In this document: piece by piece, positions 1-64,000 of the stretch
Numbering within the stretch: the stretch's first letter is position 1
How the letters are laid out: every line of letters begins with the position of its first letter
Translations under genes and position numbers: made by a program
NCBI GenBank assembly: GCA_050250895.1
Contig: JBFWNU010000001.1
Coordinates: forward strand, 2,980,891-3,044,890
Direction of reading: 5' to 3'
Length of the DNA: 64,000 bases
DNA from: Vulcanimicrobiota bacterium
GTDB taxonomy: Bacteria > Vulcanimicrobiota > Xenobia > Xenobiales > JADMJV01
Notes under the pieces: generated by a model
Seen by the model: the letters and a program-made list of their open reading frames with translations, nothing else
Databases searched by the model: none
Told to the model about the DNA's origin: nothing

Positions 1-1227
1 TGCTAGGAGGTCTAGCGTTTTCTCTATCCGGTTTCGGCCGACATTTGCGACTTTAAGCAGTTCGGGAACACTCAGCCCTTCAGGGCTTCGAGTAAGTGCG
101 TTGACTACTTCCTCAGCTTCCTCGCTAGTTGGAAACGCAGACTCAATGAAGAAGTTGGTGATTTCGGTGTCTTCTTCGCCGCTGAGAAGCACACCGTAAG
201 CCGATTTAAGTGCCCGACCAGCGCGGCCGACTTGCTGATAGTAGGCAACGACAGATCCCGGTGCTTGATAGTGGACGACAAAGGCGAGATCGGGCTTGTC
301 AAATCCCATCCCGAGCGCCATGGTTGCGACCAGAGCCTTCACATCGTTTCCCATGAGCCTATTCTCGAGGTCAACCCGCGCGCTGCCCGATTTCCCCGTA
401 TAAGCCTCAACAGGCAAACCCTGGCATTTCAGCCAGTCGGTCACCTGATGGGCGTCCCGGATTGTGAGAGTATAGATGATCCCGCTGCCGTCAATGTTAG
501 GCAAGTGCTCAGCCAACCACGCGAGCCGCTCGGCTTGACCGGGCAAGATGATGGTTTGAAGGTGCAGGGACGGCCTGCCTAGGGGACCTCGGATCACCTC
601 GAGTTGCGGCCCTAGAACGCTTCGCAAATCTTCCATCACTCGCGAATTCGCGGTAGCGGTAGTGGCTAACAAACGTAAGTTCTTGGGGAGATTCCCTATG
701 ATCCTCTGGAGCAAGCGGTAATGTGGTCGAAAGTCGTGGCCCCAGTCTGAAACGCAGTGGGCTTCGTCAACGATCAAGAGCGATATGCGGGGCGCTAAAG
801 ATGCAAGGACTCTTTCGCGAAAGCGCTCGCTTGACAGGCGTTCCGGCGAAATGAGGAGAATGTCGACAGAGTCGTTCGCGACGGCCGTCTCGACAGGGTC
901 CCAGTCGCATTGATTTTCACTGTTGATGGTCTCAGCAAGGAGACCCATCCGGCGAGCCGCCTCGATTTGATTTCGCATCAATGCCAGCAATGGAGAGATG
1001 AGGATGGCCGGCCCGCACCCTGCTTCCCTGAGTAGTTTGGTGCCGATGAAATAGACAGAACTCTTGCCCCAGCCGGTTCTTTGAACGACCAACAATCGCC
1101 CCTTCCCCTCGACAGTATGGCGAATCGCGTCCTCTTGGCCGTGCCGGAACCAAGTGCCCGGCTGCTGTGTCGCCAAGCGAAGAAGTTCCGCAGCTCGCGC
1201 CGGATCGTAACGTATCTTGAACGACAT
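1..1227 (-). CDS. recQ: RecQ-family ATP-dependent DNA helicase (3' end runs off the window)
   Basis: Not in the ORF track because no stop lies inside the window. Manual translation from ATG 1227 (GGAGG RBS upstream) gives QRTGWGKS, ISPLLALMRNQ, ISPERL, VDEAHCVSDWGHDFRP, TTATA, VATMALGMGFDKPD and YYQQVGRAGR. Confidence 0.93.
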   Translation of the reverse strand, partial: MSFKIRYDPARAAELLRLATQQPGTWFRHGQEDAIRHTVEGKGRLLVVQRTGWGKSSVYFIGTKLLREAGCGPAILISPLLALMRNQIEAARRMGLLAETINSENQCDWDPVETAVANDSVDILLISPERLSSERFRERVLASLAPRISLLIVDEAHCVSDWGHDFRPHYRLLQRIIGNLPKNLRLLATTATANSRVMEDLRSVLGPQLEVIRGPLGRPSLHLQTIILPGQAERLAWLAEHLPNIDGSGIIYTLTIRDAHQVTDWLKCQGLPVEAYTGKSGSARVDLENRLMGNDVKALVATMALGMGFDKPDLAFVVHYQAPGSVVAYYQQVGRAGRALKSAYGVLLSGEEDTEITNFFIESAFPTSEEAEEVVNALTRSPEGLSVPELLKVANVGRNRIEKTLDLLA

Positions 1228-1447
1228 AGTTAGCCTCCACAGTCAACGCCTCCGACTCATACAACGCCAGTTCCCGCTGGGCTTGCCTCGTGGGCGGTCA
1301 GCGCCGGTCGTTGTCCCAGTTCCATCGGACGACGTGACATCTCGCAGCGAAGGGTTACGAGCCCCAGCGGAACGAATCTTTAACACAAGCGCCGACCGAA
1401 CCTCTTTGACGTGGAGGCCGCGACTCCCTGGACGGTCGAACGCCAGC

Positions 1448-1690
1448 CTATGGGTCTGAGGAGTGGCGCTCACCCTCCAGGTCGTTTCGAAGTCTGAGGA
1501 TAGTTCCGTGAGCCAAGTCTAACATGACTAATGCACAGCCACGGCAATACCCCTTCTCGACCCGCCCCTCTTTGACCAGCAGGACCAGGTCGCCCTTCAA
1601 GATTTGATGCGCTTTACTGTGATAGCACTTTCTTCTTCTACGGGCAGTCTGGATGGCTAGGGTCTTCAAAACGGCTTTGTGTCTAGCCAC
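1448..1690 (-). CDS. small basic Cys/His (putative Zn-binding) protein
   Basis: 80 aa with KCYHSKAH...YCRGC; its GTG start overlaps the helicase stop codon. Confidence 0.75.
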   Translation of the reverse strand: MARHKAVLKTLAIQTARRRRKCYHSKAHQILKGDLVLLVKEGRVEKGYCRGCALVMLDLAHGTILRLRNDLEGERHSSDP

Positions 1691-3881
1691 TGCCGTCCCT
1701 CAATTCGTACACAACCTGGTCAAGAATCTCGTCCATTCCGTCGTGCGCTTTCCTCAGCTCTTCTAGATCGAGGGAGTCGCGGTCATTCGCGTCGATGTCT
1801 AAAAAACGATTGACTGCGAGGTTCAAGAGCACAATCGCTGCAGCCAGATTGTCGCTGGCAGGCGTCCTCACTTTGCTGACGAGCTCTCTTCCCGGGACCT
1901 GGAGCCCGAGCCGATTCAGGAGTTCCTTCGCTGCCGAGCGAGTTCTTTCGTTGAGGCGTCGGCGGGCTTGCTGCCGCGCCCTCTGGGGTTGAACAGGCTG
2001 CGGGATGAACGGCACTACGCTTGCGGAGTCATTTGGTTCTGAGGCTCCCAACTGTCTCTCCAGGTCAGCTTGTGCGATCCCCAACTCCTCTGGGTCAAAA
2101 CCTTTTAGGCGGATTGTTCGAAAAAGGTCGTCTATCACTCGCTGTCGCTCCTCGACGCTGAGCGGTCGCCCGAGGTAGTGGTCCTGCACAAGAGAATCAA
2201 TAGTTTCGCTTACGACTTCGATGTCCGGCCGAAATCTGCGAACCTTTTTCGATGTACTTGAGGAGAATACTCGGGACCCGTTCGCGACTTCTTGGAGGAG
2301 ACTCCGGTCATCTTGGTCAAAGGATCTAAGCTCTTCCCACCAGCGATCGACATTCAACCCCAGGTGAGAAATAACGTAAGCTCGGTTATCCGGATGGCCA
2401 GGCTGCGCCTCTTTGATAACGCGCATCACTCGGCCTATAAACTGAATGTATGGAACAATGTGGCGGAAGGGGCGAAAAATCGCCGCGACACTTAGGTTGG
2501 GGTAGTCGGCACCTTCATTGAGGATAGAAACCTGGCAGATGACATCTAATTGGAGATTCTTGAGCGCTGCTCGGGTTCGACCCTGCTCTTCTTCCGTTTG
2601 CTTGCTGTGTAGGACTGCGGCCCGAAGGCCCCTTTCTTCGTAAAGAGAACGGATGGATTTCGCGTGGTCTATAGAGCAGGCGGCCGCTATGATTTGATGG
2701 TGAGCGGTTCCATCACTTCGCAATTCCCGCAAGCTCTGAATAGAAGCGTCAACGATGTGTTCGTTGCACTCACGGGAAAGAGCCACTCCTCGACTGAACC
2801 ACGTCGTCTCCTTCAACCTGACGACTTCGTCTATGCTGTACACTTTGCCCGGTTCATTGCTGGTGAACCGAAGTTCGGTTGGCGCGAGCCTTCGGCTGGC
2901 GATGTCTTTGATATAGCCCTCGCGGATCGCACTGGCAATTGGATAGCGATAGATGAGCTCTCCGTCGACGGGTTGCCCATCACTCCTGAGCGGAGTCGCC
3001 GTGAAACTTACAACCTTTGCCTTGGGAAAACGTGAAAGCGTCTCCTTCCAGGACGGCGCAGGGGCATGGTGCGCCTCATCCACAAGGATCAAATCAAAGT
3101 AGCGGGGGCCGAACCGATCCAGCCACTTTGCCCTCGTCGTCGCTAATTGCTGTATGTTTGCCAAAAGGATGTTGGCGCTATCACAATCGTGAATGTTTGC
3201 GTTCGGTTCGAGTACCGCCGTGGTCGGATGGCTCCCGTTCGCAAAGACGGCAGTCTTCTTCCAAAAGTTTTGCGTGTTTGATGCATCCATGGATTTCTGG
3301 ACCGTGCGCAGGATCTCAAGGTTGGGCACGATAACGAGAACCCTGCCCGACGAGATTTCGAACGGCATTAAAGCCATCGTTCCCGTCTTTCCGCATCCCA
3401 CGGGCAGTTGGATGATCGCAGGGCGCGCCCTCTCCCGAGAGAAATAGGATCGAGCGGCGTGATATGCAGCTTTTTGCGGCTTCCGTAGCTCATCGTTTCC
3501 GTCGATATTCACCCGGCTTGTTAGAAAGAGCTTATGTTTGTATTCTCGACCCAGTTCTGCAAGCATGGCTGCTATCCAGGCGTTGGCCGCTTCGGATTCC
3601 GAACATTCGAGGGCGAACTCGAGGACGCATCGTGCCTCAATTTTTCTGTCGGCGTCTATCAGGCAACTCGCTTGGCTGATTAGGTTGACAGAAGCGCGCT
3701 CGCCCCGACCATCAAGGAGAAGCAACTCTGCGATTTGTCCCTCTTTGGTGGCTACGTGGCTAGCCAGCCACCTGATGGCTCTCCGCGACCCGGCAGGATT
3801 GACCTTCATCGCCTCCAACTCGAGTAGGGACTGTGATTTCTCAGTCTTGAGTCGACGCAGTTCCAAGTCTTGCGGTCTCAT
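1683..3881 (-). CDS. SF2 DEAH helicase (ResIII/Helicase_C type) with ~110-aa N-terminal helical domain
   Basis: LPVGCGKT, DEAHH, TATP, NEGADYP and QFIGRVMR motifs. ATG 3881 overlaps the upstream stop (ATGA). Confidence 0.88.
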   Translation of the reverse strand: MRPQDLELRRLKTEKSQSLLELEAMKVNPAGSRRAIRWLASHVATKEGQIAELLLLDGRGERASVNLISQASCLIDADRKIEARCVLEFALECSESEAANAWIAAMLAELGREYKHKLFLTSRVNIDGNDELRKPQKAAYHAARSYFSRERARPAIIQLPVGCGKTGTMALMPFEISSGRVLVIVPNLEILRTVQKSMDASNTQNFWKKTAVFANGSHPTTAVLEPNANIHDCDSANILLANIQQLATTRAKWLDRFGPRYFDLILVDEAHHAPAPSWKETLSRFPKAKVVSFTATPLRSDGQPVDGELIYRYPIASAIREGYIKDIASRRLAPTELRFTSNEPGKVYSIDEVVRLKETTWFSRGVALSRECNEHIVDASIQSLRELRSDGTAHHQIIAAACSIDHAKSIRSLYEERGLRAAVLHSKQTEEEQGRTRAALKNLQLDVICQVSILNEGADYPNLSVAAIFRPFRHIVPYIQFIGRVMRVIKEAQPGHPDNRAYVISHLGLNVDRWWEELRSFDQDDRSLLQEVANGSRVFSSSTSKKVRRFRPDIEVVSETIDSLVQDHYLGRPLSVEERQRVIDDLFRTIRLKGFDPEELGIAQADLERQLGASEPNDSASVVPFIPQPVQPQRARQQARRRLNERTRSAAKELLNRLGLQVPGRELVSKVRTPASDNLAAAIVLLNLAVNRFLDIDANDRDSLDLEELRKAHDGMDEILDQVVYELRDGSG

Positions 3882-4390
3882 TGGTAATACCAGAAGAATG
3901 CCCTGCAGTTCGAGAAATTCACCACACAAACAAACCCGGGCTTTTTGAAGGGGTTGGCTTGGAGTTGAGCACGCTTGGATTCCCGTAGGTTCTCGAGGTT
4001 GCCGTCTTGCGTTCCGCTGACCTCGAGCAGAATGTCATCGCCGAGCCAATAGTCCGCTCTTTCGCCTCGTCTCGTGACCTCAGTAAATTCGAGTTGCGCG
4101 AGGGTCGTCACCAATATGCAACTCAAGCCAAGCGCGGCGAACTCAGTAATGACACTGGTTTGGTAAGTCTTCTGACACCTTCGGTAGTCGTTGGCTAGTC
4201 CCGCCCACTGCAACTTGAAATTGCATAGGGTCGGTACAGAGCCCTGGGGTCGGTGATCTACAACCAACTCGCGATCTCCGTCGGTATAGTTCGAGTTCGC
4301 TAACAGGCGAATGACCAGAGGTGAACGCCAGTCGTCGGCCCGAATGTTTGGATGATGGCTCCCGAGCTGTTGAACATCGAATGTTGGCAT
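3878..4390 (-). CDS. putative PD-(D/E)xK-fold nuclease
   Basis: TEFAALG...RRGERADYWLG...LLEVSG pattern resembles a restriction-endonuclease-like active site; likely start MPTFDV at 4390. Confidence 0.6.
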   Translation of the reverse strand: MPTFDVQQLGSHHPNIRADDWRSPLVIRLLANSNYTDGDRELVVDHRPQGSVPTLCNFKLQWAGLANDYRRCQKTYQTSVITEFAALGLSCILVTTLAQLEFTEVTRRGERADYWLGDDILLEVSGTQDGNLENLRESKRAQLQANPFKKPGFVCVVNFSNCRAFFWYYQ

Positions 4391-4743
4391 GCTTCGAGTT
4401 TTCGGGGTTTTGGGTGGTTCTCCTGGTCCGTCTCCGCGAACCAGGAGACGTTGGCGCACCGGCTCATGCATCACTGACAGATCCTGTCATCGAGGGATGC
4501 GACAGTCGAAAGACGAGTTGGGTGCAACCCCGGTTTCGTGTGAATCTGATCCTCTCGATTGCAAGGTGTCTCAGTTAAATGAAGAAGCCTCCCTGATCTA
4601 CTAAAACCCTCCGGCGGAGCCGGAAACGGGAGGCTACCATGGGATTCGGCTTGCACGCCACAACACCTATTTCGCTAAGGGGGACTTCACGAGCGAGACA
4701 GCACCCCAGGGAGCGCCATTGCGAGGCTCCTTCGGCTTTCAAA

Positions 4744-5870
4744 ATGGCTTTTGAGCGAGCGAAGGAGAGACTTGCGAAGATCCTGGAGCGGGTCTCCGAT
4801 GAGAGATTCTTGGAGCCTGGGGAGTTGGCCGAATTCGAGCGTCGCCTCCACCGAGAGGTCGCTCAAGAGTTCATCGATCCCGTGGTCGCGGCTGTGGTCC
4901 AGGACCTCCATTATGACGACGAGGTCGAGGTTCGAGCAACCATCTTGAAGATGAAGCGGCCTCATCTCAACCTCCAGGCTCCTCGCCAGACGGTTACCAT
5001 TACGTTCCTCGGCGGCTCGAAGCAGCAGGTGGTCACTCCCTACTATCTCTCGCGCCCCCCGAGAACCAAAGGTCGACCTCGCAAGACGCGGCGAAAGGTG
5101 GCCGACAGGGGGCTCTATCCGGTCCTGGAGGTGCTCGGAATCCGCTTCCGAGCATCGCTGGCGCTCACCAGCGAGGTGGCTCGCCTTGTGGCCGTCGGCA
5201 CCATCGATCAGGCCAAAGACTCCCTTGAGCGCCGGGGAATCTCGCTTGGCCGCAAGGTCATCAGCCGCATCGCCAAACGCCTCGCTATGCGAGGTCTCGC
5301 CTCGCCTATCGGGACTGGGTAGAAGAGCAAACGCAGCGTGGTTTCCGCGGAGGTTCCGCCAAGGGCCTTCGGCTTGGGATCGGATGCGACGGTGGCCGAG
5401 TTCGGTTGCGATATCCCAAGAAGCGAGGGCGACCCCGGAAGAGCGGCAGGCGGGGTTACGATGGGGAATGGAAGGAACCGAAGATTCTCATCATCTACGA
5501 GTTCGACGAGCATGGCGGCAAGAGGAAGGGTGGCCTTTGTCGGTATGACGCCAGCATGCTTCGAGCGGATGACTTCTCTGGGATCCTACGCTCGCTGCTA
5601 TGCGAAATCGGTGCCCACGAAGCCAGAGAATGGGTCATTCTCGGGGATGGTGCCGACTGGATCTGGAACCGCGTGCGGGCGCTGGTCGAGGAGCGGAAAT
5701 GTTCAACGGCCGGGAAGCCCGCCGCCGAAGGAATCTGTTCAACTACTTCAGGGACCGAGCGGAGAAGATGCGATACGAGACCTTCAAGCAGCGGGGTATC
5801 CCCGTCGGTTCCGGGGCCGTTGAGAGCTGTGTCCGAAGGGTCGTCAACCTGAGATTGAAGGGCAATGAGG
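4744..5870 (+). pseudogene. fragmented ISKra4/ISLre2-like DDE transposase
   Basis: Motifs in three frames: DGGRVRLR..WKEPK, GDGADWIWN, YF..MRY...GIPVGSGAVES..RLKG. Frameshift near 5300, internal deletion near 5695, truncated end. Confidence 0.8.
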
Positions 5871-5967
5871 AAGTCTTGGCCGTGAATCTAATTCAACTTC
5901 GAAGATGATCTTGACCGAGCCTTGCCGATTTGCGGCCGACGACGAGCGACGGTTCTAGCGGTGACCG

Positions 5968-6594
5968 CCGTCGATCCGGCCCGACTGAGGGCGCGAGCAC
6001 GCCGCCTTAGCAAGGAGGACATCCTCCTCATTCTGGACCGAGCCATCGAGCACGTGCCCAAAGACCAGCTCGCTGGTCTGCTCGGGTGGCAACTCAAGCC
6101 CGAGGAGGTCGCACCTGACCAGGGGTCTCTACTGGAGACGATCGAAGAGTTCGTTCGAGCCAGCTAGCGAGGCGAATACTATCAGAGCTTTTCCGGTCAA
6201 CTGGAGGAACAGCAACGAGGTGTCGGCGGGGACCCTGGCCTGGATGGCGGAGTGCGAGAGGCTTTTTACGCGCTGTATCCTTTCCCAGGAGGAACCGGTT
6301 GTGCAGCGTCAGGCGTTCGATTCTCTCTTCGCACTGTTAAGGTGCCTGGACGATGGCGACGAGATCGTGTTTTTTGCCGACGAAGGGGGCTCCTGGCAGG
6401 TCTGCCTCGACTGGTCCCAGGTCTTGCGAGCCTACTTTGCCTGTCTGTCACAAACCGTCGAGCCCACCTCTTACGCAAAGGCGGTCGATGCAATCATCAA
6501 CGACTTCGTAAGCCACGACCGCGTGAGACACTTGCATGTGGCTCTGGCTCTGGCCACGCCGGCCCAGAAAGCGGCGCTGGCGAACGAAGCCTGA
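5968..6594 (+). pseudogene. disrupted conserved hypothetical protein
   Basis: ORFs 5922-6167 and 6220-6594 read as one protein split by a TAG at 6165 and a frameshift near 6190 (FVRAS*RGEYYQSF/PVNWRNSNEVSAGTLAW...IVFFADEGGSWQV). Confidence 0.6.
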
Positions 6595-6651
6595 ACAAGA
6601 GTTAGCAATTCCATCGACGGGAGCCCTGATCGCCGGGCCGAAGATGGCCCG

Positions 6652-7655
6652 ATGTCGGATTCCTACGATTCTCCGTGGAAGGAAGCGCTGCACGTCTACT
6701 TCCCCCAATTTCTGGAGCTGCTGTTTCCCGAGGTCCACCAGGCCATCGACTGGAGCCGCGGCTGGCGGGTGCTCGACAATGAGCTACTCGGCAGCGCCGC
6801 CACCACAGCCCGGCGGGTCGACGTGTTGATGGAGGTGACCAGGCTCGACGGCGAGGCCAGCTGTATTCTCGTTCATGTCGAGGTCCAGAATCAGCACGAA
6901 GCCGGCTTCTCGGCCCGACTCTTCGACTATCACTATCGAATCAGACTCCATTTTGGCAAGCCGGTCTGCACGCTGGTCGTGCTCGGCGATCCGAGCCGGA
7001 CGTGGCGCCCCGACAGCCATGAAGAAGAGCTGCTCGGCTGCCGTCATCGCCTGGAGTTTCCGACCGTCAAGCTCGAAGAGCTTCGCCCCGTGATTCGCGA
7101 GCTCGAAGCCAACAATAATCCGTTCGGTCCGGTGGTAGCCGCTCATCTGCACGTCCGGTCGGCCGGCCCGATAGCCCAAAGCGGCAGCGCATCAAACAGC
7201 GGCTCGTGCGCCAGCTCTACAAGACCGGCTTCACCCGGGAGCAGATCCGGCAGCTGTTTAGGTTGATTGATTGGTTTCTGCAGCTAAGTCGGGAACAGGA
7301 GGAAGTCTTCTGGACTCAGCTAAGAAGATACGAGAGGAAGAATAAGATGCCGTACATCACCAGTGTCGAGCGCATGGGAATGGAGAGGGGCCTGGCCGAG
7401 GGTCACGAGAAAGGCCTGGCTGAGGGCCTGGAAAAGGGCATCGAGGCCGGCCACGCCCGGGGCGTTAGAGATTCGATTCGTACCGTGCTGGCCGCCCGGT
7501 TTGGCGAGGGCTTTCTTGAGCAACTCGGCGGCCTTGAGGATGTGTCCGACTCGAGCCAGCTTTCTTCCCTGACCTTGGCGGCGGTGTCCGCGGTCACCTT
7601 TGAGGACTTCCTGACGGCTCTATCCGCGACCCGTTCGCTAGCGAACGAAGCCTGA
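6652..7655 (+). pseudogene. Rpn/YhgA-like PD-(D/E)xK nuclease (putative transposase), copy 1, frameshifted
   Basis: YDSPWKEAL...RVDVL...HVEVQ...MPYITSVER. One C is missing near 7168 (ggcccgat vs ggccccgat in copy 2). Confidence 0.85.
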
Positions 7656-7712
7656 ACAAGAGTTAGCAATTCCATCGACGGGAGCCCCGATCGCCGGGCC
7701 GAAGATGGCCCG

Positions 7713-8826
7713 ATGTCGGATTCCTACGATTCTCCGTGGAAGGAAGCGCTGCACGTCTACTTCCCCCAATTTCTGGAGCTGCTGTTTCCCGAGGTCCACC
7801 AGGCCATCGACTGGGGCCGCGGCTGGCGGGTGCTCGACAATGAGCTACTCGGCAGCGCCGCCACCACAGCCCGGCGGGTCGACGTGTTGATGGAGGTGAC
7901 CAGGCTCGACGGCGAGGCCAGCTGTATTCTCGTTCATGTCGAGGTCCAGAATCAGCACGAAGCCGGCTTCTCGGCCCGACTCTTCGACTATCACTATCGA
8001 ATCAGACTCCATTTTGGCAAGCCGGTCTGCACGCTGGTCGTGCTCGGCGATCCGAGCCGGGCGTGGCGCCCCGACAGCCATGAAGAAGAGCTGCTCGGCT
8101 GCCGTCATCGCCTGGAGTTTCCGACCGTCAAGCTCGAAGAGCTTCGCCCCGTGATTCGCGAGCTCGAAGCCAACAAGAACCCGTTCGGTCCGGTGGTAGC
8201 CGCTCATCTGCACGTCCGCTCGGCCGGCCCCGATAGCCCGAAGCGACAGCGCATCAAGCAGCGCCTCGTGCGCCAGCTCTACAAGACCGGCTTCACCCGG
8301 GAGCAGGTCCGGCAACTCTTCAACCCAGGCGGTGCGTAGCCGGGCCGCCGGATTGCAGCGATAGCGCGTTCAAATGCAAGGAGCGGTGCCTGCGACGCAG
8401 CAGTTGGGCGTGATAGCGTCGCAAGACAAGGTCCGGTCGCGCATCGCCTGGGTTCAACTGATGGATTGGTTTCTGCAGCTGAGTCGGGAGCAGGAGGAAG
8501 TCTTCTGGGCTCAGCTAAGAAGATACGAGAGGAAGAATAAGATGCCGTACATCACCAGCGTCGAGCGCATGGGAATGGAAAAGGGACGCGAAAAGGGCCT
8601 GGCCGAGGGTCACGAAAAAGGCTTGGCTGAGGGCGTCGAGAAGGGGCACGCACGGGGTGTGAGAGATTCGATTCGCACCGTTCTTGCCGCCCGCTTTGGC
8701 GAAGGCTGCCTTGAGCAACTCGGCGGGCTTGAGGATGTGTCCGACCCGACCCAGCTTTCCGCCCTCACCCTGGCTGCTGCTACGGTGCCAACCATTGAGG
8801 AGTTCCTCACGATTCTTTTAGTCTAA
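7713..8826 (+). pseudogene. Rpn/YhgA-like nuclease, copy 2, interrupted by MITE
   Basis: Near-identical N-terminus to copy 1. Removing 8322-8454 restores RQLFQLMDWFLQ in frame. Confidence 0.85.
8322..8454. mobile_element. 133-bp MITE-like insertion
   Basis: Ends AACCCAGGCGGTGCG / CGCATCGCCTGGGTT form a 14/15 inverted repeat; internal imperfect stems; absent from copy 1. Confidence 0.8.
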
Positions 8827-8891
8827 GACGAGTTCACCGTCAGTGAGAGGGTGAACTCGACGGATGCCACCCCACCCCGCTCCCCTCCCGC

Positions 8892-9464
8892 CTAAGGCAA
8901 ATGGAGTCCCACTTCCATCAGGGCGATGGCAACATCATCCTGCAAGGAGCCACCCGGCAGCCGGACCAGGGCCACCAGCGCCTCGAGCGGGTCCGGTTCG
9001 GCCAGGGCTGCGCGGATCTTCTCCTGGCTGGTGTAGCGAAACAGTCCGTCCGAGGCCACCAGTAACTGGCCTGGCTGGAGCGGGCATCGGAAGGGCATCG
9101 GCATCGCCTCGCCGCTGCCGAGCAAGGGCTTGCGCCGCTGGTGCTCGGTCAGAACAAAGGTGGTATCGGCGGTTACCAACCAGGCCTCGGAGTCGCCCAC
9201 CGAAACGCCACTCAACTCGTGCTCGTCGAGGTTGACCACCAGGCCCGTCGTGTCCCCGCAGATCCGATCGGCGGCCAGCCTTCGGTCCACCTCGAGGAAG
9301 GCGTCCCACAACGGCGAGGGCTTGGCGACCATGAAGTCGACGAAGAACTGAGCGGCCTCTTCTCCACCGGCCACCCCGCCCGCTCCGTCGGCCAGGATAA
9401 CGGTGTCTGGCATCACCACCACGCGGTCCTGAGAGCGGGCGCCCGAAGGCAAGTTGATGGTCAT
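8892..9464 (-). CDS. PP2C/SpoIIE-family protein phosphatase
   Basis: SQDR, LADGAGG, VGDS, ASDGL and QDDVA motifs; ATGA overlap with the sigma gene. Confidence 0.85.
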   Translation of the reverse strand: MTINLPSGARSQDRVVVMPDTVILADGAGGVAGGEEAAQFFVDFMVAKPSPLWDAFLEVDRRLAADRICGDTTGLVVNLDEHELSGVSVGDSEAWLVTADTTFVLTEHQRRKPLLGSGEAMPMPFRCPLQPGQLLVASDGLFRYTSQEKIRAALAEPDPLEALVALVRLPGGSLQDDVAIALMEVGLHLP

Positions 9465-10348
9465 CCCAGGCCTTTCGGGGCCGAAGCGCCCCATCCCCCG
9501 GACCGGGGAATCGGCACCCGAGCCAGCTTATCAGGGTTGCGGGTGGCGTAGATGGCGACCACCCGGTCGCCCTCGATGTCAAAAGCAAGGGTGGTGACCA
9601 CCTGGCCGGCCTCGCTGGCCACCAGACCCGGCAGTCCCCCCACGCGCGTCAACCACACCCGGGTCTGGCTCGAGGGCGCAAACTTCTGGGCCACGCCCAC
9701 GAAGAAGCGGGCCACCTTGTCGGCCCCGATGACGGGTCGCAGGGCGGCCACCGCCTTGCCGCCGCCGTCGCTGAGCAGCACCACATCCTCGCGCAGGTGA
9801 CGCATCACACCCTCGAGGTCTCCGGCCATCATGGCCTCGACCAGCTCGCTGACCAGGTTCTGAGCCGCCGCTGGCTCGGGGTGAAAGCGAGCCCGCTGCT
9901 GGCGCAGATGGGTGCGCGAGCGCGAGACCAGTTGGCGGCAGGCCGTGTTGCTTCGGCCCAGCAGCCCGCCGAGTTCGTCATAGCCAAAGTCGTAGACCTC
10001 GTGCAAAAGCCAGGCCGCCCGCTCCAGCGGCGACAGGCGCTCGAGGGCTACCAGCAGGGCCAGCGTGAGGTCTTCGGCCAGTTCCAGCGGGTCGTCCGCC
10101 TCCACGATCGGCTCCGGCAGCCAGGGCCCGGGATAGACCTCGCGCTGGTGCCGGGCCGACTTGAGGTGGTCCAGGCACAGCCGCGTGACCACCCGATAGA
10201 GCCAGGCGCGGGGGAGTTCCACCGACTGGCCCTCGAAGCGCAACCAGGCCTCCTGGACCAGGTCTTCGGCCTCGGCCAACGAGCCGGTCATGCGATAGGC
10301 CAACCGAGTGAGTTCGGCGCGGTGGGCCTCGAAAACGGTGGCGCTCAC
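9461..10348 (-). CDS. sigJ: ECF41 RNA polymerase sigma factor (SigJ-like, SnoaL-like C-terminal extension)
   Basis: AEDLVQEAW, YPGPWLPEP, DGGGK and NPDKL are ECF41 signature motifs. Confidence 0.92.
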   Translation of the reverse strand: MSATVFEAHRAELTRLAYRMTGSLAEAEDLVQEAWLRFEGQSVELPRAWLYRVVTRLCLDHLKSARHQREVYPGPWLPEPIVEADDPLELAEDLTLALLVALERLSPLERAAWLLHEVYDFGYDELGGLLGRSNTACRQLVSRSRTHLRQQRARFHPEPAAAQNLVSELVEAMMAGDLEGVMRHLREDVVLLSDGGGKAVAALRPVIGADKVARFFVGVAQKFAPSSQTRVWLTRVGGLPGLVASEAGQVVTTLAFDIEGDRVVAIYATRNPDKLARVPIPRSGGWGASAPKGLG

Positions 10349-10896
10349 GAGACCAGGGCGGCCGGCCTGGCAACCGCCACCCCCTCCACCTCGACCCGCA
10401 TGCAGACGTGACCATGGCCCAGGGCGTACTTCAAAGTGGGATAGATGCGAGCGGTCGTGAGGGCGTAAGCCAGGGTGAGAGGGGCGCGCGGGCCAAAGCG
10501 AGTGATCACTTCTTGACGCAGCTGATCGGCCTCGGGGTCGCGGGCCAGGGCGTGGCGCACGAACTCAACTGCCAGCCGAACCTCGGCCGGCAGCGCCTCA
10601 TCGTCGCCGGCCACCACCGCCGCCAGGATCGTGCCGGGCACTCCTGCCTCTTCGGCCATGCGCACCGTCAACTGGGCACAGGGACCGCAGTCCTCGGCCA
10701 CAATGGCGGCCAGTCGAGCGGCGAAGAGCGCGTCGCGGGGAACATCCCGGTCGTAGGCTCCCATCGACTGCACCAGAGCCACGCGCAGCAGCGCTCCCGG
10801 CCCGCCCGTCTGCAAGATGTCGTGGAGATAGGCGGCGTCGTAGCCGTAGCGAGCCTCGAACTTTCGGATCATTTTTCGCGATAACCAGGTGAACAT
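10345..10896 (-). CDS. carboxymuconolactone decarboxylase/AhpD-like protein
   Basis: EDCGPC motif; AAAGGAGG RBS before ATG 10896; typical ECF41 neighbour. Confidence 0.75.
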   Translation of the reverse strand: MFTWLSRKMIRKFEARYGYDAAYLHDILQTGGPGALLRVALVQSMGAYDRDVPRDALFAARLAAIVAEDCGPCAQLTVRMAEEAGVPGTILAAVVAGDDEALPAEVRLAVEFVRHALARDPEADQLRQEVITRFGPRAPLTLAYALTTARIYPTLKYALGHGHVCMRVEVEGVAVARPAALVS

Positions 10897-10922
10897 GCTG
10901 TGATAGCCTCCTTTGCCTAAAG

Positions 10923-10949
10923 GACGAGACAGCCTGCTCGGTTGTGACA
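10923..10949 (-). promoter_or_regulatory. ECF41-dependent promoter
   Basis: Minus strand reads TGTCACA-N16-CGTC, the ECF41 consensus, directly upstream of the AhpD-like/sigJ operon. Confidence 0.85.
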
Positions 10950-11046
10950 TGCCGGCCGCCCACGGCGGGAAACATCAGGACTTCATTTGTCTGCCTGAAC
11001 TAGACATCTTGACATCAATCTTGGACAGGAGCTACCGTGGTGCCGT

Positions 11047-11624
11047 GAGACCCTCGACCCGGATGTTGCCCTGAGACTAAAGCAAGAGATGGAGCGAGAA
11101 ACAAGACCCTGAAGGCGACCGTGAACGATGCTCTTCGAAGAGGATTGAACCTCGCGTGCCACCAGGACGAGGACGAGCCTTTCCAGGTTGAGGCCCATGA
11201 CTTTGGCTTCAAGCGGGAATCGACCTGGACCGCCTCAACCAGTTGGTCGACCAGCTCGAAGCCGAAGAAGTCGCCTCGAGACATCCGTTTTGATCACCCC
11301 GACGTCAATCTGCTGATTCATGCCTACAACGCCGCTTCGCCTCGTCACCAGCGAGCGAAACAGTGGTGGGAGGAGCTGATGGACGACCCGAAGGCGATCG
11401 TCGGGCTCACCTGGGTCGCCATGATGGGCTTCATTCGCGTCGTTACCCATCCGAGACACGCGCAGATCTTCTTCGGGCTGCTGGAATCTCTTGGCAGCGC
11501 AGGCAACCTCACGACCGACGCGCATCTTGCCGCGGTCGCGATCGAATTTCAAGCCGAACTCCACACCACAGATGCTGATATGTCGCGCTTTTCAGGTTTG
11601 AGTTGGCGCAATCCCATAGGCTAA
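11047..11624 (+). pseudogene. decayed vapBC toxin-antitoxin pair
   Basis: Antitoxin remnants (TLDPDVA..VNDALRRGL..NQLVDQLE) with frameshifts. PIN toxin (PDVNLL...GNLTTDAHLAA..TTDADMSRF) has a damaged start and an apparent internal deletion at THPR/HAQ. Confidence 0.75.
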
Positions 11625-11687
11625 CATCCCAGCCGGCTCCCCGCCCCGAAACGACTCCGTGTCGTTGTCCACCCCGACGAGACCAAG

Positions 11688-11818
11688 CCGTCAACTGGCG
11701 GCTGGTCGAGCGGCGACGCGCGCGTCGCGAGAAACATCGCGGTCGTAGGTCCCCTCGGCTGTGCCAGCCCAGGCTCAGCAGCGCTCCCGGGCCGCCCGGC
11801 CTGTCAAATGTCGTGGAG
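11688..11818 (-). pseudogene. degenerate fragment of the AhpD-like gene
   Basis: Aligns by eye to 10665-10827 (ccgtcaactgg, gtcgagcggcga, cggtcgtagg, cagcagcgctcccgg, atgtcgtggag). Confidence 0.75.
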
Positions 11819-11825
11819 TTAAGCG

Positions 11826-11868
11826 TTGACCATGACTCGGTTAAGGTATATATTTTGGATAGATATTC
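11826..11868 (+). promoter_or_regulatory. sigma70-type promoter/operator of vapBC
   Basis: TTGACC-N17-TATATT followed by AT-rich GTATATA/GATAGATA boxes, upstream of vapB. Confidence 0.65.
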
Positions 11869-11887
11869 GTGGGCGAAGGATGGTGTT

Positions 11888-12121
11888 ATGCAGAAAGCCA
11901 AACTGTTTAAGAATGGACAAAGTCAGGCTGTCCGTCTACCGAAGGAATTTCGGTTCTCCGGTAGCGAGGTCCATATAAAGAGGGTCGGAAACGCGGTTGT
12001 TCTGATGCCGATGGAGGGTTTCTGGGAGCCGATGCTATCGGCTCTCGACATGTTCAGCGACGACTTCATGGAGTCCCGCTCACAACCCGGTGAGCAGGTT
12101 CGGGAGGAACTCTTCGATTGA
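11888..12121 (+). CDS. vapB: VapB antitoxin (AbrB/MazE/SpoVT fold)
   Basis: MQKAKLFKNGQSQAVRLPKEFRF signature. Confidence 0.93.
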   Translation: MQKAKLFKNGQSQAVRLPKEFRFSGSEVHIKRVGNAVVLMPMEGFWEPMLSALDMFSDDFMESRSQPGEQVREELFD

Positions 12122-12519
12122 CGCACCTCTTGGACACCGACATTTGCGTCTATCTGATTAAGCGAAGGCCTCCCGCGGTCATCGAGAGACTTCGCTCACA
12201 CCCGCCCGGAGAGATCGGTGTCTCGTCCGTGACCGTTGCCGAGTTGTCATACGGAGTTGAGAAAAGTCAGCATCGCGAGGGCAATAAGGCGGCCCTGCGA
12301 CAGTTTCTGTTGCCCCTGGTCGTGTTGGATTTTAACCACGAAGCCGCCCTGACCTATGGCGAGGTGAGGGCAACTCTGGAGCGTGCCGGCACGCCCATCG
12401 GGCCGTTCGACACGATGATTGGGGCCCACGCCTTACACCTGAACGCGACCCTGGTCACCAATAACCTCTGGGAGTTTTCTCGCATCATCGGTTTGAGAAC
12501 GGAAAACTGGTCGGCCTAA
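12118..12519 (+). CDS. vapC: VapC PIN-domain toxin
   Basis: LLDTDIC, ELSYG, IGPFDTMIGAHA and LVTNN..EF; overlaps vapB. Confidence 0.93.
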   Translation: MTHLLDTDICVYLIKRRPPAVIERLRSHPPGEIGVSSVTVAELSYGVEKSQHREGNKAALRQFLLPLVVLDFNHEAALTYGEVRATLERAGTPIGPFDTMIGAHALHLNATLVTNNLWEFSRIIGLRTENWSA

Positions 12520-12853
12520 CATTCTTTGCGGCCGCGGGCAGAACCTTGCACCCACTCGCCCGCGGCCCAGACCAGCCAGGGCAAATCGGCCGGCGACAAG
12601 CCAAGCGTGCCCGCGACAGCACCAAGCACAAAGTGAAGAACCCGCGAGTTACCGCGGGTTCCATGAGGTCCGTATGGTCATCTATGAGAGCGGGCAAGGT
12701 CCACGCCAATTTCCCCGGCCCGCCGGCCGCGAGTCTGATGTGCAGGAGTTGCTCGCGTCCGTTGTATGTGCCTATAGATTAACCTGCCGCAGTTGGCCAG
12801 AGGTTGGACAGGCCGGGCCGATCCGACAAAGTCGTTACATCAGCTTGAACTTC

Positions 12854-14383
<1,530 letters not shown>

Positions 14384-14485
14384 CTTGGCCCTGTTGGAGG
14401 CCCGACCGGTAGGGTCCTCCAACAGGAGAGGGGGCCCTCCGCCACAAACTCGCTTAGATACTGGAAAAAAGGGGCGGGAAAAGCC

Positions 14486-16516
14486 ATGCGTTGTAGGTCG
14501 TATCTCTTGGCGCTGCTGTTGCTTGTTTTGGCTGGATGCTCGGGCGGAGGCTCGAGCTCGGGCGGAGAGGCTTCGGCGGGACCGGGACCGGTCACGACCG
14601 GGCTGGCCTTGACGGTCCGATTGGCCCCCACGCCGCGGGTGCTGGCGCGCAACGGCTTGCCCGACCTGGTGCGGGTCGAGGTCTATGACTTACTCACCCG
14701 CACTCTGATCGCCCAGGGCCAGGCTGACGTTCCTGAAGGAGCCAGCCAGGTGAGCGTCTTCGTCGGCTCGGTGCCCCCCGGGCGCTTTCTGGTGGTGGCC
14801 AAGGGCGTTGACCTCAACGGCGTGCTGCTGCTGTCTTCGGGCGAACAAGAAGTCACGGTGGTGGCCGGGTCGACCACTTCCCTCACTCTGGTCCTGTCGA
14901 GCCTGAGCCCCAGCTTGCGCTTTGCCACCCAGCCGATGAGCGCGGTGGCCGGGGCGAATCTGGTTCCGGTCGTGGTCCAGGTACTCGATGCGGCCGGCAA
15001 TCTCGATACCACCGCGGCAGTGCCCGTTACGGTGGCTCTCAACGGCACTCCTGGAATGCTGGCCGGCACCCTCACCGTCACCAGCGTGGCTGGCGTGGCC
15101 GAGTTCAGCGACCTGAGCGTCAGCCAGGCGGGCAGCTACACGCTGACCGCCTCTGCCTCTGGCTACACTTCGGCCACCAGCCAGCTGTTTGCCATCTCGG
15201 TCACGGTCGGGCCTCCCGCCCAGCTGGCTTTCGTCACCCCACCCGGCAATGTCTCGGCCTTTGACACCATGTTACCGGTGGTAGTGGCGGTGCAAGACTC
15301 GAACGGGATTTTGGTGCCCACGGCCACCAATGCGGTCACCATCGCCCTGGCCTCCAACCCGGGTTCGTCGACCCTGGGAGGCACCCTCATGGTCAACGCG
15401 GTGGGCGGCCTGGCCACGTTTTCTGACTTGACCCTCGACATGGTCGGCTCGGGATACACCCTGATGGCATCCTCCCCGGGTCTCACCAGCATCACCAGCG
15501 GCAACTTCGACGTATCGCTGGCCCCCGGGGCCTTGACCCTGGTGGGCGTAGTGCCGGTGGGCAACCTCCCCAACTATCCCGATATGTCCAGCGACGGCAA
15601 GTTTCTCTACGTACCTCTGTTTAACGCCAATCAGGTCAAAGCTTATTCGGTGGATGCGGCCACGGGGGCCCTGACCGAGTTGACCAGCAGCCCTTACACC
15701 GGGTTCTCTAATCCGGCGGCGGCGGCCCTGACGCCCGACGGCAGTTCGCTGTTCATCTCTAACGCCTCGTCCGCGAGTGCCACCACTTTTAGCGTCAATA
15801 CCACCACCGGCGATCTCACCCTCACGGGCGCGGCGGGGACCGGCGGCAATCCGCTTCGCGGCGAGGTGACCCCCGACGGCAACTTCTTCTACGTCGCCAA
15901 CTTCGCTTCCCATACGCTGTCGGGTTATCACGTGTTGCCGGGCTCGATTCTATCCGAGTTGAGCACCTCGCCTGAGGCGGCCGCTGGCTTCGGCCCCGAC
16001 TCGCTGAGCATCCGGCCAGACGGCATGTTTTGCTACTCCTCCAACGGCAACGTCTACTCCATCAATACGGGCAACGGCGACCTGACCGAGATCGCCTCTT
16101 CGCCGTTTGCCAATGCGGTCGGCGAGCCCACCATGGACGCAACGGGAAACATCCTGTTCGCCTTTGACATCGGTCCCGGAACCTTAAAGACGTCGCTGCT
16201 CAATCCCATCACCGGAGTGCCTACCCTGGCGGCCTCCGTCACCACCACGGCCGGCGCCCTGGGCACGCCAGCGGTGGAAAGCTCGAACAAGTTCATCTAC
16301 GTCAGCGATTCGATCAACGCCAAGGTCTATGGCTTCCGGTTCGACAGCAGCGGCAACCTCACGCCGGTGCCGGGCTCGCCCTTTGACAGCGGGGGTGGTC
16401 CTGGCACCCAGCCGACCTACATCATCGCCCACCCCGGCGCCGACTTTCTCTACATCTTCAACCGGGGCACCAACGACATCAGCGTCTTCGCCATCAACAA
16501 TCCCCCGGGGGCCTGA
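14486..16516 (+). CDS. lipoprotein with Ig-like repeats and lactonase-type beta-propeller
   Basis: Lipobox LAGC; two Ig-like repeats (GVAEFSDLSV / GLATFSDLTL); xDGKFLYV-type propeller blades. Confidence 0.8.
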   Translation: MRCRSYLLALLLLVLAGCSGGGSSSGGEASAGPGPVTTGLALTVRLAPTPRVLARNGLPDLVRVEVYDLLTRTLIAQGQADVPEGASQVSVFVGSVPPGRFLVVAKGVDLNGVLLLSSGEQEVTVVAGSTTSLTLVLSSLSPSLRFATQPMSAVAGANLVPVVVQVLDAAGNLDTTAAVPVTVALNGTPGMLAGTLTVTSVAGVAEFSDLSVSQAGSYTLTASASGYTSATSQLFAISVTVGPPAQLAFVTPPGNVSAFDTMLPVVVAVQDSNGILVPTATNAVTIALASNPGSSTLGGTLMVNAVGGLATFSDLTLDMVGSGYTLMASSPGLTSITSGNFDVSLAPGALTLVGVVPVGNLPNYPDMSSDGKFLYVPLFNANQVKAYSVDAATGALTELTSSPYTGFSNPAAAALTPDGSSLFISNASSASATTFSVNTTTGDLTLTGAAGTGGNPLRGEVTPDGNFFYVANFASHTLSGYHVLPGSILSELSTSPEAAAGFGPDSLSIRPDGMFCYSSNGNVYSINTGNGDLTEIASSPFANAVGEPTMDATGNILFAFDIGPGTLKTSLLNPITGVPTLAASVTTTAGALGTPAVESSNKFIYVSDSINAKVYGFRFDSSGNLTPVPGSPFDSGGGPGTQPTYIIAHPGADFLYIFNRGTNDISVFAINNPPGA

Positions 16517-16561
16517 TCCACGTCATTTCCCCCCCAGCCAGAACGTGATTGACTAGGACCT

Positions 16562-17626
16562 GTGAAAAAGGCTTTCCCTAAAGACAGTCTGCAGCTCCTC
16601 ATCGACAAGTTGCGCCAGGACGGCTACGAAGTGGTCGGTCCGCGGGTGCGTGACGGGGCTATCGTCTATGATACCGTCACGTCGCTCGAGCAGTTGCCCC
16701 GAGGCGTCGTCGACGAGCAGCAGCCGGGCAGCTATCGGCTGCTCCAACAGGGAGACCGCTATTTCGCCCACACGGTGGGTCCCCACTCCTGGAAAAAATA
16801 CCTGCATCCGCCCGGCCTGTGCATGTTCAAAAGCCGCCCCGACGGCACCATTACCGAGGGCGATCCGGTGGTGCGCCGGGCCTTTCTGGGGGTGAGGGCC
16901 TGCGAGTTGGCGGCTATGGCCGTCCAAGACAAGGTTTTTCTGGGTCAAGGCTATCAAGACCCGTGGTATGACGAGCGCCGCCGGGCCAGCCTGGTCATCG
17001 GCGTCAACTGCAGCCGGGCCGGTAACACCTGTTTTTGCGTGTCGATGAAGACCGGGCCCACCGTCACCCAGGGGGATGACCTGACGCTGACCGAACTCGA
17101 CGAGGTTTTTCTGGCCGAAGCTCGCACGCCCGCTGGCCAGGCCCTGCTCGAGGCTCTTCCTACCCGGGCCGCAACCCCGGCCGAAGAGCAGGCGGCCAGG
17201 GCTCAGACCGAGGCTATCCAGATGGGGCGAAAGCTCGACACCGAGGGCCTGCCGGAGCGACTCAAGGCCAACCTCGATCACCCTCGCTGGGACGAGGTGG
17301 CCGACCGCTGCTTGACCTGCACCAACTGCACCATGGTCTGCCCCACCTGTTTCTGCTTCTCGGTCGATGAGGTGACCGACCTGACCGGCGACGAGAGCAG
17401 CCGGGTGCGCCATTGGGACTCGTGCTTTACCACCAATTTCACCTACACCGCTGGCAGCTGCGAGCGGGTCAGCAACAAGTCGCGCTATCGCCAATGGCTG
17501 ACCCACAAGCTGGCCACCTGGCACGACCAGTTCGGCGAGTCGGGTTGCGTGGGCTGCGGACGCTGCATCACCTGGTGTCCGGTGGGAATCGATATCACCG
17601 AGGAGGCCAACGCCATCCGTGATTGA
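16562..17626 (+). CDS. hydB: group 3b hydrogenase/sulfhydrogenase beta subunit (4Fe-4S dicluster)
   Basis: [16 protein letters not shown] and [17 protein letters not shown]. Confidence 0.9.
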
Positions 17627-18065
17627 TCATCCATTTACCAGGAGCTTTACCGAGGCCGAACACAAGCAGTTCGAAGCCATCTGCAAGCGGGTCGAGTTCT
17701 TGCCCGGAACCTACCTCTTGCGCGAAGACCAACCATGCGATCGCTTTTATCTACTCGAGCGCGGTCTGGTCTCGATCGAGTTGCAGCGACCTGGCCGTGA
17801 GGTGCTGCGGTTGCAAACCGAGACGGGCGGCAGCGAAGTCGGTTGGTCGTGGTTGTTTGCGCCCTACCGGGCCACCTTTGATGTGAGGACGGTCGAGCTT
17901 TGCGAGGCCTACGCGGTCGAGGCCGCCGCCATGCGCAAACTAATGGAGGACGAGCCCGCCTTCGGTTTCAAGGCCATGCAGGCGCTGCTGCACACCATGG
18001 TCGAGCGGCTGATGCAGGCGCGATTGCAGTTGCTCGACATCCACTCGGTGGGGGAGACACCATGA
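17619..18065 (+). CDS. cyclic nucleotide-binding domain protein
   Basis: [16 protein letters not shown]...GWSW cNMP fold with no HTH; coupled within the operon. Confidence 0.85.
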
Positions 18066-18871
18066 TCCCACGCACGTTCGAAGTCACCAGTCGGGTCCAG
18101 GACAATCCCGTCACTTACACCCTCGGGGCCCGGGCCGTCGAAGGCCCGCCCCTGGAGTTTTGCCCGGGGCAGTTCAACATGCTCTATGTCCACGGCAAAG
18201 GCGAGATTCCCATCTCGATTTCGGGTCCGGCCTACCAACCCGAGCAGTTGCTTCACACGGTCCAGGTGGTGGGGGCGGTCAGCCGGGCCTTCACCGAGCT
18301 CGAGCCGGGCCAGCGGTTCGGCGTGCGCGGGCCTTTCGGACGCGGCTGGCCGGTCGAGGCGGCCCGGGGTCATGACGTGTGCCTGATGGCGGGCGGGTTG
18401 GGGCTGGCTCCGCTGCGTCCGGTCATCTATGCGATCGCGGCCCAGCGCGAGCATTACGGGCGGGTGGTGGTGCTCTATGGCGCTCGCCAGACGGATCTGC
18501 TGCTCTTCCAGGCAGAGTTCGGCCAGTGGCCCGACATCGAGGTGATGGTCACCGTCGACATGGCCTCGCCGGGCTGGCACGGCCATATCGGCGTGGTCAC
18601 GGGCCTGTGCCGAGCCGCGTCGCGGCGATTGGATCTCTCCAGGGCCTACGCCATGGTGTGCGGACCGCCGGTGATGATGCGCTTTTCGGTGCGCGAACTG
18701 CTGCGCTGGGGAGCCGCCCCCGAGCGGGTTTTTCTCTCGGTCGAACGCAATATGCAGTGCGGCCTGGGAGTGTGCGGGCACTGTCAGTACGGCCCCTATT
18801 TCCTGTGTAAGGACGGTCCGGTGTTTTCTTACCAGGAGCTGCAGCCCTGGATGGAGGTGCGCGAGCTATGA
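18062..18871 (+). CDS. hydG: group 3b hydrogenase gamma subunit (FAD/NAD(P)-binding, 2Fe-2S)
   Basis: [31 protein letters not shown] and [11 protein letters not shown]...CKDGPVF. Confidence 0.9.
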
Positions 18872-19644
18872 AGCCAAGACTCGCCGTGTGGAAGTTCTCG
18901 TCATGTGACGGATGCCAGCTGTCGGTGCTCGACTGCGAAGACGAGTTGCTGGCCCTGGCCGGCCAGGTCGAGATTGCCTATTTTCTCGAGGCCACCAGCG
19001 CCAGCGCCCCCGGTCCCTACGACGTGTCGTTGGTCGAGGGCAGCATCTCGACTCCTCACGAAGAGGAGCTGATTCGCCAGGTGCGTTCGCAATCGAGCTT
19101 TCTGGCCACCATCGGAGCCTGCGCTACGGCCGGTGGCATCCAGGCTCTGCGCAACTTCGCCGAGGTGGACGAATTCATCAAGACCGTCTACGCCCACCCG
19201 GAGTACATCGAGACTCTGAGCGAATGCCATCCCATCTCGGACTATGTCAAGGTCGATTTCGAGCTGCGCGGCTGCCCCATCAACAAGCAGCAGTTGTTGG
19301 AACTGCTCAACGCCCTGCTGCACGGACGGCGTCCCAACATCCCGCCCCACAGCCTGTGTCATGAATGCAAGCGACGGGGGTTAGTGTGCGTCTCGGTAGC
19401 CCACGGAACTCCCTGTCTGGGCCCCGTGACCCAGGCCGGTTGCGGAGCGCTCTGCCCGGGTTGTAACCGGGGCTGCTACGGCTGCTTCGGACCGATGGAG
19501 ACTCCCAACACCGAGGCGCTGGCGCAGCGCTTGCGCCTGCAGGGCGTGAGCGACGGCGAGATGGTGCGGCTGTTCCGTAGCTTCAACGCCAACGCTCCCG
19601 AATTCAAGGAGGCAAGTCTTCGCCATGAATACCCGCATCATTAA
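18868..19644 (+). CDS. hydD: group 3b hydrogenase delta (small) subunit
   Basis: SCDGC, GACA, GCP and [22 protein letters not shown]. Confidence 0.9.
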
Positions 19645-20911
19645 AGTCGACGCCCTGGCCCGGGTCGAAGGAGAGGGCGCCCTTCACGTCCGCCTGCGGG
19701 GCGACGAGATCGAGGAAGTCCGCTTTCGTATCTTCGAGCCGCCCAGGTTCTTCGAGGCCTTTCTGCGAGGTCGCGGCTATTTGGAAGTGCCCGATATCAC
19801 GGCCCGTATCTGCGGTATCTGCCCGGTGGCCTATCAGATGAGTTCGGTGCATGCCCTCGAGCAGGCTCTCGGTCTGGAAATGGGCGACGCCTATGTCGAC
19901 TTGCGCCGGCTGCTCTATTGTGGCGAGTGGATCGAAAGTCACGCCTTACACGTGCTGATGCTCCACGCTCCTGACTTTTTCAAGAAGGCCAGCGTGCTCG
20001 AACTGGCCGAGCTGTTTCCCGAAGTGGTAGCCCGGGGGTTGGCCCTCAAGAAGGCGGGCAATGCCCTGGTGGCCGCCGTGGGCGGGCGCGAGGTCCATCC
20101 CGTCAACGTGCGCGTGGGCGGCTTCTATCGCTCGCCCGACACCCTTCATACCCTCGTCCCACAGCTCGAGAAGGCCCGCGAGATCGCGGCCGAGCTGGTG
20201 GAGTGGGTGAGCGGGTTCGACTTTCCCGAGCTCGAGGTCGACTATGAATATGTCTCGCTCTTTCACCCCGACGAGTACCCCATGAATCGAGGCCGGATGG
20301 TCTCGAACAAGGGCCTCGACATCGCCGTGGAAGACTTCTTCGAGCACTTCCAGGAAGAGCACATCGAGCATTCCAACGCTCTCCACTGTCGCCGCCTGCC
20401 GGGGCTGACGAGCTATCAGGTGGGCCCCCTGGCTCGGGTCAATCTGGCTTTCGAGCAGCTCTCGCCCGCGGCCCGCGAACTGGCCCGTCAGCACGGTTTC
20501 GAGCCGCCCTGTCTCAATCCGTTCAAGAGCATCATCGCCCGGGCGGTCGAGACCTTTTATGCGGTCGATGAGGCCCTGCGCCTGATCACTTCTTACCAGC
20601 CACCCGCTCAGCCTTACCTCACCGCCCCCAACCGGGCCGGCGTGGGCCACGCCTGCACCGAGGCTCCCCGCGGGACCCTCTACCATCGCTACGAGGTCGA
20701 CGCCGAGGGACTGATCGTGAAGGCCGACATCGTGCCTCCCACTTCGCAGAACCAGGCCCAGATCGAAGACGACCTGCGACGACTCTTGCCCAGCTTGCTC
20801 GAACGCTCCGAAGACGAGATCCAGCATCGCTGCGAGCAGGCCATTCGCAACTATGACCCCTGCATCTCTTGTGCCACCCACTTTCTGAGGGTCGAACTCG
20901 AGCGGCTGTGA
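19625..20911 (+). CDS. hydA: group 3b [NiFe]-hydrogenase alpha (large) subunit
   Basis: RVEGEG; L1 motif [10 protein letters not shown]; L2 motif DPCISCATH followed by a cleavable C-terminal tail. Confidence 0.93.
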
Positions 20912-21357
20912 TCGTCGGCATGGGAAATCCCTATCGCCGGGATGATGGGGTGGGGCCGACCATGCTCGAGCGCCTCGCGGACCTTCCCACCTATTTCTGC
21001 CAGGGCGACCCCCTCGGTTTGATGACCGTCCTCGATGACCACGGCACGGTGATCATCATCGACGCTGTGCTCGGGCCAGAGCCTGGGCGAGTGCATCGAT
21101 GGGAGTGGGGCCAGACGCCGCCGGAACTGCTGGCCAGTCGCTTGTCCAGCCACAGTTTGCCGCTGCTTAGCACCCTGCGGCTGATGGAACGACAGAATCG
21201 TCTGCCCGAGCATACTGTCGTCTACGCTGTCGAGGCCGAGGACTTCTCGATGGGAGTGGGCCTCTCGCCCGCGGTCGAGGCCGTGCTGCCTGAACTAGAG
21301 CGTTGTATTCGCCAGGAATTGACACGGTTTCTTCCCAAGTCTAGGGAGCATGAGTGA
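20908..21357 (+). CDS. hydrogenase maturation protease
   Basis: GMGNPYRRDDGVG, IIDA and SSH; GTGA overlap with hydA. Confidence 0.88.
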   Translation: MIVGMGNPYRRDDGVGPTMLERLADLPTYFCQGDPLGLMTVLDDHGTVIIIDAVLGPEPGRVHRWEWGQTPPELLASRLSSHSLPLLSTLRLMERQNRLPEHTVVYAVEAEDFSMGVGLSPAVEAVLPELERCIRQELTRFLPKSREHE

Positions 21358-22618
21358 GCTAGAGGCATACCTCGCACGTCTGTCGGCCGGAGATAGCCTC
21401 GAGCCCGGCCGGTTTACCATCGACCTCGAGAGGGCCCGCCGACAGCTGCGCGAGCACCGCTCGGCCGAACCTGCCTTCTATCTGCTCAAGGTGTTCCAGG
21501 CCCTGGTAGCGGGCGGCGCCCTGCGCATCGACCTCCACCTCAACTTCGCCGGAGTGAGGATGGCGGCCGAGGTCGACGCAGGCAGCCTGCTTACCGATCA
21601 GGCCGAGTTGATGCGGGCCATCAGCGAGCCAGATCCTCACGGGGCGCTGCGCCACCTGGCCATCGGACTCGACGCCTGTGCCAGCCAGAGCGTGGGCTGG
21701 GGGGTATGGACCGACAGGTGGGGGTGGAGCCTTAGCCTGCGCGAAGACCAGCTCGAGACCCAGCAATTAACGGCCCAGCCGAGCTGGGCTAAAGAGGGAC
21801 ACTGGGTCGAATTTCGTCTGCAGCGGCGCAGCCTGGGTTCTCTGGCAGGATTGCTGAGCGAACGCAAGGCGGTCAGCGACCGCTGCCAGTATTGCCCGGT
21901 TCCGGTTCGCCTTGATGATGTCGAGCTACCATCGGGCTGGAGAGTTCCTGAGGGCGACGAGGACTTTCCTGGGTTTCACCTGGCCGAGCGCTACCTCTGC
22001 GAGCCTCGGGGACCGGTGGGCATGACGGTTCGCGAAGACCTCGCTCTGGTCACCCAGCGCGAAGCCATCCAGCCCCGCGAGGCTGCTACCACCTACCAGA
22101 TTCAGTTGGTCGGCGCCCAGCGAGGCGGGCGGTTGCGCTGCCGCATGGCGCTGGCCCTGCCTCACCCCCAGAAGGGTTCCGACCGGCTGACCGCCGTCAA
22201 GGCCGGAGTGACCACCATGCCTCACACCATCGCCGCCGAGGGTCGTGGCCTGGAGGTGGTGGTCGAGGGTGACCACCTCACCACCGACCTGTCCGAGTTC
22301 GGGCTAGTCGAGGACGAGGCCCTGGCCGAGACGGTGGCCGAGGCGGCCCGCCAGGCAGTGGCTATGATCGACGAGCTACAAGACGCTCTCGGTCAGCTGC
22401 CCCGGCATTACCACAGCGACGCGCCTGTCTTTATCACCCTCAACCTGAGCCTGGGCGTGCTTTTTCCTCTGCTCATCCCGGTGGGCCTTGGTGAGTGGAT
22501 CTATTCTCGCCGCCGCCAGGCCCGAATCGAGCGCGAGACGCCAGACTACCGGCTCCGGGTCGGCTCCGAACTCGAGCGCACGCGCGAGCACCTGAAGAAA
22601 CTGGTTGCGCCTGGGTAG
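21350..22618 (+). CDS. hypothetical protein, GxFT(L/I)D family (GHKL-like N-terminus), with C-terminal TM
   Basis: GRFTIDLERARRQL...YLLKVFQA, HLAIGL and LTTDLSEF are shared with two nearby paralogs. Confidence 0.7.
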   Translation: MSELEAYLARLSAGDSLEPGRFTIDLERARRQLREHRSAEPAFYLLKVFQALVAGGALRIDLHLNFAGVRMAAEVDAGSLLTDQAELMRAISEPDPHGALRHLAIGLDACASQSVGWGVWTDRWGWSLSLREDQLETQQLTAQPSWAKEGHWVEFRLQRRSLGSLAGLLSERKAVSDRCQYCPVPVRLDDVELPSGWRVPEGDEDFPGFHLAERYLCEPRGPVGMTVREDLALVTQREAIQPREAATTYQIQLVGAQRGGRLRCRMALALPHPQKGSDRLTAVKAGVTTMPHTIAAEGRGLEVVVEGDHLTTDLSEFGLVEDEALAETVAEAARQAVAMIDELQDALGQLPRHYHSDAPVFITLNLSLGVLFPLLIPVGLGEWIYSRRRQARIERETPDYRLRVGSELERTREHLKKLVAPG

Positions 22619-22642
22619 GACAAGAAAGAAGCCCAAGCAAGA

Positions 22643-22677
22643 GACTCCGGTGACAGGGGTTAGCTGTCGGGAGTCCT
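22643..22677 (-). terminator. hairpin downstream of RiPP precursor
   Basis: GACTCC..GACAG/CTGTC..GGAGTC stem followed on the minus strand by a T-rich tract; lies between convergent genes. Confidence 0.5.
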
Positions 22678-22705
22678 CACTTGAGCACCGAGGAGTCTAG
22701 TGGAT

Positions 22706-23428
22706 TCAGGCTCGAAGGAAGGGCGAAATGTCGTGGTCCGAGTCGGAAGGGTAGGCCTGGGTCACCGCAATCGGCGGGGGACCAATGGGAGGCTTGAAGC
22801 CACCGTCGTGGTCGGAGTCGGACGGGTAGGCCATGGTGGCGATGGGCGGGCCGCCGGGGCGAGGGCCGTTGTCGGTATCCGAGTCGGACGGGTAGGCCAT
22901 GGTGGCGATGGGCGGGCCGCCGGGGCGGGGTCCGTTGTCGTGGTCCGAGTCGGAAGGATAGGCCTGAGTGGTGGCGATGGGCGGGCCGCCGGGGCGGGGT
23001 CCGTTGTCGTGGTCGGAGTCGGAAGGATAGGCCTGAGTGGTGGCGATGGGCGGGCCGCCGGGGCGGGGTCCGTTGTCATGGTCCGAGTCGGAAGGATAGG
23101 CCTGAGTGGTGGCGATGGGCGGGCCGCCGGGGCGCGGACCGTTGTCGTGGTCGGAGTCGGAAGGATAGGCCTGGGTCACTGCGATGGGGGGGCGACCGAC
23201 CTTGTGCTGGTCTTCCAGAAAGCGGTTGAAGAACGGCGAGGGTGCGGGGGCGGGTTGGCCGCCGGCGAAGTCGCCCCAGCGACGACCCATCAGCTGGCTC
23301 GAGGCCAGCAGTTGCAGCAAGTCGGGCAGTCCGAAGGAGGGGGCGGCCGGAGCGCTAGCCGGCTGGGAGGGGAAAGGGTTGAAGGAAGGGACGTAGTTCT
23401 GGGCGGGTTGAAATCTCTGAATTTCCAC
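22706..23428 (-). CDS. multi-core microviridin/marinostatin-type (graspetide) RiPP precursor
   Basis: Leader motif PFFNRFL (cf. PFFARFL) then seven T(Q/M)AYPSDSD cores. Probable GTG start at 23428 after a GGAGAG RBS. Confidence 0.88.
   Translation of the reverse strand: MEIQRFQPAQNYVPSFNPFPSQPASAPAAPSFGLPDLLQLLASSQLMGRRWGDFAGGQPAPAPSPFFNRFLEDQHKVGRPPIAVTQAYPSDSDHDNGPRPGGPPIATTQAYPSDSDHDNGPRPGGPPIATTQAYPSDSDHDNGPRPGGPPIATTQAYPSDSDHDNGPRPGGPPIATMAYPSDSDTDNGPRPGGPPIATMAYPSDSDHDGGFKPPIGPPPIAVTQAYPSDSDHDISPFLRA
22730..23192 (-). repeat. coding tandem repeat, 66-72 bp units x7
   Basis: Repeated GTCGTGGTC(C/G)GAGTCGGA(A/C)GG units encoding the RiPP cores. Confidence 0.9.
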
Positions 23429-23555
23429 GGTTGTGCTCTCTCCTGCGGCTGGTTTTGTTGGGATCATCTTAGCGGGTGAGCTTCCACCGTTCTTCCAAAC
23501 GGGGACCCACATGTTACAAGAATGTGAAACTGTGGATCGCGCCGAACTCGATGGC

Positions 23556-24152
23556 ATGCGCTCGGGACTTATTCAACTGGTGATGGTTGGCCTCGCGGCG
23601 GCCGGATTGGGCTGGTGGTTTTCCCCTCCCCCCGCGAGCGATATCCAGATCGTCCAGCAGGGACGCCGTCAGACCGTTAGCCCCGGCGGGGTGATCCATC
23701 TTCGCCGGGGCCCGTTCAAATTGGTCTTTCCCTTGCGTGCCTATCATGACGGCGAGGCCAGTATTCGGGTCGCCGGCGCGGCCTCACCACCCCCCGATAT
23801 CGGTAGCGGAGGGCCCTTCACCGAGGACGAAACCTTCGGGGAAGCCCGTGGTCTAGCGGCAGCCGGTGAGTATGATCCGTTCTATCTAAGTTGGCAATGT
23901 CACCACTACGTCATCTATGCCCCACGAGAGCCCGACACCAGCCGCGCTACTCTCGAGCAGGACCTGGGTAAGGGGCTGTATCAGGTCAGCTGGACCATCA
24001 AGCACTTTGCCAGGTGGGAGATGGACAGCGACGATCAGCAACTGCTCGAGACCGTGCCCAATCTGTATGTGCGAATGCTCGACGACCGTGACACGGACGG
24101 AGTGATAGACCCTGGAGAAGTGGTGGATTTCGAGGTGCGCTGGGATGATTAG
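23556..24152 (+). CDS. membrane-anchored hypothetical protein
   Basis: N-terminal TM segment; DRDTDGVIDPGE (EF-hand-like) near the C-terminus. Confidence 0.65.
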   Translation: MRSGLIQLVMVGLAAAGLGWWFSPPPASDIQIVQQGRRQTVSPGGVIHLRRGPFKLVFPLRAYHDGEASIRVAGAASPPPDIGSGGPFTEDETFGEARGLAAAGEYDPFYLSWQCHHYVIYAPREPDTSRATLEQDLGKGLYQVSWTIKHFARWEMDSDDQQLLETVPNLYVRMLDDRDTDGVIDPGEVVDFEVRWDD

Positions 24153-24705
24153 ATGGCTATTGTTGTTGCTGTTGTTGGTTCAGCCGGCGCTGGCCGACGT
24201 GCGTTTCAAGGCCAAAGGGGCGAGCTTTACGCTGGTGGCCGGCAAAGAGGCCAGCAAGTTCAAGCTCGTCGACGGCAAAGGCAAGACGGTGGCTACCTAC
24301 AAGCTCAAGAAAGACCTGGTGCTGGTCTCGGACGGACAGCACCAAGAGGTCTACAAGCTCAAGCGCAAGCCCGACGGTTTCGATGTGCGCGGACCCGACA
24401 GTAAAGCCAAGCGTCTCTATCTGTTTCGGCGCAAAGACAAGACCGACTGGAACATCGCTGATGGGCGCGAAGTGCGAGTGATGACCGTGAGATTGCGCAA
24501 AGGCGCCTACGAACTCGATGACAAGACGGTGAGCAAAGTTCGCCTGGTGGGCGACAAGCTGGCCTTCTTCGACAAAGCCGGCAAAAGCGCTGGCGAGTTG
24601 AGCGGCACCAAGGACCTCGAGGCCGGCACCTGGATGGGGGTCGGGCAGTTCGACCCCGCTTTGCGCGGCGCGCTGTTCCTCTATCTCTCCAAGGTTGACA
24701 ACTAG
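24145..24705 (+). CDS. secreted Lys-rich hypothetical protein
   Basis: Signal peptide ending ALA-D; overlaps the upstream gene. Confidence 0.75.
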   Translation: MIRWLLLLLLLVQPALADVRFKAKGASFTLVAGKEASKFKLVDGKGKTVATYKLKKDLVLVSDGQHQEVYKLKRKPDGFDVRGPDSKAKRLYLFRRKDKTDWNIADGREVRVMTVRLRKGAYELDDKTVSKVRLVGDKLAFFDKAGKSAGELSGTKDLEAGTWMGVGQFDPALRGALFLYLSKVDN

Positions 24706-25856
24706 AACCTGCGGAGGGGCAGGCGCTCGAGGTGGCGGTGAGGACCGCTATCGGTGACGTAGAATGCCCGCCAGCGCACTGTCTCGAAATCGCTGACCAT
24801 TTCCAGGACTTGCTCCTTGAGCCACTCCATCCGCTCCTGAAAGGCCCTGTTCCTGACCAGGCCATAGCCTGAGGCGTCGGTGGTCAGGCCGTCGCTGGCG
24901 CAGACCCCGGTGACGCCCGGGCATCCCAGATCGAGACGAGCCACCTCGATCAGCAGGCCCCGTTTGACGAAGGCGATGGTGGCCTCGCCCAACAGGTCGT
25001 AGCGAATGGCCAGCATGGCTCGACAGAACTGGCCTTCTCCAGTCTTGCGCAGGAGCACGGTGTTGGCCCCATCGCGCAAGGTCAGATGGATTTCCGTGCG
25101 CTTTGGACAAAAGTCGGTCTCGGTCACCAGGTGCATGGGCCGGCGCGCCCTGGGGTCGGGCGCCTGAATGGCGGCGGTTGCGTCCAGGTCGGAGCTATAG
25201 ATGAAGCGCTCGACCAGATGGAAGTCGGCGCTAGGGTAGCTGGAGGCTGGACCGCGAGGGGCCCCCAGTGTCGGGACCTCGAGTCGCTTGCCATCCAGCC
25301 AGATGGGAATGGCTACATAGGCGAATCCCGTGGTGAGCATCCGATGTTCAGCGGCCCGCTCCCCAGCCCCGAAAAGCCGCTGCCACAACGCGGCCGGGCG
25401 CTGGCGCACCAGTCGAATGTAGAAGGCTTCACTCTTGTTCACCTGGCTCAGGGTGTTGGTCTGGCCCAACCGCAGTAGTTGGTTATGACCCAGGATCTCG
25501 ATGCCCTCGATCTGGGCGGCGAAGGCTGACGCCAGGCCGGTGGCCAGATCGCGCCAGCATCCCGAGGCGGCCAGAGGATTGGCCAGGGCGGGCTGGAGAG
25601 TGGCCAGAAAGTCGGGCGCGATGGGATGGGCTTCTACTAGCAGGTCGTGGCGGCCCAGTCGAACGTTGATGGCGGCCGTATGGAGCCCGACCAACCCCTG
25701 CAGGATCTTCTGCAGGTAATAGCCGGGTCGTTCGAGCTGGTAGTTGGCCAGTTTCTCGCGTGCTCGGATAAAGTCGAGAGTGAACGCGCCGGAGGAGTCG
25801 AGCTGTCCTTCCTCGCGCTTTGCTTTGAGCAAAGCCTCGAACTCGCGCCGACTCAT
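24702..25856 (-). CDS. hypothetical protein, GxFT(L/I)D family paralog
   Basis: SSGAFTLDFIRAREKLANYQL..YYLQKILQG, DLATGL and LTTDASGY. Confidence 0.75.
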   Translation of the reverse strand: MSRREFEALLKAKREEGQLDSSGAFTLDFIRAREKLANYQLERPGYYLQKILQGLVGLHTAAINVRLGRHDLLVEAHPIAPDFLATLQPALANPLAASGCWRDLATGLASAFAAQIEGIEILGHNQLLRLGQTNTLSQVNKSEAFYIRLVRQRPAALWQRLFGAGERAAEHRMLTTGFAYVAIPIWLDGKRLEVPTLGAPRGPASSYPSADFHLVERFIYSSDLDATAAIQAPDPRARRPMHLVTETDFCPKRTEIHLTLRDGANTVLLRKTGEGQFCRAMLAIRYDLLGEATIAFVKRGLLIEVARLDLGCPGVTGVCASDGLTTDASGYGLVRNRAFQERMEWLKEQVLEMVSDFETVRWRAFYVTDSGPHRHLERLPLRRF

Positions 25857-25923
25857 GGGCTGCCTTTTCGCGTCAGGGCATTCCGGGCCCTTCGCAGGGG
25901 CGGTTGGCCGCGGCGCGAAGGCG

Positions 25924-27591
25924 ATGGTCTTGGCGGACTCACTAGCTCAATTCCTGGACCAGGCGCGCGCCTCTGGCAAGCTCGAGTCGACCGGCAGGTT
26001 CAGCCTCAACGTTGACCGGGCCAACCACCTGTTGCGGGACCTCCAACTGGCCGACCGCAGCTACTATCTGCTCAAGCTGGCTCAAGCGGGCGTGGTGGGC
26101 GAGGCCAGCTGGATTTCCTATCGTTTGAGCTACGATCGAGTGGAGATTTTTCTGCGCGGCGGAGACCTCGAGCTGTTTGATACCTCCGAGGTGCTGGCGG
26201 CCCTGACCCAACAGGAGGTCCTGCTGGGCGATTCGGCCCTGTCTCATCTGGCCGTTGGACTCAACGCCGCTCTGGCCACTCGACCCAACGCCGTGGAGTG
26301 GACCGTCTGGAACGCCTGGCGCCAGGAACGACTGCGCCTGGATGGGCAGGGAACGTCGCTCGAACGACTGCGCGAGGCGCCCTGGCAGGGAGGGCAGTCG
26401 GGCTACAGCCTGGTTCTGCATCGAAACCCACCGCCGCCTCCGCCTCCGCCCGAGGAGCCGACCTTTTGGGAGCGTCTCAAAGGCTGGGTCGAAGGCAAGG
26501 CGGTGCAAGCCGCCTCGGTCAGCGAAGAGCATCGGACCCTCTCGACCCGGCTGGCGTACTGCCCGATTCGGGTCGAGGTCGACGGGCGGGTGGTCAACGC
26601 CCCCGATCTGGGGGGCAACCGGACCAATCCCAGGAACCTTCATGAGTATGAAGTCTTTCTCCATTGTGGCGGACCCAATGTCCTGGCCTTTGCGCCCACG
26701 ACAGGCCGGGCCGAGGCGACCCGCTCCAGCGACCGCTTCGAGCGGGTCGGGACCACCTGGCGCAAATCGCTAGACAACGAGTGGCTGCGCGGTTGCCTGA
26801 TGGCGGCCGTTCCTTCTCGGGGCGGCGGCCTGGCCCAGGTCACCTTCGTTCACTTCGGGGTTAGCCTTGACCCGGTGACCGTCGACCTGCGTGCTCCGGG
26901 GGCGTTGGTGGTCTCGTCCACGGCCGGTCTTTCCACCGATCTTAGCCAGCGCTCGATCGCTCAGAATCAAGCCTTCGACCAGTGGACGGACGAGGTCGGC
27001 GAGTGGCTGTGGGGCACGCCTTCGACCGCCTTCCTGGTGCATCACACCGAGCCGGCGCCGCCCTACGCCAGCCTGGGTGACTTGCCGAAGGGCGACGAAT
27101 GGAGCCTGACCTTCGATAGCGACGGAGCGCCCAAGACCCTGCTCCATCCCAGCGGAACCTCGCTTTCCTTTTCGCCGGCTCGATTGCAGGTGCCGCCGGG
27201 CCGCTGGCCTTTGGCGCCTCCCCAGAGCCTCACTCCCCGTCGTTGGCGCGAGTGGCTGGCCGGTGCCCTGCGCTGCCTGGCCGATGGGGGCCGGGTGCGC
27301 ATTACTCATCACTTTCTCAAGGGGCCTTACGTCGAGGAGGGCGACGGAGTCCTGGCTCGGTTCGAGAACGATCATCTGGTCTATCTGGCGGTCCATCGCG
27401 ACGGCCGGCCGGCGGGCTGGATCCTCGAGCTTCGCGAACCCCACCAGGGACAGGTCAGCCACGTAACCTCCACGTGGGATGAACGTTATTCCAATGGCGA
27501 AGTCATCCAGGGCGAGACCCACCTGCCGAAGATCTGGTCCGAGTGGGTCGAGGCCTGGATCGAGGCAGTCTACCGCGACACCCAGCTTTAG
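25924..27591 (+). CDS. hypothetical protein, GxFT(L/I)D family paralog with C-terminal extension
   Basis: STGRFSLNVDRA..LQL..YYLLKLAQA, HLAVGL and LSTDLSQR. Confidence 0.75.
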   Translation: MVLADSLAQFLDQARASGKLESTGRFSLNVDRANHLLRDLQLADRSYYLLKLAQAGVVGEASWISYRLSYDRVEIFLRGGDLELFDTSEVLAALTQQEVLLGDSALSHLAVGLNAALATRPNAVEWTVWNAWRQERLRLDGQGTSLERLREAPWQGGQSGYSLVLHRNPPPPPPPPEEPTFWERLKGWVEGKAVQAASVSEEHRTLSTRLAYCPIRVEVDGRVVNAPDLGGNRTNPRNLHEYEVFLHCGGPNVLAFAPTTGRAEATRSSDRFERVGTTWRKSLDNEWLRGCLMAAVPSRGGGLAQVTFVHFGVSLDPVTVDLRAPGALVVSSTAGLSTDLSQRSIAQNQAFDQWTDEVGEWLWGTPSTAFLVHHTEPAPPYASLGDLPKGDEWSLTFDSDGAPKTLLHPSGTSLSFSPARLQVPPGRWPLAPPQSLTPRRWREWLAGALRCLADGGRVRITHHFLKGPYVEEGDGVLARFENDHLVYLAVHRDGRPAGWILELREPHQGQVSHVTSTWDERYSNGEVIQGETHLPKIWSEWVEAWIEAVYRDTQL

Positions 27592-27622
27592 GTCGTCCTT
27601 GCCGGTAGTCAAAGGGGGTTAC

Positions 27623-28978
27623 TTGAGCGATGGCGAAATCGTCAGAGTGAACGAGTCTGACCCGCTCCCAGCGGAGAACGCTGAAGAACTCCCTCCCGAC
27701 CCTCCTGAACCTCCCCGGGCGCCGCCCTTCTTCGGGCCGCTGCGCGCTTTGCTAGCCTTTCTCGTCTATCAGTTCAGCTTCATTATGGGCGGCTTCGCGG
27801 TGGGTTTCGCCTATGGCATCAAGCTGGCCATCGACGGGGCCACGTCCTTCGAAAACACCCCCGAGTTGACGACCGTGCTCCACCCCTGGGTGCTGCTGGT
27901 GGGGGGACCTCTGGGAACCGTGATGTTGGGGCTCTATCTCTATCTGAGCTTACAGGGCGACCTGGCGCGCCTGGGCATGGTGGTGGCCGAACGGGCTCAC
28001 CTGATCAAGGCCGGGTTGATGGGAGCAGTGTTGGGCGGGGGGTTTTCGTGGTGGTCGCACCACACGGCTCCCAAGCCCGATTTCGAGCCGGGACCGCTGG
28101 TTCAGATGGCCACCTCCTCATCGATGGGTCAAACCGCCTGGCTGGTGATGGCCCTGCTGGTCGCCCCCATTGCCGAAGAGCTTCTCTTTCGCGGAGCCAT
28201 CTTCGAGGGGTTGAAGGCGCGACTGACGGCTTATCCTTCGGCCATCATCGTGACGATTCTGTTCTCGTTGCTGCACCTGGGCGAGACGGGCGGGCACTGG
28301 CCAGCCGTGCTGAGTGTGACGCTGCTGGGGGTGGTGCTGATGGCCCTGCGTTTACACACCGGCTCACTCTGGCCGTCGATGGTTTGCCACTTCTGCTACA
28401 ACCTGGCCCTGGCCCTCACTTTCTTGCTATTGACAGGGCCTCTGGCCGGTCCTCGGGTGAAAGCCATGCGGGCCGTCCAGGCGGGTGAGAAAGAGCAGGC
28501 TCTGGTCTATCTCGAGAAGGCTATCGCGGCCGAACCCCAGGACGGCAATCTCTACGCCCTGCGCGGACAGCTCAAAGCCAAGCTGAATCGATTGGATGGG
28601 GCCATGGAGGATTTCGACCGGGCCCTCGAACTGGGCGTGCCCAAGCCCAGAATCCTCAACGAGAAGGCCTATTTCCTGGCCACCGCCGGCCGCTACGAAG
28701 AAGCCCTCGAGCCGGCTCGCGAAGCGGCCAGACTATCCCCCGAGTCAGCCAACGTGCAGGACACGCTGGCCTACACCCTGGCCGGGATGAAGCGTTACGA
28801 CGAAGCCCTCGAGGTCTATGAACTGGCCCTCGAGCTCGATCCGGACCACGCTTATGCGCACTACGGCCGGGGGCTGGTATATCGCGAGCTAGGGCGGACT
28901 GATGAGGCCGAGGTCGAGGTTGAGGTGGGCCTGGAGCTCGACCCCTCTTTGCAAGAAGAGTGGGTTGACTGGAAGTAG
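27623..28978 (+). CDS. CPBP (Abi/CAAX) intramembrane metalloprotease fused to TPR repeats
   Basis: [16 protein letters not shown] and HFCYN motifs; C-terminal TPRs; start codon uncertain. Confidence 0.85.
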
Positions 28979-29021
28979 CGGCCGGCCAGGACCCGGGAGG
29001 GCTGGTCGGGAAGCGGCCAGG

Positions 29022-30257
29022 GTGAGCCCAGTAGAACAGCAGATTGAAGAGGTCTATCGGCAAGAGTCGCGCCGGGTGTTCGCCACCCTGGTGCGAGTGC
29101 TGGGCGACTTCGAGTTGGCGGAAGAGGCGCTGGGCGACGCCTTCGCGGCGGCTGTCAAGCAGTGGCCTCAAGAGGGAGTGCCGGGCAATCCTCGCAGCTG
29201 GCTGATTTCGGCCGGGCGTTTTCGGGCTATTGATGCCATGCGGCGCAACTCGAGGTTTGCCGAGCGCCTCGAGGTGCTGGCCCTGCAGCAGGACGAGGTG
29301 GCCCAGGCCAACGCCGAGCGCGAGCAGCTCGATGTAGAAGATGACCGGCTGCGGTTGATCTTCACTTGCTGTCACCCGGCTCTGGCTCCCGACATCCAGC
29401 TGGCCCTGACCTTGCGCGAGGTGTGTGGCTTGACCACCGACGAAGTAGCCAGCGCCTTTCTGGTCAATCCCACCACGATGGCCCAACGTCTGGTGCGCGG
29501 CAAAGCCAAGATTCGGGCCGCCGGCATTCCCTATGAAGTACCCCAGGCAGAGCAGCTGCCCGAACGGCTCGAGGCCGTCCTGGCGGTGATCTATCTGGTC
29601 TTTAACGAAGGTTACTCGCCCACCGCCGGAGAGGCTCCGACCCGGGCCGACCTCTCGGGTGAAGCCATCCGATTGGGTCGTTTGCTGCTCGAACTGCTGC
29701 CCGAGCCCGAGGTGAAAGGGCTGCTGGCCTTGATGCTCCTGCACGAATCGCGGCGCCGGGCCCGCACCTCGGATCAGGGCGAGGTGGTGCTGCTCGAGCA
29801 CCAGGACCGCTCGCTTTGGGACCGCGGCTTGATCGACGAAGGAAAGAAGCTCATCGAAGAGGCGCTGGCCTCGCGGCGCTTTGGGGTCTATACCGTGCAA
29901 GCGGCCATCTCGGCGGTGCACGCCGAGGCAGCCACTCCCGAAGCCACCGATTGGGCCCAAATCGTGGCTCTCTATGACCTCCTCGTGCGAGCCGAAGAGT
30001 CGCCGGTGGTCGAGCTCAATCGGGCTGTGGCCGTGGCCATGCGAGACGGGCCCGAGGCAGGTCTCGCCCTGGTCGACGCCATCCTCGAGCGCGGCGATTT
30101 GCAGGGATATCGGTTGGCCCACGCTGCCCGGGCTGACTTGTGCCGGCGGCTCGGTCGCAACCAGCAGGCGCGGGCTGCCTATGAGCGAGCCCTAGAGCTG
30201 ACCACGCAAGAGGCCGAGCGACGCTTTCTCGAAGGGCGTCTGCGCGAGCTAGGCTAA
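29022..30257 (+). CDS. ECF sigma factor with C-terminal TPR-like extension (ECF26-like)
   Basis: [29 protein letters not shown] and [11 protein letters not shown]. Confidence 0.9.
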
Positions 30258-30261
30258 GGGA

Positions 30262-30292
30262 AAGCGCCCGGAGGTGACGTCTCCGGGCGCTT
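30262..30292. terminator. stem-loop after ECF gene
   Basis: AAGCGCCCGGAG-N7-CTCCGGGCGCTT perfect 12-bp stem. Confidence 0.7.
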
Positions 30293-30434
30293 AGGGATTG
30301 GGTTGTTCTAAAAGAATGTCATAACCATGCCGTTTTGGGGAGCCTTCGCACGGGTGCGGAGGGGGCATACCATGGTGGACTCCACCAACCGATGACCAGC
30401 AGGGTCGGGGCGGTCCGAGCACAAAAATGGGGGC

Positions 30435-32393
30435 TTGCCGACTGCCTCCGGCCATATCGATCTTCGCCTGCGAAACCGGGGTCGGGTCCTTTATCTGGCC
30501 GCTCACCCTGACGACGAGAATCCGGCGCTACTGGCCTACTGGTCGTTCCACAAACGCTACCAGACCGCCTATCTGTCGCTGACCCGCGGCGAGGGGGGCC
30601 AGAATCTGTTGGGTCCGCTATTGGGCGAACCGCTGGGCCTGATTCGCACCCACGAGTCCGAGGCGGCCGGACGGATCGACGGGGCCCGGCGATATTTCAC
30701 ACGGGCCAGCGACTTCGGTTATAGCAAGCACGCCCAGGAGGCACTGGACAGCTGGCGCCCACTGGGCGTGCTGGAAGACATCATCGCCGTGCTGGCCGAG
30801 TTTCGACCTCAGGTCGTGGTCAGCCGGTTTTCACCCGAGCCCGCTCCCACCCACGGGCACCACACCGCCGCCGCGCGCCTGGCCCTGGAGGCCTTCGAGG
30901 CGGTGGCCAACCAGCCGTGGGCGCCGCGACGCCTGGTCTGGAATCGGTTTGGCCCTCCCGGCCTGGCTACCGATGTTCACTTCTACAGTCCGCTCCTGGG
31001 CAAGTCGGGGGCCGAGTTGGCCGCCGAAGCCCACAGCATGCACAAGTCTCAGGGGTTCGGCACAGCGCCGTCGCGGGGGCCTCACCTGGAATACTTCGAG
31101 CACCTGGCCGGGGTGCCCGCCGGCCGGGATTTGTTCGAAGACATCGAGGTCGGCGAGCCCCCGGTCCTTGACCTGCGTCACCCCCACCGCAGTCTCGAGC
31201 AACTCACCGATCCCGAATTGGTGGTCGATTGTCTGGGCCTGCGGTTGCGCGCCCAGGCGGCCGGGCCGCAGGTGCGCCGGGGTCCGGTCGAGGTCACCCT
31301 GTCGGCCTGCAATCCCTCGCCGGTCGATGTGCGCTGGCAGGGCCAGTGGCTGCCCTGCGGCCAAACGGTGGAACGAACCCTGCAGGCCACCGGTCCGGTG
31401 GCCTTCGAACTCGAGGTGGCGGGGCGAGCCCTGACCGTGTGGCGGACGCTCACCTACACCCGGGTCGACCCCGTGGCCGGCCAGGTGACCACCGAGGTGC
31501 TAGCGCTACCCGAGGCCAGTTTGCGCCCGCTCGATGACCTGATCCTGTTCCCGGACGCCCAGCCTCGTGCGGTCACGGTCGAACTGCGAGCCCACCACGG
31601 ACCGCTGCCGCCCGGGCGGCTGGTGGTCGGCGACCAGACCCTGGAGGTGCCGGGCGAAGGGCGCTATCCGGTGGAAGTGCCGGCGCCCTCCGCCCCCACC
31701 ACCGCCAGGTTGGCCTTCGCCGAGTTCGACCGCGATTGTATCACCATCGAGCTGCCGCCCCTGCCTCGTATGCTCTATCAGCCCGCGGCCCAGGTGCGTC
31801 TGGTTCCCCTCGAGCTGCAAACCCGCTCGCGCAGGGTGGGTTATCTGGCTGGAGCCGGCGACGCCGTTCCCGAGGCGCTGCAGCGGCTGGGCTACTCGTT
31901 GGAAACGGACCGGCTGGACACTCTGGTGGTGGGCGTGCGTGCCTTCAACGTGGCCCACTACGAGCGCGCTCGGTTGGCCGAGTTCGTCCGGCAGGGCGGC
32001 ACGCTGGTGGTTCAGTATCACACTCTGGGGGCCGACCTGGCGCCGCTTGAGCTCGAACTCTCGCGGGGGCGGGTCACCGACCAGGATTCGGCCGTCCGGT
32101 TGCTGGCACCAGACCACCCCGTCTTCACCACCCCCAACCGGATCGGCCCGGCCGACTTCCAGGGCTGGGTCCACGAGCGAGGACTCTACTTTGCCTCGAG
32201 CTGGCATCCAGATTTTCAGCCCCTGCTCTCATGCCATGACCCGGGCGAGCCGGCGCTCGAGGGCGGCTTGCTGGTGGCCCCCTTCGGACGGGGTTATCTG
32301 GTCTACACCGGGCTTTCGCTCTTTCGCCAGCTACCGGCCGGCGTGCCCGGAGCCTATCGTTTGCTGGCCAATCTGGTGGCCCTGGGAGCCTGA
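30435..32393 (+). CDS. PIG-L/LmbE family deacetylase with C-terminal GATase-like domain
   Basis: AAHPDDE, TRGEGGQN, DFGYSK, HGHH, HKSQGFG; C-terminal WVHERGLYF...FRQLPAGVPGAYRL. Confidence 0.88.
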   Translation: MPTASGHIDLRLRNRGRVLYLAAHPDDENPALLAYWSFHKRYQTAYLSLTRGEGGQNLLGPLLGEPLGLIRTHESEAAGRIDGARRYFTRASDFGYSKHAQEALDSWRPLGVLEDIIAVLAEFRPQVVVSRFSPEPAPTHGHHTAAARLALEAFEAVANQPWAPRRLVWNRFGPPGLATDVHFYSPLLGKSGAELAAEAHSMHKSQGFGTAPSRGPHLEYFEHLAGVPAGRDLFEDIEVGEPPVLDLRHPHRSLEQLTDPELVVDCLGLRLRAQAAGPQVRRGPVEVTLSACNPSPVDVRWQGQWLPCGQTVERTLQATGPVAFELEVAGRALTVWRTLTYTRVDPVAGQVTTEVLALPEASLRPLDDLILFPDAQPRAVTVELRAHHGPLPPGRLVVGDQTLEVPGEGRYPVEVPAPSAPTTARLAFAEFDRDCITIELPPLPRMLYQPAAQVRLVPLELQTRSRRVGYLAGAGDAVPEALQRLGYSLETDRLDTLVVGVRAFNVAHYERARLAEFVRQGGTLVVQYHTLGADLAPLELELSRGRVTDQDSAVRLLAPDHPVFTTPNRIGPADFQGWVHERGLYFASSWHPDFQPLLSCHDPGEPALEGGLLVAPFGRGYLVYTGLSLFRQLPAGVPGAYRLLANLVALGA

Positions 32394-33142
32394 TGATCAT
32401 TTGTCTCGGCCAACAGCCCTGCGGCTTTCTACCCAAGCGGTTTCTGGTGGCCAAGTTGCTCACCGCCCGCCGTGTGCAGCAAGAGGCGGGCGGGCGCCTG
32501 GTGTTGTTCTATCACGACAGCGACCATGATCACCGCGAGACGCGCACCAGTCTACGCGACGCCCAGGGCCGCCTCGAGCACCTCAACTTCGCCGTGGCCG
32601 ACAAGCTCGAACGCAAGTATACACCGCTCTACCTCAAGACCATCGCGGCCGGGTGGCAAGAAAAGATGGCTCGTCGCCTGCCGCGTTTTGCCCCTGAGCT
32701 GGTCGACCTGTTCCTTTCCGTCCAGGCCACCCGAGTGGCCGATTTCTGTCTGGAGATGTATCAAGGCCTGGGTCTGCTCGACGGCGTCGAGGTGGTGCGC
32801 TCCAGCGACCCGGCGGTGCGCCGCGCGGCCGTGCGGGTGTCGGATTACTATGCCGACCTGCCCTACCAGGGCAGGGTGGTCAGGGCCAGGGCAGGGCCCG
32901 GAGGGTATCGGCTTCATCAGGGCGGAGAGTCTTATCTGCAGGTGCGGGCCGAGAACGTCGATCCCGAGCAAATCAGCCCCACTCGGGACAGTCGACTGGT
33001 GTGGATGCAGTCGGTGATCGGCTGCACCCACTATGTGGCTGGCGTCTCCGAGATGGTCTATCTGGACCGCGCCCAGACCCCTGCGATCACCTTTGTCGAG
33101 CGCGACTTCGTGGCGGACGCCGCGCTCGCATGGACGGGCTAG
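32393..33142 (+). CDS. short BshC-like protein
   Basis: GQQP...K..TA...VLFYHDSDHD and YVAGVSE..Y resemble BshC motifs; coupled to the deacetylase (TGATG). Confidence 0.55.
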   Translation: MIICLGQQPCGFLPKRFLVAKLLTARRVQQEAGGRLVLFYHDSDHDHRETRTSLRDAQGRLEHLNFAVADKLERKYTPLYLKTIAAGWQEKMARRLPRFAPELVDLFLSVQATRVADFCLEMYQGLGLLDGVEVVRSSDPAVRRAAVRVSDYYADLPYQGRVVRARAGPGGYRLHQGGESYLQVRAENVDPEQISPTRDSRLVWMQSVIGCTHYVAGVSEMVYLDRAQTPAITFVERDFVADAALAWTG

Positions 33143-34779
33143 GGTACCCACACCCCGCGCTCGAGTTGCACTCGGCCGCCCGGCAGCTTTTTGACGATGG
33201 TGTCGAGGTAGGCCGGGTTGAATTTCATGTTGATGTGGTTGGCGTTGTGAATGGACAGGTCTCCGCCGTGGGCGACCATGGCTCCCTCGACGCTGATCGA
33301 GCGCCCGGTGGCATGGATGTTGATTTCGTTGCGGGCATACACCAGGCCCCGAAAGGCAAGATCGTGGAGCACGCCCGCATCGGGCGGGCGGATGTTGACG
33401 TTGTTGCCGGAGTAGATCGAGAGATCCGATTGGGTGTCGCCTTCGATGTCGGCATAATTGGGATAGAGGCTGACGCTGCCGTCGGCCAGCAGCTTGCCGC
33501 TGCCGAAGACGTTGCCCTCGATGGTGATCTCGCCGCTGGCCGAGATCGACCCGCGGTCGGCCTGACCGTCATAGTCGGCGTCGAGGAATTGAATCGAGGG
33601 GACCTGACCCTCGATTTGCGAGAACACCCCAAAGTCACCGTCGACCCTGAGGTCGACATTCGCGCTCACCCCCACCGTGGCGGTGGCCAGGTTGGCCGAC
33701 ACCAGATTGGTCGGGTCGATGTAGAAGTCGAGGGTGTTGACGGCGTGGCCGACGGCCAGATCACCATTGAGACTGACCCACTCGTCGGTGTCGTAGTTTT
33801 CGGGCAAGGAGCCGTTGTAATACCACAGTTCCTGCACGTCTCCCGGTTCGAGCCGGCCATCCACCACCGCGTAGGCTCGGCGTTCCAGGGCGGACACATT
33901 GGCCGTGGCCTGCTCTCCCTCGGCGTTGATGTAGCTGACGTTGCGCTGGGTGAAGACATAGATACCGGGATTGATGGTGACGGCTTGCTCGGCCACCTGT
34001 ACCTCGGAGCGCTGCAGATTGTGGACCTCGTAGTAGGTCTTGGAGCGGGGCAGAAAACGTCCCTGGGTGGCGCTGACCGCGGCCTCCAGGTCGGTCGTAT
34101 TTTCCATGTTTTTCGAGCCCAGGCTAATCCCGCCGTTGGCCCACAACACGCCCTTCTCGGACGAGTTGGGGGCTGGTTGAAAGTCGACCTGAGACGCGGG
34201 AGGGGCGATAATATCTCTCTTGCTACGAATGAAGTTGCGCGTGGGGTCGGTGCTGGCCACGTTGAGTTGATTGGCGTCGAAGTTGATATTGTGGGTCGAG
34301 ACGGCCGACGAGTCGTAGAGTGGAGCGGTGTAGAGGAGGACTTGCCGCAACTGGCTCAGGCTGCCTCGGTTGACCGAGATGTCCAGGCGGCAACCCCCGG
34401 CCGGGACCCCGTCGGACTCGGCCGAGCCTTCGATGTTATTGTGAATGACCACCTCATACTGGGTGTCGAGCCCCACCACTTCGCCGGCCACGCGGGTGGT
34501 ATTCTTGATCTCGTTGACGGTGAGAATGGCGGCCACCTCGCCGTCGACCCCGTCGCTGGAAAATGGGTTGGCCGCCCAGCTCTTGTCGTGCTCGAGGCGA
34601 TAGAAACAGTATTCATAAACGCTGCGAGCGGCCCGCTCGAGGTTGGCCCGATGGTCGGTGTTGTTGATGAAACTGAACTGGTGCGAATTGAGTTGGACGA
34701 AGGCCCCCATGAGCACAAGCATCAGGGCCGCCACGGCAAAGACCAGAAATAGCGCGATTCCTCGTTGTGATCGTCTCAA
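33139..34779 (-). CDS. PilX-like pilus assembly protein
   Basis: RRSQRG-IALFLV prepilin-like N-terminus lacking Glu5; beta-rich C-terminus. Confidence 0.7.
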   Translation of the reverse strand: MRRSQRGIALFLVFAVAALMLVLMGAFVQLNSHQFSFINNTDHRANLERAARSVYEYCFYRLEHDKSWAANPFSSDGVDGEVAAILTVNEIKNTTRVAGEVVGLDTQYEVVIHNNIEGSAESDGVPAGGCRLDISVNRGSLSQLRQVLLYTAPLYDSSAVSTHNINFDANQLNVASTDPTRNFIRSKRDIIAPPASQVDFQPAPNSSEKGVLWANGGISLGSKNMENTTDLEAAVSATQGRFLPRSKTYYEVHNLQRSEVQVAEQAVTINPGIYVFTQRNVSYINAEGEQATANVSALERRAYAVVDGRLEPGDVQELWYYNGSLPENYDTDEWVSLNGDLAVGHAVNTLDFYIDPTNLVSANLATATVGVSANVDLRVDGDFGVFSQIEGQVPSIQFLDADYDGQADRGSISASGEITIEGNVFGSGKLLADGSVSLYPNYADIEGDTQSDLSIYSGNNVNIRPPDAGVLHDLAFRGLVYARNEINIHATGRSISVEGAMVAHGGDLSIHNANHINMKFNPAYLDTIVKKLPGGRVQLERGVWVP

Positions 34780-34790
34780 TTCTGTCCTCC

Positions 34791-35492
34791 CTAGATGCCC
34801 GGATAGCTATTCATGGCTTCGACGCTCAAGACCGTCTCGTGAACTTCATCCACCGTCTGGTTGCTGTTGACTCGTTTACCGCCCTTTTGCCGTAGCAGCA
34901 GTTTGAAATCGAGCACCTGACGGGTCTGGTTCTTGCCCACTTCGAATTCTAGCACATGCTTGGAGAGGGTGCCGGAGCGAACGACGTTGGCGTTGGTGTT
35001 GGGCAGATCGCTGATGTTGATGGCCAGCTCGTCGTAAGGGACCGGCCCCGGCAGGGGACCGAGATTCACTTCTTGGCGCACCAGCAAGCCCTCTTCGTCA
35101 CGGGTGGCGTAATAGACGATGTAGCGGTCCCAGCGGGGCAGACCGCTGGGGAAGAAGTTGGCCGGATTGTGCCAATCCGACAGCCCGACAAAGGCGACGG
35201 CATCCCGTCGAAGGCTGGCTCCGCCAGGCAGGTTGATGGTGCGCGGCACCACCGTGATCGAGCGGAAATGGGTGGGGGAGGCGTCGGCCTTGAAGCGCGT
35301 GGCCGAAGCCTGGGCATCGCCCAGCAAGCCCTGGCGCAAAACGGCGTGCTGAAAGCCCCGGCTACCGAATTGAAAGAGGGCGAATACCACCAGCATGACG
35401 ACGGAGAGGATGGCCAGTACGACCACTGCCTCGAGGACGGAAAAGCCGGTTCTTAGTCTTCGTAGTAGCGTAACTGCTCGATTCTGGTCCAC
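34791..35492 (-). CDS. prepilin-type (PilW-like) protein
   Basis: RTG-FSVLEAVVVLAIL cleavage/methylation motif. Confidence 0.8.
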   Translation of the reverse strand: MDQNRAVTLLRRLRTGFSVLEAVVVLAILSVVMLVVFALFQFGSRGFQHAVLRQGLLGDAQASATRFKADASPTHFRSITVVPRTINLPGGASLRRDAVAFVGLSDWHNPANFFPSGLPRWDRYIVYYATRDEEGLLVRQEVNLGPLPGPVPYDELAINISDLPNTNANVVRSGTLSKHVLEFEVGKNQTRQVLDFKLLLRQKGGKRVNSNQTVDEVHETVLSVEAMNSYPGI

Positions 35493-35896
35493 AGCTTGCC
35501 GACCTCACGGCGAGAGCCCGTGCTGTCGTGGGCGCCGTTCCACCAGTAGACTTCCACCTGAACATGATACACATTGCCCATGGGATAGGTGGGTTTGGGA
35601 GTGGTCAGTCGGACCGGGGTCACCGAATAAGTGAAGGATGTGCCGGAATAGTTGTCGTGCGAATACAGGTTGATCTGCGTCGCTCCGGCCCCGACACCCC
35701 AGCCGGGGGGGCCCTCTTGAAGGGCTCGGTCGAGCACTTTTTCGGCCAGCGCGCGACCGACGGATTGGTCTGCGTTCTTCACGCCAGCCGTCAGTAACTT
35801 CGAAAAGACGCCGATGACTGCCAGCGCGATGGTGGTGAGCAACCCTAGCGCCAACACCGTCTCCGCCAGGGTCAGCCCCTGTCGAACTTTTCCCAT
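35453..35896 (-). CDS. prepilin-type (PilV-like) protein
   Basis: RQG-LTLAETVLALGLL motif. Confidence 0.8.
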   Translation of the reverse strand: MGKVRQGLTLAETVLALGLLTTIALAVIGVFSKLLTAGVKNADQSVGRALAEKVLDRALQEGPPGWGVGAGATQINLYSHDNYSGTSFTYSVTPVRLTTPKPTYPMGNVYHVQVEVYWWNGAHDSTGSRREVGKLWTRIEQLRYYED

Positions 35897-35943
35897 GACC
35901 GCTAGATTAGCAAAGAGTTGTAAACTTTCTGTGAACGACCTGG

Positions 35944-37329
35944 CTACCAGGTGGCCGTGGCGATCGAGTGGGCGGGTAGCTCGAGGGGGGCCGCTTGGCC
36001 CTCTTGCCAGAGCCAGACCGTACCCGGGTTGTCGCTCTCGTTCATCACGATGGCCACGGTTTTTCGCTCGACCAGGAAGGCGGTGGCTCGAACCTCTTTC
36101 GAGGTCGAGGTGCAGGCGATGCGGCGGGCTCCCGGCGGCAGAAACTTCGAGAAATGGCCGATGTAGTAGTAGCTGGCCATGTAACGCAATTTTCCCTGGG
36201 CATCCTTATGCACCGGTGCGTAGCAGAAGTTGTTGACATGGTTAGGTCCGCCGCGTTCGTCGAGCAGGATGTTCCAGTCGGTCCATCCGCAGGTCCAGTT
36301 GTTGAAGTCGTCGATCATGGCCCGACCGTAGTTCTCGCCCCAGTGCCATTCGTCGAAGTGCTCCCAGCTGAACGGATAGTTGCACCCCTCGCTAAAGAGT
36401 AAGGCCTTGTCGGGAAAGGCGTCGTGGACCTGACGGACGTTATCCGCCCGGGCCCCGTCATACCAGTGAAAGGCGGTTCCCCAGACATAGCCGGCGGCCT
36501 TGGGATCCGACAACAGGGTGCTGGCGCGCTGATAGAGCAGGTTGCGATTGTGATCCCAGATCATCAGCTTGAGACCAAGGCCCTCGAGAGCGGGCCCAAG
36601 ATGATCGACCACAAAGTCGCGCTCTTCTTGGGCCGTGTAGATGCAAGACTCCCAGGTCTGGGTGGCCATGGGCTCGTTCTGCACGGTCAGTCCCCAGATA
36701 GGAATTCCCTGCTTTCGGTATTCCTCGACGAAGCGCACGTAATAGCGGGCCCAGACCGAGGCCCACTCGGGCTTGAGTTTGCCTCCGTGGAGCATCTCGT
36801 TGTTGCTTTTCATCCAGGCGGGCGGGCTCCAGGGAGAGGCGAAGATCTTCAGCTCGGGCGCCCGTTCGAGCACCTTTTTGATGAACGGCACCCGATAACG
36901 CAGGTCGGGTGCGATGGAGAAGGTGGCCAGTTCGCGGTCCTCAGGCTCGGTATAGGCATAGCTGGCGCTGGAAAAGTCGCAACTGTTGATGTGGGTCCTG
37001 GCCAGACTGTAACCGATGCCGGTCTGGCGGTCGAAATAGGCGGTGAGCAACTCTTGCTGGGCGGCCGGCGAGAGACTGGCCCAGGTCTCGGCGGCGGCGT
37101 CGGTGAGGGCCCCGCCGATCCCCTCCAACGTCTGATACTGCTGGCTCGGGTCGAGAAAGACGGTGGTCATGGACTCGTCGGGTTGAGGCCGAGGAGCAAA
37201 GGTGATGATCCCTTTCGGGCTCAATCGATCGTTGCTGTCTTTGGCCGTCAGGGTGACCTCGGCGGTCTGGCCCAGACAGGGCAAAGCAAGAGCAAAAAGG
37301 AGCGACAGTATCAGGGTGGTGCGAAGCAT
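35944..37329 (-). CDS. secreted glycoside hydrolase family 30 (glucosylceramidase-like)
   Basis: SCDFS, ASPWSPPAWMK, TVQNEP, FHWY, FSEGC and DWNILLDERGGPNH; signal peptide from ATG 37329. Confidence 0.92.
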   Translation of the reverse strand: MLRTTLILSLLFALALPCLGQTAEVTLTAKDSNDRLSPKGIITFAPRPQPDESMTTVFLDPSQQYQTLEGIGGALTDAAAETWASLSPAAQQELLTAYFDRQTGIGYSLARTHINSCDFSSASYAYTEPEDRELATFSIAPDLRYRVPFIKKVLERAPELKIFASPWSPPAWMKSNNEMLHGGKLKPEWASVWARYYVRFVEEYRKQGIPIWGLTVQNEPMATQTWESCIYTAQEERDFVVDHLGPALEGLGLKLMIWDHNRNLLYQRASTLLSDPKAAGYVWGTAFHWYDGARADNVRQVHDAFPDKALLFSEGCNYPFSWEHFDEWHWGENYGRAMIDDFNNWTCGWTDWNILLDERGGPNHVNNFCYAPVHKDAQGKLRYMASYYYIGHFSKFLPPGARRIACTSTSKEVRATAFLVERKTVAIVMNESDNPGTVWLWQEGQAAPLELPAHSIATATW

Positions 37330-37573
37330 TGGCGAGGATTCGCTTCGGCCGGGATTTTCCCCGTCGTTACGGTTGAGTGAATTTTTCTCCACCAGTCTAT
37401 CCACAGCAGTGGACAGTTCACGACTCGGAAACGATCGGCCCGCCAGGACAGCAGCATCCGAGGCGGCGGCCAGGTTCCGGCAAGGGTAAAAGTTTAACAG
37501 AGGTGGGTCACTACGGCTCGTTGAAAAATAGGAAGCGGGGATGCCCCGCGATCTTGAGGGGAGAGGGATTTCT

Positions 37574-37981
37574 GTGCTAGAACAACCGGGCGCCATTGGG
37601 CGCGAGCAAGCCACCCACGACACCGACCGCCTGCACGTCGAGAAGGTCGCCAAATCGCTGGTCTGGATGCAGACCATCTTTCTGGGGATGCTCTTACTGG
37701 GTTTCGGGGCCGGCTTTCTGATGGTGGCCGCCAACGTCGACGAGGACGCCGTCTTCGGTTTGATCGGGCTGGCCTGCATCATTCCGTTGATCTGCTTCTA
37801 TGTGATGGTTTATCGCTGCGCCGCCGGAATCGGTCGTTCCGGCCTGCTGTGGGTCCTGTTCTGTATTTTTTTCCGGGGCTTGATCCCGATGATCATCCTG
37901 AGCTATTTGACCCGCAAATGGGTCGAAGAGCGAGGCGTTCGCTTGCGCATGCTGGGGCTTGGTTACGACATGCCTAACTAA
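37574..37981 (+). CDS. small membrane protein
   Basis: Three to four hydrophobic segments; start uncertain. Confidence 0.65.
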   Translation: MLEQPGAIGREQATHDTDRLHVEKVAKSLVWMQTIFLGMLLLGFGAGFLMVAANVDEDAVFGLIGLACIIPLICFYVMVYRCAAGIGRSGLLWVLFCIFFRGLIPMIILSYLTRKWVEERGVRLRMLGLGYDMPN

Positions 37982-38639
37982 GGAAGGCCGCCAGCACCGC
38001 CACCAGCACGGGTAGAGCCAGGCAGATGCCGAGCAGCCACAGCACCCACTTTAAGGTGTCATCCTGGTATTCGACGTATTCGATGGCCAGGGGTTCGGGT
38101 GTCACTGCCAGCACTCTTTCGGGTTCGCCTTCGACCAGGTCGAGGTTGAGCACTTTGGCCAGGCTCTGCGCCTCGACGATGGCTTTGCCGCGATCCTTCT
38201 CGAGCGGGCTGATCAGGGTGAACTGGCGGCCGTCCTGCAGCACCAGGGCCAGGCCATACTCCCACCACACCCCCTGTTTGTTGGCTCGCTTCTCGGGCCG
38301 CACGGCCAGTCGATAGAACTGGTCGAAGTTGCCTATCGGGCAGAGTCGGTTTCGACCAAAGAATTTTCGCACGAAGGTCAGCTCCCGGGCTTCGAAGTCG
38401 AACACGAAGTGGTCGTCGAGCCGGTAGCGAAGCCAGCCACCCAGCCCGGCCAGGCAGGCGAGCAGCAGCACGACCCCACCCTGTAGTCGGTCAAAGCCTG
38501 AACTGGCCCACCCCACCGCCAGCGCCAAGAGGAACAGGCTGGTCAGACAGGTGAAGACGGTCAGGCCGCTTTCTAGCGGAGTCTCGGGGTCGACCACCAG
38601 TTGCGACGGTCGTTCTCCGGGGCGAATGTTGTCGCTCAC
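37974..38639 (-). CDS. membrane hypothetical protein
   Basis: Two TMs, a beta-rich domain (LDDHFVFDF...WWEYGL) and a C-terminal TM; similar to both halves of 50985-52019. Confidence 0.7.
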   Translation of the reverse strand: MSDNIRPGERPSQLVVDPETPLESGLTVFTCLTSLFLLALAVGWASSGFDRLQGGVVLLLACLAGLGGWLRYRLDDHFVFDFEARELTFVRKFFGRNRLCPIGNFDQFYRLAVRPEKRANKQGVWWEYGLALVLQDGRQFTLISPLEKDRGKAIVEAQSLAKVLNLDLVEGEPERVLAVTPEPLAIEYVEYQDDTLKWVLWLLGICLALPVLVAVLAAFLS

Positions 38640-39955
38640 AGATGCCGCTCGAGGGCGTAGGACGAACAGCGGATGGCGCCTTCGAGCACGGTGATGGCGG
38701 CCATGGCGAGGGGCACCACCTCGAAGCCGTGACGCTCGTAGGCCTGGCGGGCCAATCGGTCGAGAGGCTCGCAGTCATACTGGGGCAGATAGACCTTCTT
38801 CACGTCGTCATAGACTTCCATGATGCAGTTGTTGTAGGTCAGGTAAGGCAACGAGTGGGTGAAGCGTTGGCCCAGCAGACAGGGAATGCGTTCTACCTCG
38901 TAGTGGGGCGAAAGCTCGCGGGCCAGGTTGTCGAAGTTGGCCTGATGGCCGCGGTTCTCGGCGATGAGCTCGCCCACCAGATCGCGGCTCGGGTCGAGGC
39001 CGGCGGCAGCGGCCATCTTCTGGCTGACCTGCTGGCGCTCATCGGCCCCAAGGTCGGCGAGCACTCGCGAGGCTAGTCCCGGGTCGCCCACCATGAAGTT
39101 CTCGTCGCCGATGGGAGTGGCCACCATGTCGATGTGAAAGGCTGGTTGCGTCTCGACTTCGGGAGTGTTGGGGTCGTCCTGGCCCACCACCAGCGCGGGC
39201 TTGCCAAACTCGTGCTCGAAGAGCTTGACCGCCAGTTCGTTCCAGTTGCGGTCTCCGCCCACCAATTCGCGCAGGCGGGCGGCGGTGTGCTCGACCGAGT
39301 CGAGGCCGACAATCAGTTGGTGGCGGTTGCTCAAGATGTTGCCCCCGTCGAGGCGCAGCCCCGGGTGGGCTTCGGCCTGCACCGGCAGGTTGAAGGGAAC
39401 GGCCTGCTCGTCGGGTCCGGCGAAGTAGGTGCGGTCCTGGACCAGCACTCGGGTGCCCTGGTCGCTCCAGACCGGCAGCATCGAGTCGCGAATCCAGATG
39501 GAGAAGCCCTGCTCAGAATCCAATCCGACGATTTTCACTCGCTGCGGATTGGCGATGCCGGTGTCGTCGACCAACTTTTTCAGGTCTTCGACGCCGCGGG
39601 CGTCGGCGGCCACGATGGTGAACTTCGTCTCGGGGTGCATGTTGGTGAGCAGCTTGCGATAGACTCCCAACACCGCTTTGCGAGCCACCTCGGGCAGAGG
39701 CTTGTCGAATTCCCTGTTGCCGAACTGCAAGGCCAGATGGCCGATGCGACCTTCGCTGTCCGGCAGCAAGAGCCCGGCCGGGCCGAACAATCCCGGAATG
39801 GCCGCGGCCAGGGCGGTTTGATGAGGCGAAGGCGGGAGGACCGGTCGGCTGGGGCCGGCCGGCTGGTAAACGTCAACTGGCCCCGTCGCCCGGCTGCTAG
39901 CGAGGCGAGTGGGGGCCAGATTGCGATAGGTGGCAAGCTGCCGGCCGATGATCAT
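38636..39955 (-). CDS. agmatine/peptidylarginine deiminase-like (pentein) protein
   Basis: WIRD, DGGN, FHIDM, TYNN and GAIRC motifs. Confidence 0.75.
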   Translation of the reverse strand: MIIGRQLATYRNLAPTRLASSRATGPVDVYQPAGPSRPVLPPSPHQTALAAAIPGLFGPAGLLLPDSEGRIGHLALQFGNREFDKPLPEVARKAVLGVYRKLLTNMHPETKFTIVAADARGVEDLKKLVDDTGIANPQRVKIVGLDSEQGFSIWIRDSMLPVWSDQGTRVLVQDRTYFAGPDEQAVPFNLPVQAEAHPGLRLDGGNILSNRHQLIVGLDSVEHTAARLRELVGGDRNWNELAVKLFEHEFGKPALVVGQDDPNTPEVETQPAFHIDMVATPIGDENFMVGDPGLASRVLADLGADERQQVSQKMAAAAGLDPSRDLVGELIAENRGHQANFDNLARELSPHYEVERIPCLLGQRFTHSLPYLTYNNCIMEVYDDVKKVYLPQYDCEPLDRLARQAYERHGFEVVPLAMAAITVLEGAIRCSSYALERHL

Positions 39956-40071
39956 CGGCTATATTCTACGGCGTTTGGCTCAAAAATGCCTGAATCAGGC
40001 TAGCTTCCATTGGGCTACGCCCGCCCGCATGAAACTACCCTGAATTTCCTCGGGTGTGCTAAACTTGGCCA

Positions 40072-40542
40072 ATGGGGTCCAGGGTAACACTTCGCTTTCT
40101 AGCCGAGCCGAGTGATGTCAACTTCGGCGGCAAAGTCCACGGCGGCACGGTCATGAAGTGGATCGACCAGGCTGCCTACGCCTGCGCCGCCAACTGGAGC
40201 GGCCGCTATTGCGTGACCGTCTATGTGGGCGGGATCCGCTTTTACCATCCCGTCCACATCGGTTATCTGGTCGAGGTGAAAGCCCGTATCATCGACACCG
40301 GCAACACCAGCATGCACATCAGCGTCGACGTCTGGGCTCGCGACCCTCGCCAGTCAGAAGGCACCAAGACCACCCATTGCATCGTGGTCTTCGTGGCCCT
40401 CGACGACCAGGGCCAACCCACCCCCGTTCCTCCCTGGCACCCCGGCGACGGCGAGGAAGAGGCTCTCCAGGGCTACGCCCGCCGACTGGTCGAACTGCGG
40501 CGTTCGATTGAAGAGGAGATGCGCCCGTTCCATGACGGTTAA
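40072..40542 (+). CDS. acyl-CoA thioesterase (hotdog fold)
   Basis: DVNFGGKVHGGTVMKWIDQA. Confidence 0.92.
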   Translation: MGSRVTLRFLAEPSDVNFGGKVHGGTVMKWIDQAAYACAANWSGRYCVTVYVGGIRFYHPVHIGYLVEVKARIIDTGNTSMHISVDVWARDPRQSEGTKTTHCIVVFVALDDQGQPTPVPPWHPGDGEEEALQGYARRLVELRRSIEEEMRPFHDG

Positions 40543-40849
40543 CGTCGATCGCTACCTGCTCGAGGCGCTGGACCTGGTGCAAGCGGGACGTAAGCGTCAG
40601 GCGGCCGAGGTGCTCGACCTCGTAGCCGTCATTTGCCGCTCCTGTGGTGAAGAGGAAGAGGCGCAGGATTATGAAGCTCTGGCTCGCTGGGCCCGCGCTG
40701 AAGGGGAAGACGATGACGGCACGACCGCCCCGCGCCGGCCACGACTACCGAGCGCCGGGGGCGCCGCCGCCCTGACCTTGCCGATCGAAGGCGCGCCCGC
40801 TCCTGATCTGCTGGGCACTCGCCACCCTGGCCGCGTGACCAGGCTGTGA
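40532..40849 (+). CDS. hypothetical protein
   Basis: Overlaps the thioesterase end; short helical region then a low-complexity tail. Confidence 0.5.
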   Translation: MTVNVDRYLLEALDLVQAGRKRQAAEVLDLVAVICRSCGEEEEAQDYEALARWARAEGEDDDGTTAPRRPRLPSAGGAAALTLPIEGAPAPDLLGTRHPGRVTRL

Positions 40850-40909
40850 CACCTTGTTAACCCCCCGCATCCGGCGGGCGGCTATCATAGAAGCTACAGG
40901 AGAGTCACT

Positions 40910-41182
40910 ATGAAAATCACACCACCTACAAACACGCTATCGTTCCCTCGCGCCCACCAGGCATCCTCGAACCAGCCCGAGCAACCCAAAGATCGGTTTT
41001 CCAGCTCCGAACCCGGCCCGTCTTTGATGACCCGCAGCGGCGGTTGGCAGCGCGCCAAGCCGCTAGTCGGCATGGGCGTCATGATGACGGGCATGATGGT
41101 CGGCGCTCAGATGGGCGCCCCCTGGGGCCCGGCAGTCATGATGGGCTCGATGTTCGCCGGCATGGCGATCATGGTCAGTTAA
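40910..41182 (+). CDS. small Met/Gly-rich membrane protein
   Basis: AGGAG RBS; two hydrophobic Met-rich helices. Confidence 0.65.
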   Translation: MKITPPTNTLSFPRAHQASSNQPEQPKDRFSSSEPGPSLMTRSGGWQRAKPLVGMGVMMTGMMVGAQMGAPWGPAVMMGSMFAGMAIMVS

Positions 41183-41218
41183 GAGGAGCATGGGCTTCCA
41201 TCGTTCAATCATTGGACG

Positions 41219-41713
41219 ATGAGAAGTCTACTGTTGTTGCTCGTAATGCTGACCGGTCTCGCCTGGGCCGAGACTTATGCCGATCCCACGCTAGGCGTAA
41301 AGTTGGACTATCCCTCGCACTGGGAGGTCATCCCCCAGGGCAGCTACCCGCTGGCGCTCAAATATCCGGGCAAGATCGTCGATCTGAACACCGAGCACGT
41401 GCGCCTCGAGGTGCAGCAACTCAGCGGCAACGGCGGCCTCGACATGGTGGCCGAGATGAGCCGCCACATGATCGAGTCGAGCTTTCCTAACCTCAAACTG
41501 GTCGAGTCCAAGGCGGTCGCCTTCGGCAACTTGCCGAACAGCCACCGCTTTCGCTTCGAGGGCACGCACATGGGCCGCTCGCTGGTGATTGTCGACCTGC
41601 TCGGCATGAAGAGTAACAAGAGCTACGAGCTGTGCATGATGGCCACCGCCGAGAACTACAAGAAGCAGATCAGCTATTTCGACAAGATGGCCGCCTCGTT
41701 GAAAGCCGACTAG
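41219..41713 (+). CDS. secreted PsbP/DcrB-like protein
   Basis: Signal peptide AWA-E; LDYPSHW...FDKMAASLK pattern. Confidence 0.7.
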   Translation: MRSLLLLLVMLTGLAWAETYADPTLGVKLDYPSHWEVIPQGSYPLALKYPGKIVDLNTEHVRLEVQQLSGNGGLDMVAEMSRHMIESSFPNLKLVESKAVAFGNLPNSHRFRFEGTHMGRSLVIVDLLGMKSNKSYELCMMATAENYKKQISYFDKMAASLKAD

Positions 41714-41716
41714 TCG

Positions 41717-42382
41717 TCATCCCAGAGCGGCCTGCAGGGGACAGTCCTGGGCCGGTCGGTCGCCCCGGCGGTAGCTCTGCAGCAGTTGGTGGGAGCGCCG
41801 GGCCAATTGGCGGCGAACCTCGCGACGCTGGCCCTTCACCCGAGCGATGACCATGTTGTCGTAGCCGGTGGTCTGGTGGCGCATCCAGGCGATGACGGCC
41901 GCCTCGGCCCGCTTCTCGACGGGAATCCGCTGGGTTCGGGCCACGGTGCCGCTACCCACCGGAGTGGCGTGGGCAGTGACCGCGTCGGCGATGCGGTCGG
42001 CCAGTTCACAGAAGCTGGGGGCGAAGGCGAGAAAGGCCAGCACCGCACCCCGAAAATCCTCGACATAATCTTGTTGAACCTTCTCACGCCGGCGAGCGGC
42101 CGAGGCCTGGCGGTTGGCATAGGCGTCAGTGGAACGCTCTTGTTCGAGTTCGGCTCTCAGGCGCTCGATGAGCGCGGCATCAGCCCACACTCCCTTAGAA
42201 AAGGTCTTGCGACCTTTCTTCTCCTGCACGGCCCAAAAGTCACCCGCCGCTTTGACTCGGCGGGTCAGGCCGGGGTCGCCGGGGGGGAGAAGCACCCAGT
42301 GGGCGGGTGGAGTGAGGGTCTGACCATCGGGAGCGAGGACGGTATCAGGAGTGGGTCCGGGCAAGAAGACGCGCTGGCTCAT
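41717..42382 (-). CDS. DUF2293-like protein
   Basis: PPGDPGLTRRVK, HATPVGSGTVART and AVIAWMRHQTTGYD. Confidence 0.8.
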   Translation of the reverse strand: MSQRVFLPGPTPDTVLAPDGQTLTPPAHWVLLPPGDPGLTRRVKAAGDFWAVQEKKGRKTFSKGVWADAALIERLRAELEQERSTDAYANRQASAARRREKVQQDYVEDFRGAVLAFLAFAPSFCELADRIADAVTAHATPVGSGTVARTQRIPVEKRAEAAVIAWMRHQTTGYDNMVIARVKGQRREVRRQLARRSHQLLQSYRRGDRPAQDCPLQAALG

Positions 42383-43545
42383 GGCCGCGCCTTCCCGCCG
42401 GGCTCTGGAGCTTCCTTCGTGGCGAGGAAGTGGCCTAGCTCGCGATAGGCCACCTCGTTCGGGTGGGCGTCGATGGGGATATGGTAGTGCCTCAGGTTCT
42501 GGCTGTAATCGGGAATGATGTCGTTGATGGCCACGAAGTTCAAATGAGCACCCTCGAAGAGTTCGGTATAGAAGGGTAGATCGTCGTTCCAAGCCCACAG
42601 GATCACGCACAGTTCCACTCCGTAGCGCTCCGCCAGCAAAGTCCTCGACCTTTTGACGATGGCGAGGTAGGTCTCGAGCTGTGGCCGGGTGCAAGGCCGG
42701 CTCGCCGGGCTGAGGAATCGAACGTAGGCTTGGCTCGTCTCGCAGAATTTGAGCAGCCGGGCCGCCCTAGCGGAATGAAACGGACCGGTGTTGACGAGTT
42801 CTTGACCCCGAATCCGGTAGCGAGGGCCGCGCAAGTCCCAGAAGGCCTTGCCCGCGGCTCGCTCGGCATGGGGCGGCAGGGTGGCGATGTAGTAGGCCCG
42901 TTTGACTGGCGGCTCGTCGGGCCCGGGCTTTTCCAGACCGGCCTCGAGGATGGCCAGCATCTGGTGGCCTCCGTAGCCCGGCATGGCCAGGTTGCGGGTG
43001 TGCCAGGTTCCCCCGGATTCGGCTTCGAGGCGGCTCGGCAGGGTCTGGGAATCCTCCAGACCCTCGCCAAACATGAACGAGCCACCGAAGCACAGGACGG
43101 TCTGGTTGGCCCGCGGTGTCTGCTTTGCGCTCTTTCGCCAACCGTCGCCATCGAGACGATAGGTGACCCGAAAGGCTTCCCGTCCGTCGGGTAGCACCCG
43201 GGCGACTTCGGCCGCGACCGACGGACGGCCCGCGTAGCCAAGTAAGGAGTGCGGCTCGGTGTAGGCAACCGAGTGGACGATCCTTCCTTTGTCCGGCGGG
43301 ACATGCCAGACGCGGGCAACCACCTCGAGTCCAGCCAGCGGCAGAGTCAGCCCGAGCAAACTCAGGGCCAGCCGCCGCCAGGCCGGCCGCGGCGAAAAGC
43401 ATAGCGCAAACTCGGCCAACAAGAGGCAAGCCAGGGCGGGCACGAAGCCCCATCGCCAGCCCCCATAGATTCCCAGTCCTAACATGCCGAGCGAGACGAG
43501 CAGAGGTCTCTGGCTCAAGGCAGGCCGGGAAAGTGGTTCACCCAT
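42379..43545 (-). CDS. membrane-anchored SGNH/GDSL-like hydrolase
   Basis: N-terminal TMs; GGSFMFGEG, NLAMPGYG and DAHPN. Confidence 0.78.
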   Translation of the reverse strand: MGEPLSRPALSQRPLLVSLGMLGLGIYGGWRWGFVPALACLLLAEFALCFSPRPAWRRLALSLLGLTLPLAGLEVVARVWHVPPDKGRIVHSVAYTEPHSLLGYAGRPSVAAEVARVLPDGREAFRVTYRLDGDGWRKSAKQTPRANQTVLCFGGSFMFGEGLEDSQTLPSRLEAESGGTWHTRNLAMPGYGGHQMLAILEAGLEKPGPDEPPVKRAYYIATLPPHAERAAGKAFWDLRGPRYRIRGQELVNTGPFHSARAARLLKFCETSQAYVRFLSPASRPCTRPQLETYLAIVKRSRTLLAERYGVELCVILWAWNDDLPFYTELFEGAHLNFVAINDIIPDYSQNLRHYHIPIDAHPNEVAYRELGHFLATKEAPEPGGKARP

Positions 43546-43979
43546 TGGATGCTGAAGTCTTCGCCAACGTTGACCAGGCGAATCTTGTAGTCAGGAAGGT
43601 GGTCGACGACCTCCCATTCCCCGGCGCTATCCGCGAAGTGGTCGACCTTCTTCACCTTCAGGTCGGGAAAGTGGTCGACGACCTTCACGTCATAGTCGGC
43701 TCCCGCGGTGACGAATTGGATCCGGCCATGAATTTGGGAGAGGTCGATCTGCTGGGGCTCGCCGCCACCTCCGCCCAACAAAGCCGCCGCCACTCCCAGA
43801 CCGGCGATGACGCCGAAGGGCAAGAGCCACTTCTGGTCGGAGCGCACCGGCGTCAGGCTGGTCGGTTCCAGGTCGAGCCGATCGGGCTCTGGACCCGGGG
43901 GCGAAGCCGAGGCCCTGGGCGGCGCCTGGTGAGTCAGACTGGCAGAGCGGATGGCTGGGGAAAACGTGACCGGTGACAT
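43515..43979 (-). CDS. hypothetical protein with (V/W)V(D/N)HFPD repeats
   Basis: GGAGG RBS; TM then repeated KVVDHFPD-like units. Confidence 0.7.
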   Translation of the reverse strand: MSPVTFSPAIRSASLTHQAPPRASASPPGPEPDRLDLEPTSLTPVRSDQKWLLPFGVIAGLGVAAALLGGGGGEPQQIDLSQIHGRIQFVTAGADYDVKVVDHFPDLKVKKVDHFADSAGEWEVVDHLPDYKIRLVNVGEDFSIQWVNHFPGLP

Positions 43980-44060
43980 AATGACCTCCTTCAATCGGGT
44001 GAAAGAGGATGGCGGACCAACCTCACTCTATCCAGCCAGGCTGAATCCAGTCTTAAAAAA

Positions 44061-45107
44061 CTACCAGGCGTACTGATAACGAGCCCGCAAGCCCCGGCTC
44101 GCAGCGGGCGCCCCCTCGTCGGCCTGGCGAAATTCGTAGTTGAGCTGAAAGCGATGCACCGGCTTGCGCGAGAGATAGTAGTTCACGCCGAGCACGACCC
44201 GGCTGCGGGCGTTGGTGGCGTCGCGAGCCCGCTGAAGGTCGACCCGGTCCAGGTCGGGGTCGAACTGATCAAAGCTGACCACCGCGTCAACCTCTTCCGA
44301 GGCCCGATAGACGCCGGTCAGGTAATAGCCTCGCCAGCGGCTGTCGGCGCGCGAGAAGAGGTTGTAGCCATCTCCCAGGATCAGCTCGCCTTCGAGCTTC
44401 CAGGGGCCCTCCTCGAAGTGGGCCTCGAGGCCGTATCGCTGCACCGGCTGAGTGATGTCGCTACCCTCGGGCACGATGGTGCCCAGGTGCCCCGAGGCGC
44501 CCACTCGCAGGCTGGGGCTGAGCGAATAGACCAGGCGCGCGGCCAGGTCCTTGCCTCCATTGCGGTCGGCAACGTTCTGGCCCTGGCCTCCCACGACGGC
44601 CACCCCATACTCCCAGCGCTCGGTCTGTCCAAACCCGCCGAGGCCGATGTCTCGCTGGAAGAGAACTCGGCTAACATCGCTGCGCTCGATGGTGTCCAAC
44701 GCCCGCGAGCTACGAAAGAACTCCCATCCGAAGGGCACCTTGAACTGGCCGATGCGCAAATGATGCTGGTCGTCGAAGCGGTGCCGCACATAGAGATCGA
44801 GCATGGTCAACTGAGTCTCGTCGAAGTCGAGTTGATCAGCCTCGAAGTCGGTCTCGTTCACCAGGGCCCAGTTGGGAGCCAGATGGACGGTCGGGATCAG
44901 TCTCAGGCGACGTACCCTGAGGACATCACGAGCCGGAAACCCGCTCAATCCGTTGCGAGCGGGGCGGGCCCCGGCCCTCAGAGCGCCCAGTTCGCCATCC
45001 TCGAATTGTAGCTGCACCTGTCCCTCCACCACGATGTCGGGGTAACGATCCTCGTCGGCTTCGGCCAGCACCGCCAGGCTCAACAGCAGAAACAATATCA
45101 GGAACAT
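44061..45107 (-). CDS. outer-membrane porin (OprO/OprP-like)
   Basis: RVRRLRL, RIGQFKVPFG, IERS and RDIG; C-terminal YQYAW. Confidence 0.82.
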   Translation of the reverse strand: MFLILFLLLSLAVLAEADEDRYPDIVVEGQVQLQFEDGELGALRAGARPARNGLSGFPARDVLRVRRLRLIPTVHLAPNWALVNETDFEADQLDFDETQLTMLDLYVRHRFDDQHHLRIGQFKVPFGWEFFRSSRALDTIERSDVSRVLFQRDIGLGGFGQTERWEYGVAVVGGQGQNVADRNGGKDLAARLVYSLSPSLRVGASGHLGTIVPEGSDITQPVQRYGLEAHFEEGPWKLEGELILGDGYNLFSRADSRWRGYYLTGVYRASEEVDAVVSFDQFDPDLDRVDLQRARDATNARSRVVLGVNYYLSRKPVHRFQLNYEFRQADEGAPAASRGLRARYQYAW

Positions 45108-45180
45108 TCCTCTGTTTTCGTTTGCCTGGCTTGCATCCCTGTGGAGGGAACCGGCGCATTTGGCGGGAACCACGCCGGCC

Positions 45181-46338
45181 ATGCCGGACCGTCACGAACT
45201 CACTCTCGCGCTGCTCTCCCGGGCCCTGGTCTGGGGTTCGCTTTTCGCCACGATCTACATCTTGCGATCCTTTTCCGTGCTGCTTTTCCTGGTCTTCATC
45301 TTCAGTTATATCCAGGCCAATGCGGTCAATCGGCTCGAGCCCTGGATCGCCAATCGGACGGCCCGAGTCGTGCTGGTGGGAGTGAGCTTTCTGGCCTTCT
45401 TCGTGCTGGTCATCGCGGCCCTCATCCCTCCCGTTCGCGATCAGACCACAAGTTTCGTTAGCAATTTGGCCATCTATGGAAAGGCTTTAGACCAGGAGTT
45501 GATCGCTTTCGCTCAATCCCATCCCACTCTGGCCGAACTCTTGCCAGTCGATGTGTCTCACGTGCCGCGCCAGGAGCCGTGGGACTTTCGCACCTCTGCT
45601 CTGGCCCAGATCCTGCAGCCCTTCGTGGGGATGGGCGAAGAGGTGGACAAAGATTCTCTCGTGACCTTTGTCGAGACGGCCGGTCATTTCGGCTCGAAGT
45701 TGCTAAAGCTCAGTTCGCAGTTCGTGCTCTCGATTCTGTTCTCGTTTTTGATCGTGCTCGATTTGCCGAACCTTGCCGAGGGAGCCCGCGCCTTGCGCGA
45801 TACGCGTCTGCGTTACGTGTACGATGAGGTGGCCGACAGTCTGCTTCGTTTCGGGGCTACCGTGGGCAGAGCCTTCGAAGCTCAGTTCGTGGTGGCCATC
45901 TTCAACACTCTGCTGACAGCTATCGGCATCTGGTGCCTGGGCTTGCGCGACGAGATCGCCTTTGTCTCGTTGGTGGTCTTTTTGTGTAGCTTCATTCCCA
46001 TTGCCGGGGTGTTCGTGAGCTCGATCCCCATTTGCCTGTTGGCCCTGGCCCAGGGCGGCTTTCCGAAAGTGATTCTGGCGGTGGTCCTGATCTTTGCCAT
46101 TCACGCCATCGAGGCATACATTCTCAACCCTCGCATCTTCGGTCGCCACCTGCATCTCAATCCGGTGGTGGTGATGATCTTGCTCACTATCTGCGGCAAA
46201 CTGTTCGGGGTCTGGGGCCTGATTCTCAGCCTGCCCATCGCCACCTACCTCTTCCGCGAAGCCATCCAGCACAAGCGGCGCCTGCTCTTGACGGCCTGGC
46301 CCACCGAGGTCCACACGGTTCAGCGCAGCGACGAGTAG
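45181..46338 (+). CDS. AI-2E family transporter
   Basis: Multi-TM; SFIPIAG, IEAYILNPRI and GVWGLILSLP. Confidence 0.88.
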   Translation: MPDRHELTLALLSRALVWGSLFATIYILRSFSVLLFLVFIFSYIQANAVNRLEPWIANRTARVVLVGVSFLAFFVLVIAALIPPVRDQTTSFVSNLAIYGKALDQELIAFAQSHPTLAELLPVDVSHVPRQEPWDFRTSALAQILQPFVGMGEEVDKDSLVTFVETAGHFGSKLLKLSSQFVLSILFSFLIVLDLPNLAEGARALRDTRLRYVYDEVADSLLRFGATVGRAFEAQFVVAIFNTLLTAIGIWCLGLRDEIAFVSLVVFLCSFIPIAGVFVSSIPICLLALAQGGFPKVILAVVLIFAIHAIEAYILNPRIFGRHLHLNPVVVMILLTICGKLFGVWGLILSLPIATYLFREAIQHKRRLLLTAWPTEVHTVQRSDE

Positions 46339-46724
46339 ACCTCGACCAGGTGGTAGCCGTTGAGGAAGACTTTCTCGAGTCCCTCGCACTCACCGGGCTG
46401 GGCGGTGGCCGGATTGTCTTCGATTCGTTCCAATTGATGATGGCTGTATTCCATCACCCGCCACACGAACGTCCCCAGTCGGTCCGCTCCCGGCTGCCCG
46501 TCAGCCCATTGGTCGACCGCCTGATGCAGCACCTGGATCTCGCGGCGATGCTCGGGGCTCAAAGCCTGGATCGACTCGCCGAAATCACGGGTCGCGCCTT
46601 CGAATCTTTGCGATAGAGTGGGGGGATCGTCGGGGAGGGTGAAGTCGGGCGACTGGGCTCCCAGAGGAAACATCCGAGGAGGGTAAGGCGAAAGCGGCTG
46701 GGGCGTGATGGGAGGCAGAGCCAT
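46320..46724 (-). CDS. hypothetical protein
   Basis: ATG coupled to the upstream stop (TGATG); Pro-rich N-terminus and helical C-terminus. Confidence 0.55.
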   Translation of the reverse strand: MALPPITPQPLSPYPPRMFPLGAQSPDFTLPDDPPTLSQRFEGATRDFGESIQALSPEHRREIQVLHQAVDQWADGQPGADRLGTFVWRVMEYSHHQLERIEDNPATAQPGECEGLEKVFLNGYHLVEVYSSLR

Positions 46725-47134
46725 CAGTTGGGCTCCGTCACGTTGATAAGTTTGGCCCCGCGTTCCATCCGGTAGTCCCAGATGAAGGTCGAACCATCCT
46801 CCCACTCCACCCGCACCTGGTAGTAGCGTCCCATCGCTGCGCCCTCGAGCCGCGCCTCGACCGAGTAGAGCGCCCCCGGATTGTCGGTGCTGGTGCTGCT
46901 GGCCTGGGTGGTCTTTTCGTGAATCTCGACGCTGGTCACCGAATAATACTTCTGCTCGTAGTGGTTGAAATAGCGATGGGCCACGACCCGCAACACCTGC
47001 TCGCCGGACGGCAGGGGCCGCAACATGCGGGCCGCTTCGCCCAGGTAGCGAACACGGGTGGCCCGGTCGAGTCGGCATTCGGCCAGGCTTGGGCCGGCCA
47101 GAGCTATCAGGAGCATGAGCGCCGTCCATCGCAT
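46724..47134 (-). CDS. secreted hypothetical protein
   Basis: Signal peptide ending SLA-E. Confidence 0.65.
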   Translation of the reverse strand: MRWTALMLLIALAGPSLAECRLDRATRVRYLGEAARMLRPLPSGEQVLRVVAHRYFNHYEQKYYSVTSVEIHEKTTQASSTSTDNPGALYSVEARLEGAAMGRYYQVRVEWEDGSTFIWDYRMERGAKLINVTEPN

Positions 47135-47206
47135 GCAGCGGGCCTTCGTGGCCCGCCGCCACTAGCCTTCAGGAGGGAGTTGTCCACGCTCGGGGAAGGG
47201 GCGACC

Positions 47207-48088
47207 ATGGCTTCTCGCCTGCTCTTGTTGCTTTTGCTCACTACCGGTCTGGTCCGGGCCGACACCTGGTTTCTGCCATCCGGCGGCTGGATCGCGCGCC
47301 AGTTGGAGCAGGTCGGCTGCGATCGCGTTCGCCAGCGGGGGCAGGCGGTTGGTGGGTTGCTTCGCGGCGCCGAACCTGGTCAGGTGGTGGTGTTTTCTAG
47401 CAACGACCCCGAGGCTGCGCTGCGCGTGCTGGCTGCCGTGGGCCGTCCCCAGCGAGGACGCCTGTTGACCGTGTTTGGCGAGGGCATCAAGTTGCGCCAC
47501 GGTGATCTGGTGGTCAAGCTCGACTTTGATCCGGGCTTGCCCCCCGGAGTCGTCGCGCTGCCCGCCCGCGGCCCCAGCATCGACACGGTGCGACTGCTGC
47601 TCTCGCCCGGAAATGCTCCCACCATGGTCATCGCCTCTGATCTGGTGTTGAGTCTGCAGAATCGGGCCCGCACCTCCAGCGACCTGGTGGTGGTGCGTTT
47701 GGTGGGCTACGAGCCCCGGGCCGAGGGCCGACTCGAAGTGATGTTGTCGGTGCGCGTCTTTGACCCCGGCCTGCGCCAACAGATGACCGATACCGTCGTG
47801 GCTAGCGCCCGCCAGCGAGCAAGCCTGTACGGGGCCGAGATCCTCGAGTCCTCGGTGACGCCTTCGGCCCAATCTGGGAGCTGGCCGCGCTTGCGCGAGG
47901 CTCTGGCCGGCGAACTCGGACCCGATTCCATCGTCTCGCGCGAGCCGGAAAAAAGCCAGCTCTATCTCGAAGACTTCGGACGCCCCGAATTACCCACTGT
48001 GATCCTCCAGGTCGGTCCCGACCGGGACGGCGTAATCACGAGAGCGACGGCCGCAGTGTTGCGGCTGGCCCTGTCTTTCGAGCGCTAA
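47207..48088 (+). CDS. secreted, degenerate M20 amidohydrolase-like protein
   Basis: Signal peptide; ASDLVLSLQ...SVRVFDP...EDFG resemble the M20 dimerisation/C-terminal region; metal ligands not evident. Confidence 0.5.
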   Translation: MASRLLLLLLLTTGLVRADTWFLPSGGWIARQLEQVGCDRVRQRGQAVGGLLRGAEPGQVVVFSSNDPEAALRVLAAVGRPQRGRLLTVFGEGIKLRHGDLVVKLDFDPGLPPGVVALPARGPSIDTVRLLLSPGNAPTMVIASDLVLSLQNRARTSSDLVVVRLVGYEPRAEGRLEVMLSVRVFDPGLRQQMTDTVVASARQRASLYGAEILESSVTPSAQSGSWPRLREALAGELGPDSIVSREPEKSQLYLEDFGRPELPTVILQVGPDRDGVITRATAAVLRLALSFER

Positions 48089-48106
48089 GCCCCTTGGTCG
48101 ACCCTC

Positions 48107-48146
48107 TTGACACGGATTGATTTCCTATATATATTTATATATATCA
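48107..48146 (+). promoter_or_regulatory. sigma70 promoter with overlapping AT-rich palindromic operator
   Basis: TTGACA-N17-TATATT; ATATATA-TTTA-TATATAT inverted repeat over the -10. Confidence 0.75.
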
Positions 48147-48164
48147 ATACTAAAGGAGTTTGGA

Positions 48165-49544
48165 ATGTATCTCGAGCGCTTCTATGACGAGAATCTGGCT
48201 CAAGCGAGCTATCTGGTCGGCTGTCAAGCCACCGGAGAGGCGATCGTCATCGATGCTGCCCGCAACATCCAGCCTTACCTCGATGCGGCCGCGGCCCAGA
48301 GCCTCAAGATCGTGGCCGCCACCGACACCCACATTCACGCCGACTACGTGTCGGGCATGCGTGAACTGGCCCTGCAAACCGGAGCCACGATGTATCTTTC
48401 CGATGAAGGCGGTCCGGACTGGACCTATCGGTTCGCGCGTCCCCAGGACGTGCTGGTCAAAGACGGCTACAAGATCGAGATCGGCAACCTGGTGCTCGAG
48501 GTGATGCACACCCCTGGGCACACGCCCGAGCACATCAGCTTCTTGCTCACCGACAAGCCGGCCAGCAGCCAGCCAAGAGGTCTGTTCACCGGCGACTTCA
48601 TCTTCGTCGGCGACGTGGGTCGCCCCGACCTGCTCGAGAAGGCCGCGGGCATCACCGGCACCATGGAAGCGGGAGCCCGCCAGCTCTACCAGTCGCTGCA
48701 AAGGGTGGCCAGCCTGCCCGACTTTATCCAGCTCTGGCCGGGCCACGGAGCCGGCTCGGCCTGCGGCAAGGCCCTGGGTGCAGTTCCCCAATCGACGCTA
48801 GGCTACGAGAAGCTTTCGAACTGGGCCTTCGCGTGCGAATCGGAGGCCGATTTCGTGGCCAGGGTGCTCGACGGTCAGCCCGAGCCTCCCTATTACTTCG
48901 CCGAAATGAAGCGCATCAACAAGGTCGGGCCGCAGTTGCAAGCTCCCCTGGCGCCCAAACTCGATCTCGATTCCCTCGAGAAAGTGGTCAAAGACCAGCC
49001 CTGGGTGGTCGACGGTCGGGGTGCCGACGCCTTTGCCAAAGCCCACCTTCCGGGCTCGGTGTATCTGCCCCCCAACACCGGATTCGTCAACTGGGCCGGT
49101 TGGGTCTTGCCCTACGACCAGGACTTCTATCTGGTCGCTCGCGACACCGAGCAAGCCCTCGGCTACCAGCGTGCCCTGCGCTCGATCGGCCTGGACCGGC
49201 TGGTAGGGTTCTTCCTGGCTCCGACCCTGGCGCGCTGGGTCGAGCACAGCGGAATGGCCCGGAGTTCGCACCGGGTTCGGGTCGAAGACCTGCGCGGCGA
49301 CGAATCTTTGGTCGACGTGCGAGCCACCAGCGAGTGGAACGCCGGTCACATCGAAGGTGCTCTCCATATCCACGCCGGCCACCTCTCGCGCCGTCTGGCC
49401 GAGGTGCCCGAAGAGCCCCTGCTCTACTGCGCCTCTGGAAATCGCTCCCTGATTGTTAGCAGCCTGCTCGAGCGCCACGGTCGTTTGGCCCGCGACCTGA
49501 TTGGCGGCTACGCAGCCTGGAACAAACGGCCCGCTCTGGCCTAG
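48165..49544 (+). CDS. MBL-fold persulfide dioxygenase-rhodanese fusion (CstB/Blh-like)
   Basis: THIHADYVSG, HTPGHTPEH, GDVGRPDL and PGHGAGSACGK; two rhodanese domains with YCASGNRS; AAGGAG RBS. Confidence 0.9.
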   Translation: MYLERFYDENLAQASYLVGCQATGEAIVIDAARNIQPYLDAAAAQSLKIVAATDTHIHADYVSGMRELALQTGATMYLSDEGGPDWTYRFARPQDVLVKDGYKIEIGNLVLEVMHTPGHTPEHISFLLTDKPASSQPRGLFTGDFIFVGDVGRPDLLEKAAGITGTMEAGARQLYQSLQRVASLPDFIQLWPGHGAGSACGKALGAVPQSTLGYEKLSNWAFACESEADFVARVLDGQPEPPYYFAEMKRINKVGPQLQAPLAPKLDLDSLEKVVKDQPWVVDGRGADAFAKAHLPGSVYLPPNTGFVNWAGWVLPYDQDFYLVARDTEQALGYQRALRSIGLDRLVGFFLAPTLARWVEHSGMARSSHRVRVEDLRGDESLVDVRATSEWNAGHIEGALHIHAGHLSRRLAEVPEEPLLYCASGNRSLIVSSLLERHGRLARDLIGGYAAWNKRPALA

Positions 49545-50767
49545 CGCACTTCGATGGAGATGTCGCCGATGGTGAGCAGGTTCTCGTCGAGTTGCAATTC
49601 GGGCCCCTGGGGAACTGCCTTCATGGCTTCGAGTTTGCGCGCGAGGGCGTCCTCGGCCAGGGCCACCAGTCGCCCCTCGGCTGCCACATAGACGATTTCG
49701 TGGTGATGCAGCGGCACCTGAGCCAGCCGGCTGCCGCCCACGAAGTTCCAGCGATTATCTCCGGTTTTGGCGTCGAAAACGTGGAACTTCTCGGTGCGCC
49801 CGCCCGCGAAATAGACCTCCCCTTCGGCTCCCACGGCCGGCTTGAAAGCCCCGTAGCCGCCGGGCTGGCGGGCCCACTTCTCGGCTCCGGTGTTGGCATC
49901 GACGCAATAGACCGACTTACCCCAGTCGCCCACGAAGAGATTGCCGGCCGCTTCATCCAGGGCCAGGCTAGGAATATTGTGCCCGAGCACGTCTTTGTTC
50001 TCGAAGCTCCACAGCTCTTTGCCGCCCGCCTCGATGGCCCGCACCAGGTGGCGTTCATCGTTGCCGATCGAACCGATCAGGATGCGCTGGCCACTCACGA
50101 TGGGACGCCCGCCGCGCCCCTCCAGGGGAAAGCGCCATCGCTCCTCACCGCTTTGCTGGTCGAGACAGACGAGAGCCTTCTCGGCGGCCAACAAAACCGT
50201 TCCGCCGGGCCCGAGCACGGGGGCGGCGTCGTCAGGGCTCATGCCGCCGGTGAAGGTCTTGGACCAGGCCACCTGGCCTGATTCGGCTTTCAACTTGACC
50301 AGTTTGGCCACCGGGGTGGCCACTCCGCGCTCGAAGTACTCAAACGAGGTGGATAGCCCATACGCGTTGCCCTGGTCGTCGACGGCCGGCGAGCAGCGAA
50401 AGTCGCCCTCTTGCTTTTCGGCCTGCCAGAGCAGGTGCCCGTCGGAGCTGTCCAGAGCATAGAAGTTGCCCCAGTCGCTATTGACGTAGAGGCGGCTCTG
50501 CCAGGGGGTGGGGGCCGAACGCACCCCCCCTCGGGTGTCGAACTTCCACTGCAGCTGACCTTCGTCGTCGAGCTTGTGGACCGAGCCCATGTGGTCGGAT
50601 TTCCACTGGGAGCTGCCGGTGTTGACATAGATTCCGTCAGGCCCCGGGGTAGGATTCGAGACGAAGCTATCGTCGGTCTTATACTCCCAGAGCAAGAACG
50701 GGTCTTTGACCTTTTCCAGGGCCTGCTGGGCGCGGCCCAGGTCAATCGGGCCTGGATCGATTTTCAT
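49541..50767 (-). CDS. PQQ-like (BamB-type) beta-propeller repeat protein
   Basis: Repeated ALD..xG..xW blades. Confidence 0.85.
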   Translation of the reverse strand: MKIDPGPIDLGRAQQALEKVKDPFLLWEYKTDDSFVSNPTPGPDGIYVNTGSSQWKSDHMGSVHKLDDEGQLQWKFDTRGGVRSAPTPWQSRLYVNSDWGNFYALDSSDGHLLWQAEKQEGDFRCSPAVDDQGNAYGLSTSFEYFERGVATPVAKLVKLKAESGQVAWSKTFTGGMSPDDAAPVLGPGGTVLLAAEKALVCLDQQSGEERWRFPLEGRGGRPIVSGQRILIGSIGNDERHLVRAIEAGGKELWSFENKDVLGHNIPSLALDEAAGNLFVGDWGKSVYCVDANTGAEKWARQPGGYGAFKPAVGAEGEVYFAGGRTEKFHVFDAKTGDNRWNFVGGSRLAQVPLHHHEIVYVAAEGRLVALAEDALARKLEAMKAVPQGPELQLDENLLTIGDISIEVR

Positions 50768-50840
50768 CGCTCCAAATCTAGACGAGCCGACTGAAGAAGT
50801 GCTTAAAGAGGGCTATCCGGGCAGGCGCGAAATAGAGTCA

Positions 50841-50928
50841 GGTCTTGACCCACCGGCCGTCGAGAGCGGCCACTACCGCCGGTTTGCGGCAATCACGCGA
50901 GCTGGCGTGAGCAATGGGTCAAACGACC
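50841..50928 (-). ncRNA. candidate four-way-junction structured RNA
   Basis: Four helices read by eye; G-U pairs favour the minus strand; family not recognised. Confidence 0.45.
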
Positions 50929-50984
50929 CCATCGATGATGATGTTCACTATAGTAAAATCAAACCTGATTGGATGGCTTGGTAA

Positions 50985-52019
50985 GTGAACAATCTGGAGT
51001 TGAAGCCCCCCACCTTCCTCAGCACCTTTATGGCCTGCAACACCTGCCTGGTCATGCTAGCCTGTTGGGGAGCCGTGCCGTTTCTGGCTTCGGGGGCCTA
51101 CTGGGGGCAGACCCAGCGACCCGACTTATTGGGCTTGGTCGCGGTGGTGTGCCTGGTGTTGCCCTTGCTTTTCATGTGGCTCTTCCAGGTCGAGGACCGC
51201 TATTGCGTAGAGCAGGGTCACCTTCGCTTTTGCCGGCGCTTTCTGGGGCTTCGCGGTAGCCAGGATGTGGTCCGACTCGACCAGTTGACCACGCTGGTGG
51301 AAGAGCCCAGAAATTCAAATCACTGCCGGTTTCATGTCTTCACTAGCGACGGGCGCAAGCTAGCCATCCACGATATGCCCAAGGAGCCCTACTCGGAGGT
51401 GAAGGCTTTCGGTGCCCGCCTGGGTGAGGCCCTGGGCGTGCCTTTTGTAGCCAGCGGCGAGGATGTGGCCGGCTGGGCCTCGATCCGGCGCGGGGCCGAG
51501 AGCGGGCAACTGATTCTCGACCCCACCACCACGCCCGAGCGAATCCTGGGCGGCGGCGGATGCCTGTGCTTGACGGTGAGCCTGGCTTGCCTATTTGTGT
51601 CGCCGCTGTTTGTTGTGGCGGCTCTGCCCGGCATGTTCTTGCTGTTTCTGGCTCGTCACCTAGACGAATACTACCTGCTCGACTTTGGCGGCGGGAGGTT
51701 CGTCTTTGTGCGCGTTTTCTTCGGCTTCGAGTCGCGCCGGGAGGTCTGTCGCCTGAGCGACTTCGAGGCGTTGGTGGTCGAGTCCAGGCTCTCACGGGGC
51801 AAGAACACGGTGGACTGGTACTACGGGCTGACCCTGCTGACGCAGCAGCGCAAATACCGGGTCATCGATCAGAGCGAGTCAAGCCACCAGCGCACCTGCC
51901 GCGAGGCGGCCAAGCTAGCCGAGTTGCTCGATGTCGAGGTCAAGCAGGGCGAGCCCGAGCAGCTGACTCGCATCCTCCCCGGACCGGGCGGCTTTCGGGT
52001 CGAATTCGTGGCGCCTTAG
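50985..52019 (+). CDS. membrane protein with two tandem copies of a TM + beta domain
   Basis: VEDRYCV..FCRRFLG and LDEYYLLDF..FVRVFFG halves; related to 37974-38639. Confidence 0.7.
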   Translation: MNNLELKPPTFLSTFMACNTCLVMLACWGAVPFLASGAYWGQTQRPDLLGLVAVVCLVLPLLFMWLFQVEDRYCVEQGHLRFCRRFLGLRGSQDVVRLDQLTTLVEEPRNSNHCRFHVFTSDGRKLAIHDMPKEPYSEVKAFGARLGEALGVPFVASGEDVAGWASIRRGAESGQLILDPTTTPERILGGGGCLCLTVSLACLFVSPLFVVAALPGMFLLFLARHLDEYYLLDFGGGRFVFVRVFFGFESRREVCRLSDFEALVVESRLSRGKNTVDWYYGLTLLTQQRKYRVIDQSESSHQRTCREAAKLAELLDVEVKQGEPEQLTRILPGPGGFRVEFVAP

Positions 52020-52231
52020 CTGGCCTTCCGGGCCGGGCGACTCGCCCGGTCCGAGGCGTGTTCCACCCTTTAGGGGCTGACGGTGATAGTCACTCTGGCC
52101 GGTTACGGCGTCGTAGGCTGGGACGGGTTGGCTCGAAGTCGAGCCGGCTTGTATCGCTTGCGTTCCAGGCTGCGGCCGGGTATGGTTCTGGGCAACAGGA
52201 AAGCGGGCCGGGTATAGGCAAGGTGGTCAAG

Positions 52232-52471
52232 GTGAGATGGGACTTACCCCAGAGTCAAAAACCCCCCGAAACCGTCAGCCAGAGATTGGCCGTGGCCCTT
52301 TCGCTCTTTGAGGACGGAGTGGCCATGATGCGGGCCAATCTGCGCCGGCAGCATCCCGACTACACCGAGGCAGAGGTCGAGCAGGCTCTCGAAGCCTGGC
52401 TGCTTACCCGACCAGGCGCCGAACACGGCGACGGAGTAGGAGTCAAGCGCGAGTTTGACCCCTCTAGCTGA
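52232..52471 (+). CDS. small putative antitoxin partner of nucleotidyltransferase
   Basis: LFEDGVAMMRANLRRQHP..EAEVEQALEAW; overlaps the downstream gene; start uncertain. Confidence 0.65.
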   Translation: MRWDLPQSQKPPETVSQRLAVALSLFEDGVAMMRANLRRQHPDYTEAEVEQALEAWLLTRPGAEHGDGVGVKREFDPSS

Positions 52472-53036
52472 GAGCCTCGGTCGGGCTACTCGAGTGCTCG
52501 ACTCTTTAAAACTGAGCTATGCCCTGGTGGGCGGTCTGGCCATCGGCGCCCTGCTAGAGCCGCGCTTTACTCGTGATGTCGATCTGGTGGTCGGCGTGGC
52601 CACCGACCGCGAAGCCGAGAGGGTGGCCAGAGCGTTCTTGTCTGAGGGCTTCGAACTCGACTCACTGTTGCAGAACTCTAGCCTGGACTGCGTTGCCACA
52701 GCCCGCCTGTTTTCACCGGTCGTTCCCCGTCATTACGTCGATTTGCTTTTCGCGACCTGCGGCCTCGAGCCCGAAATTGCGGCCCGAGCCAGGCCGAGCG
52801 AGCCGTTCCCCGGACAACAGGTACCGGTGGCCCGGTTGGGCGACCTGATTGCCATGAAGGTTCTCGCCCGTGACGATCAAAGCCGTCCTCAGGACCGGGT
52901 CGACCTGGTGAATCTGCTGGCCGTGGCCGACGCCGAGGACCTGGCTCTGGCCCGCGAGGCCTGCCGCCTCATCCAAAGCCGCGGGTTTGGCAGAGGGCGG
53001 GATCTGGTCGGCGAACTGGCAGCGCTGCAGGGTTAG
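52455..53036 (+). CDS. AbiEii/AbiGii-like nucleotidyltransferase (putative toxin)
   Basis: YALVGGLA, PRFTRDVDL, LIAMKVLA and RPQDRVDL. Confidence 0.85.
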   Translation: MTPLAESLGRATRVLDSLKLSYALVGGLAIGALLEPRFTRDVDLVVGVATDREAERVARAFLSEGFELDSLLQNSSLDCVATARLFSPVVPRHYVDLLFATCGLEPEIAARARPSEPFPGQQVPVARLGDLIAMKVLARDDQSRPQDRVDLVNLLAVADAEDLALAREACRLIQSRGFGRGRDLVGELAALQG

Positions 53037-53069
53037 ACTTCCGCGGAACCCCGCGACCCCCGCGGTTAA

Positions 53070-55883
53070 TTATTGCTGCCCCTCGGCGCTGACCAGGCCC
53101 GAGCCGTCGAGTTGAGCGCGCAGGCGGGCCACGATGCGATCGTGGAGGTGGTCGGTGTCTTGAGTGGGGTCGTCGAGTGGGAAGACCAGGCTCTGGCCGT
53201 CGCTGGTCTTGAGGCCAAGGCTCAAGCCGTCGGCGGCGAAGTGGAGTTCTTTCACCGGTTTGGGGCTAAACAGCGGTGGTGAGACGGGCACGCCGGTGCG
53301 CGCCTCCCAGATGCGCACGCTCGAAGGGCCGCGCGAGACGCGCGAGGCGGTGGCCAGCCACTGGCTGCGGGGGCCGAAGGCCAGGGCCTCGACCGCCCCC
53401 TCGTGGGGGATGGGCTGGCCCACCTGAGAACCGTCGCGGGCCAGCCAGACCCGAGCCGTGCGATCTTGCGAGGCAGTAGCCAACAGGCGTCCGTCGGGGC
53501 TGACGGCCACATCGTTGATGGTCACGTGGGGCCCGTGGGTGATGGTGTGGCCGGCCACCATCAGGTGGTCGCCGTCGAGAATCTCGGGGTCGGCCGGATG
53601 CGGTGGCGCGGCCGGTAGAGGGCCGGGCTGGGGCGAATGGACGATCCAGCTTCGGGCCAGTCCCTGATAGAGCGAGGTCACCCGCAGGCCGCTGCCCGAG
53701 GCGGTCACCACCAGGCCACCGTTGGGATGGAAGAGCACCTGGTTGACGGGGCCGTCGTGGGGCCAGTCGGGAGTCAGCGGCTGGTGGGTGTCCACATCCC
53801 AGACCCGGCCTGTTCCGTTGGGCTCGGTGGTGGACCAGAGCACGTTCTTTTCGGCGGTTCCCACGGCCAGCTCGTGGCCGCCGGGGTCAAACGAAAGGGT
53901 GCGCACCGGACGCCGGTGAGGCAGGTAGTCGCTGGCGTTGGGCACCGTGTCGGGGCTGCCGTCGGAGTGCCACAGACTGACGTTGCCGTCATCACCGGCG
54001 CTGGCTAGCAGGTCGCCAGTGGGGCTGAAGGCCACCGCATTGACTCCGGCGCCGTGAGCCATGGTGTGCAGCAAAGTGCCGGTGCTGGTGTCCCACAGCT
54101 TGACGGTGCGATCGTCAGCAGCGGTGGCCAGCAGCTTGCCATCGGGAGAAAAGCGCAGGTCGTTGATCTCGTCGGCGTGGCCCAGGGGAGGGGTGGCCCG
54201 CTGGCCGGTGGCCACCTTCCAGATGACCGCTTGATCGACTTCGGCCAGACCCGCCAGGTACTGGCCGGAGGGGTCGAAAGCCAGGTGTTGCTCGTAGAAT
54301 CCCGTTTCGTGGTCGAGAGGTATTCGTTGGCCATCGAGGGTCCACAGCCGCACGCTGCCGTCTTCGCCGCCGGTGGCGATGTGGTCGGCACTCACGGCTA
54401 GGGCCACCAGTCCGGGCAGGCTCTGGTCGTTGCGATGGTCGAGGGTAAACAGCGTCTGACCGCTGCTGAGTTGGTAGGCCCTGGCGGTCCCGTCCCAGGA
54501 GGCCGAGAGCAGGCGCTCGCTGTCGAGGAAGGCGACCGCTTGCACGCGGCCCTGGTGCTTGAAGGTGTGCAGTTTGCGTCCGCTGGCGGCCTCCCATACA
54601 CCCACCGTCGAGTCGGCCGAGGCGGTGGCCAGCAGCCTTCCGTCGGGTGAGTAGGCTACAGCGATGACCTCGTCGTCGTGGGGGTAGGTCATCTGGATCG
54701 GCATAAACGACAGCCGCGCCAGCGTGGAGCGGTCCCAGCGGTATTTAAGCGCCTCGAGCCAGTGCAGATAGGCCTCTTCGGTGCGACCGGACTCGAGCGA
54801 GTGCAGCCCTGTTTCGACATCCGAGGCAAACCTGTTATAACGCGACTCCATCAGCAGGTAGTAGCCGGCCACCAGAGTCAGCAAAAGCCCCACCACCACC
54901 AGCTGGATCTCGCGCCGGGCCAGGGCGGTGCGGGCCAGGTAGGCGGCCGTCCAGGGACGCTTGCAGTGGAGCGGCTCCTTGCGGTCACGGCGCTGCAGGT
55001 CTTCGAGCACGTCCTGCATCGACTGATAGCGGCGGGCCGGGTCGGGGCGCAGGCAGGCCTCGATGATGGTGGCCAGCTGCCAATCGACGGCCGGATTGTG
55101 CTCGCGAATGGGCACCAGCCGGTTGTTCTTGAGGCATTCGACGTAAGCCTGAAGTCGCTCCTGAGTGTTGGAGAGTTCGGACATGCGCTGGTCGTCGCCG
55201 TCGGCGATGCGGGGCCGCTGGCCGGTGAGCAGCCAGTAGGCAGCGGCTCCAAAGCCGTAGACATCCCAGCCCACCGAGGGGGTCACCTTCTTGCCGGCCA
55301 GACACTGTTCGGGAGCCATGTAGCCGATGGTGCCCCAGGCGCCGTCGTCCGAGAAACTACGGCGGGATTGGCCAAAGTCGCCCAGGCGGATGCTCTCGGC
55401 TCCCGAGAGGTAAATATTGGAGGGCTTGACATCGCAGTGGATGACGCCTTTGGAGTGGATGTAGGCCAGCGCTTCGGCCAGCTGGCGAATCCAGACGATG
55501 GCTCGGCCCACCTCGGGACGCTCGTTCTGATCGAGCGAGCCTCCTTCGACCAGGGGAGTGACGATGTAGGGAGGGGTATGGTTGAGATCGGCGTCGAGCA
55601 CCGTCAGGGTGTAGGGATGGTCTTCGAGGTCGCGCAGAAAGTCGAGTTCGTGCTTGAAGTGTTCCCAGTTGAGGAGCTGCTCGTGCAAGACCAGCTTGAT
55701 GGCCACCCGCTGGCCGGTTTGTTGGCGCTCGGCCTCCCACACCACGCCGAAGCTGCCGTGGCCGATCTGGCGCCTCAGACGATACCCCGGAATGTCGACC
55801 GCGGTGGCGTCTTGCGAGGCCTTGCGCAGCTCCTCCTGACTGGTCAGGGACATTCCCAGGGTATCCTGGAAGCGTGGCTCCAT
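53070..55883 (-). CDS. Ser/Thr protein kinase with TM and WD40 repeats
   Basis: GHGSFG, VAIK, HCDVKPSN, DFG and GTIGYMAPE; multiple FSPDG..LATA..D WD40 repeats. Confidence 0.92.
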   Translation of the reverse strand: MEPRFQDTLGMSLTSQEELRKASQDATAVDIPGYRLRRQIGHGSFGVVWEAERQQTGQRVAIKLVLHEQLLNWEHFKHELDFLRDLEDHPYTLTVLDADLNHTPPYIVTPLVEGGSLDQNERPEVGRAIVWIRQLAEALAYIHSKGVIHCDVKPSNIYLSGAESIRLGDFGQSRRSFSDDGAWGTIGYMAPEQCLAGKKVTPSVGWDVYGFGAAAYWLLTGQRPRIADGDDQRMSELSNTQERLQAYVECLKNNRLVPIREHNPAVDWQLATIIEACLRPDPARRYQSMQDVLEDLQRRDRKEPLHCKRPWTAAYLARTALARREIQLVVVGLLLTLVAGYYLLMESRYNRFASDVETGLHSLESGRTEEAYLHWLEALKYRWDRSTLARLSFMPIQMTYPHDDEVIAVAYSPDGRLLATASADSTVGVWEAASGRKLHTFKHQGRVQAVAFLDSERLLSASWDGTARAYQLSSGQTLFTLDHRNDQSLPGLVALAVSADHIATGGEDGSVRLWTLDGQRIPLDHETGFYEQHLAFDPSGQYLAGLAEVDQAVIWKVATGQRATPPLGHADEINDLRFSPDGKLLATAADDRTVKLWDTSTGTLLHTMAHGAGVNAVAFSPTGDLLASAGDDGNVSLWHSDGSPDTVPNASDYLPHRRPVRTLSFDPGGHELAVGTAEKNVLWSTTEPNGTGRVWDVDTHQPLTPDWPHDGPVNQVLFHPNGGLVVTASGSGLRVTSLYQGLARSWIVHSPQPGPLPAAPPHPADPEILDGDHLMVAGHTITHGPHVTINDVAVSPDGRLLATASQDRTARVWLARDGSQVGQPIPHEGAVEALAFGPRSQWLATASRVSRGPSSVRIWEARTGVPVSPPLFSPKPVKELHFAADGLSLGLKTSDGQSLVFPLDDPTQDTDHLHDRIVARLRAQLDGSGLVSAEGQQ

Positions 55884-57097
55884 CAGGGTCCTGCCATGGG
55901 GATCTCTTCTTGGCGCACGCGCTTGCCCCAGTCGGCCAGCACGTTGAGCAGTTCCCACTGGCCGGCCAGGGGCCAGACCCCCGTTTGATAACCTTCATCC
56001 AGACGGTCGACCACGACTCCCCAGGGCATATCCATCAGCGGTTTGAAATAGCGATTGAGCTGCTTGTCCGACAATCCCAGGGCCAGCACCAGTTTGCTCG
56101 AGGACAGGCTGCCGGTGCCGTAGCGGCGGTCTTCATACCAGGCCACTACCCCGGCACAAGCGTGAAAAAAACGAGTCAGGCGCTGACCGTGCACGTCGCG
56201 ACCTCGCGGCACCGGCAATTCTTCGGGATTGGCTCCGTCCTGGACCACCTGTTTGGTCCATTCGACGGCGTCGTTGAGATAGTCACCCAGCACCAGCAAT
56301 TCCTCGAGCCATTTGCCAGCCGCTCGGGTGGTCTTCTCGCCCCAGCGGTCGGCCTCGAGACAGTCGGCAAAGAGCGAGCGCAACTCGACCACGTCTTTGT
56401 GGCCGTCAAAGCGGCGCCAGGCCAGCGGCAGCCCGCCGTCCAGCGCTTCCCGGTCGTCGCGCTTGACCGCGTCCATCGCGGCAAGCCAGGCGTCCTTGTC
56501 GACCACGATGGCCTGCAGGTCGATGACCTCGGCCAGGCGTTGGCGATACATCTCCAGGGCCGGGCCCCACGAGGTGGCCGGGTTCTGGCTGATAATGCCT
56601 CCCAACACCCGCGAGCACGACTCGACCAGTTCGCGGTCTTTGCGCCCCTTGACCTGGCCTACTTCACCCTCGGCCCGGGTCGAATCACGCATGGCCAGCA
56701 GAAAGCCCATGAAGGTCTGGGCGTAGGCGTCGTTGGCAAACGAGGATGCGTCCATGCTGTAGACGGCAAAGCCGAACGGATGAAAGCGGTCGCGGCCGAA
56801 CATGCGGGCGATGAAAACGGCCCCGTGCAAGAGTCCGCGGGGGTCGCGGCCGCGCAGGGTCTCGGACATGGGAACGTACTGATAGTCTTCTTCGAAGCGA
56901 CAGTCGATGAGGACCAGGTCGGGCTCGGTGGAGGGAAAGAGATTCTCGCTCCACAGACGCAGATGCTGGGCCCAGGTGCCCAAGGACGGGTCGAGTTCGC
57001 CTTCGCGATAAGGAACCTGTTGAATTTCGAGATGTTGGGTTTCGAGTTCGGTGACCGGACGGTCATCCACCAGCATGAGCCTGAGCTTTCTGGCCAA
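55883..57097 (-). CDS. atypical receiver-domain protein with possible C-terminal HTH
   Basis: LMLVDD, PDLVLIDCRF, GLL and FAVYS receiver elements with insertions; LVLALGLSDKQLNRYFK is HTH-like. Confidence 0.6.
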   Translation of the reverse strand: MARKLRLMLVDDRPVTELETQHLEIQQVPYREGELDPSLGTWAQHLRLWSENLFPSTEPDLVLIDCRFEEDYQYVPMSETLRGRDPRGLLHGAVFIARMFGRDRFHPFGFAVYSMDASSFANDAYAQTFMGFLLAMRDSTRAEGEVGQVKGRKDRELVESCSRVLGGIISQNPATSWGPALEMYRQRLAEVIDLQAIVVDKDAWLAAMDAVKRDDREALDGGLPLAWRRFDGHKDVVELRSLFADCLEADRWGEKTTRAAGKWLEELLVLGDYLNDAVEWTKQVVQDGANPEELPVPRGRDVHGQRLTRFFHACAGVVAWYEDRRYGTGSLSSSKLVLALGLSDKQLNRYFKPLMDMPWGVVVDRLDEGYQTGVWPLAGQWELLNVLADWGKRVRQEEIPMAGP

Positions 57098-58721
57098 GGC
57101 AAGTCCTCCATTCGGCTACCAGCCGGCCCCAGTGAAAGGTCCAGCGGTGTCGGATTCTTACGATATGGGAAAGGCTGGTCGGCCCCAGCAGCTCGACCGG
57201 GTGGGTTTCGACCAGCCCGCGCACCAGCGTATCTTCCAACGAACGAATGCGGTCGAGGCTGCGCGAGCGCGGAATCTGCCCGTCGCCGGTGGTGACCACC
57301 GGCTGCTCGATGACCACGCTGGCCTGTCCCGGCAGATTTTCACAGCCAATGATGACGGCTCGCTCGCCGGCTTCTAACTCCGAGAGCTCGCGACGGTCTT
57401 CGCGCCCGGCCCCCCGGGCTTCGGGATACTTGCGCAGGTTGCTCAACATTTCGATTAGACCCACCGTCAGCGCCAGGGTTTTGTCAAACAGCACGGGGTT
57501 ATCGCGCAGGGGGGGAAGACCCTGAAAGGGAGCGTCGGCCGGAGGTTGACCGTCGATGGTCCACTCCAGGAAGGGAGGCTCTTCGCCGCCGGCCCAGGCG
57601 TGGCCCACCAGCCCGCGCAGCCGCTCGACGATCACCGCTCCCAGGTCATCCCGTTCGGCCCAGTCGGGGTCGATCCAGTTGCGTAGCAGATCGTGCCACT
57701 CTTGCTCGCCCCGCTTCTTATGCAGCGAGATGGCCTGGGAGATGCCCCAGATGGGCAGCAGGTTCTCGAGCACCCGCTTGATATCGGGCGGAGCCTGGCC
57801 GCCCGACCACAGCTTGAGCGCTCCCGAGGTCTTGAACAGCGTGCCCACATGGTGCCCAAAAACTCCCAGCAGCGAGCTGTACTGGGCGGCCGCCTCGACC
57901 ACCAGGTGATGACCCACCAGCTCGGCCACCACGTCCACGATGGCGGCCACTTCCTCTAAGGTCTCGCGGGCCAGATAGCTCTCGCCAAAGGCGCACAAGA
58001 CAAACGATGTGCCCTCGAGCCCGGTCACCGGACTGGCCACCGCCCACGAGGAGCGGGCGCACAGGGTCTGGTCGGTGGGACCGGCCGTGTCTTCCCACAC
58101 GAAGGTCACGGTCGAGTTCTGCTCGAGGGCTTTCTGCAGCAGCTGGATATCGATCTCGGGCTCGCCCTCTTTGTCGAGCACGTCGAAGGTGGCCGCTCCC
58201 CGATGCACCTGCACGAAGGCCTGGCGTTCGACATCGGGCAGAATCTCGCGCACCACCGGAAAGGCCACCCTCCAGGGAGCCCCTCCGCCGGCTTCACCCC
58301 GCAGGGCCTCGAGCAGATGCAGGACGGCTCCGAAGCAATCCTCGAGACGCCTGAGCCGGGCTCGCTCCTTGGCCTGGCGGGCCAGGGTGAACTGCACGGT
58401 GGCGGCCGGCGCCCGCAGAATCGAGCCAAATTGCGTCTTGCCGCTAAAGAAGACGCCACCGGCCTCGAGTTCGAACTCGTTTTGTTGCTCGCCCCGATAA
58501 AAGAGCGGATTGCGAGCTCCCTCACAGCGCTTGACCAGCAGGCTGCTGCCTACCCGGTGCAGTTCGAAGTGCTGGCGCGACAGGTGGGGGTCGCCGGCCA
58601 CCGCAATGCGCCCTTGCTCGCGGCGGCCGTCATCGCGCCCGACCACGTAATGCTCGGCGGCGATCACCCACTCGCTGCGCTGGCCCTCGGGGTCGATGGC
58701 GATAAAGACTAGCTCGTCCAC
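57063..58721 (-). CDS. FHA-domain protein with GAF-like and degenerate histidine-kinase-like regions
   Basis: VVGR...LSRQH...RNP FHA motifs; GVFGHHVG (H-box-like) and EMLSNLRKY (N-box-like). Confidence 0.65.
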   Translation of the reverse strand: MDELVFIAIDPEGQRSEWVIAAEHYVVGRDDGRREQGRIAVAGDPHLSRQHFELHRVGSSLLVKRCEGARNPLFYRGEQQNEFELEAGGVFFSGKTQFGSILRAPAATVQFTLARQAKERARLRRLEDCFGAVLHLLEALRGEAGGGAPWRVAFPVVREILPDVERQAFVQVHRGAATFDVLDKEGEPEIDIQLLQKALEQNSTVTFVWEDTAGPTDQTLCARSSWAVASPVTGLEGTSFVLCAFGESYLARETLEEVAAIVDVVAELVGHHLVVEAAAQYSSLLGVFGHHVGTLFKTSGALKLWSGGQAPPDIKRVLENLLPIWGISQAISLHKKRGEQEWHDLLRNWIDPDWAERDDLGAVIVERLRGLVGHAWAGGEEPPFLEWTIDGQPPADAPFQGLPPLRDNPVLFDKTLALTVGLIEMLSNLRKYPEARGAGREDRRELSELEAGERAVIIGCENLPGQASVVIEQPVVTTGDGQIPRSRSLDRIRSLEDTLVRGLVETHPVELLGPTSLSHIVRIRHRWTFHWGRLVAEWRTCLGQKAQAHAGG

Positions 58722-58780
58722 CTCAGGACCTTTCGCTCCCCGGGGTGGGAATCCCGGGTGTTCAAGCCGAAGGCGCGGCG

Positions 58781-59173
58781 ATGAAAATTCTCAAGCTAAC
58801 CGTTCTTTTTATGCTCGCTCTTTCGACCCTGGCCCTGGCCAACGACCCGCTGCCCTTCGCCGTCAAACTCGGCGACCAGGCGGCCCAGCGCAAAGAGGGC
58901 GTCGACACCCACGCTGTCTTCGCCGGTCCGGTGGCCTCTAACGCCGTCATGTCGGTCTCGGGCGTCGAGGGTCAGATCATCGTCAACATCTTTCCCGCCC
59001 ACGAGGACGGCACCGTCGACTCGGGCGCCCAGGCCCTCATCCTGCTGTTCGACGCCAAAGCGTCCAAGGCCATCAGCCAGAACATGCAGGGCAAGGCCCC
59101 GGCTGCCGGTTGGTACCTGGCGAACGTCGTCGGAGGGGGCAATACCTCGCGCATCGTTTTCCAGGTGAAATAA
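58781..59173 (+). CDS. secreted hypothetical protein
   Basis: Signal peptide ALA-N; strong codon bias. Confidence 0.75.
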   Translation: MKILKLTVLFMLALSTLALANDPLPFAVKLGDQAAQRKEGVDTHAVFAGPVASNAVMSVSGVEGQIIVNIFPAHEDGTVDSGAQALILLFDAKASKAISQNMQGKAPAAGWYLANVVGGGNTSRIVFQVK

Positions 59174-59205
59174 AAAGAAAAAGCCCCGGCTTTCGCCGGG
59201 GCGTT
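59172..59205. terminator. intrinsic terminator hairpin
   Basis: A-tract then GCCCCGGC-TTTC-GCCGGGGC. Confidence 0.75.
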
Positions 59206-59310
59206 AGGTCCAACCATTGCTCATCTCACTGAGGAAACTTTACCGCCCCGGCGTCACAAGAGCGTTAAATCCCTGGTAGGCTCCGGGCCGGCCTTGCCGA
59301 AGTAACCAGC

Positions 59311-59595
59311 ATGAACAGAAGAACTCTCCTTTCCTACCTGCTAATGCTACCTCTGTCTGCTCTGGCGGCTGCCAAGACCGCCCAGGTGAAGCTCAAGATC
59401 TCCGGCGTTAGTTGACCCACCGGGTGAGGCAAGCGCGTCGAAGACGCGCTGATGCGCCTGGATGGCGTAGTAAAGGCAAAACTGATTCGACGGGACCTGG
59501 CCCAGGTGTTCTATGACGCCTCGGTCACCAACCCCGAGAAGATCGTGGCGGACTTCAACAAGACGGGTGGACGCTACCAGGCGGCGCTGACCTGA
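59311..59595 (+). CDS. secreted HMA (MerP/CopZ-like) domain protein with two in-frame TGA codons (putative selenoprotein, UPTGU)
   Basis: Manual translation: MNRRTLLSYLLMLPLSALAAAKTAQVKLKISGVS*PTG*GKRVEDALMRLDGVVKAKLIRRDLAQVFYDASVTNPEKIVADFNKTGGRYQAALT. TGA at 59413 and 59425; hairpins follow. Confidence 0.82.
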
Positions 59596-59603
59596 ACTCA
59601 ACT

Positions 59604-59640
59604 TGTAACCTCTGTAAGTGATCTGTAAGCGGCCTGTCAT
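59604..59640 (+). promoter_or_regulatory. OmpR/PhoB-type direct-repeat operator
   Basis: CTGTAAG (59612), CTGTAAG (59623) and CTGTCAT (59634) at 11-bp spacing. Confidence 0.55.
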
Positions 59641-59702
59641 CGGCTCGTTGGCGAGCCGGGATAAGCTTGACTCACAAGCAAGCACGAAAAGAGGAAAACA
59701 AG

Positions 59703-59975
59703 ATGAAAACTTCGTTCACCACCGCTAATGGCAACACCGTCTACCTGGCCGCCGGCAAAGCCGCCGGCCCCCACCGCGCTGGCGCTGCCGCCGGTTGGGC
59801 CGTCGATGTCGGCAGTGACGGCACCCTCGACGCCGGTCGCGGCCGGGCGGTCGGCGTCGGCCCCAACGGGGCGGCCGCCGTGCACGCCGGCTTTGGCCCC
59901 AACGGGCACGGTGCCCGGGCCATCGCAACCAACGGCGAGACCACCCGCACCTGGTCGCGTTTCGTTCACTCCTAG
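59703..59975 (+). CDS. small Gly/Ala-rich protein
   Basis: GAGG RBS; GPNG repeats; strong codon bias. Confidence 0.7.
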   Translation: MKTSFTTANGNTVYLAAGKAAGPHRAGAAAGWAVDVGSDGTLDAGRGRAVGVGPNGAAAVHAGFGPNGHGARAIATNGETTRTWSRFVHS

Positions 59976-60000
59976 ACCCTGACGTTAGCCGCTAGAAAGA

Positions 60001-60387
60001 ATGCAGGAGGAAGCCAGAATGTTCACCCACGCCACTTTCGTAGATTTTCTCGAGAAGGTCTTCAAGGAAACCATCGACATCGACCTGGCCATCAACTGGC
60101 TCGAAGAGGCTTACAACAGCCTCCAGTCTGAATCGGCTCAGTTGAGCGAACTGATCGAAAAATCAGGATACTTCGACGTCTCACCGGAAGAAGTCGAGTA
60201 TGGATTGACGGCGATGGGTGACTATCAGGCCGCCATCGAGGCGGTGCACAGCTTCCTCAGCGAAGGCTGGGAAGAGGGCCTGGAAGTGGCCATCGAGCGG
60301 GCCGGCGAAGCCCACCAGAAAATGCTGGTGGCCCACGACCTGGCCCAGCAAACCTCCCTCGACCTGGCTTTCGAAGCCGTTTACTAG
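60001..60387 (+). CDS. acidic helical hypothetical protein
   Basis: Clean ORF; alternative start at 60019 with AGGAGG RBS. Confidence 0.75.
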   Translation: MQEEARMFTHATFVDFLEKVFKETIDIDLAINWLEEAYNSLQSESAQLSELIEKSGYFDVSPEEVEYGLTAMGDYQAAIEAVHSFLSEGWEEGLEVAIERAGEAHQKMLVAHDLAQQTSLDLAFEAVY

Positions 60388-60390
60388 AGG

Positions 60391-62802
60391 CTAGCTCTCG
60401 ACCACCTGCATATACAAGGCCGTCGCCTGGGGCGACGGCGCCAGATTGAGTTCACGCTCTAGCGTTTTACAATATTCGTGGTAACAAGCCACCGCCTGAT
60501 CGCGGCGATTGGCCGCCAGATGGGCCCGGATGAGGCCGAGATGCGCTTCTTCCCGACAGCTGTCTCTTTCGAGCATCTGGCGGTAGCAACTCTCGGCTTC
60601 TTCTGGTTTTCCGTTGGCCAGATAGCTCTGGGCCAGACGCTCGGCCAGACGCATCCACTTTTCCTTGAGGGAGCGACGCGGCTCGAAGGTCCACTCTTCC
60701 CAAAGGCCTTCCAGAAAGTCCCCGCGATAGAGAGCCACCGCTCGGATGGCGGCCGCTTCGGCCTCGGCCCCCAGATCGTCGCTCTTGACCCGAGCCACCT
60801 TCTCGACCGCCTTCTCGAGCTCCCAGAGGTCGGCCCAGACCGACAGAGCGGGGTCGAGAAAGTAGAAGTCGCCCTCGGACAAGACCGCCGAGAAATCGCG
60901 TCCAGCGGCTGTGCGCAGGGCCCGTCGCACCCGCGAGACGGTGGTGTGGAGATTCTTGCGCACCTTGTCGCCGGCCTCAGGCCAGAGCAATTCGGCCAGA
61001 CGACCGGCCGCGATGGGCCGCTGCCAGTGGAGCAGCAAGGCGAACAGCTCCTGGGCTTTGCGGGTGGTCCAGGCGCTCGACTCCAAAGCACGACCGTTGA
61101 CGCTCACCTGCAGCCGACCCAGGCAACGGGCCTCGAGCACGGGCTGGTCGCTGGGCACCTCGGGAGTCGGGGCCGGCTCGATGCGGCGGGCCTGCTCGGG
61201 CGGCAGGTGTTCGCGGGCGAAGCTGGCCAGAAAGGGCCAGGTCTCGACCAGTTCGGTCAGCCGGGTCAGGGTGGTCTCACCACCCAACCCCATCTGCAGA
61301 CCGCCCACCAGCACCCCGGCTGCCTCGCGCGCCTGACCCGGCGACAAGCCGCCCAGGCTGGTGGGCTGGGCCAACCACTCGGGAAAGGCCCGGGCAAACT
61401 CGTCGCGCCGCTCAGCCTGCAATTGCAATCGCATCCACAGCCGATCGCGCTCGGGAGCCAGCGCGTCGGCCTCGGGAAAGAGCCCCAACACCGAGTCTGC
61501 CTGCGACAATCGCCCCAGAGCAATCAACAAGCGGGTTAGCTCGAGCACGACCCGGGGCGGCTTCTGTCCCAACCCCTCGAGCAAACGTCCGGCCTGGGCG
61601 GCCAGTTTGGCTGCCCCCGCTTTGTCGCCTCGGGCCAACGCCGTGAGCGCCCGTCCGATGGCCAGCGAAGCCTGCAAATCGTGATCTCGCTCGCCGGTCA
61701 GGGCCTCGGCCTCTTGATAGGCTCGCAAGGCCTGATCATACTCACCCGACTCGCGCAACAGGTTGCCCAGCTGCTCGAGGTTGCGACAACGCTCGCGGTG
61801 ACCCTGGTCGCTGCGCCCCATCAGAGCCTCGAGATCGGTCAACTCGCGATGCTCTCTCGCCAGGTCACCACACAGCGAGACGACCGTCGGGTCAAAGCGA
61901 GTGCGAGCCTGCTCGTCGAGCCATTCCAACGCTTTGGCAGCCGTCAAGGCTTTGCGCTGAGGACGGTCGTGGGTCAGGCTGTCGAAAGCCTCGGCCACGG
62001 CCAGGATGCGCGACTCGATGGGAATGGCCTCACCCGCCAGGCCCCGTGGCTGCCCGCTGCCGTCATAATGCTCGCGCAACCCCTCCAAGATGGGCGTGAG
62101 GGCGGCCAACTCGGGCACCTGGGCCAGCAAGCGCCGGGCCAGCAGCGGATGGTTGTGCAGCTTTTCATACTCTTCGGCCAGTAGGGGCTCGGTCTTTAAC
62201 AACAGCTCTCGGTCGATATAGGCCAGCCCGATGTCATGCAAGAGCGCTGCCAGCTCGAGCCGATCCAGGGTCTTGCCCTCGAGTCCCAGCTCTTCGCCCA
62301 GGTCGGCGGCCAGAGCGGCCACTCGCCTCGAGTGGTCGTAGAAGAAGCTATCCTGGCCCTGGAAGGTGTTGACCAGGGTGGCCACCAACCGCAAATAGCC
62401 GCGCTTGAGCTCTTCATTTTCGGCCTGGCTGCGCACCTCGACCCGGCGCAGCTCTAGACTGTGGCGCACGCTCTTGAGCAGATCATCCATCTCGAAAGGC
62501 TTGAACAGATAGTCGTCGACCCCGTTCTTGATGGCCCGCACCGGCGCGTCGTCGCTGGCATAGCCGGTGATCACGATGGTGCGCAGCCCACCCTGCATCT
62601 GGCGCAAGATCCCAATCGCCTCCAGCCCGTCAATCTCGGGCATGCGCACGTCGCAGACCAAAAGATCGAGCAGCTCGGCCCTGGCTACCTCGATAGCCTC
62701 GGCCGCTCGGGCCGCCGTGAATACCCGATAGCCGGCCCGCTCCAGGGTGCGGGCCAGGCCTTTGAGAATCAGCGGGTCATCGTCGAGAACCAGAATGGTC
62801 AT
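60391..62802 (-). CDS. REC + HD-GYP + TPR + SARP-type (winged helix/BTAD) regulator
   Basis: LVLDDD..CDVRMP..KPF; HSRRVA, LLHDIG, DGSGQP; LAELLWP, LYRGDFL, REEAH..PSP. Confidence 0.85.
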   Translation of the reverse strand: MTILVLDDDPLILKGLARTLERAGYRVFTAARAAEAIEVARAELLDLLVCDVRMPEIDGLEAIGILRQMQGGLRTIVITGYASDDAPVRAIKNGVDDYLFKPFEMDDLLKSVRHSLELRRVEVRSQAENEELKRGYLRLVATLVNTFQGQDSFFYDHSRRVAALAADLGEELGLEGKTLDRLELAALLHDIGLAYIDRELLLKTEPLLAEEYEKLHNHPLLARRLLAQVPELAALTPILEGLREHYDGSGQPRGLAGEAIPIESRILAVAEAFDSLTHDRPQRKALTAAKALEWLDEQARTRFDPTVVSLCGDLAREHRELTDLEALMGRSDQGHRERCRNLEQLGNLLRESGEYDQALRAYQEAEALTGERDHDLQASLAIGRALTALARGDKAGAAKLAAQAGRLLEGLGQKPPRVVLELTRLLIALGRLSQADSVLGLFPEADALAPERDRLWMRLQLQAERRDEFARAFPEWLAQPTSLGGLSPGQAREAAGVLVGGLQMGLGGETTLTRLTELVETWPFLASFAREHLPPEQARRIEPAPTPEVPSDQPVLEARCLGRLQVSVNGRALESSAWTTRKAQELFALLLHWQRPIAAGRLAELLWPEAGDKVRKNLHTTVSRVRRALRTAAGRDFSAVLSEGDFYFLDPALSVWADLWELEKAVEKVARVKSDDLGAEAEAAAIRAVALYRGDFLEGLWEEWTFEPRRSLKEKWMRLAERLAQSYLANGKPEEAESCYRQMLERDSCREEAHLGLIRAHLAANRRDQAVACYHEYCKTLERELNLAPSPQATALYMQVVES

Positions 62803-62921
62803 CGCAAGCGCCTTCACCGTGCCAGCAAGGCTCCCCTCGTTCATAAAACAGCAATCTGACGGCAACTCTCTCTTAACGGTCTGGCAACGGACAGGCAAAC
62901 TCGGGCCCCGATCATGAAAGC

Positions 62922-63722
62922 ATGTTCAGACCACTGCTCCACCACACCCTCCGCCGCCGGCGCGACGGGCTCAAACTCTCCCAAACCGAACTCGCCCGCC
63001 GCTGTGGCATCAAACGCAGTCGCTACGCCATGCTCGAGCTTGGCCTGCGGGCTCCCAGCCCCGACGAGTTACAGCAGCTCGCTGGCGGCCTGGGCACCTA
63101 CGTCGAATACCTCGGCGAGTGTCGCACGCGGCCGCCAGGCTACCATCAGCTCCTTCATCTCAACGCCAATCGCGACTATCGCAAGCCCACCCCTTTTTTT
63201 CCTCCGAAGGACCGCGCCACCGGGGTTCGGCTGCACCAGGCACGTCGTCGCTACGGTGACTTGATGCGGGCCATCGAGATGAGGTTGACCCGGCGCGGCG
63301 ATACCGACCTGTGCGCCTTCTTCTGCGAAGAGCTAGCTTGCGATTCGGCCGAAGAGTTCTTGTTCATCCTCTGCCTGCTCTTGCAGGGCGGGACTCCCGG
63401 CATCGCATCGCCCAACCGCTACTGTCATCCGCCTCACCCCATCGTCGACCCCACCAATCGCGACCCCGTTGGCCATCGCGCCCTCCCCGCGATTTTTCTC
63501 GCCGGTCAACCTCACTTCATCCAGGCCTCGCTTGCCACTCCGCGCCTCTACACCGTCGACGTGTTGCGCTGGAACGGTTCGTGGAGCATCATCGAAGTCG
63601 ACGGCACCGGCCACTACAACCCCGAAGAACGCGAGCGAACCCGGGCCCTGGCCGTGCCTATCGAGCGCCTGACTACCGAGGATGTCCTGGCGCTGGCCTG
63701 GCGCCTGGTCTCTGGTCGCTAA
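62922..63722 (+). CDS. XRE HTH protein with C-terminal DUF559/Vsr-like nuclease motif
   Basis: LSQTELARRCGI..YAMLELG; VDVL...IIEVDGTGH. Confidence 0.7.
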   Translation: MFRPLLHHTLRRRRDGLKLSQTELARRCGIKRSRYAMLELGLRAPSPDELQQLAGGLGTYVEYLGECRTRPPGYHQLLHLNANRDYRKPTPFFPPKDRATGVRLHQARRRYGDLMRAIEMRLTRRGDTDLCAFFCEELACDSAEEFLFILCLLLQGGTPGIASPNRYCHPPHPIVDPTNRDPVGHRALPAIFLAGQPHFIQASLATPRLYTVDVLRWNGSWSIIEVDGTGHYNPEERERTRALAVPIERLTTEDVLALAWRLVSGR

Positions 63723-63733
63723 GCCGCCCCGCG

Positions 63734-63990
63734 CGCTCTGCCTCGCCGGGGCGGGTTGTTCCCACCAAACCCCGGAGCAAGCCCGCTCTGCCTCGCTGTG
63801 GCGGGTGGCTCCCACGAAATCCCGGAGCATGCTCCCACGAAACCCCGGAGCAAGCCCGGCCTGCCTCGCCGGGGGCGGGTTGCTCCCACGAAACCCCGGA
63901 GCATGCTCCCACAAAACCCCGGAGCAAGCCCGCTCTGCCTCGATGGGGCGGGTTGCTCCCGCGTAATCCCGGGAGCAGATCCGTTCGGCC
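63734..63990. repeat. array of short palindromic repeats
   Basis: About six copies of TGCTCCCACGAAACCCCGGAGCA nested in GCGGGT...AGCCCGC arms with CTGCCTCG linkers. Confidence 0.85.
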
Positions 63991-64000
63991 AGGCAAGCCC

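Follow-up and report, generated by a model that had tools for sequence, protein, structure and literature searches.

A seven-core marinostatin-like graspetide precursor encoded far from the MvdD-like ligase of a Vulcanimicrobiota genome

The precursor gene, its leader and its cores

Translation of the minus strand of the window (the whole 64-kb stretch of DNA that was analysed) revealed an ORF encoding a 240-aa protein (Table 1). The GTG start fits better than the in-frame starts further upstream, which extend to position 23557, since it is preceded by AGGAGAGAG and since the homologues begin with M-x-I-(Q/H/T) at the aligned position. When scanning for promoters no σ70-like site was identified directly upstream of the gene, and the one site that was found is situated ~440 nt upstream (23897–23869, minus strand). 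A terminator-like hairpin follows the gene and is weak evidence, as a consensus scan found three such sites in the region where 1.2 are expected. The third-position GC of the frame is 0.76, like that of the neighbouring genes, and an antisense ORF of 259 aa (22700..23479, plus strand) covering the same repeat is a shadow of the repeat.

Table 1. Features of the seven-core precursor gene, in window positions
Feature	Position	Strand	Basis
Seven-core precursor CDS	22706..23428	-	240 aa + stop, GTG start at 23428; PF12559 and NF033738 scores, homologue alignment
Leader region, residues 1–80	23189..23428	-	Invariant Trp51 motif and ligase-recognition motif; 10-sequence alignment
PFFNRFLEDQ, residues 65–74	23207..23236	-	Counterpart of the microviridin PFFARFL ligase-binding motif
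Seven-core array with Pro/Gly-rich linkers, residues 81–240	22709..23188	-	Core positions, codons, 69-nt tandem repeat
Shine-Dalgarno-like AGGAGAGAG	23436..23444	-	7 nt 5' of the GTG start; read from sequence, putative function
Terminator-like hairpin with T-run	22628..22648	-	~58 nt past the stop codon; consensus scan

Alignment of ten homologue sequences showed that W51, P65, F66, F67, L71, E72 and Q74 of the leader are invariant in all ten, and so are the T, Y, P, S and D positions in two aligned core units. Behind the leader follow seven cores, five TQAYPSDSD and two TMAYPSDSD, starting at residues 85, 108, 131, 154, 176, 198 and 223. The linkers between them mostly consist of the sequence HDNGPRPGGPPIA and the sixth of HDGGFKPPIGPPPIA; GG stands before cores 2–6, and the last linker is PPIGPPPIA. 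All seven cores thus read T(Q/M)AYPSDSD, in line with the T-x-x-Y-P-S-D-x-[DE] pattern of the precursor family. The four ester-forming residues are present in every one of them, and the position two residues past Thr, where a Lys for a lactam would be located, is occupied by Ala in all seven.

At the DNA level the array contains a tandem repeat with a period of 69 nt (Tandem Repeats Finder, 22805–23173; 93% matches, no indels), present in 5.4 copies, a number that hinges on the assembly. Pairwise comparison of the seven 9-codon cores gave 52 synonymous and 10 non-synonymous codon differences, all ten of the latter at the Q/M position, which argues that it is the peptide sequence that is conserved and not merely a DNA repeat.

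Ligases, sibling precursors and family membership

To place the gene in its genome (9.5 Mb, 17 contigs, 99.64% complete by marker genes), ATP-grasp genes were searched for both in the window and genome-wide. A Pfam scan found no ATP-grasp domain in any of the 56 ORFs of the window, in agreement with the initial annotation of the locus; its accompanying statement that the window also holds no transporter did not stand, as an AI-2E family transporter (45160–46338) is present together with a porin (44061–45182), ~21 kb off and with no evident link to the precursor. HMM and tblastn searches of the whole genome placed ATP-grasp maturase-like genes on contigs 13 and 2 only, which confirms that the cognate ligase is not nearby and that any maturation is necessarily in trans. 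A genome search for a graspetide ligase had been set in advance as the test on which the annotation could fail, and it yielded one MvdD-type ligase, on contig 13. Since over 0.9 Mb of the 3.95-Mb contig extend on each side of the window, this ligase is either far from the precursor gene or on another replicon.

The contig-13 gene (33072–34028) is the sole strong MvdD-like gene of the genome, scoring 393 bits with TIGR04184 and 249.5 bits with the MvdC model TIGR04185; as the former value is below the TIGR04184 equivalog cut-off of 475, the enzyme is MvdD-like and not a strict MvdD equivalog. It bears the MvdD pre-ATP-grasp leader-binding domain PF21068 (103.7 bits, cut-off 27). Its best solved relatives are 5ig9_A (293.9 bits), which we take to be the ester ligase MdnC, followed by CdnC (7mgv, 244.7 bits) and by 5ig8 (212.5 bits), presumably the lactam ligase MdnB. 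No second ligase paralogue was found beside it and an MvdC-type paralogue is absent from the whole genome.

The other RiPP-type ATP-grasp gene (contig 2, 878733–879623) scores 149.6 bits with TIGR04187 and 106.9 bits with the MvdD model, and shares only 26% identity with the contig-13 ligase. It has a degenerate ATP-grasp-like neighbour and is located directly downstream of a K/E-rich ORF with ~31-aa repeats, its own candidate substrate, in which neither a PFF leader nor a YPSD core is found. This ATP-grasp pair belongs to a separate candidate cluster.

A regex scan together with tblastn over the whole genome gave three precursor ORFs in all, and no ATP-grasp maturase-like loci beyond the two on contigs 13 and 2. 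The precursor beside the contig-13 ligase contains five cores, three TMAYPSDSD and two TLRYPSDSD. Its overall identity to the window precursor is 54%, and the TMAYPSDSD core is common to both; the leader motifs read PFFERFLEDQH and PFFNRFLEDQH, respectively, and the leaders diverge outside the PFF motif. The third precursor (contig 1, 2826513–2827157) is an orphan situated ~177 kb from the window gene, with four TLRYPSDSD cores and the leader PFFNNFLEGQ. The 16 cores of the genome are of three P1/P1' types, the TMA and TLR types being those of the other two precursors, and none of the 16 has Lys at the lactam position. As read from the sequences, the Lys-less cores together with the lack of an MvdC-type lactam ligase in the genome point to bicyclic, marinostatin-type products.

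The genes around the ligase and the precursor gave no further partners. The neighbours of the contig-13 ligase (an unknown protein of 223 aa, an EamA transporter and unknown proteins of 467, 374 and 388 aa) had a tblastn match in none of 65 related loci; on account of this we no longer consider that a partner, protease or exporter is conserved beside the ligase. In the window, the ORFs 21350–22618, 24702–25856 and 25744–27591 are paralogues of each other and weakly similar to the 467-aa ORF adjoining the contig-13 ligase; the family has dozens of copies in the genome, so these flanking ORFs were rejected as precursor partners and the adjacency was taken as chance. We identified neither a protease for the leader or the linkers nor an acetyltransferase or a dedicated exporter. 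Nor does the genome contain a C39-ABC transporter, the only PF03412 (C39) match being a stand-alone 226-aa protein that is not fused to an ABC transporter, and cleavage at the GG linkers is for this reason unsupported. In the ligase-adjacent paralogue, GG directly before the cores is absent for two of the five cores.

When the window protein was compared with curated family models it scored 34.8 bits with PF12559 (Pfam, Inhibitor_I10; cut-off 21) and 70.4 bits with NF033738 (NCBIfam, microviridin/marinostatin family; cut-off 26). As both curated cut-offs are passed, the protein belongs to a described family and not to a new one, as had been proposed; identical TQAYPSDSD and TMAYPSDSD cores also occur beside MvdD-type ligases in related genomes and metagenomes. 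What the initial annotation had said of the peptide itself agrees with our analysis: the translation gives the leader PFFNRFLEDQ with five TQA and two TMA cores, and a multi-core marinostatin-like graspetide precursor is what the retained ester residues, the missing Lys and the two HMM scores indicate. PFFNRFL (residues 65–71) is a motif of the PFFARFL type, the role of which in the leaders of microviridins and marinostatin is described in PMC7823629 and PMC13039773.

Seven cores behind one leader is the arrangement of multi-core (class II) precursors, and a single MvdD/MdnC-type ester ligase in the genome is that of the marinostatin subtype. The latter agrees with PMC7823629, which links a missing MdnB to the marinostatin type and its lack of an amide bond. 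The Lys and the MvdC/MdnB-type lactam ligase of the tricyclic microviridins are both lacking, and so is the combination of GG sites with a C39-peptidase ABC transporter that is seen in class II. The ligase is on another contig and not in a canonical cluster, a departure that concerns cluster layout and not the peptide family. The window gene is best explained as coding for a group-1 graspetide of the marinostatin subtype, a class II-like, multi-core member of the microviridin/marinostatin family.

Related loci in other genomes and metagenomes

Among 5.8 billion proteins searched, no more than 11 matched at E ≤ 0.001, several of them bearing the same cores. A scan with one genome per species resulted in 65 loci, the nearest in MAGs of Candidatus Eremiobacteraeota, Candidatus Xenobia, Vulcanimicrobiota and UBP9, and the more distant ones in Myxococcota (Archangium, Sorangium), cyanobacteria, Acidobacteriota and Bacteroidota. 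A ligase was found in the fetched flank of 56 of the 65 loci; of the remaining nine, three or more have hardly any downstream flank. Two ligases are present in 36 of the 56 and one in the other 20. All 36 two-ligase loci have cores of the Lys type. In the 11 loci with Arg or Ala only at the Lys position and with a ligase match downstream (L026–L031, L033, L034, L037, L039 and L040), there is in every case exactly one ligase, located directly downstream and 49–64% identical to the contig-13 enzyme. Cores of the Ala type are also found in records from Myxococcota (TMAYPSDAE) and from Taibaiella of the Bacteroidota (TMAYPSDSD), and Gln at the P1 position is frequent in cyanobacterial multi-core precursors.

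In a ligase tree of 94 rows (quick IQ-TREE, LG+G4) the contig-13 enzyme is placed inside a clade of MvdD-like ligases (SH-aLRT 100, 53 rows), which includes the more MvdD-like ligase of each of the 36 two-ligase loci, and the contig-2 ATP-grasp gene is a distant outgroup. As sister of the contig-13 enzyme (SH-aLRT 99) the tree gives the ligase of locus L029, where the precursor directly upstream contains the cores TQAYPADSD, TQAYPSDSD and TMAYPSDSD. The subclade around the contig-13 enzyme consists of 15 rows, 13 of which come from single-ligase loci, with a support of only 90.

Scanning of metagenomes gave 14 loci, several of them near-duplicates; 11 have a ligase 53–64% identical to the contig-13 enzyme, one has only a relative of 23% identity, and in the two without a ligase the flanks are truncated. 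L092 and L093, which at 57% identity are closest to the window protein among the metagenomic homologues, contain two TQAYPSDSD, two TMAYPSDSD and one TMAFPSDSD core, and stop 40 nt before a ligase that is 61% identical to the contig-13 enzyme. Among the fetched relatives as a whole, precursors with TQA and TMA cores are situated 40–46 nt upstream of a single ligase, 61–65% identical to the contig-13 enzyme. Among its nearest relatives with enough flank, the window gene is thus exceptional in its orphan position.

Co-occurrence was also followed in 61 genomes of the lineage, a descriptive comparison only as kin are not independent. A precursor match was found in nine of them and an MvdD-like ligase (E ≤ 1e-40) in 18; eight of the nine precursor-bearing genomes harbour both, and the ninth is 65% complete.

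Candidate maturation in trans and known systems

As far as can be judged from sequence comparison, maturation of the window precursor in trans by the contig-13 ligase is the best reading, since precursors with the same cores adjoin ligases 61–65% identical to it in related genomes, its sister included. In the proposed scheme the MvdD/MdnC-type ligase would bind the PFF helix of the leader and add two omega-ester rings to each core, Thr1–Asp7 and Ser6–Asp9, according to the marinostatin pattern, a topology that is carried over from marinostatin by motif identity only. The ligase would act core by core, probably distributively in the way of AMdnC, and no lactam would form because Lys is missing from the cores and an MvdC/MdnB-type ligase from the genome. 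Such processing would yield bicyclic inhibitors of serine proteases, the P1 residue being Gln or Met and the P1' residue Ala, and all 16 cores of the genome, of three P1/P1' types and distributed over three precursors with 7, 5 and 4 cores, would depend on one ligase. We put the probability of this explanation as a whole, from the precursor type to the products, at about three in four. The ring topology and an action of the contig-13 ligase on this precursor are inferences, as are protease inhibition by the products and any release of the cores; that the target is a Gln-specific protease is speculation.

Prediction of a complex between the contig-13 ligase and precursor residues 36–100 (leader and first core) weakly supports binding of the leader. 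The score was 0.59 and that of the best of three controls 0.01; the mark applied lets pass 58 of 80 solved complexes and two of 110 mismatched pairs, and at scores of 0.60 or below only seven of the 80 solved complexes and both of the passing mismatches. Between runs no less than 49% of the contacts are shared, with a partner pLDDT of at least 52. The pass may reflect mere likeness to an already solved complex, as we take 5ig9 to be one of a ligase with its leader.

The isolated position of the gene leads to the question whether it is a silent or decaying copy, duplicated or moved from the ligase cluster, that is not expressed or not modified and has no function. It stands apart from any ligase, all of its closest homologues with enough flank are ligase-adjacent, and a same-genus genome (G001, 98% complete) has no NF033738 match at all. 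Against decay stands an intact frame of 240 codons equipped with a Shine-Dalgarno-like site and a terminator-like hairpin, in which the recognition motif of the leader is intact, every cross-linking residue is kept in all seven cores and the differences between cores are mainly synonymous, with the remainder solely at the Q/M position. The second orphan precursor of the genome, with its four cores, is likewise intact, and in three lineage genomes (G016, G020 and G022) precursor matches are also located on contigs without a ligase match, which together suggests that dispersed precursors are normal in the lineage, a point that contig fragmentation weakens in the case of these three. We regard a functionless copy as unlikely.

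Modification by the contig-2 ATP-grasp pair, or by an unrecognised enzyme, in place of the contig-13 ligase is much less probable still. A second RiPP-type ATP-grasp gene with a degenerate ATP-grasp-like neighbour does exist, but its low identity to the contig-13 ligase, its place downstream of a substrate candidate of a different kind and its outgroup position in the tree all speak against such a role, and all related loci with cores of this type pair them with an MvdD-like ligase. The least probable explanation, which we consider nearly negligible, is that no RiPP precursor is encoded and that the ORF represents an ordinary Pro/Gly/Asp-rich repeat protein or a spurious frame arising from a DNA repeat. 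The low-complexity linkers and the long antisense ORF across the repeat would fit such an origin, whereas two independent curated family models above threshold, leader and core motifs conserved across phyla and beside ligases, a third-position GC like that of the neighbouring genes and the synonymous substitution pattern among the cores would not.

Retaining maturation in trans by the contig-13 ligase as the preferred reading, a further proposal is that one ester ligase may act as a hub for dispersed, rapidly expanding multi-core precursors, and that the seven-core product may stay uncut as a polyvalent "beads-on-a-string" inhibitor with a potency rising with copy number. The lack of a C39 transporter or linker protease and the recent 69-nt duplications would fit selection on copy number and not on released monomers, and for plesiocin PMC13097080 describes a potency that rises with copy number. 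We put this forward tentatively, as possible but on balance doubtful.

Regarding novelty, in the full texts searched none of the strings AYPSDSD, AYPSDNE and RYPSDNE was found and RYPSDSD was found in one paper, for marinostatin E, and among the best-ranked literature matches there was no paper joining Eremiobacterota or Xenobia with microviridins or graspetides. RODEO mining has resulted in more than 20,000 predicted graspetides according to PMC13097080; precursors like these may already be included in that set or in the data of Ahmed et al. 2017, Lee et al. 2020 and Ramesh et al. 2021. The family is known, and what makes the gene of interest is mainly its arrangement in trans, the copy number and the lineage of the host; no new mechanism is opened and no long-standing question answered. 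The gene is a clear example of a lactam-free marinostatin-type precursor from a poorly studied phylum, far from its ligase. In genome mining, cluster-centred tools would here miss two of the three precursors and 11 of the 16 cores. For enzymology the system provides a natural case in which to ask up to what number of cores a single leader suffices, and whether protease specificity is changed by the combination of Gln or Met at P1 with Ala at P1'.

Among the closest known systems is marinostatin, in which the esters connect Thr3 with Asp9 and Ser8 with Asp11 and the precursor holds a single core. Marinostatin and marinostatin E (Algicola sagamiensis) resemble the window precursor in the T-x-x-Y-P-S-D-S-D spacing of Thr, Ser and the two Asp, and also in the absence of Lys and lactam, in the PFF-type leader and in the single-ligase logic (features as given in PMC10125368, PMC7823629 and PMC13039773). 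The bicyclic marinostatin E, ATMRYPSDSDEDGFN, inhibits chymotrypsin and subtilisin (PMC10125368). The window precursor is different in having seven cores, Ala instead of Arg at P1', Gln or Met at P1 and the ligase on another contig, and in belonging to a host within Vulcanimicrobiota (Eremiobacterota).

The class II microviridin precursors, such as AMdnA/AMdnC in Anabaena sp. PCC 7120, share the arrangement of one leader and several tandem cores. AMdnC is described as a distributive MdnC-type ester ligase with one leader guiding 3–4 independently processed cores (PMC5934393), and class II linkers may contain double-glycine motifs (PMC7823629, PMC13039773). The cores of class II contain Lys and become tricyclic through two ligases, usually with a C39-peptidase transporter, unlike the window precursor with its Lys-less cores, one ligase in trans and no C39-ABC transporter. 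Its seven cores also exceed the "up to five" given for class II in the same two reviews, yet relatives among the fetched records have 12–19 cores per precursor.

Chryseoviridin (CdnA3/CdnC, Chryseobacterium gregarium) is, like the window system, a multicore graspetide with a single ATP-grasp ligase, and without a lactam it still inhibits serine proteases (PMC10125368). Among solved structures its CdnC (7mgv) ranks second in similarity to the contig-13 ligase; chryseoviridin has one microviridin-like bicyclic core with extra single-ring esters, while the window precursor has seven equivalent marinostatin-type cores. In the prochlorosin system several scattered precursor genes with a conserved leader are served by a single maturase, ProcM. 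This is similar to the dispersed precursors found here, with the difference that the prochlorosin chemistry is lanthionine and that proposed here omega-ester, and that this genome has only three precursor genes, each of them multi-core.

Genes around the precursor and a second leader element

Besides the leader motif PFF, the seven-core precursor of the window carries a second conserved leader element, situated N-terminal to PFF and following the pattern L-x-x-x-W-x-x-(F/L)-x-G, in which Trp51 is invariant in 10/10 aligned homologues. The gene is surrounded by three paralogous ORFs (see table) of a family that gave no match in Pfam or NCBIfam and is present in dozens of copies across the source genome. 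In a protein atlas the family falls in clusters of mostly Vulcanimicrobiota, and the same resource gives a weak lead towards a GHKL/HATPase_c_3-like (MutL/Hsp90-type) fold.

A Pfam scan of the window also revealed a [NiFe]-hydrogenase-type operon ending just upstream of the precursor neighbourhood and encoding a 4Fe-4S protein, a NAD-binding/FeS subunit, the small (Oxidored_q6) and large (NiFeSe_Hases) subunits and a HycI maturation protease, together with two sites of toxin-antitoxin-like genes, namely ORFs of the PIN and MazE-PIN types and one for a nucleotidyltransferase toxin of the AbiEii type.

Coordinates of the features discussed
Feature	Record	Position	Strand
Toxin-antitoxin-like genes	window	11121-12519	+
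Hydrogenase-type operon	window	16562-21357	+
Flanking-family paralogue 1	window	21350-22618	+
Second leader element (residues 36-57)	window	about 23258-23323	-
Flanking-family paralogue 2	window	24702-25856	-
Flanking-family paralogue 3	window	25744-27591	+
Toxin-antitoxin-like genes	window	52455-53036	+
Contig-2 cluster	L008 (G000:C2, about 878.7-881.5 kb)	8716..11463	
223-aa protein	L006 (G000:C13)	11050..11721	-
Small precursor	L018 (G006:C181)	frame 1824..1405	
19-core precursor	L014 (G022:C143)	frame 76..1656	
17-core precursor	L020 (G016:C114)	frame 322..1752	
Precursor with at least 15 cores	L021 (G020:C57)		

Graspetide-related loci elsewhere in the source genome

On contig 13 a 223-aa protein is encoded between the MvdD-like ligase and the five-core precursor. 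It matched no family and had no counterpart in 65 related loci (tblastn), its sole paralogue (32% identity) being located at C1:3404224. A second candidate graspetide cluster, on contig 2, contains a RiPP-type ATP-grasp gene, which scores 149.6 bits to TIGR04187, as well as an ATP-grasp-like ORF that is degenerate. Upstream of these, an ORF of 319 aa carries K/E-rich repeats of roughly 31 aa each, in which neither a PFF leader nor a YPSD core is present.

Core types and core numbers in related precursors

Among the homologues, P0011, P0012 and L018 are small multi-core precursors with the cores TEAYPSDSD, TKAYPSDSD and TQAYPSDSD, and their N-terminus resembles a twin-arginine signal (RRRFLTD...) immediately ahead of the PFF motif. 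In P0007-P0009, L010, L015 and L022 one polypeptide holds cores of both kinds, TQAYPSDNE and TMAYPSDNE being of the Ala type and TAKYPSDNE, TEKYPSDNE and TMKFPSDQE of the Lys type, so that such a precursor may be a source of both bicyclic and tricyclic units. A ligase profile search of the genomes gave no match on the contigs bearing L010, L015 and L022, nor on the contig carrying L018.

Three relatives of the same order as the source harbour microviridin-type precursors with a single leader followed by Lys-containing cores TxK[YF]PSDxE, numbering 19 in L014, 17 in L020 and at least 15 in L021; in G016 and G020 an MvdC-like and MvdD-like ligase pair is located directly downstream. Precursors with 12-16 cores are found in the Myxococcota records L030, L031, L035 and L038. 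Two reviews (PMC7823629, PMC13039773) put the core number of class II precursors at "up to five", whereas those of L014, L020 and L021 lie far above this.

Follow-up and report, generated by a model that had tools for sequence, protein, structure and literature searches.

The stretch of DNA analysed here (the window, 64,000 nt in length) probably carries a real but unannotated gene for a small exported HMA protein, similar to MerP and CopZ, in which both metal-ligand cysteines are replaced by selenocysteine (Sec), and for which we infer a soft-metal role and a tandem pair of SECIS elements. A double-Sec, MerP/CopZ-like exported protein had been proposed in an earlier note on this DNA, and that proposal is now supported by the Sec machinery of the genome, by the correspondence of TGA and Cys columns among homologues, by coding conservation, and by the predicted fold. 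The result adds a missing gene and, with it, an unannotated family of 19 TGA-containing genes, which are found in 15 of 44 genomes of a poorly studied class and which gene callers truncate.

Gene and reading frame

The gene (Table 1) begins at an ATG (nt 59311) and ends at a TGA (nt 59593–59595). TGA1 and TGA2 are the only internal stops of the frame, and around these two sites the product reads ...KISGVS-U-PTG-U-GKRVEDAL.... The coordinates and frame are as described previously for an unlisted ORF with in-frame TGAs. Translation table 11 splits the frame into pieces of 34 and 47 aa, and the protein collection of this genome (G000) holds just the 47-aa piece (P0003); the full gene is therefore absent from the annotation. 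Searches of protein databases gave truncated gene calls only.

Table 1. Features of the selenoprotein locus (nt positions of the window)
Feature	Position (nt)	Strand	Description
Dispersed repeat, one copy	59172..59270	+	Repeat of ~100 nt; A-run, perfect 8-bp GC hairpin, ~68 nt
Selenoprotein gene	59311..59595	+	94 codons plus terminal TGA; exported HMA/MerP-like product (predicted), motif U35-P-T-G-U39
Probable signal peptide	59311..59367	+	Residues 1–19; basic N-terminus, hydrophobic core, A-L-A ahead of the likely cleavage site; assigned by eye
TGA1 (Sec35)	59413..59415	+	Codon 35; column of first metal-ligand Cys
Alternative long stem-loop	59415..59468	+	MFE structure; lower stem formed by TGA2 region and hairpin 2 bases, hairpin 1 at tip
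TGA2 (Sec39)	59425..59427	+	Codon 39; column of second metal-ligand Cys
Hairpin 1, candidate SECIS for TGA1	59432..59450	+	8 bp, loop GAA, -12.4 kcal/mol; TGA1-to-loop 24 nt
Hairpin 2, candidate SECIS for TGA2	59453..59469	+	6 bp, loop UGGAU, -8.5 kcal/mol; TGA2-to-loop 31 nt

The base composition is that of a single coding frame. GC3 is 0.73 in the gene frame versus 0.61 and 0.44 in the other two, and downstream of TGA2 the corresponding values are 0.80 versus 0.67 and 0.37. Coding conservation past both TGAs, the loss of which had been named as grounds for abandoning the gene, was found to hold, both in GC3 and in the codon changes of a related metagenome contig (see below). Elsewhere in the window TGA terminates 13 of the 35 long, high-GC3 frames, so that it is an ordinary stop and the genetic code is unchanged, as had been stated.

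The earlier prediction of an exported protein with a signal peptide agrees with the family alignment, in which a hydrophobic N-terminus can be seen by eye in every member. A twin-arginine leader was considered because of the M-N/K-R-R start of the G000 protein and its counterpart in G001 (a second genome of the same genus), but is not supported, as the RR pair is missing in other members and Tat models gave no match to the protein at E <= 1. An antisense ORF of 112 aa (nt 59347–59685, minus strand; GC3 0.64, no Pfam match) overlaps the gene, and G001 has a similar antisense ORF. The ORF in the window is judged to be a by-product of high G+C.

Homologues and origin of the second selenocysteine

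A six-frame search over 61 related genomes recovered homologues with an in-frame TGA from many of them, and in those translated the TGA always falls in the same column. For the 44 genomes of the class there were 28 matches at E <= 1e-14, of which 17 have one TGA, two have two TGAs, and nine have none. These nine comprise four short Cys forms, one match in a 550-aa frame, and four domains of pump-length frames. In all, 19 family genes, from 15 of the 44 genomes, have TGA at the first Cys column. The 24 genes translated consist of two UxxxU, 11 UxxxC, six UxxC followed by Pro, and five Cys forms, with U and C sharing columns: the first ligand column has TGA in 19 genes and Cys in five, while the second has TGA in G000 and G001 only and Cys in the other 22. 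A search for homologues with TGA or Cys at these positions had been named as a check on the gene, and they occur at exactly both columns.

The two UxxxU proteins are 51% identical over their full length. In a maximum-likelihood tree their genes group together (support 98/87), and the sister of the pair, supported at 98/94, is of the UxxxC type and carries the same U-P-S-G-C loop. This position, inside the single-Sec genes, indicates that the second Sec represents one change within an older single-Sec family. Among 401 genomes of the phylum (a sample that includes four unpublished ones, G247, G370, G245 and G329, as negatives only), TGA forms of the family were found in this class only, and the double form in G000 and G001 only. 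The best explanation is that the double-Sec state is a recent step in an older family of exported HMA proteins with a single Sec (UxxxC, UxxC).

A Cys paralogue is also present in G000 (C3:246137-246394; L022 1459-1791). It is 110 aa long, has a leader, carries the loop C-E-T-G-C (CxxxC), and is a natural all-Cys comparator within the same genome. Its start overlaps the end of a gene for a 494-aa exported protein without Pfam matches. Together, the CxxxC, UxxxC, UxxC and UxxxU forms make up a natural series on one small fold that is easy to express, from which the effect of one or two selenols on a metal site could be learned.

A locus search with a three-sequence alignment returned six loci. 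Two of these encode proteins identical to those of the G001 and G015 genes, a third, from a Planctomycetota MAG, is a Cys form (C-P-T-G-C-G), and the remaining three were discarded as spurious, out-of-frame matches. The same type of search across genome contigs with a single protein as query found none. A metagenome scan gave one ordinary CxxC CopZ adjoining a pump. In another family of the phylum, an HMA match (G207:C37:15840-16001) lies in a 766-aa frame with one in-frame TGA, which may represent a Sec-containing P-type ATPase.

RNA structure downstream of the UGA codons

[quoted passage not shown] Hairpin 1 has this geometry with respect to TGA1 and hairpin 2 with respect to TGA2, and folding reproduced the coordinates and TGA-to-loop distances (~24 and ~31 nt) reported for them earlier. 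The cross-distances fall outside the range of 16–37 nt, as the loop of hairpin 1 lies 12 nt past TGA2 and that of hairpin 2 lies 43 nt past TGA1.

The region is more structured than its composition or its coding content would predict. In G000, the 63 nt from TGA1 fold with -31.1 kcal/mol (z = -4.82), and none of 200 dinucleotide shuffles was as stable. The z value for G001 is -3.68, that of the nearest UxxxC gene is -1.82, and those of six other genes range from -1.28 to +1.14. For G000 and G001 alike, 10 of 1000 synonymous recodings of the 63 nt after TGA1 matched the stability of the native sequence. This pair is the most extreme of the 24 genes, the same test giving 71–964 per 1000 for single-Sec genes and 44–980 per 1000 for Cys forms. 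The longest identical run between G000 and G001, 22 nt, lies at hairpin 2. The double-Sec genes carry extra RNA structure, and this is consistent with a second SECIS.

In this GC-rich family, hairpins alone do not tell Sec forms and Cys forms apart. The strict bSECIS criteria, including energy, are passed by 9 of the 19 TGA genes and also by 3 of the 5 Cys forms, which makes the test permissive and not decisive. The energy of the best hairpin, compared with 100 synonymous recodings, gave p = 0.02 for G000 and p = 0.13–0.95 for the other 18 TGA genes. Hairpin energy was rejected as a discriminator between Sec and Cys forms after the Cys-form and recoding controls. Between lineages the hairpins are out of register. 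A scan of nt 59250–59650 against Rfam, which covers bacterial SECIS poorly, found no SECIS family and returned a chance sRNA match (E = 3.9).

The tandem SECIS arrangement put forward in the earlier note is plausible. Only one of the two TGAs is in range of any given hairpin, and excess structure is seen in both double-Sec genes. On the other hand, two relatives whose second position is Cys (the UxxxC genes of G015 and G043) have hairpin 2 as well, and similar hairpins occur in Cys forms. In those two relatives the closing pair of hairpin 2 has changed from U-A to C-G, a compensatory change. The stem is partly dictated by the conserved residues R-L-D-G-V. Both UGAs may encode Sec with one shared SECIS, the role falling to hairpin 1 or to the long stem-loop, in which case hairpin 2 would be a by-product of R-L-D-G-V; this is a possible arrangement, if short of a probable one. 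It would account for hairpin 2 in the UxxxC relatives, and closely spaced UGAs are not unique, as UxxU and UxxxxU double selenoproteins are among those catalogued in PMC13188914. It also gains from the comparison of G000 with G001, in which codon identity is 6 of 7 inside hairpin 2 versus 14 of 26 outside, an excess that is not significant (Fisher P = 0.14). A single element is harder to reconcile with the two cross-distances, with the restriction of the excess over recodings to the two double-Sec genes, and with the closure of hairpin 2, in both of them, by GTA, a rare codon that makes up 4.2% of those for Val.

With one element for each UGA, decoding could proceed in the following way. UGA35 would be read by SelB with Sec-tRNA(Sec), assisted by hairpin 1. 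Twelve nucleotides on, hairpin 1 would be inside the ribosome, and UGA39 would be read with the help of hairpin 2, whose bases would be freed when the lower stem of the long stem-loop is opened by the advancing ribosome. The use of hairpin 2 bases in the lower stem of the MFE structure suggests that hairpin 2 forms only once the ribosome opens that stem. Two hairpins behind UGAs that are separated by only 12 nt would make a compact system for studying how bacterial SelB handles neighbouring Sec codons.

Predicted fold and relationship to known proteins

With U read as C, residues 28–86 of the product, which span both TGAs, match the Pfam HMA family (PF00403) with 28.7 bits (cut-off 24.8). An AlphaFold2 model based on the family alignment (mean pLDDT 86) has the order beta-alpha-beta-beta-alpha-beta, with strands at residues 23–31, 53–60, 63–69 and 90–93 and helices at 39–48 and 75–84; residues 1–22 are without secondary structure and have a pLDDT of ~60. 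At E <= 0.001 the model matched 26 PDB structures, all of them metallochaperones or metal-binding domains of the HMA type, the best being a metal-binding domain of ATP7B, HMA7, and MerP (1osd; TM 0.81, rmsd 1.8 A). The HMA-like character claimed previously is borne out by the PF00403 score and the predicted fold, and the product is confidently predicted to have a ferredoxin-like HMA fold of the MerP/CopZ kind.

When the family profile is aligned with solved HMA domains, U35 and U39 fall on the two ligand cysteines of GMxCxxC. The TGAs had been placed at these positions by the earlier note, and the alignment agrees, with the addition of one inserted residue between the ligands (UxxxU or CxxxC here versus the canonical CxxC). 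The second ligand column is invariant across the alignment with U read as C. The model places U35 in the loop that follows strand 1, and its helix 1 starts with U39. The canonical GMxCxxC does not occur as such, the motif being G-V-S-U-x-x-x-U with Sec at both ligands, and this is a variant of the motif and not a loss of it.

No NCBIfam model reaches its cut-off for this family, which would therefore escape current selenoprotein annotation. One of the nearest is NF041115 ('UxxU_metal_bind, metal-binding (seleno)protein'), which also describes small HMA-type proteins that can have Sec in place of both ligand cysteines. All 18 aligned family members match this model, with a best E-value of 4e-19, but at scores far under its cut-off of 95 bits (37 for this protein, 42.2–68.5 for the 10 other members scanned). 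It differs in having the spacing UxxU where this protein has UxxxU, and in the leader present here. The G000 genome has no NF041115 member over the cut-off.

MerP (TIGR02052; PDB 1osd, 1afi) is likewise an exported single HMA domain, of ~70 residues once cleaved. It is the best single-domain PDB match by sequence (64.5 bits) as well as a top match by fold, and the UxxC-P subgroup of the family shows a MerP-like C-x-x-C-P pattern. The TIGR02052 cut-off of 92.55 bits is missed by this protein (32.9) and by the best family member (60.9). Unlike MerP, the protein has one extra residue between its ligands and Sec in place of Cys, and its gene is not adjoined by merT, merA or merR. The CopZ/Atx1 chaperones and the N-terminal domains of Cu/Zn P-type ATPases share the fold and the position of the ligand pair; unlike this protein they are cytosolic, have no leader, show CxxC spacing, and are usually encoded next to a pump. 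Against two CopZ models the protein scores 38.5 and 24.5 bits (cut-offs 95 and 91).

Selenoproteins of related types have been catalogued. A 2026 review of prokaryotic selenoproteins (PMC13188914) includes, in the parts drawn on here, an HMA-type 'Metal-binding protein' (NF041115) with UxxU and two Sec, a Sec-containing cation-transporting ATPase (UxxC), a putative mercuric transport protein, and other double selenoproteins such as TsoB (UxxxxU) and Prx-like UxxU proteins. TsoB and the Prx-like proteins, as presented there, also have two UGAs a few codons apart in one bacterial gene, in unrelated folds; the passages drawn on give no account of whether such UGAs divide or share SECIS elements. 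A table in the study of ocean metagenomes (PMC2398784) has an entry for a 'Mercuric transport protein MerP' selenoprotein. As HMA-type double selenoproteins and MerP-like selenoproteins are thus already in the literature, the present protein does not represent a new principle. Relative to the catalogued UxxU proteins it is a variation, with UxxxU spacing and a leader, and it stands at the tip of a family that lacks annotation. In PMC13188914 UxxxU, UxxxC and PF00403 are absent as terms, and the main text of PMC1976440 (on the Olavius symbiont, cited in the review for NF041115) does not treat UxxU or mercuric reductase. The literature searches returned no account of an exported UxxxU/UxxxC HMA family, or of selenoproteins of this lineage, a point on which Haft & Tolstoy 2025 may bear.

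Gene neighbourhood and possible function

No mer or cop genes are present among the window neighbours of the gene. There were again none among 40 neighbouring ORFs of 20 related loci. Of 42 neighbouring ORFs scanned, the sole exceptions were at the MerP locus of G303, a genome of the same phylum with a classic MerP in a merT-merP-merA row. No conserved neighbour gene was found across the related loci, and nothing metal-related is shared by the 20. Of the window neighbours, two proteins have no Pfam match, nor does an exported protein of 142 aa, homologues of which occur elsewhere in G001 and G015. The others are a Gly/Ala-rich ORF of 90 aa and a response regulator in which HD and BTAD domains are found. 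In G001 the start of the double-Sec gene overlaps the stop of a molybdopterin oxidoreductase ORF (L023:3-1511; PF00384, 111 bits), which has no counterpart in the window.

The fold, the ligand positions and the leader point to a periplasmic soft-metal site. Once the protein has been exported and its leader cleaved off, the U-x-x-x-U loop, where helix 1 begins, would hold a soft metal between two selenolates, with Hg(II), Cu(I), Ag(I) or similar ions as candidates, and the role may be one of periplasmic buffering or hand-on. The earlier note saw in it a possible binder of Hg, Cu or Ag with very high affinity; this is a conjecture, and mer and cop genes are missing nearby. With such partners absent and the spacing unusual, a redox role is also conceivable. 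In the oxidising periplasm a diselenide could persist in its oxidised state and fail to bind metal. The same gene with the same two Sec could encode a redox protein in which U-x-x-x-U cycles between diselenide and selenols, serving as a periplasmic oxidoreductase or as a scavenger of peroxide or polysulfide. We regard this as unlikely, while giving it some weight, as the gene stands outside any mer or cop operon, its spacing is of the CxxxC type and not the canonical metal-binding CxxC, and the bacterial selenoproteins catalogued in PMC13188914 and PMC2398784, as far as these sources are drawn on here, are mostly thiol-type oxidoreductases with UxxC or CxxU motifs. Its sequence and predicted fold are nevertheless those of an HMA domain and not thioredoxin-like, with HMA domains or metallochaperones as the only structural matches, and the nearest family models are a metal-binding (seleno)protein, MerP and CopZ. 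On balance, metal binding is the likelier role, by a fair margin.

In its fullest form the proposal is that each of the two UGAs, at a spacing of four codons, has a SECIS to itself, the two elements forming in turn, and that the product is a periplasmic HMA site of the two-selenolate (or diselenide) type. The scheme as a whole is put forward tentatively. If true, the protein would be a natural metal trap of extreme softness, derived in a single genus from an ancestor with one Sec.

Selenocysteine decoding

The genome assembly (9.5 Mb, 17 contigs, 99.6% complete) contains complete Sec machinery, the genome-wide presence of selA, selB, selC and selD having been named earlier as a check. The selB (383.4 bits), selA (517.2 bits) and selD (357.8 bits) genes lie side by side and score above their curated cut-offs. 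A tRNA-Sec was found with 73.3 bits (cut-off 47), and ARAGORN identified it as tRNA-SeC with anticodon tca. The selD gene itself (G000:C1:701704-702633) has one in-frame TGA, as does a gene for the alpha subunit of formate dehydrogenase (G000:C5:213401-215401; 756 bits), and the organism therefore has several selenoproteins. A second Fdh-like frame (G000 C1:3601300-3602046) also contains one TGA.

Decoding of the two UGAs by another route, as Cys or Trp through near-cognate reading or by a suppressor tRNA, appears very improbable. Nothing observed here speaks for it, though the Sec pathway can mis-insert Cys under selenium scarcity. Against such a reading, TGA is a normal stop in the window frames counted above and also ends this gene; the Sec machinery is complete; and within the class TGA forms are found in 15 of 28 genomes with selB versus none of 16 without it, an association given as a count and not as a test because related genomes are not independent.

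Metagenome relatives and dispersed repeat

A contig from the sludge metagenome run X1 covers nt 59204–59700 with ~90% identity and spans the gene. Among the differences listed, 22 codons of the gene are changed, 17 synonymously and five non-synonymously, and these are spread both before and after the TGAs. Third positions account for 18 of the 26 differences listed (binomial P = 2e-4). Neither TGA is among them; they are given in order of position up to nt 59611, so that ten further differences probably lie downstream of the gene, and both TGAs are probably unchanged in this contig. A stretch of 53 nt free of differences extends over both hairpins (P ~0.10). In another assembly, a gene call that is 89% identical (P0004) also starts at a Met just past TGA2, as expected if a stop-like codon has been kept there too. 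A search of sequencing runs found only small shares, in runs from sludge and wastewater, with a maximum of 0.11 of the words sampled, and no habitat conclusion is drawn from this. The contig from the RNA run X8 does not span the gene.

The least credible reading, that of a decayed gene with two nonsense mutations or of a gene limited to the 47-codon piece from the ATG at nt 59452, draws on the fact that only pieces are open under table 11, on the 47-aa public gene calls, and on contigs from runs X3 and X8 that seem to be without most of the frame, but it is very unlikely, as both TGAs are kept in the 51%-identical gene of another species (G001) and apparently in the X1 contig with its predominance of synonymous changes, the HMA match and fold span both TGAs while the 47-aa piece would be without strand 1 and the metal loop, and the sole internal stops sit on the two ligand columns.

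The contigs from X3 (a DNA run) and X8 (an RNA-library run) are short. In them nt 59268 is joined to nt 59425 through 31 unrelated bases, and nt 59486 is joined to nt 59598. This looks like a relative in which the repeat, the segment running from TGA2 through both hairpins, and the downstream spacer have been kept but the gene has otherwise been lost; alternatively, it could be an assembly chimera through the repeat.

The repeat in question (Table 1) fills most of the spacer upstream of the gene. It gave no Rfam match over threshold and no covariation, and its hairpin was scored as an intrinsic terminator on the minus strand. At least 10 copies with 95–100% identity are present in G000, together with ~10 weaker ones. 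The copy in the window and two others that were checked are each situated just past the stop of one gene and ~40 nt before the start of the next co-directional gene. Metagenome depth over the repeat is ~20x that of its flanks.
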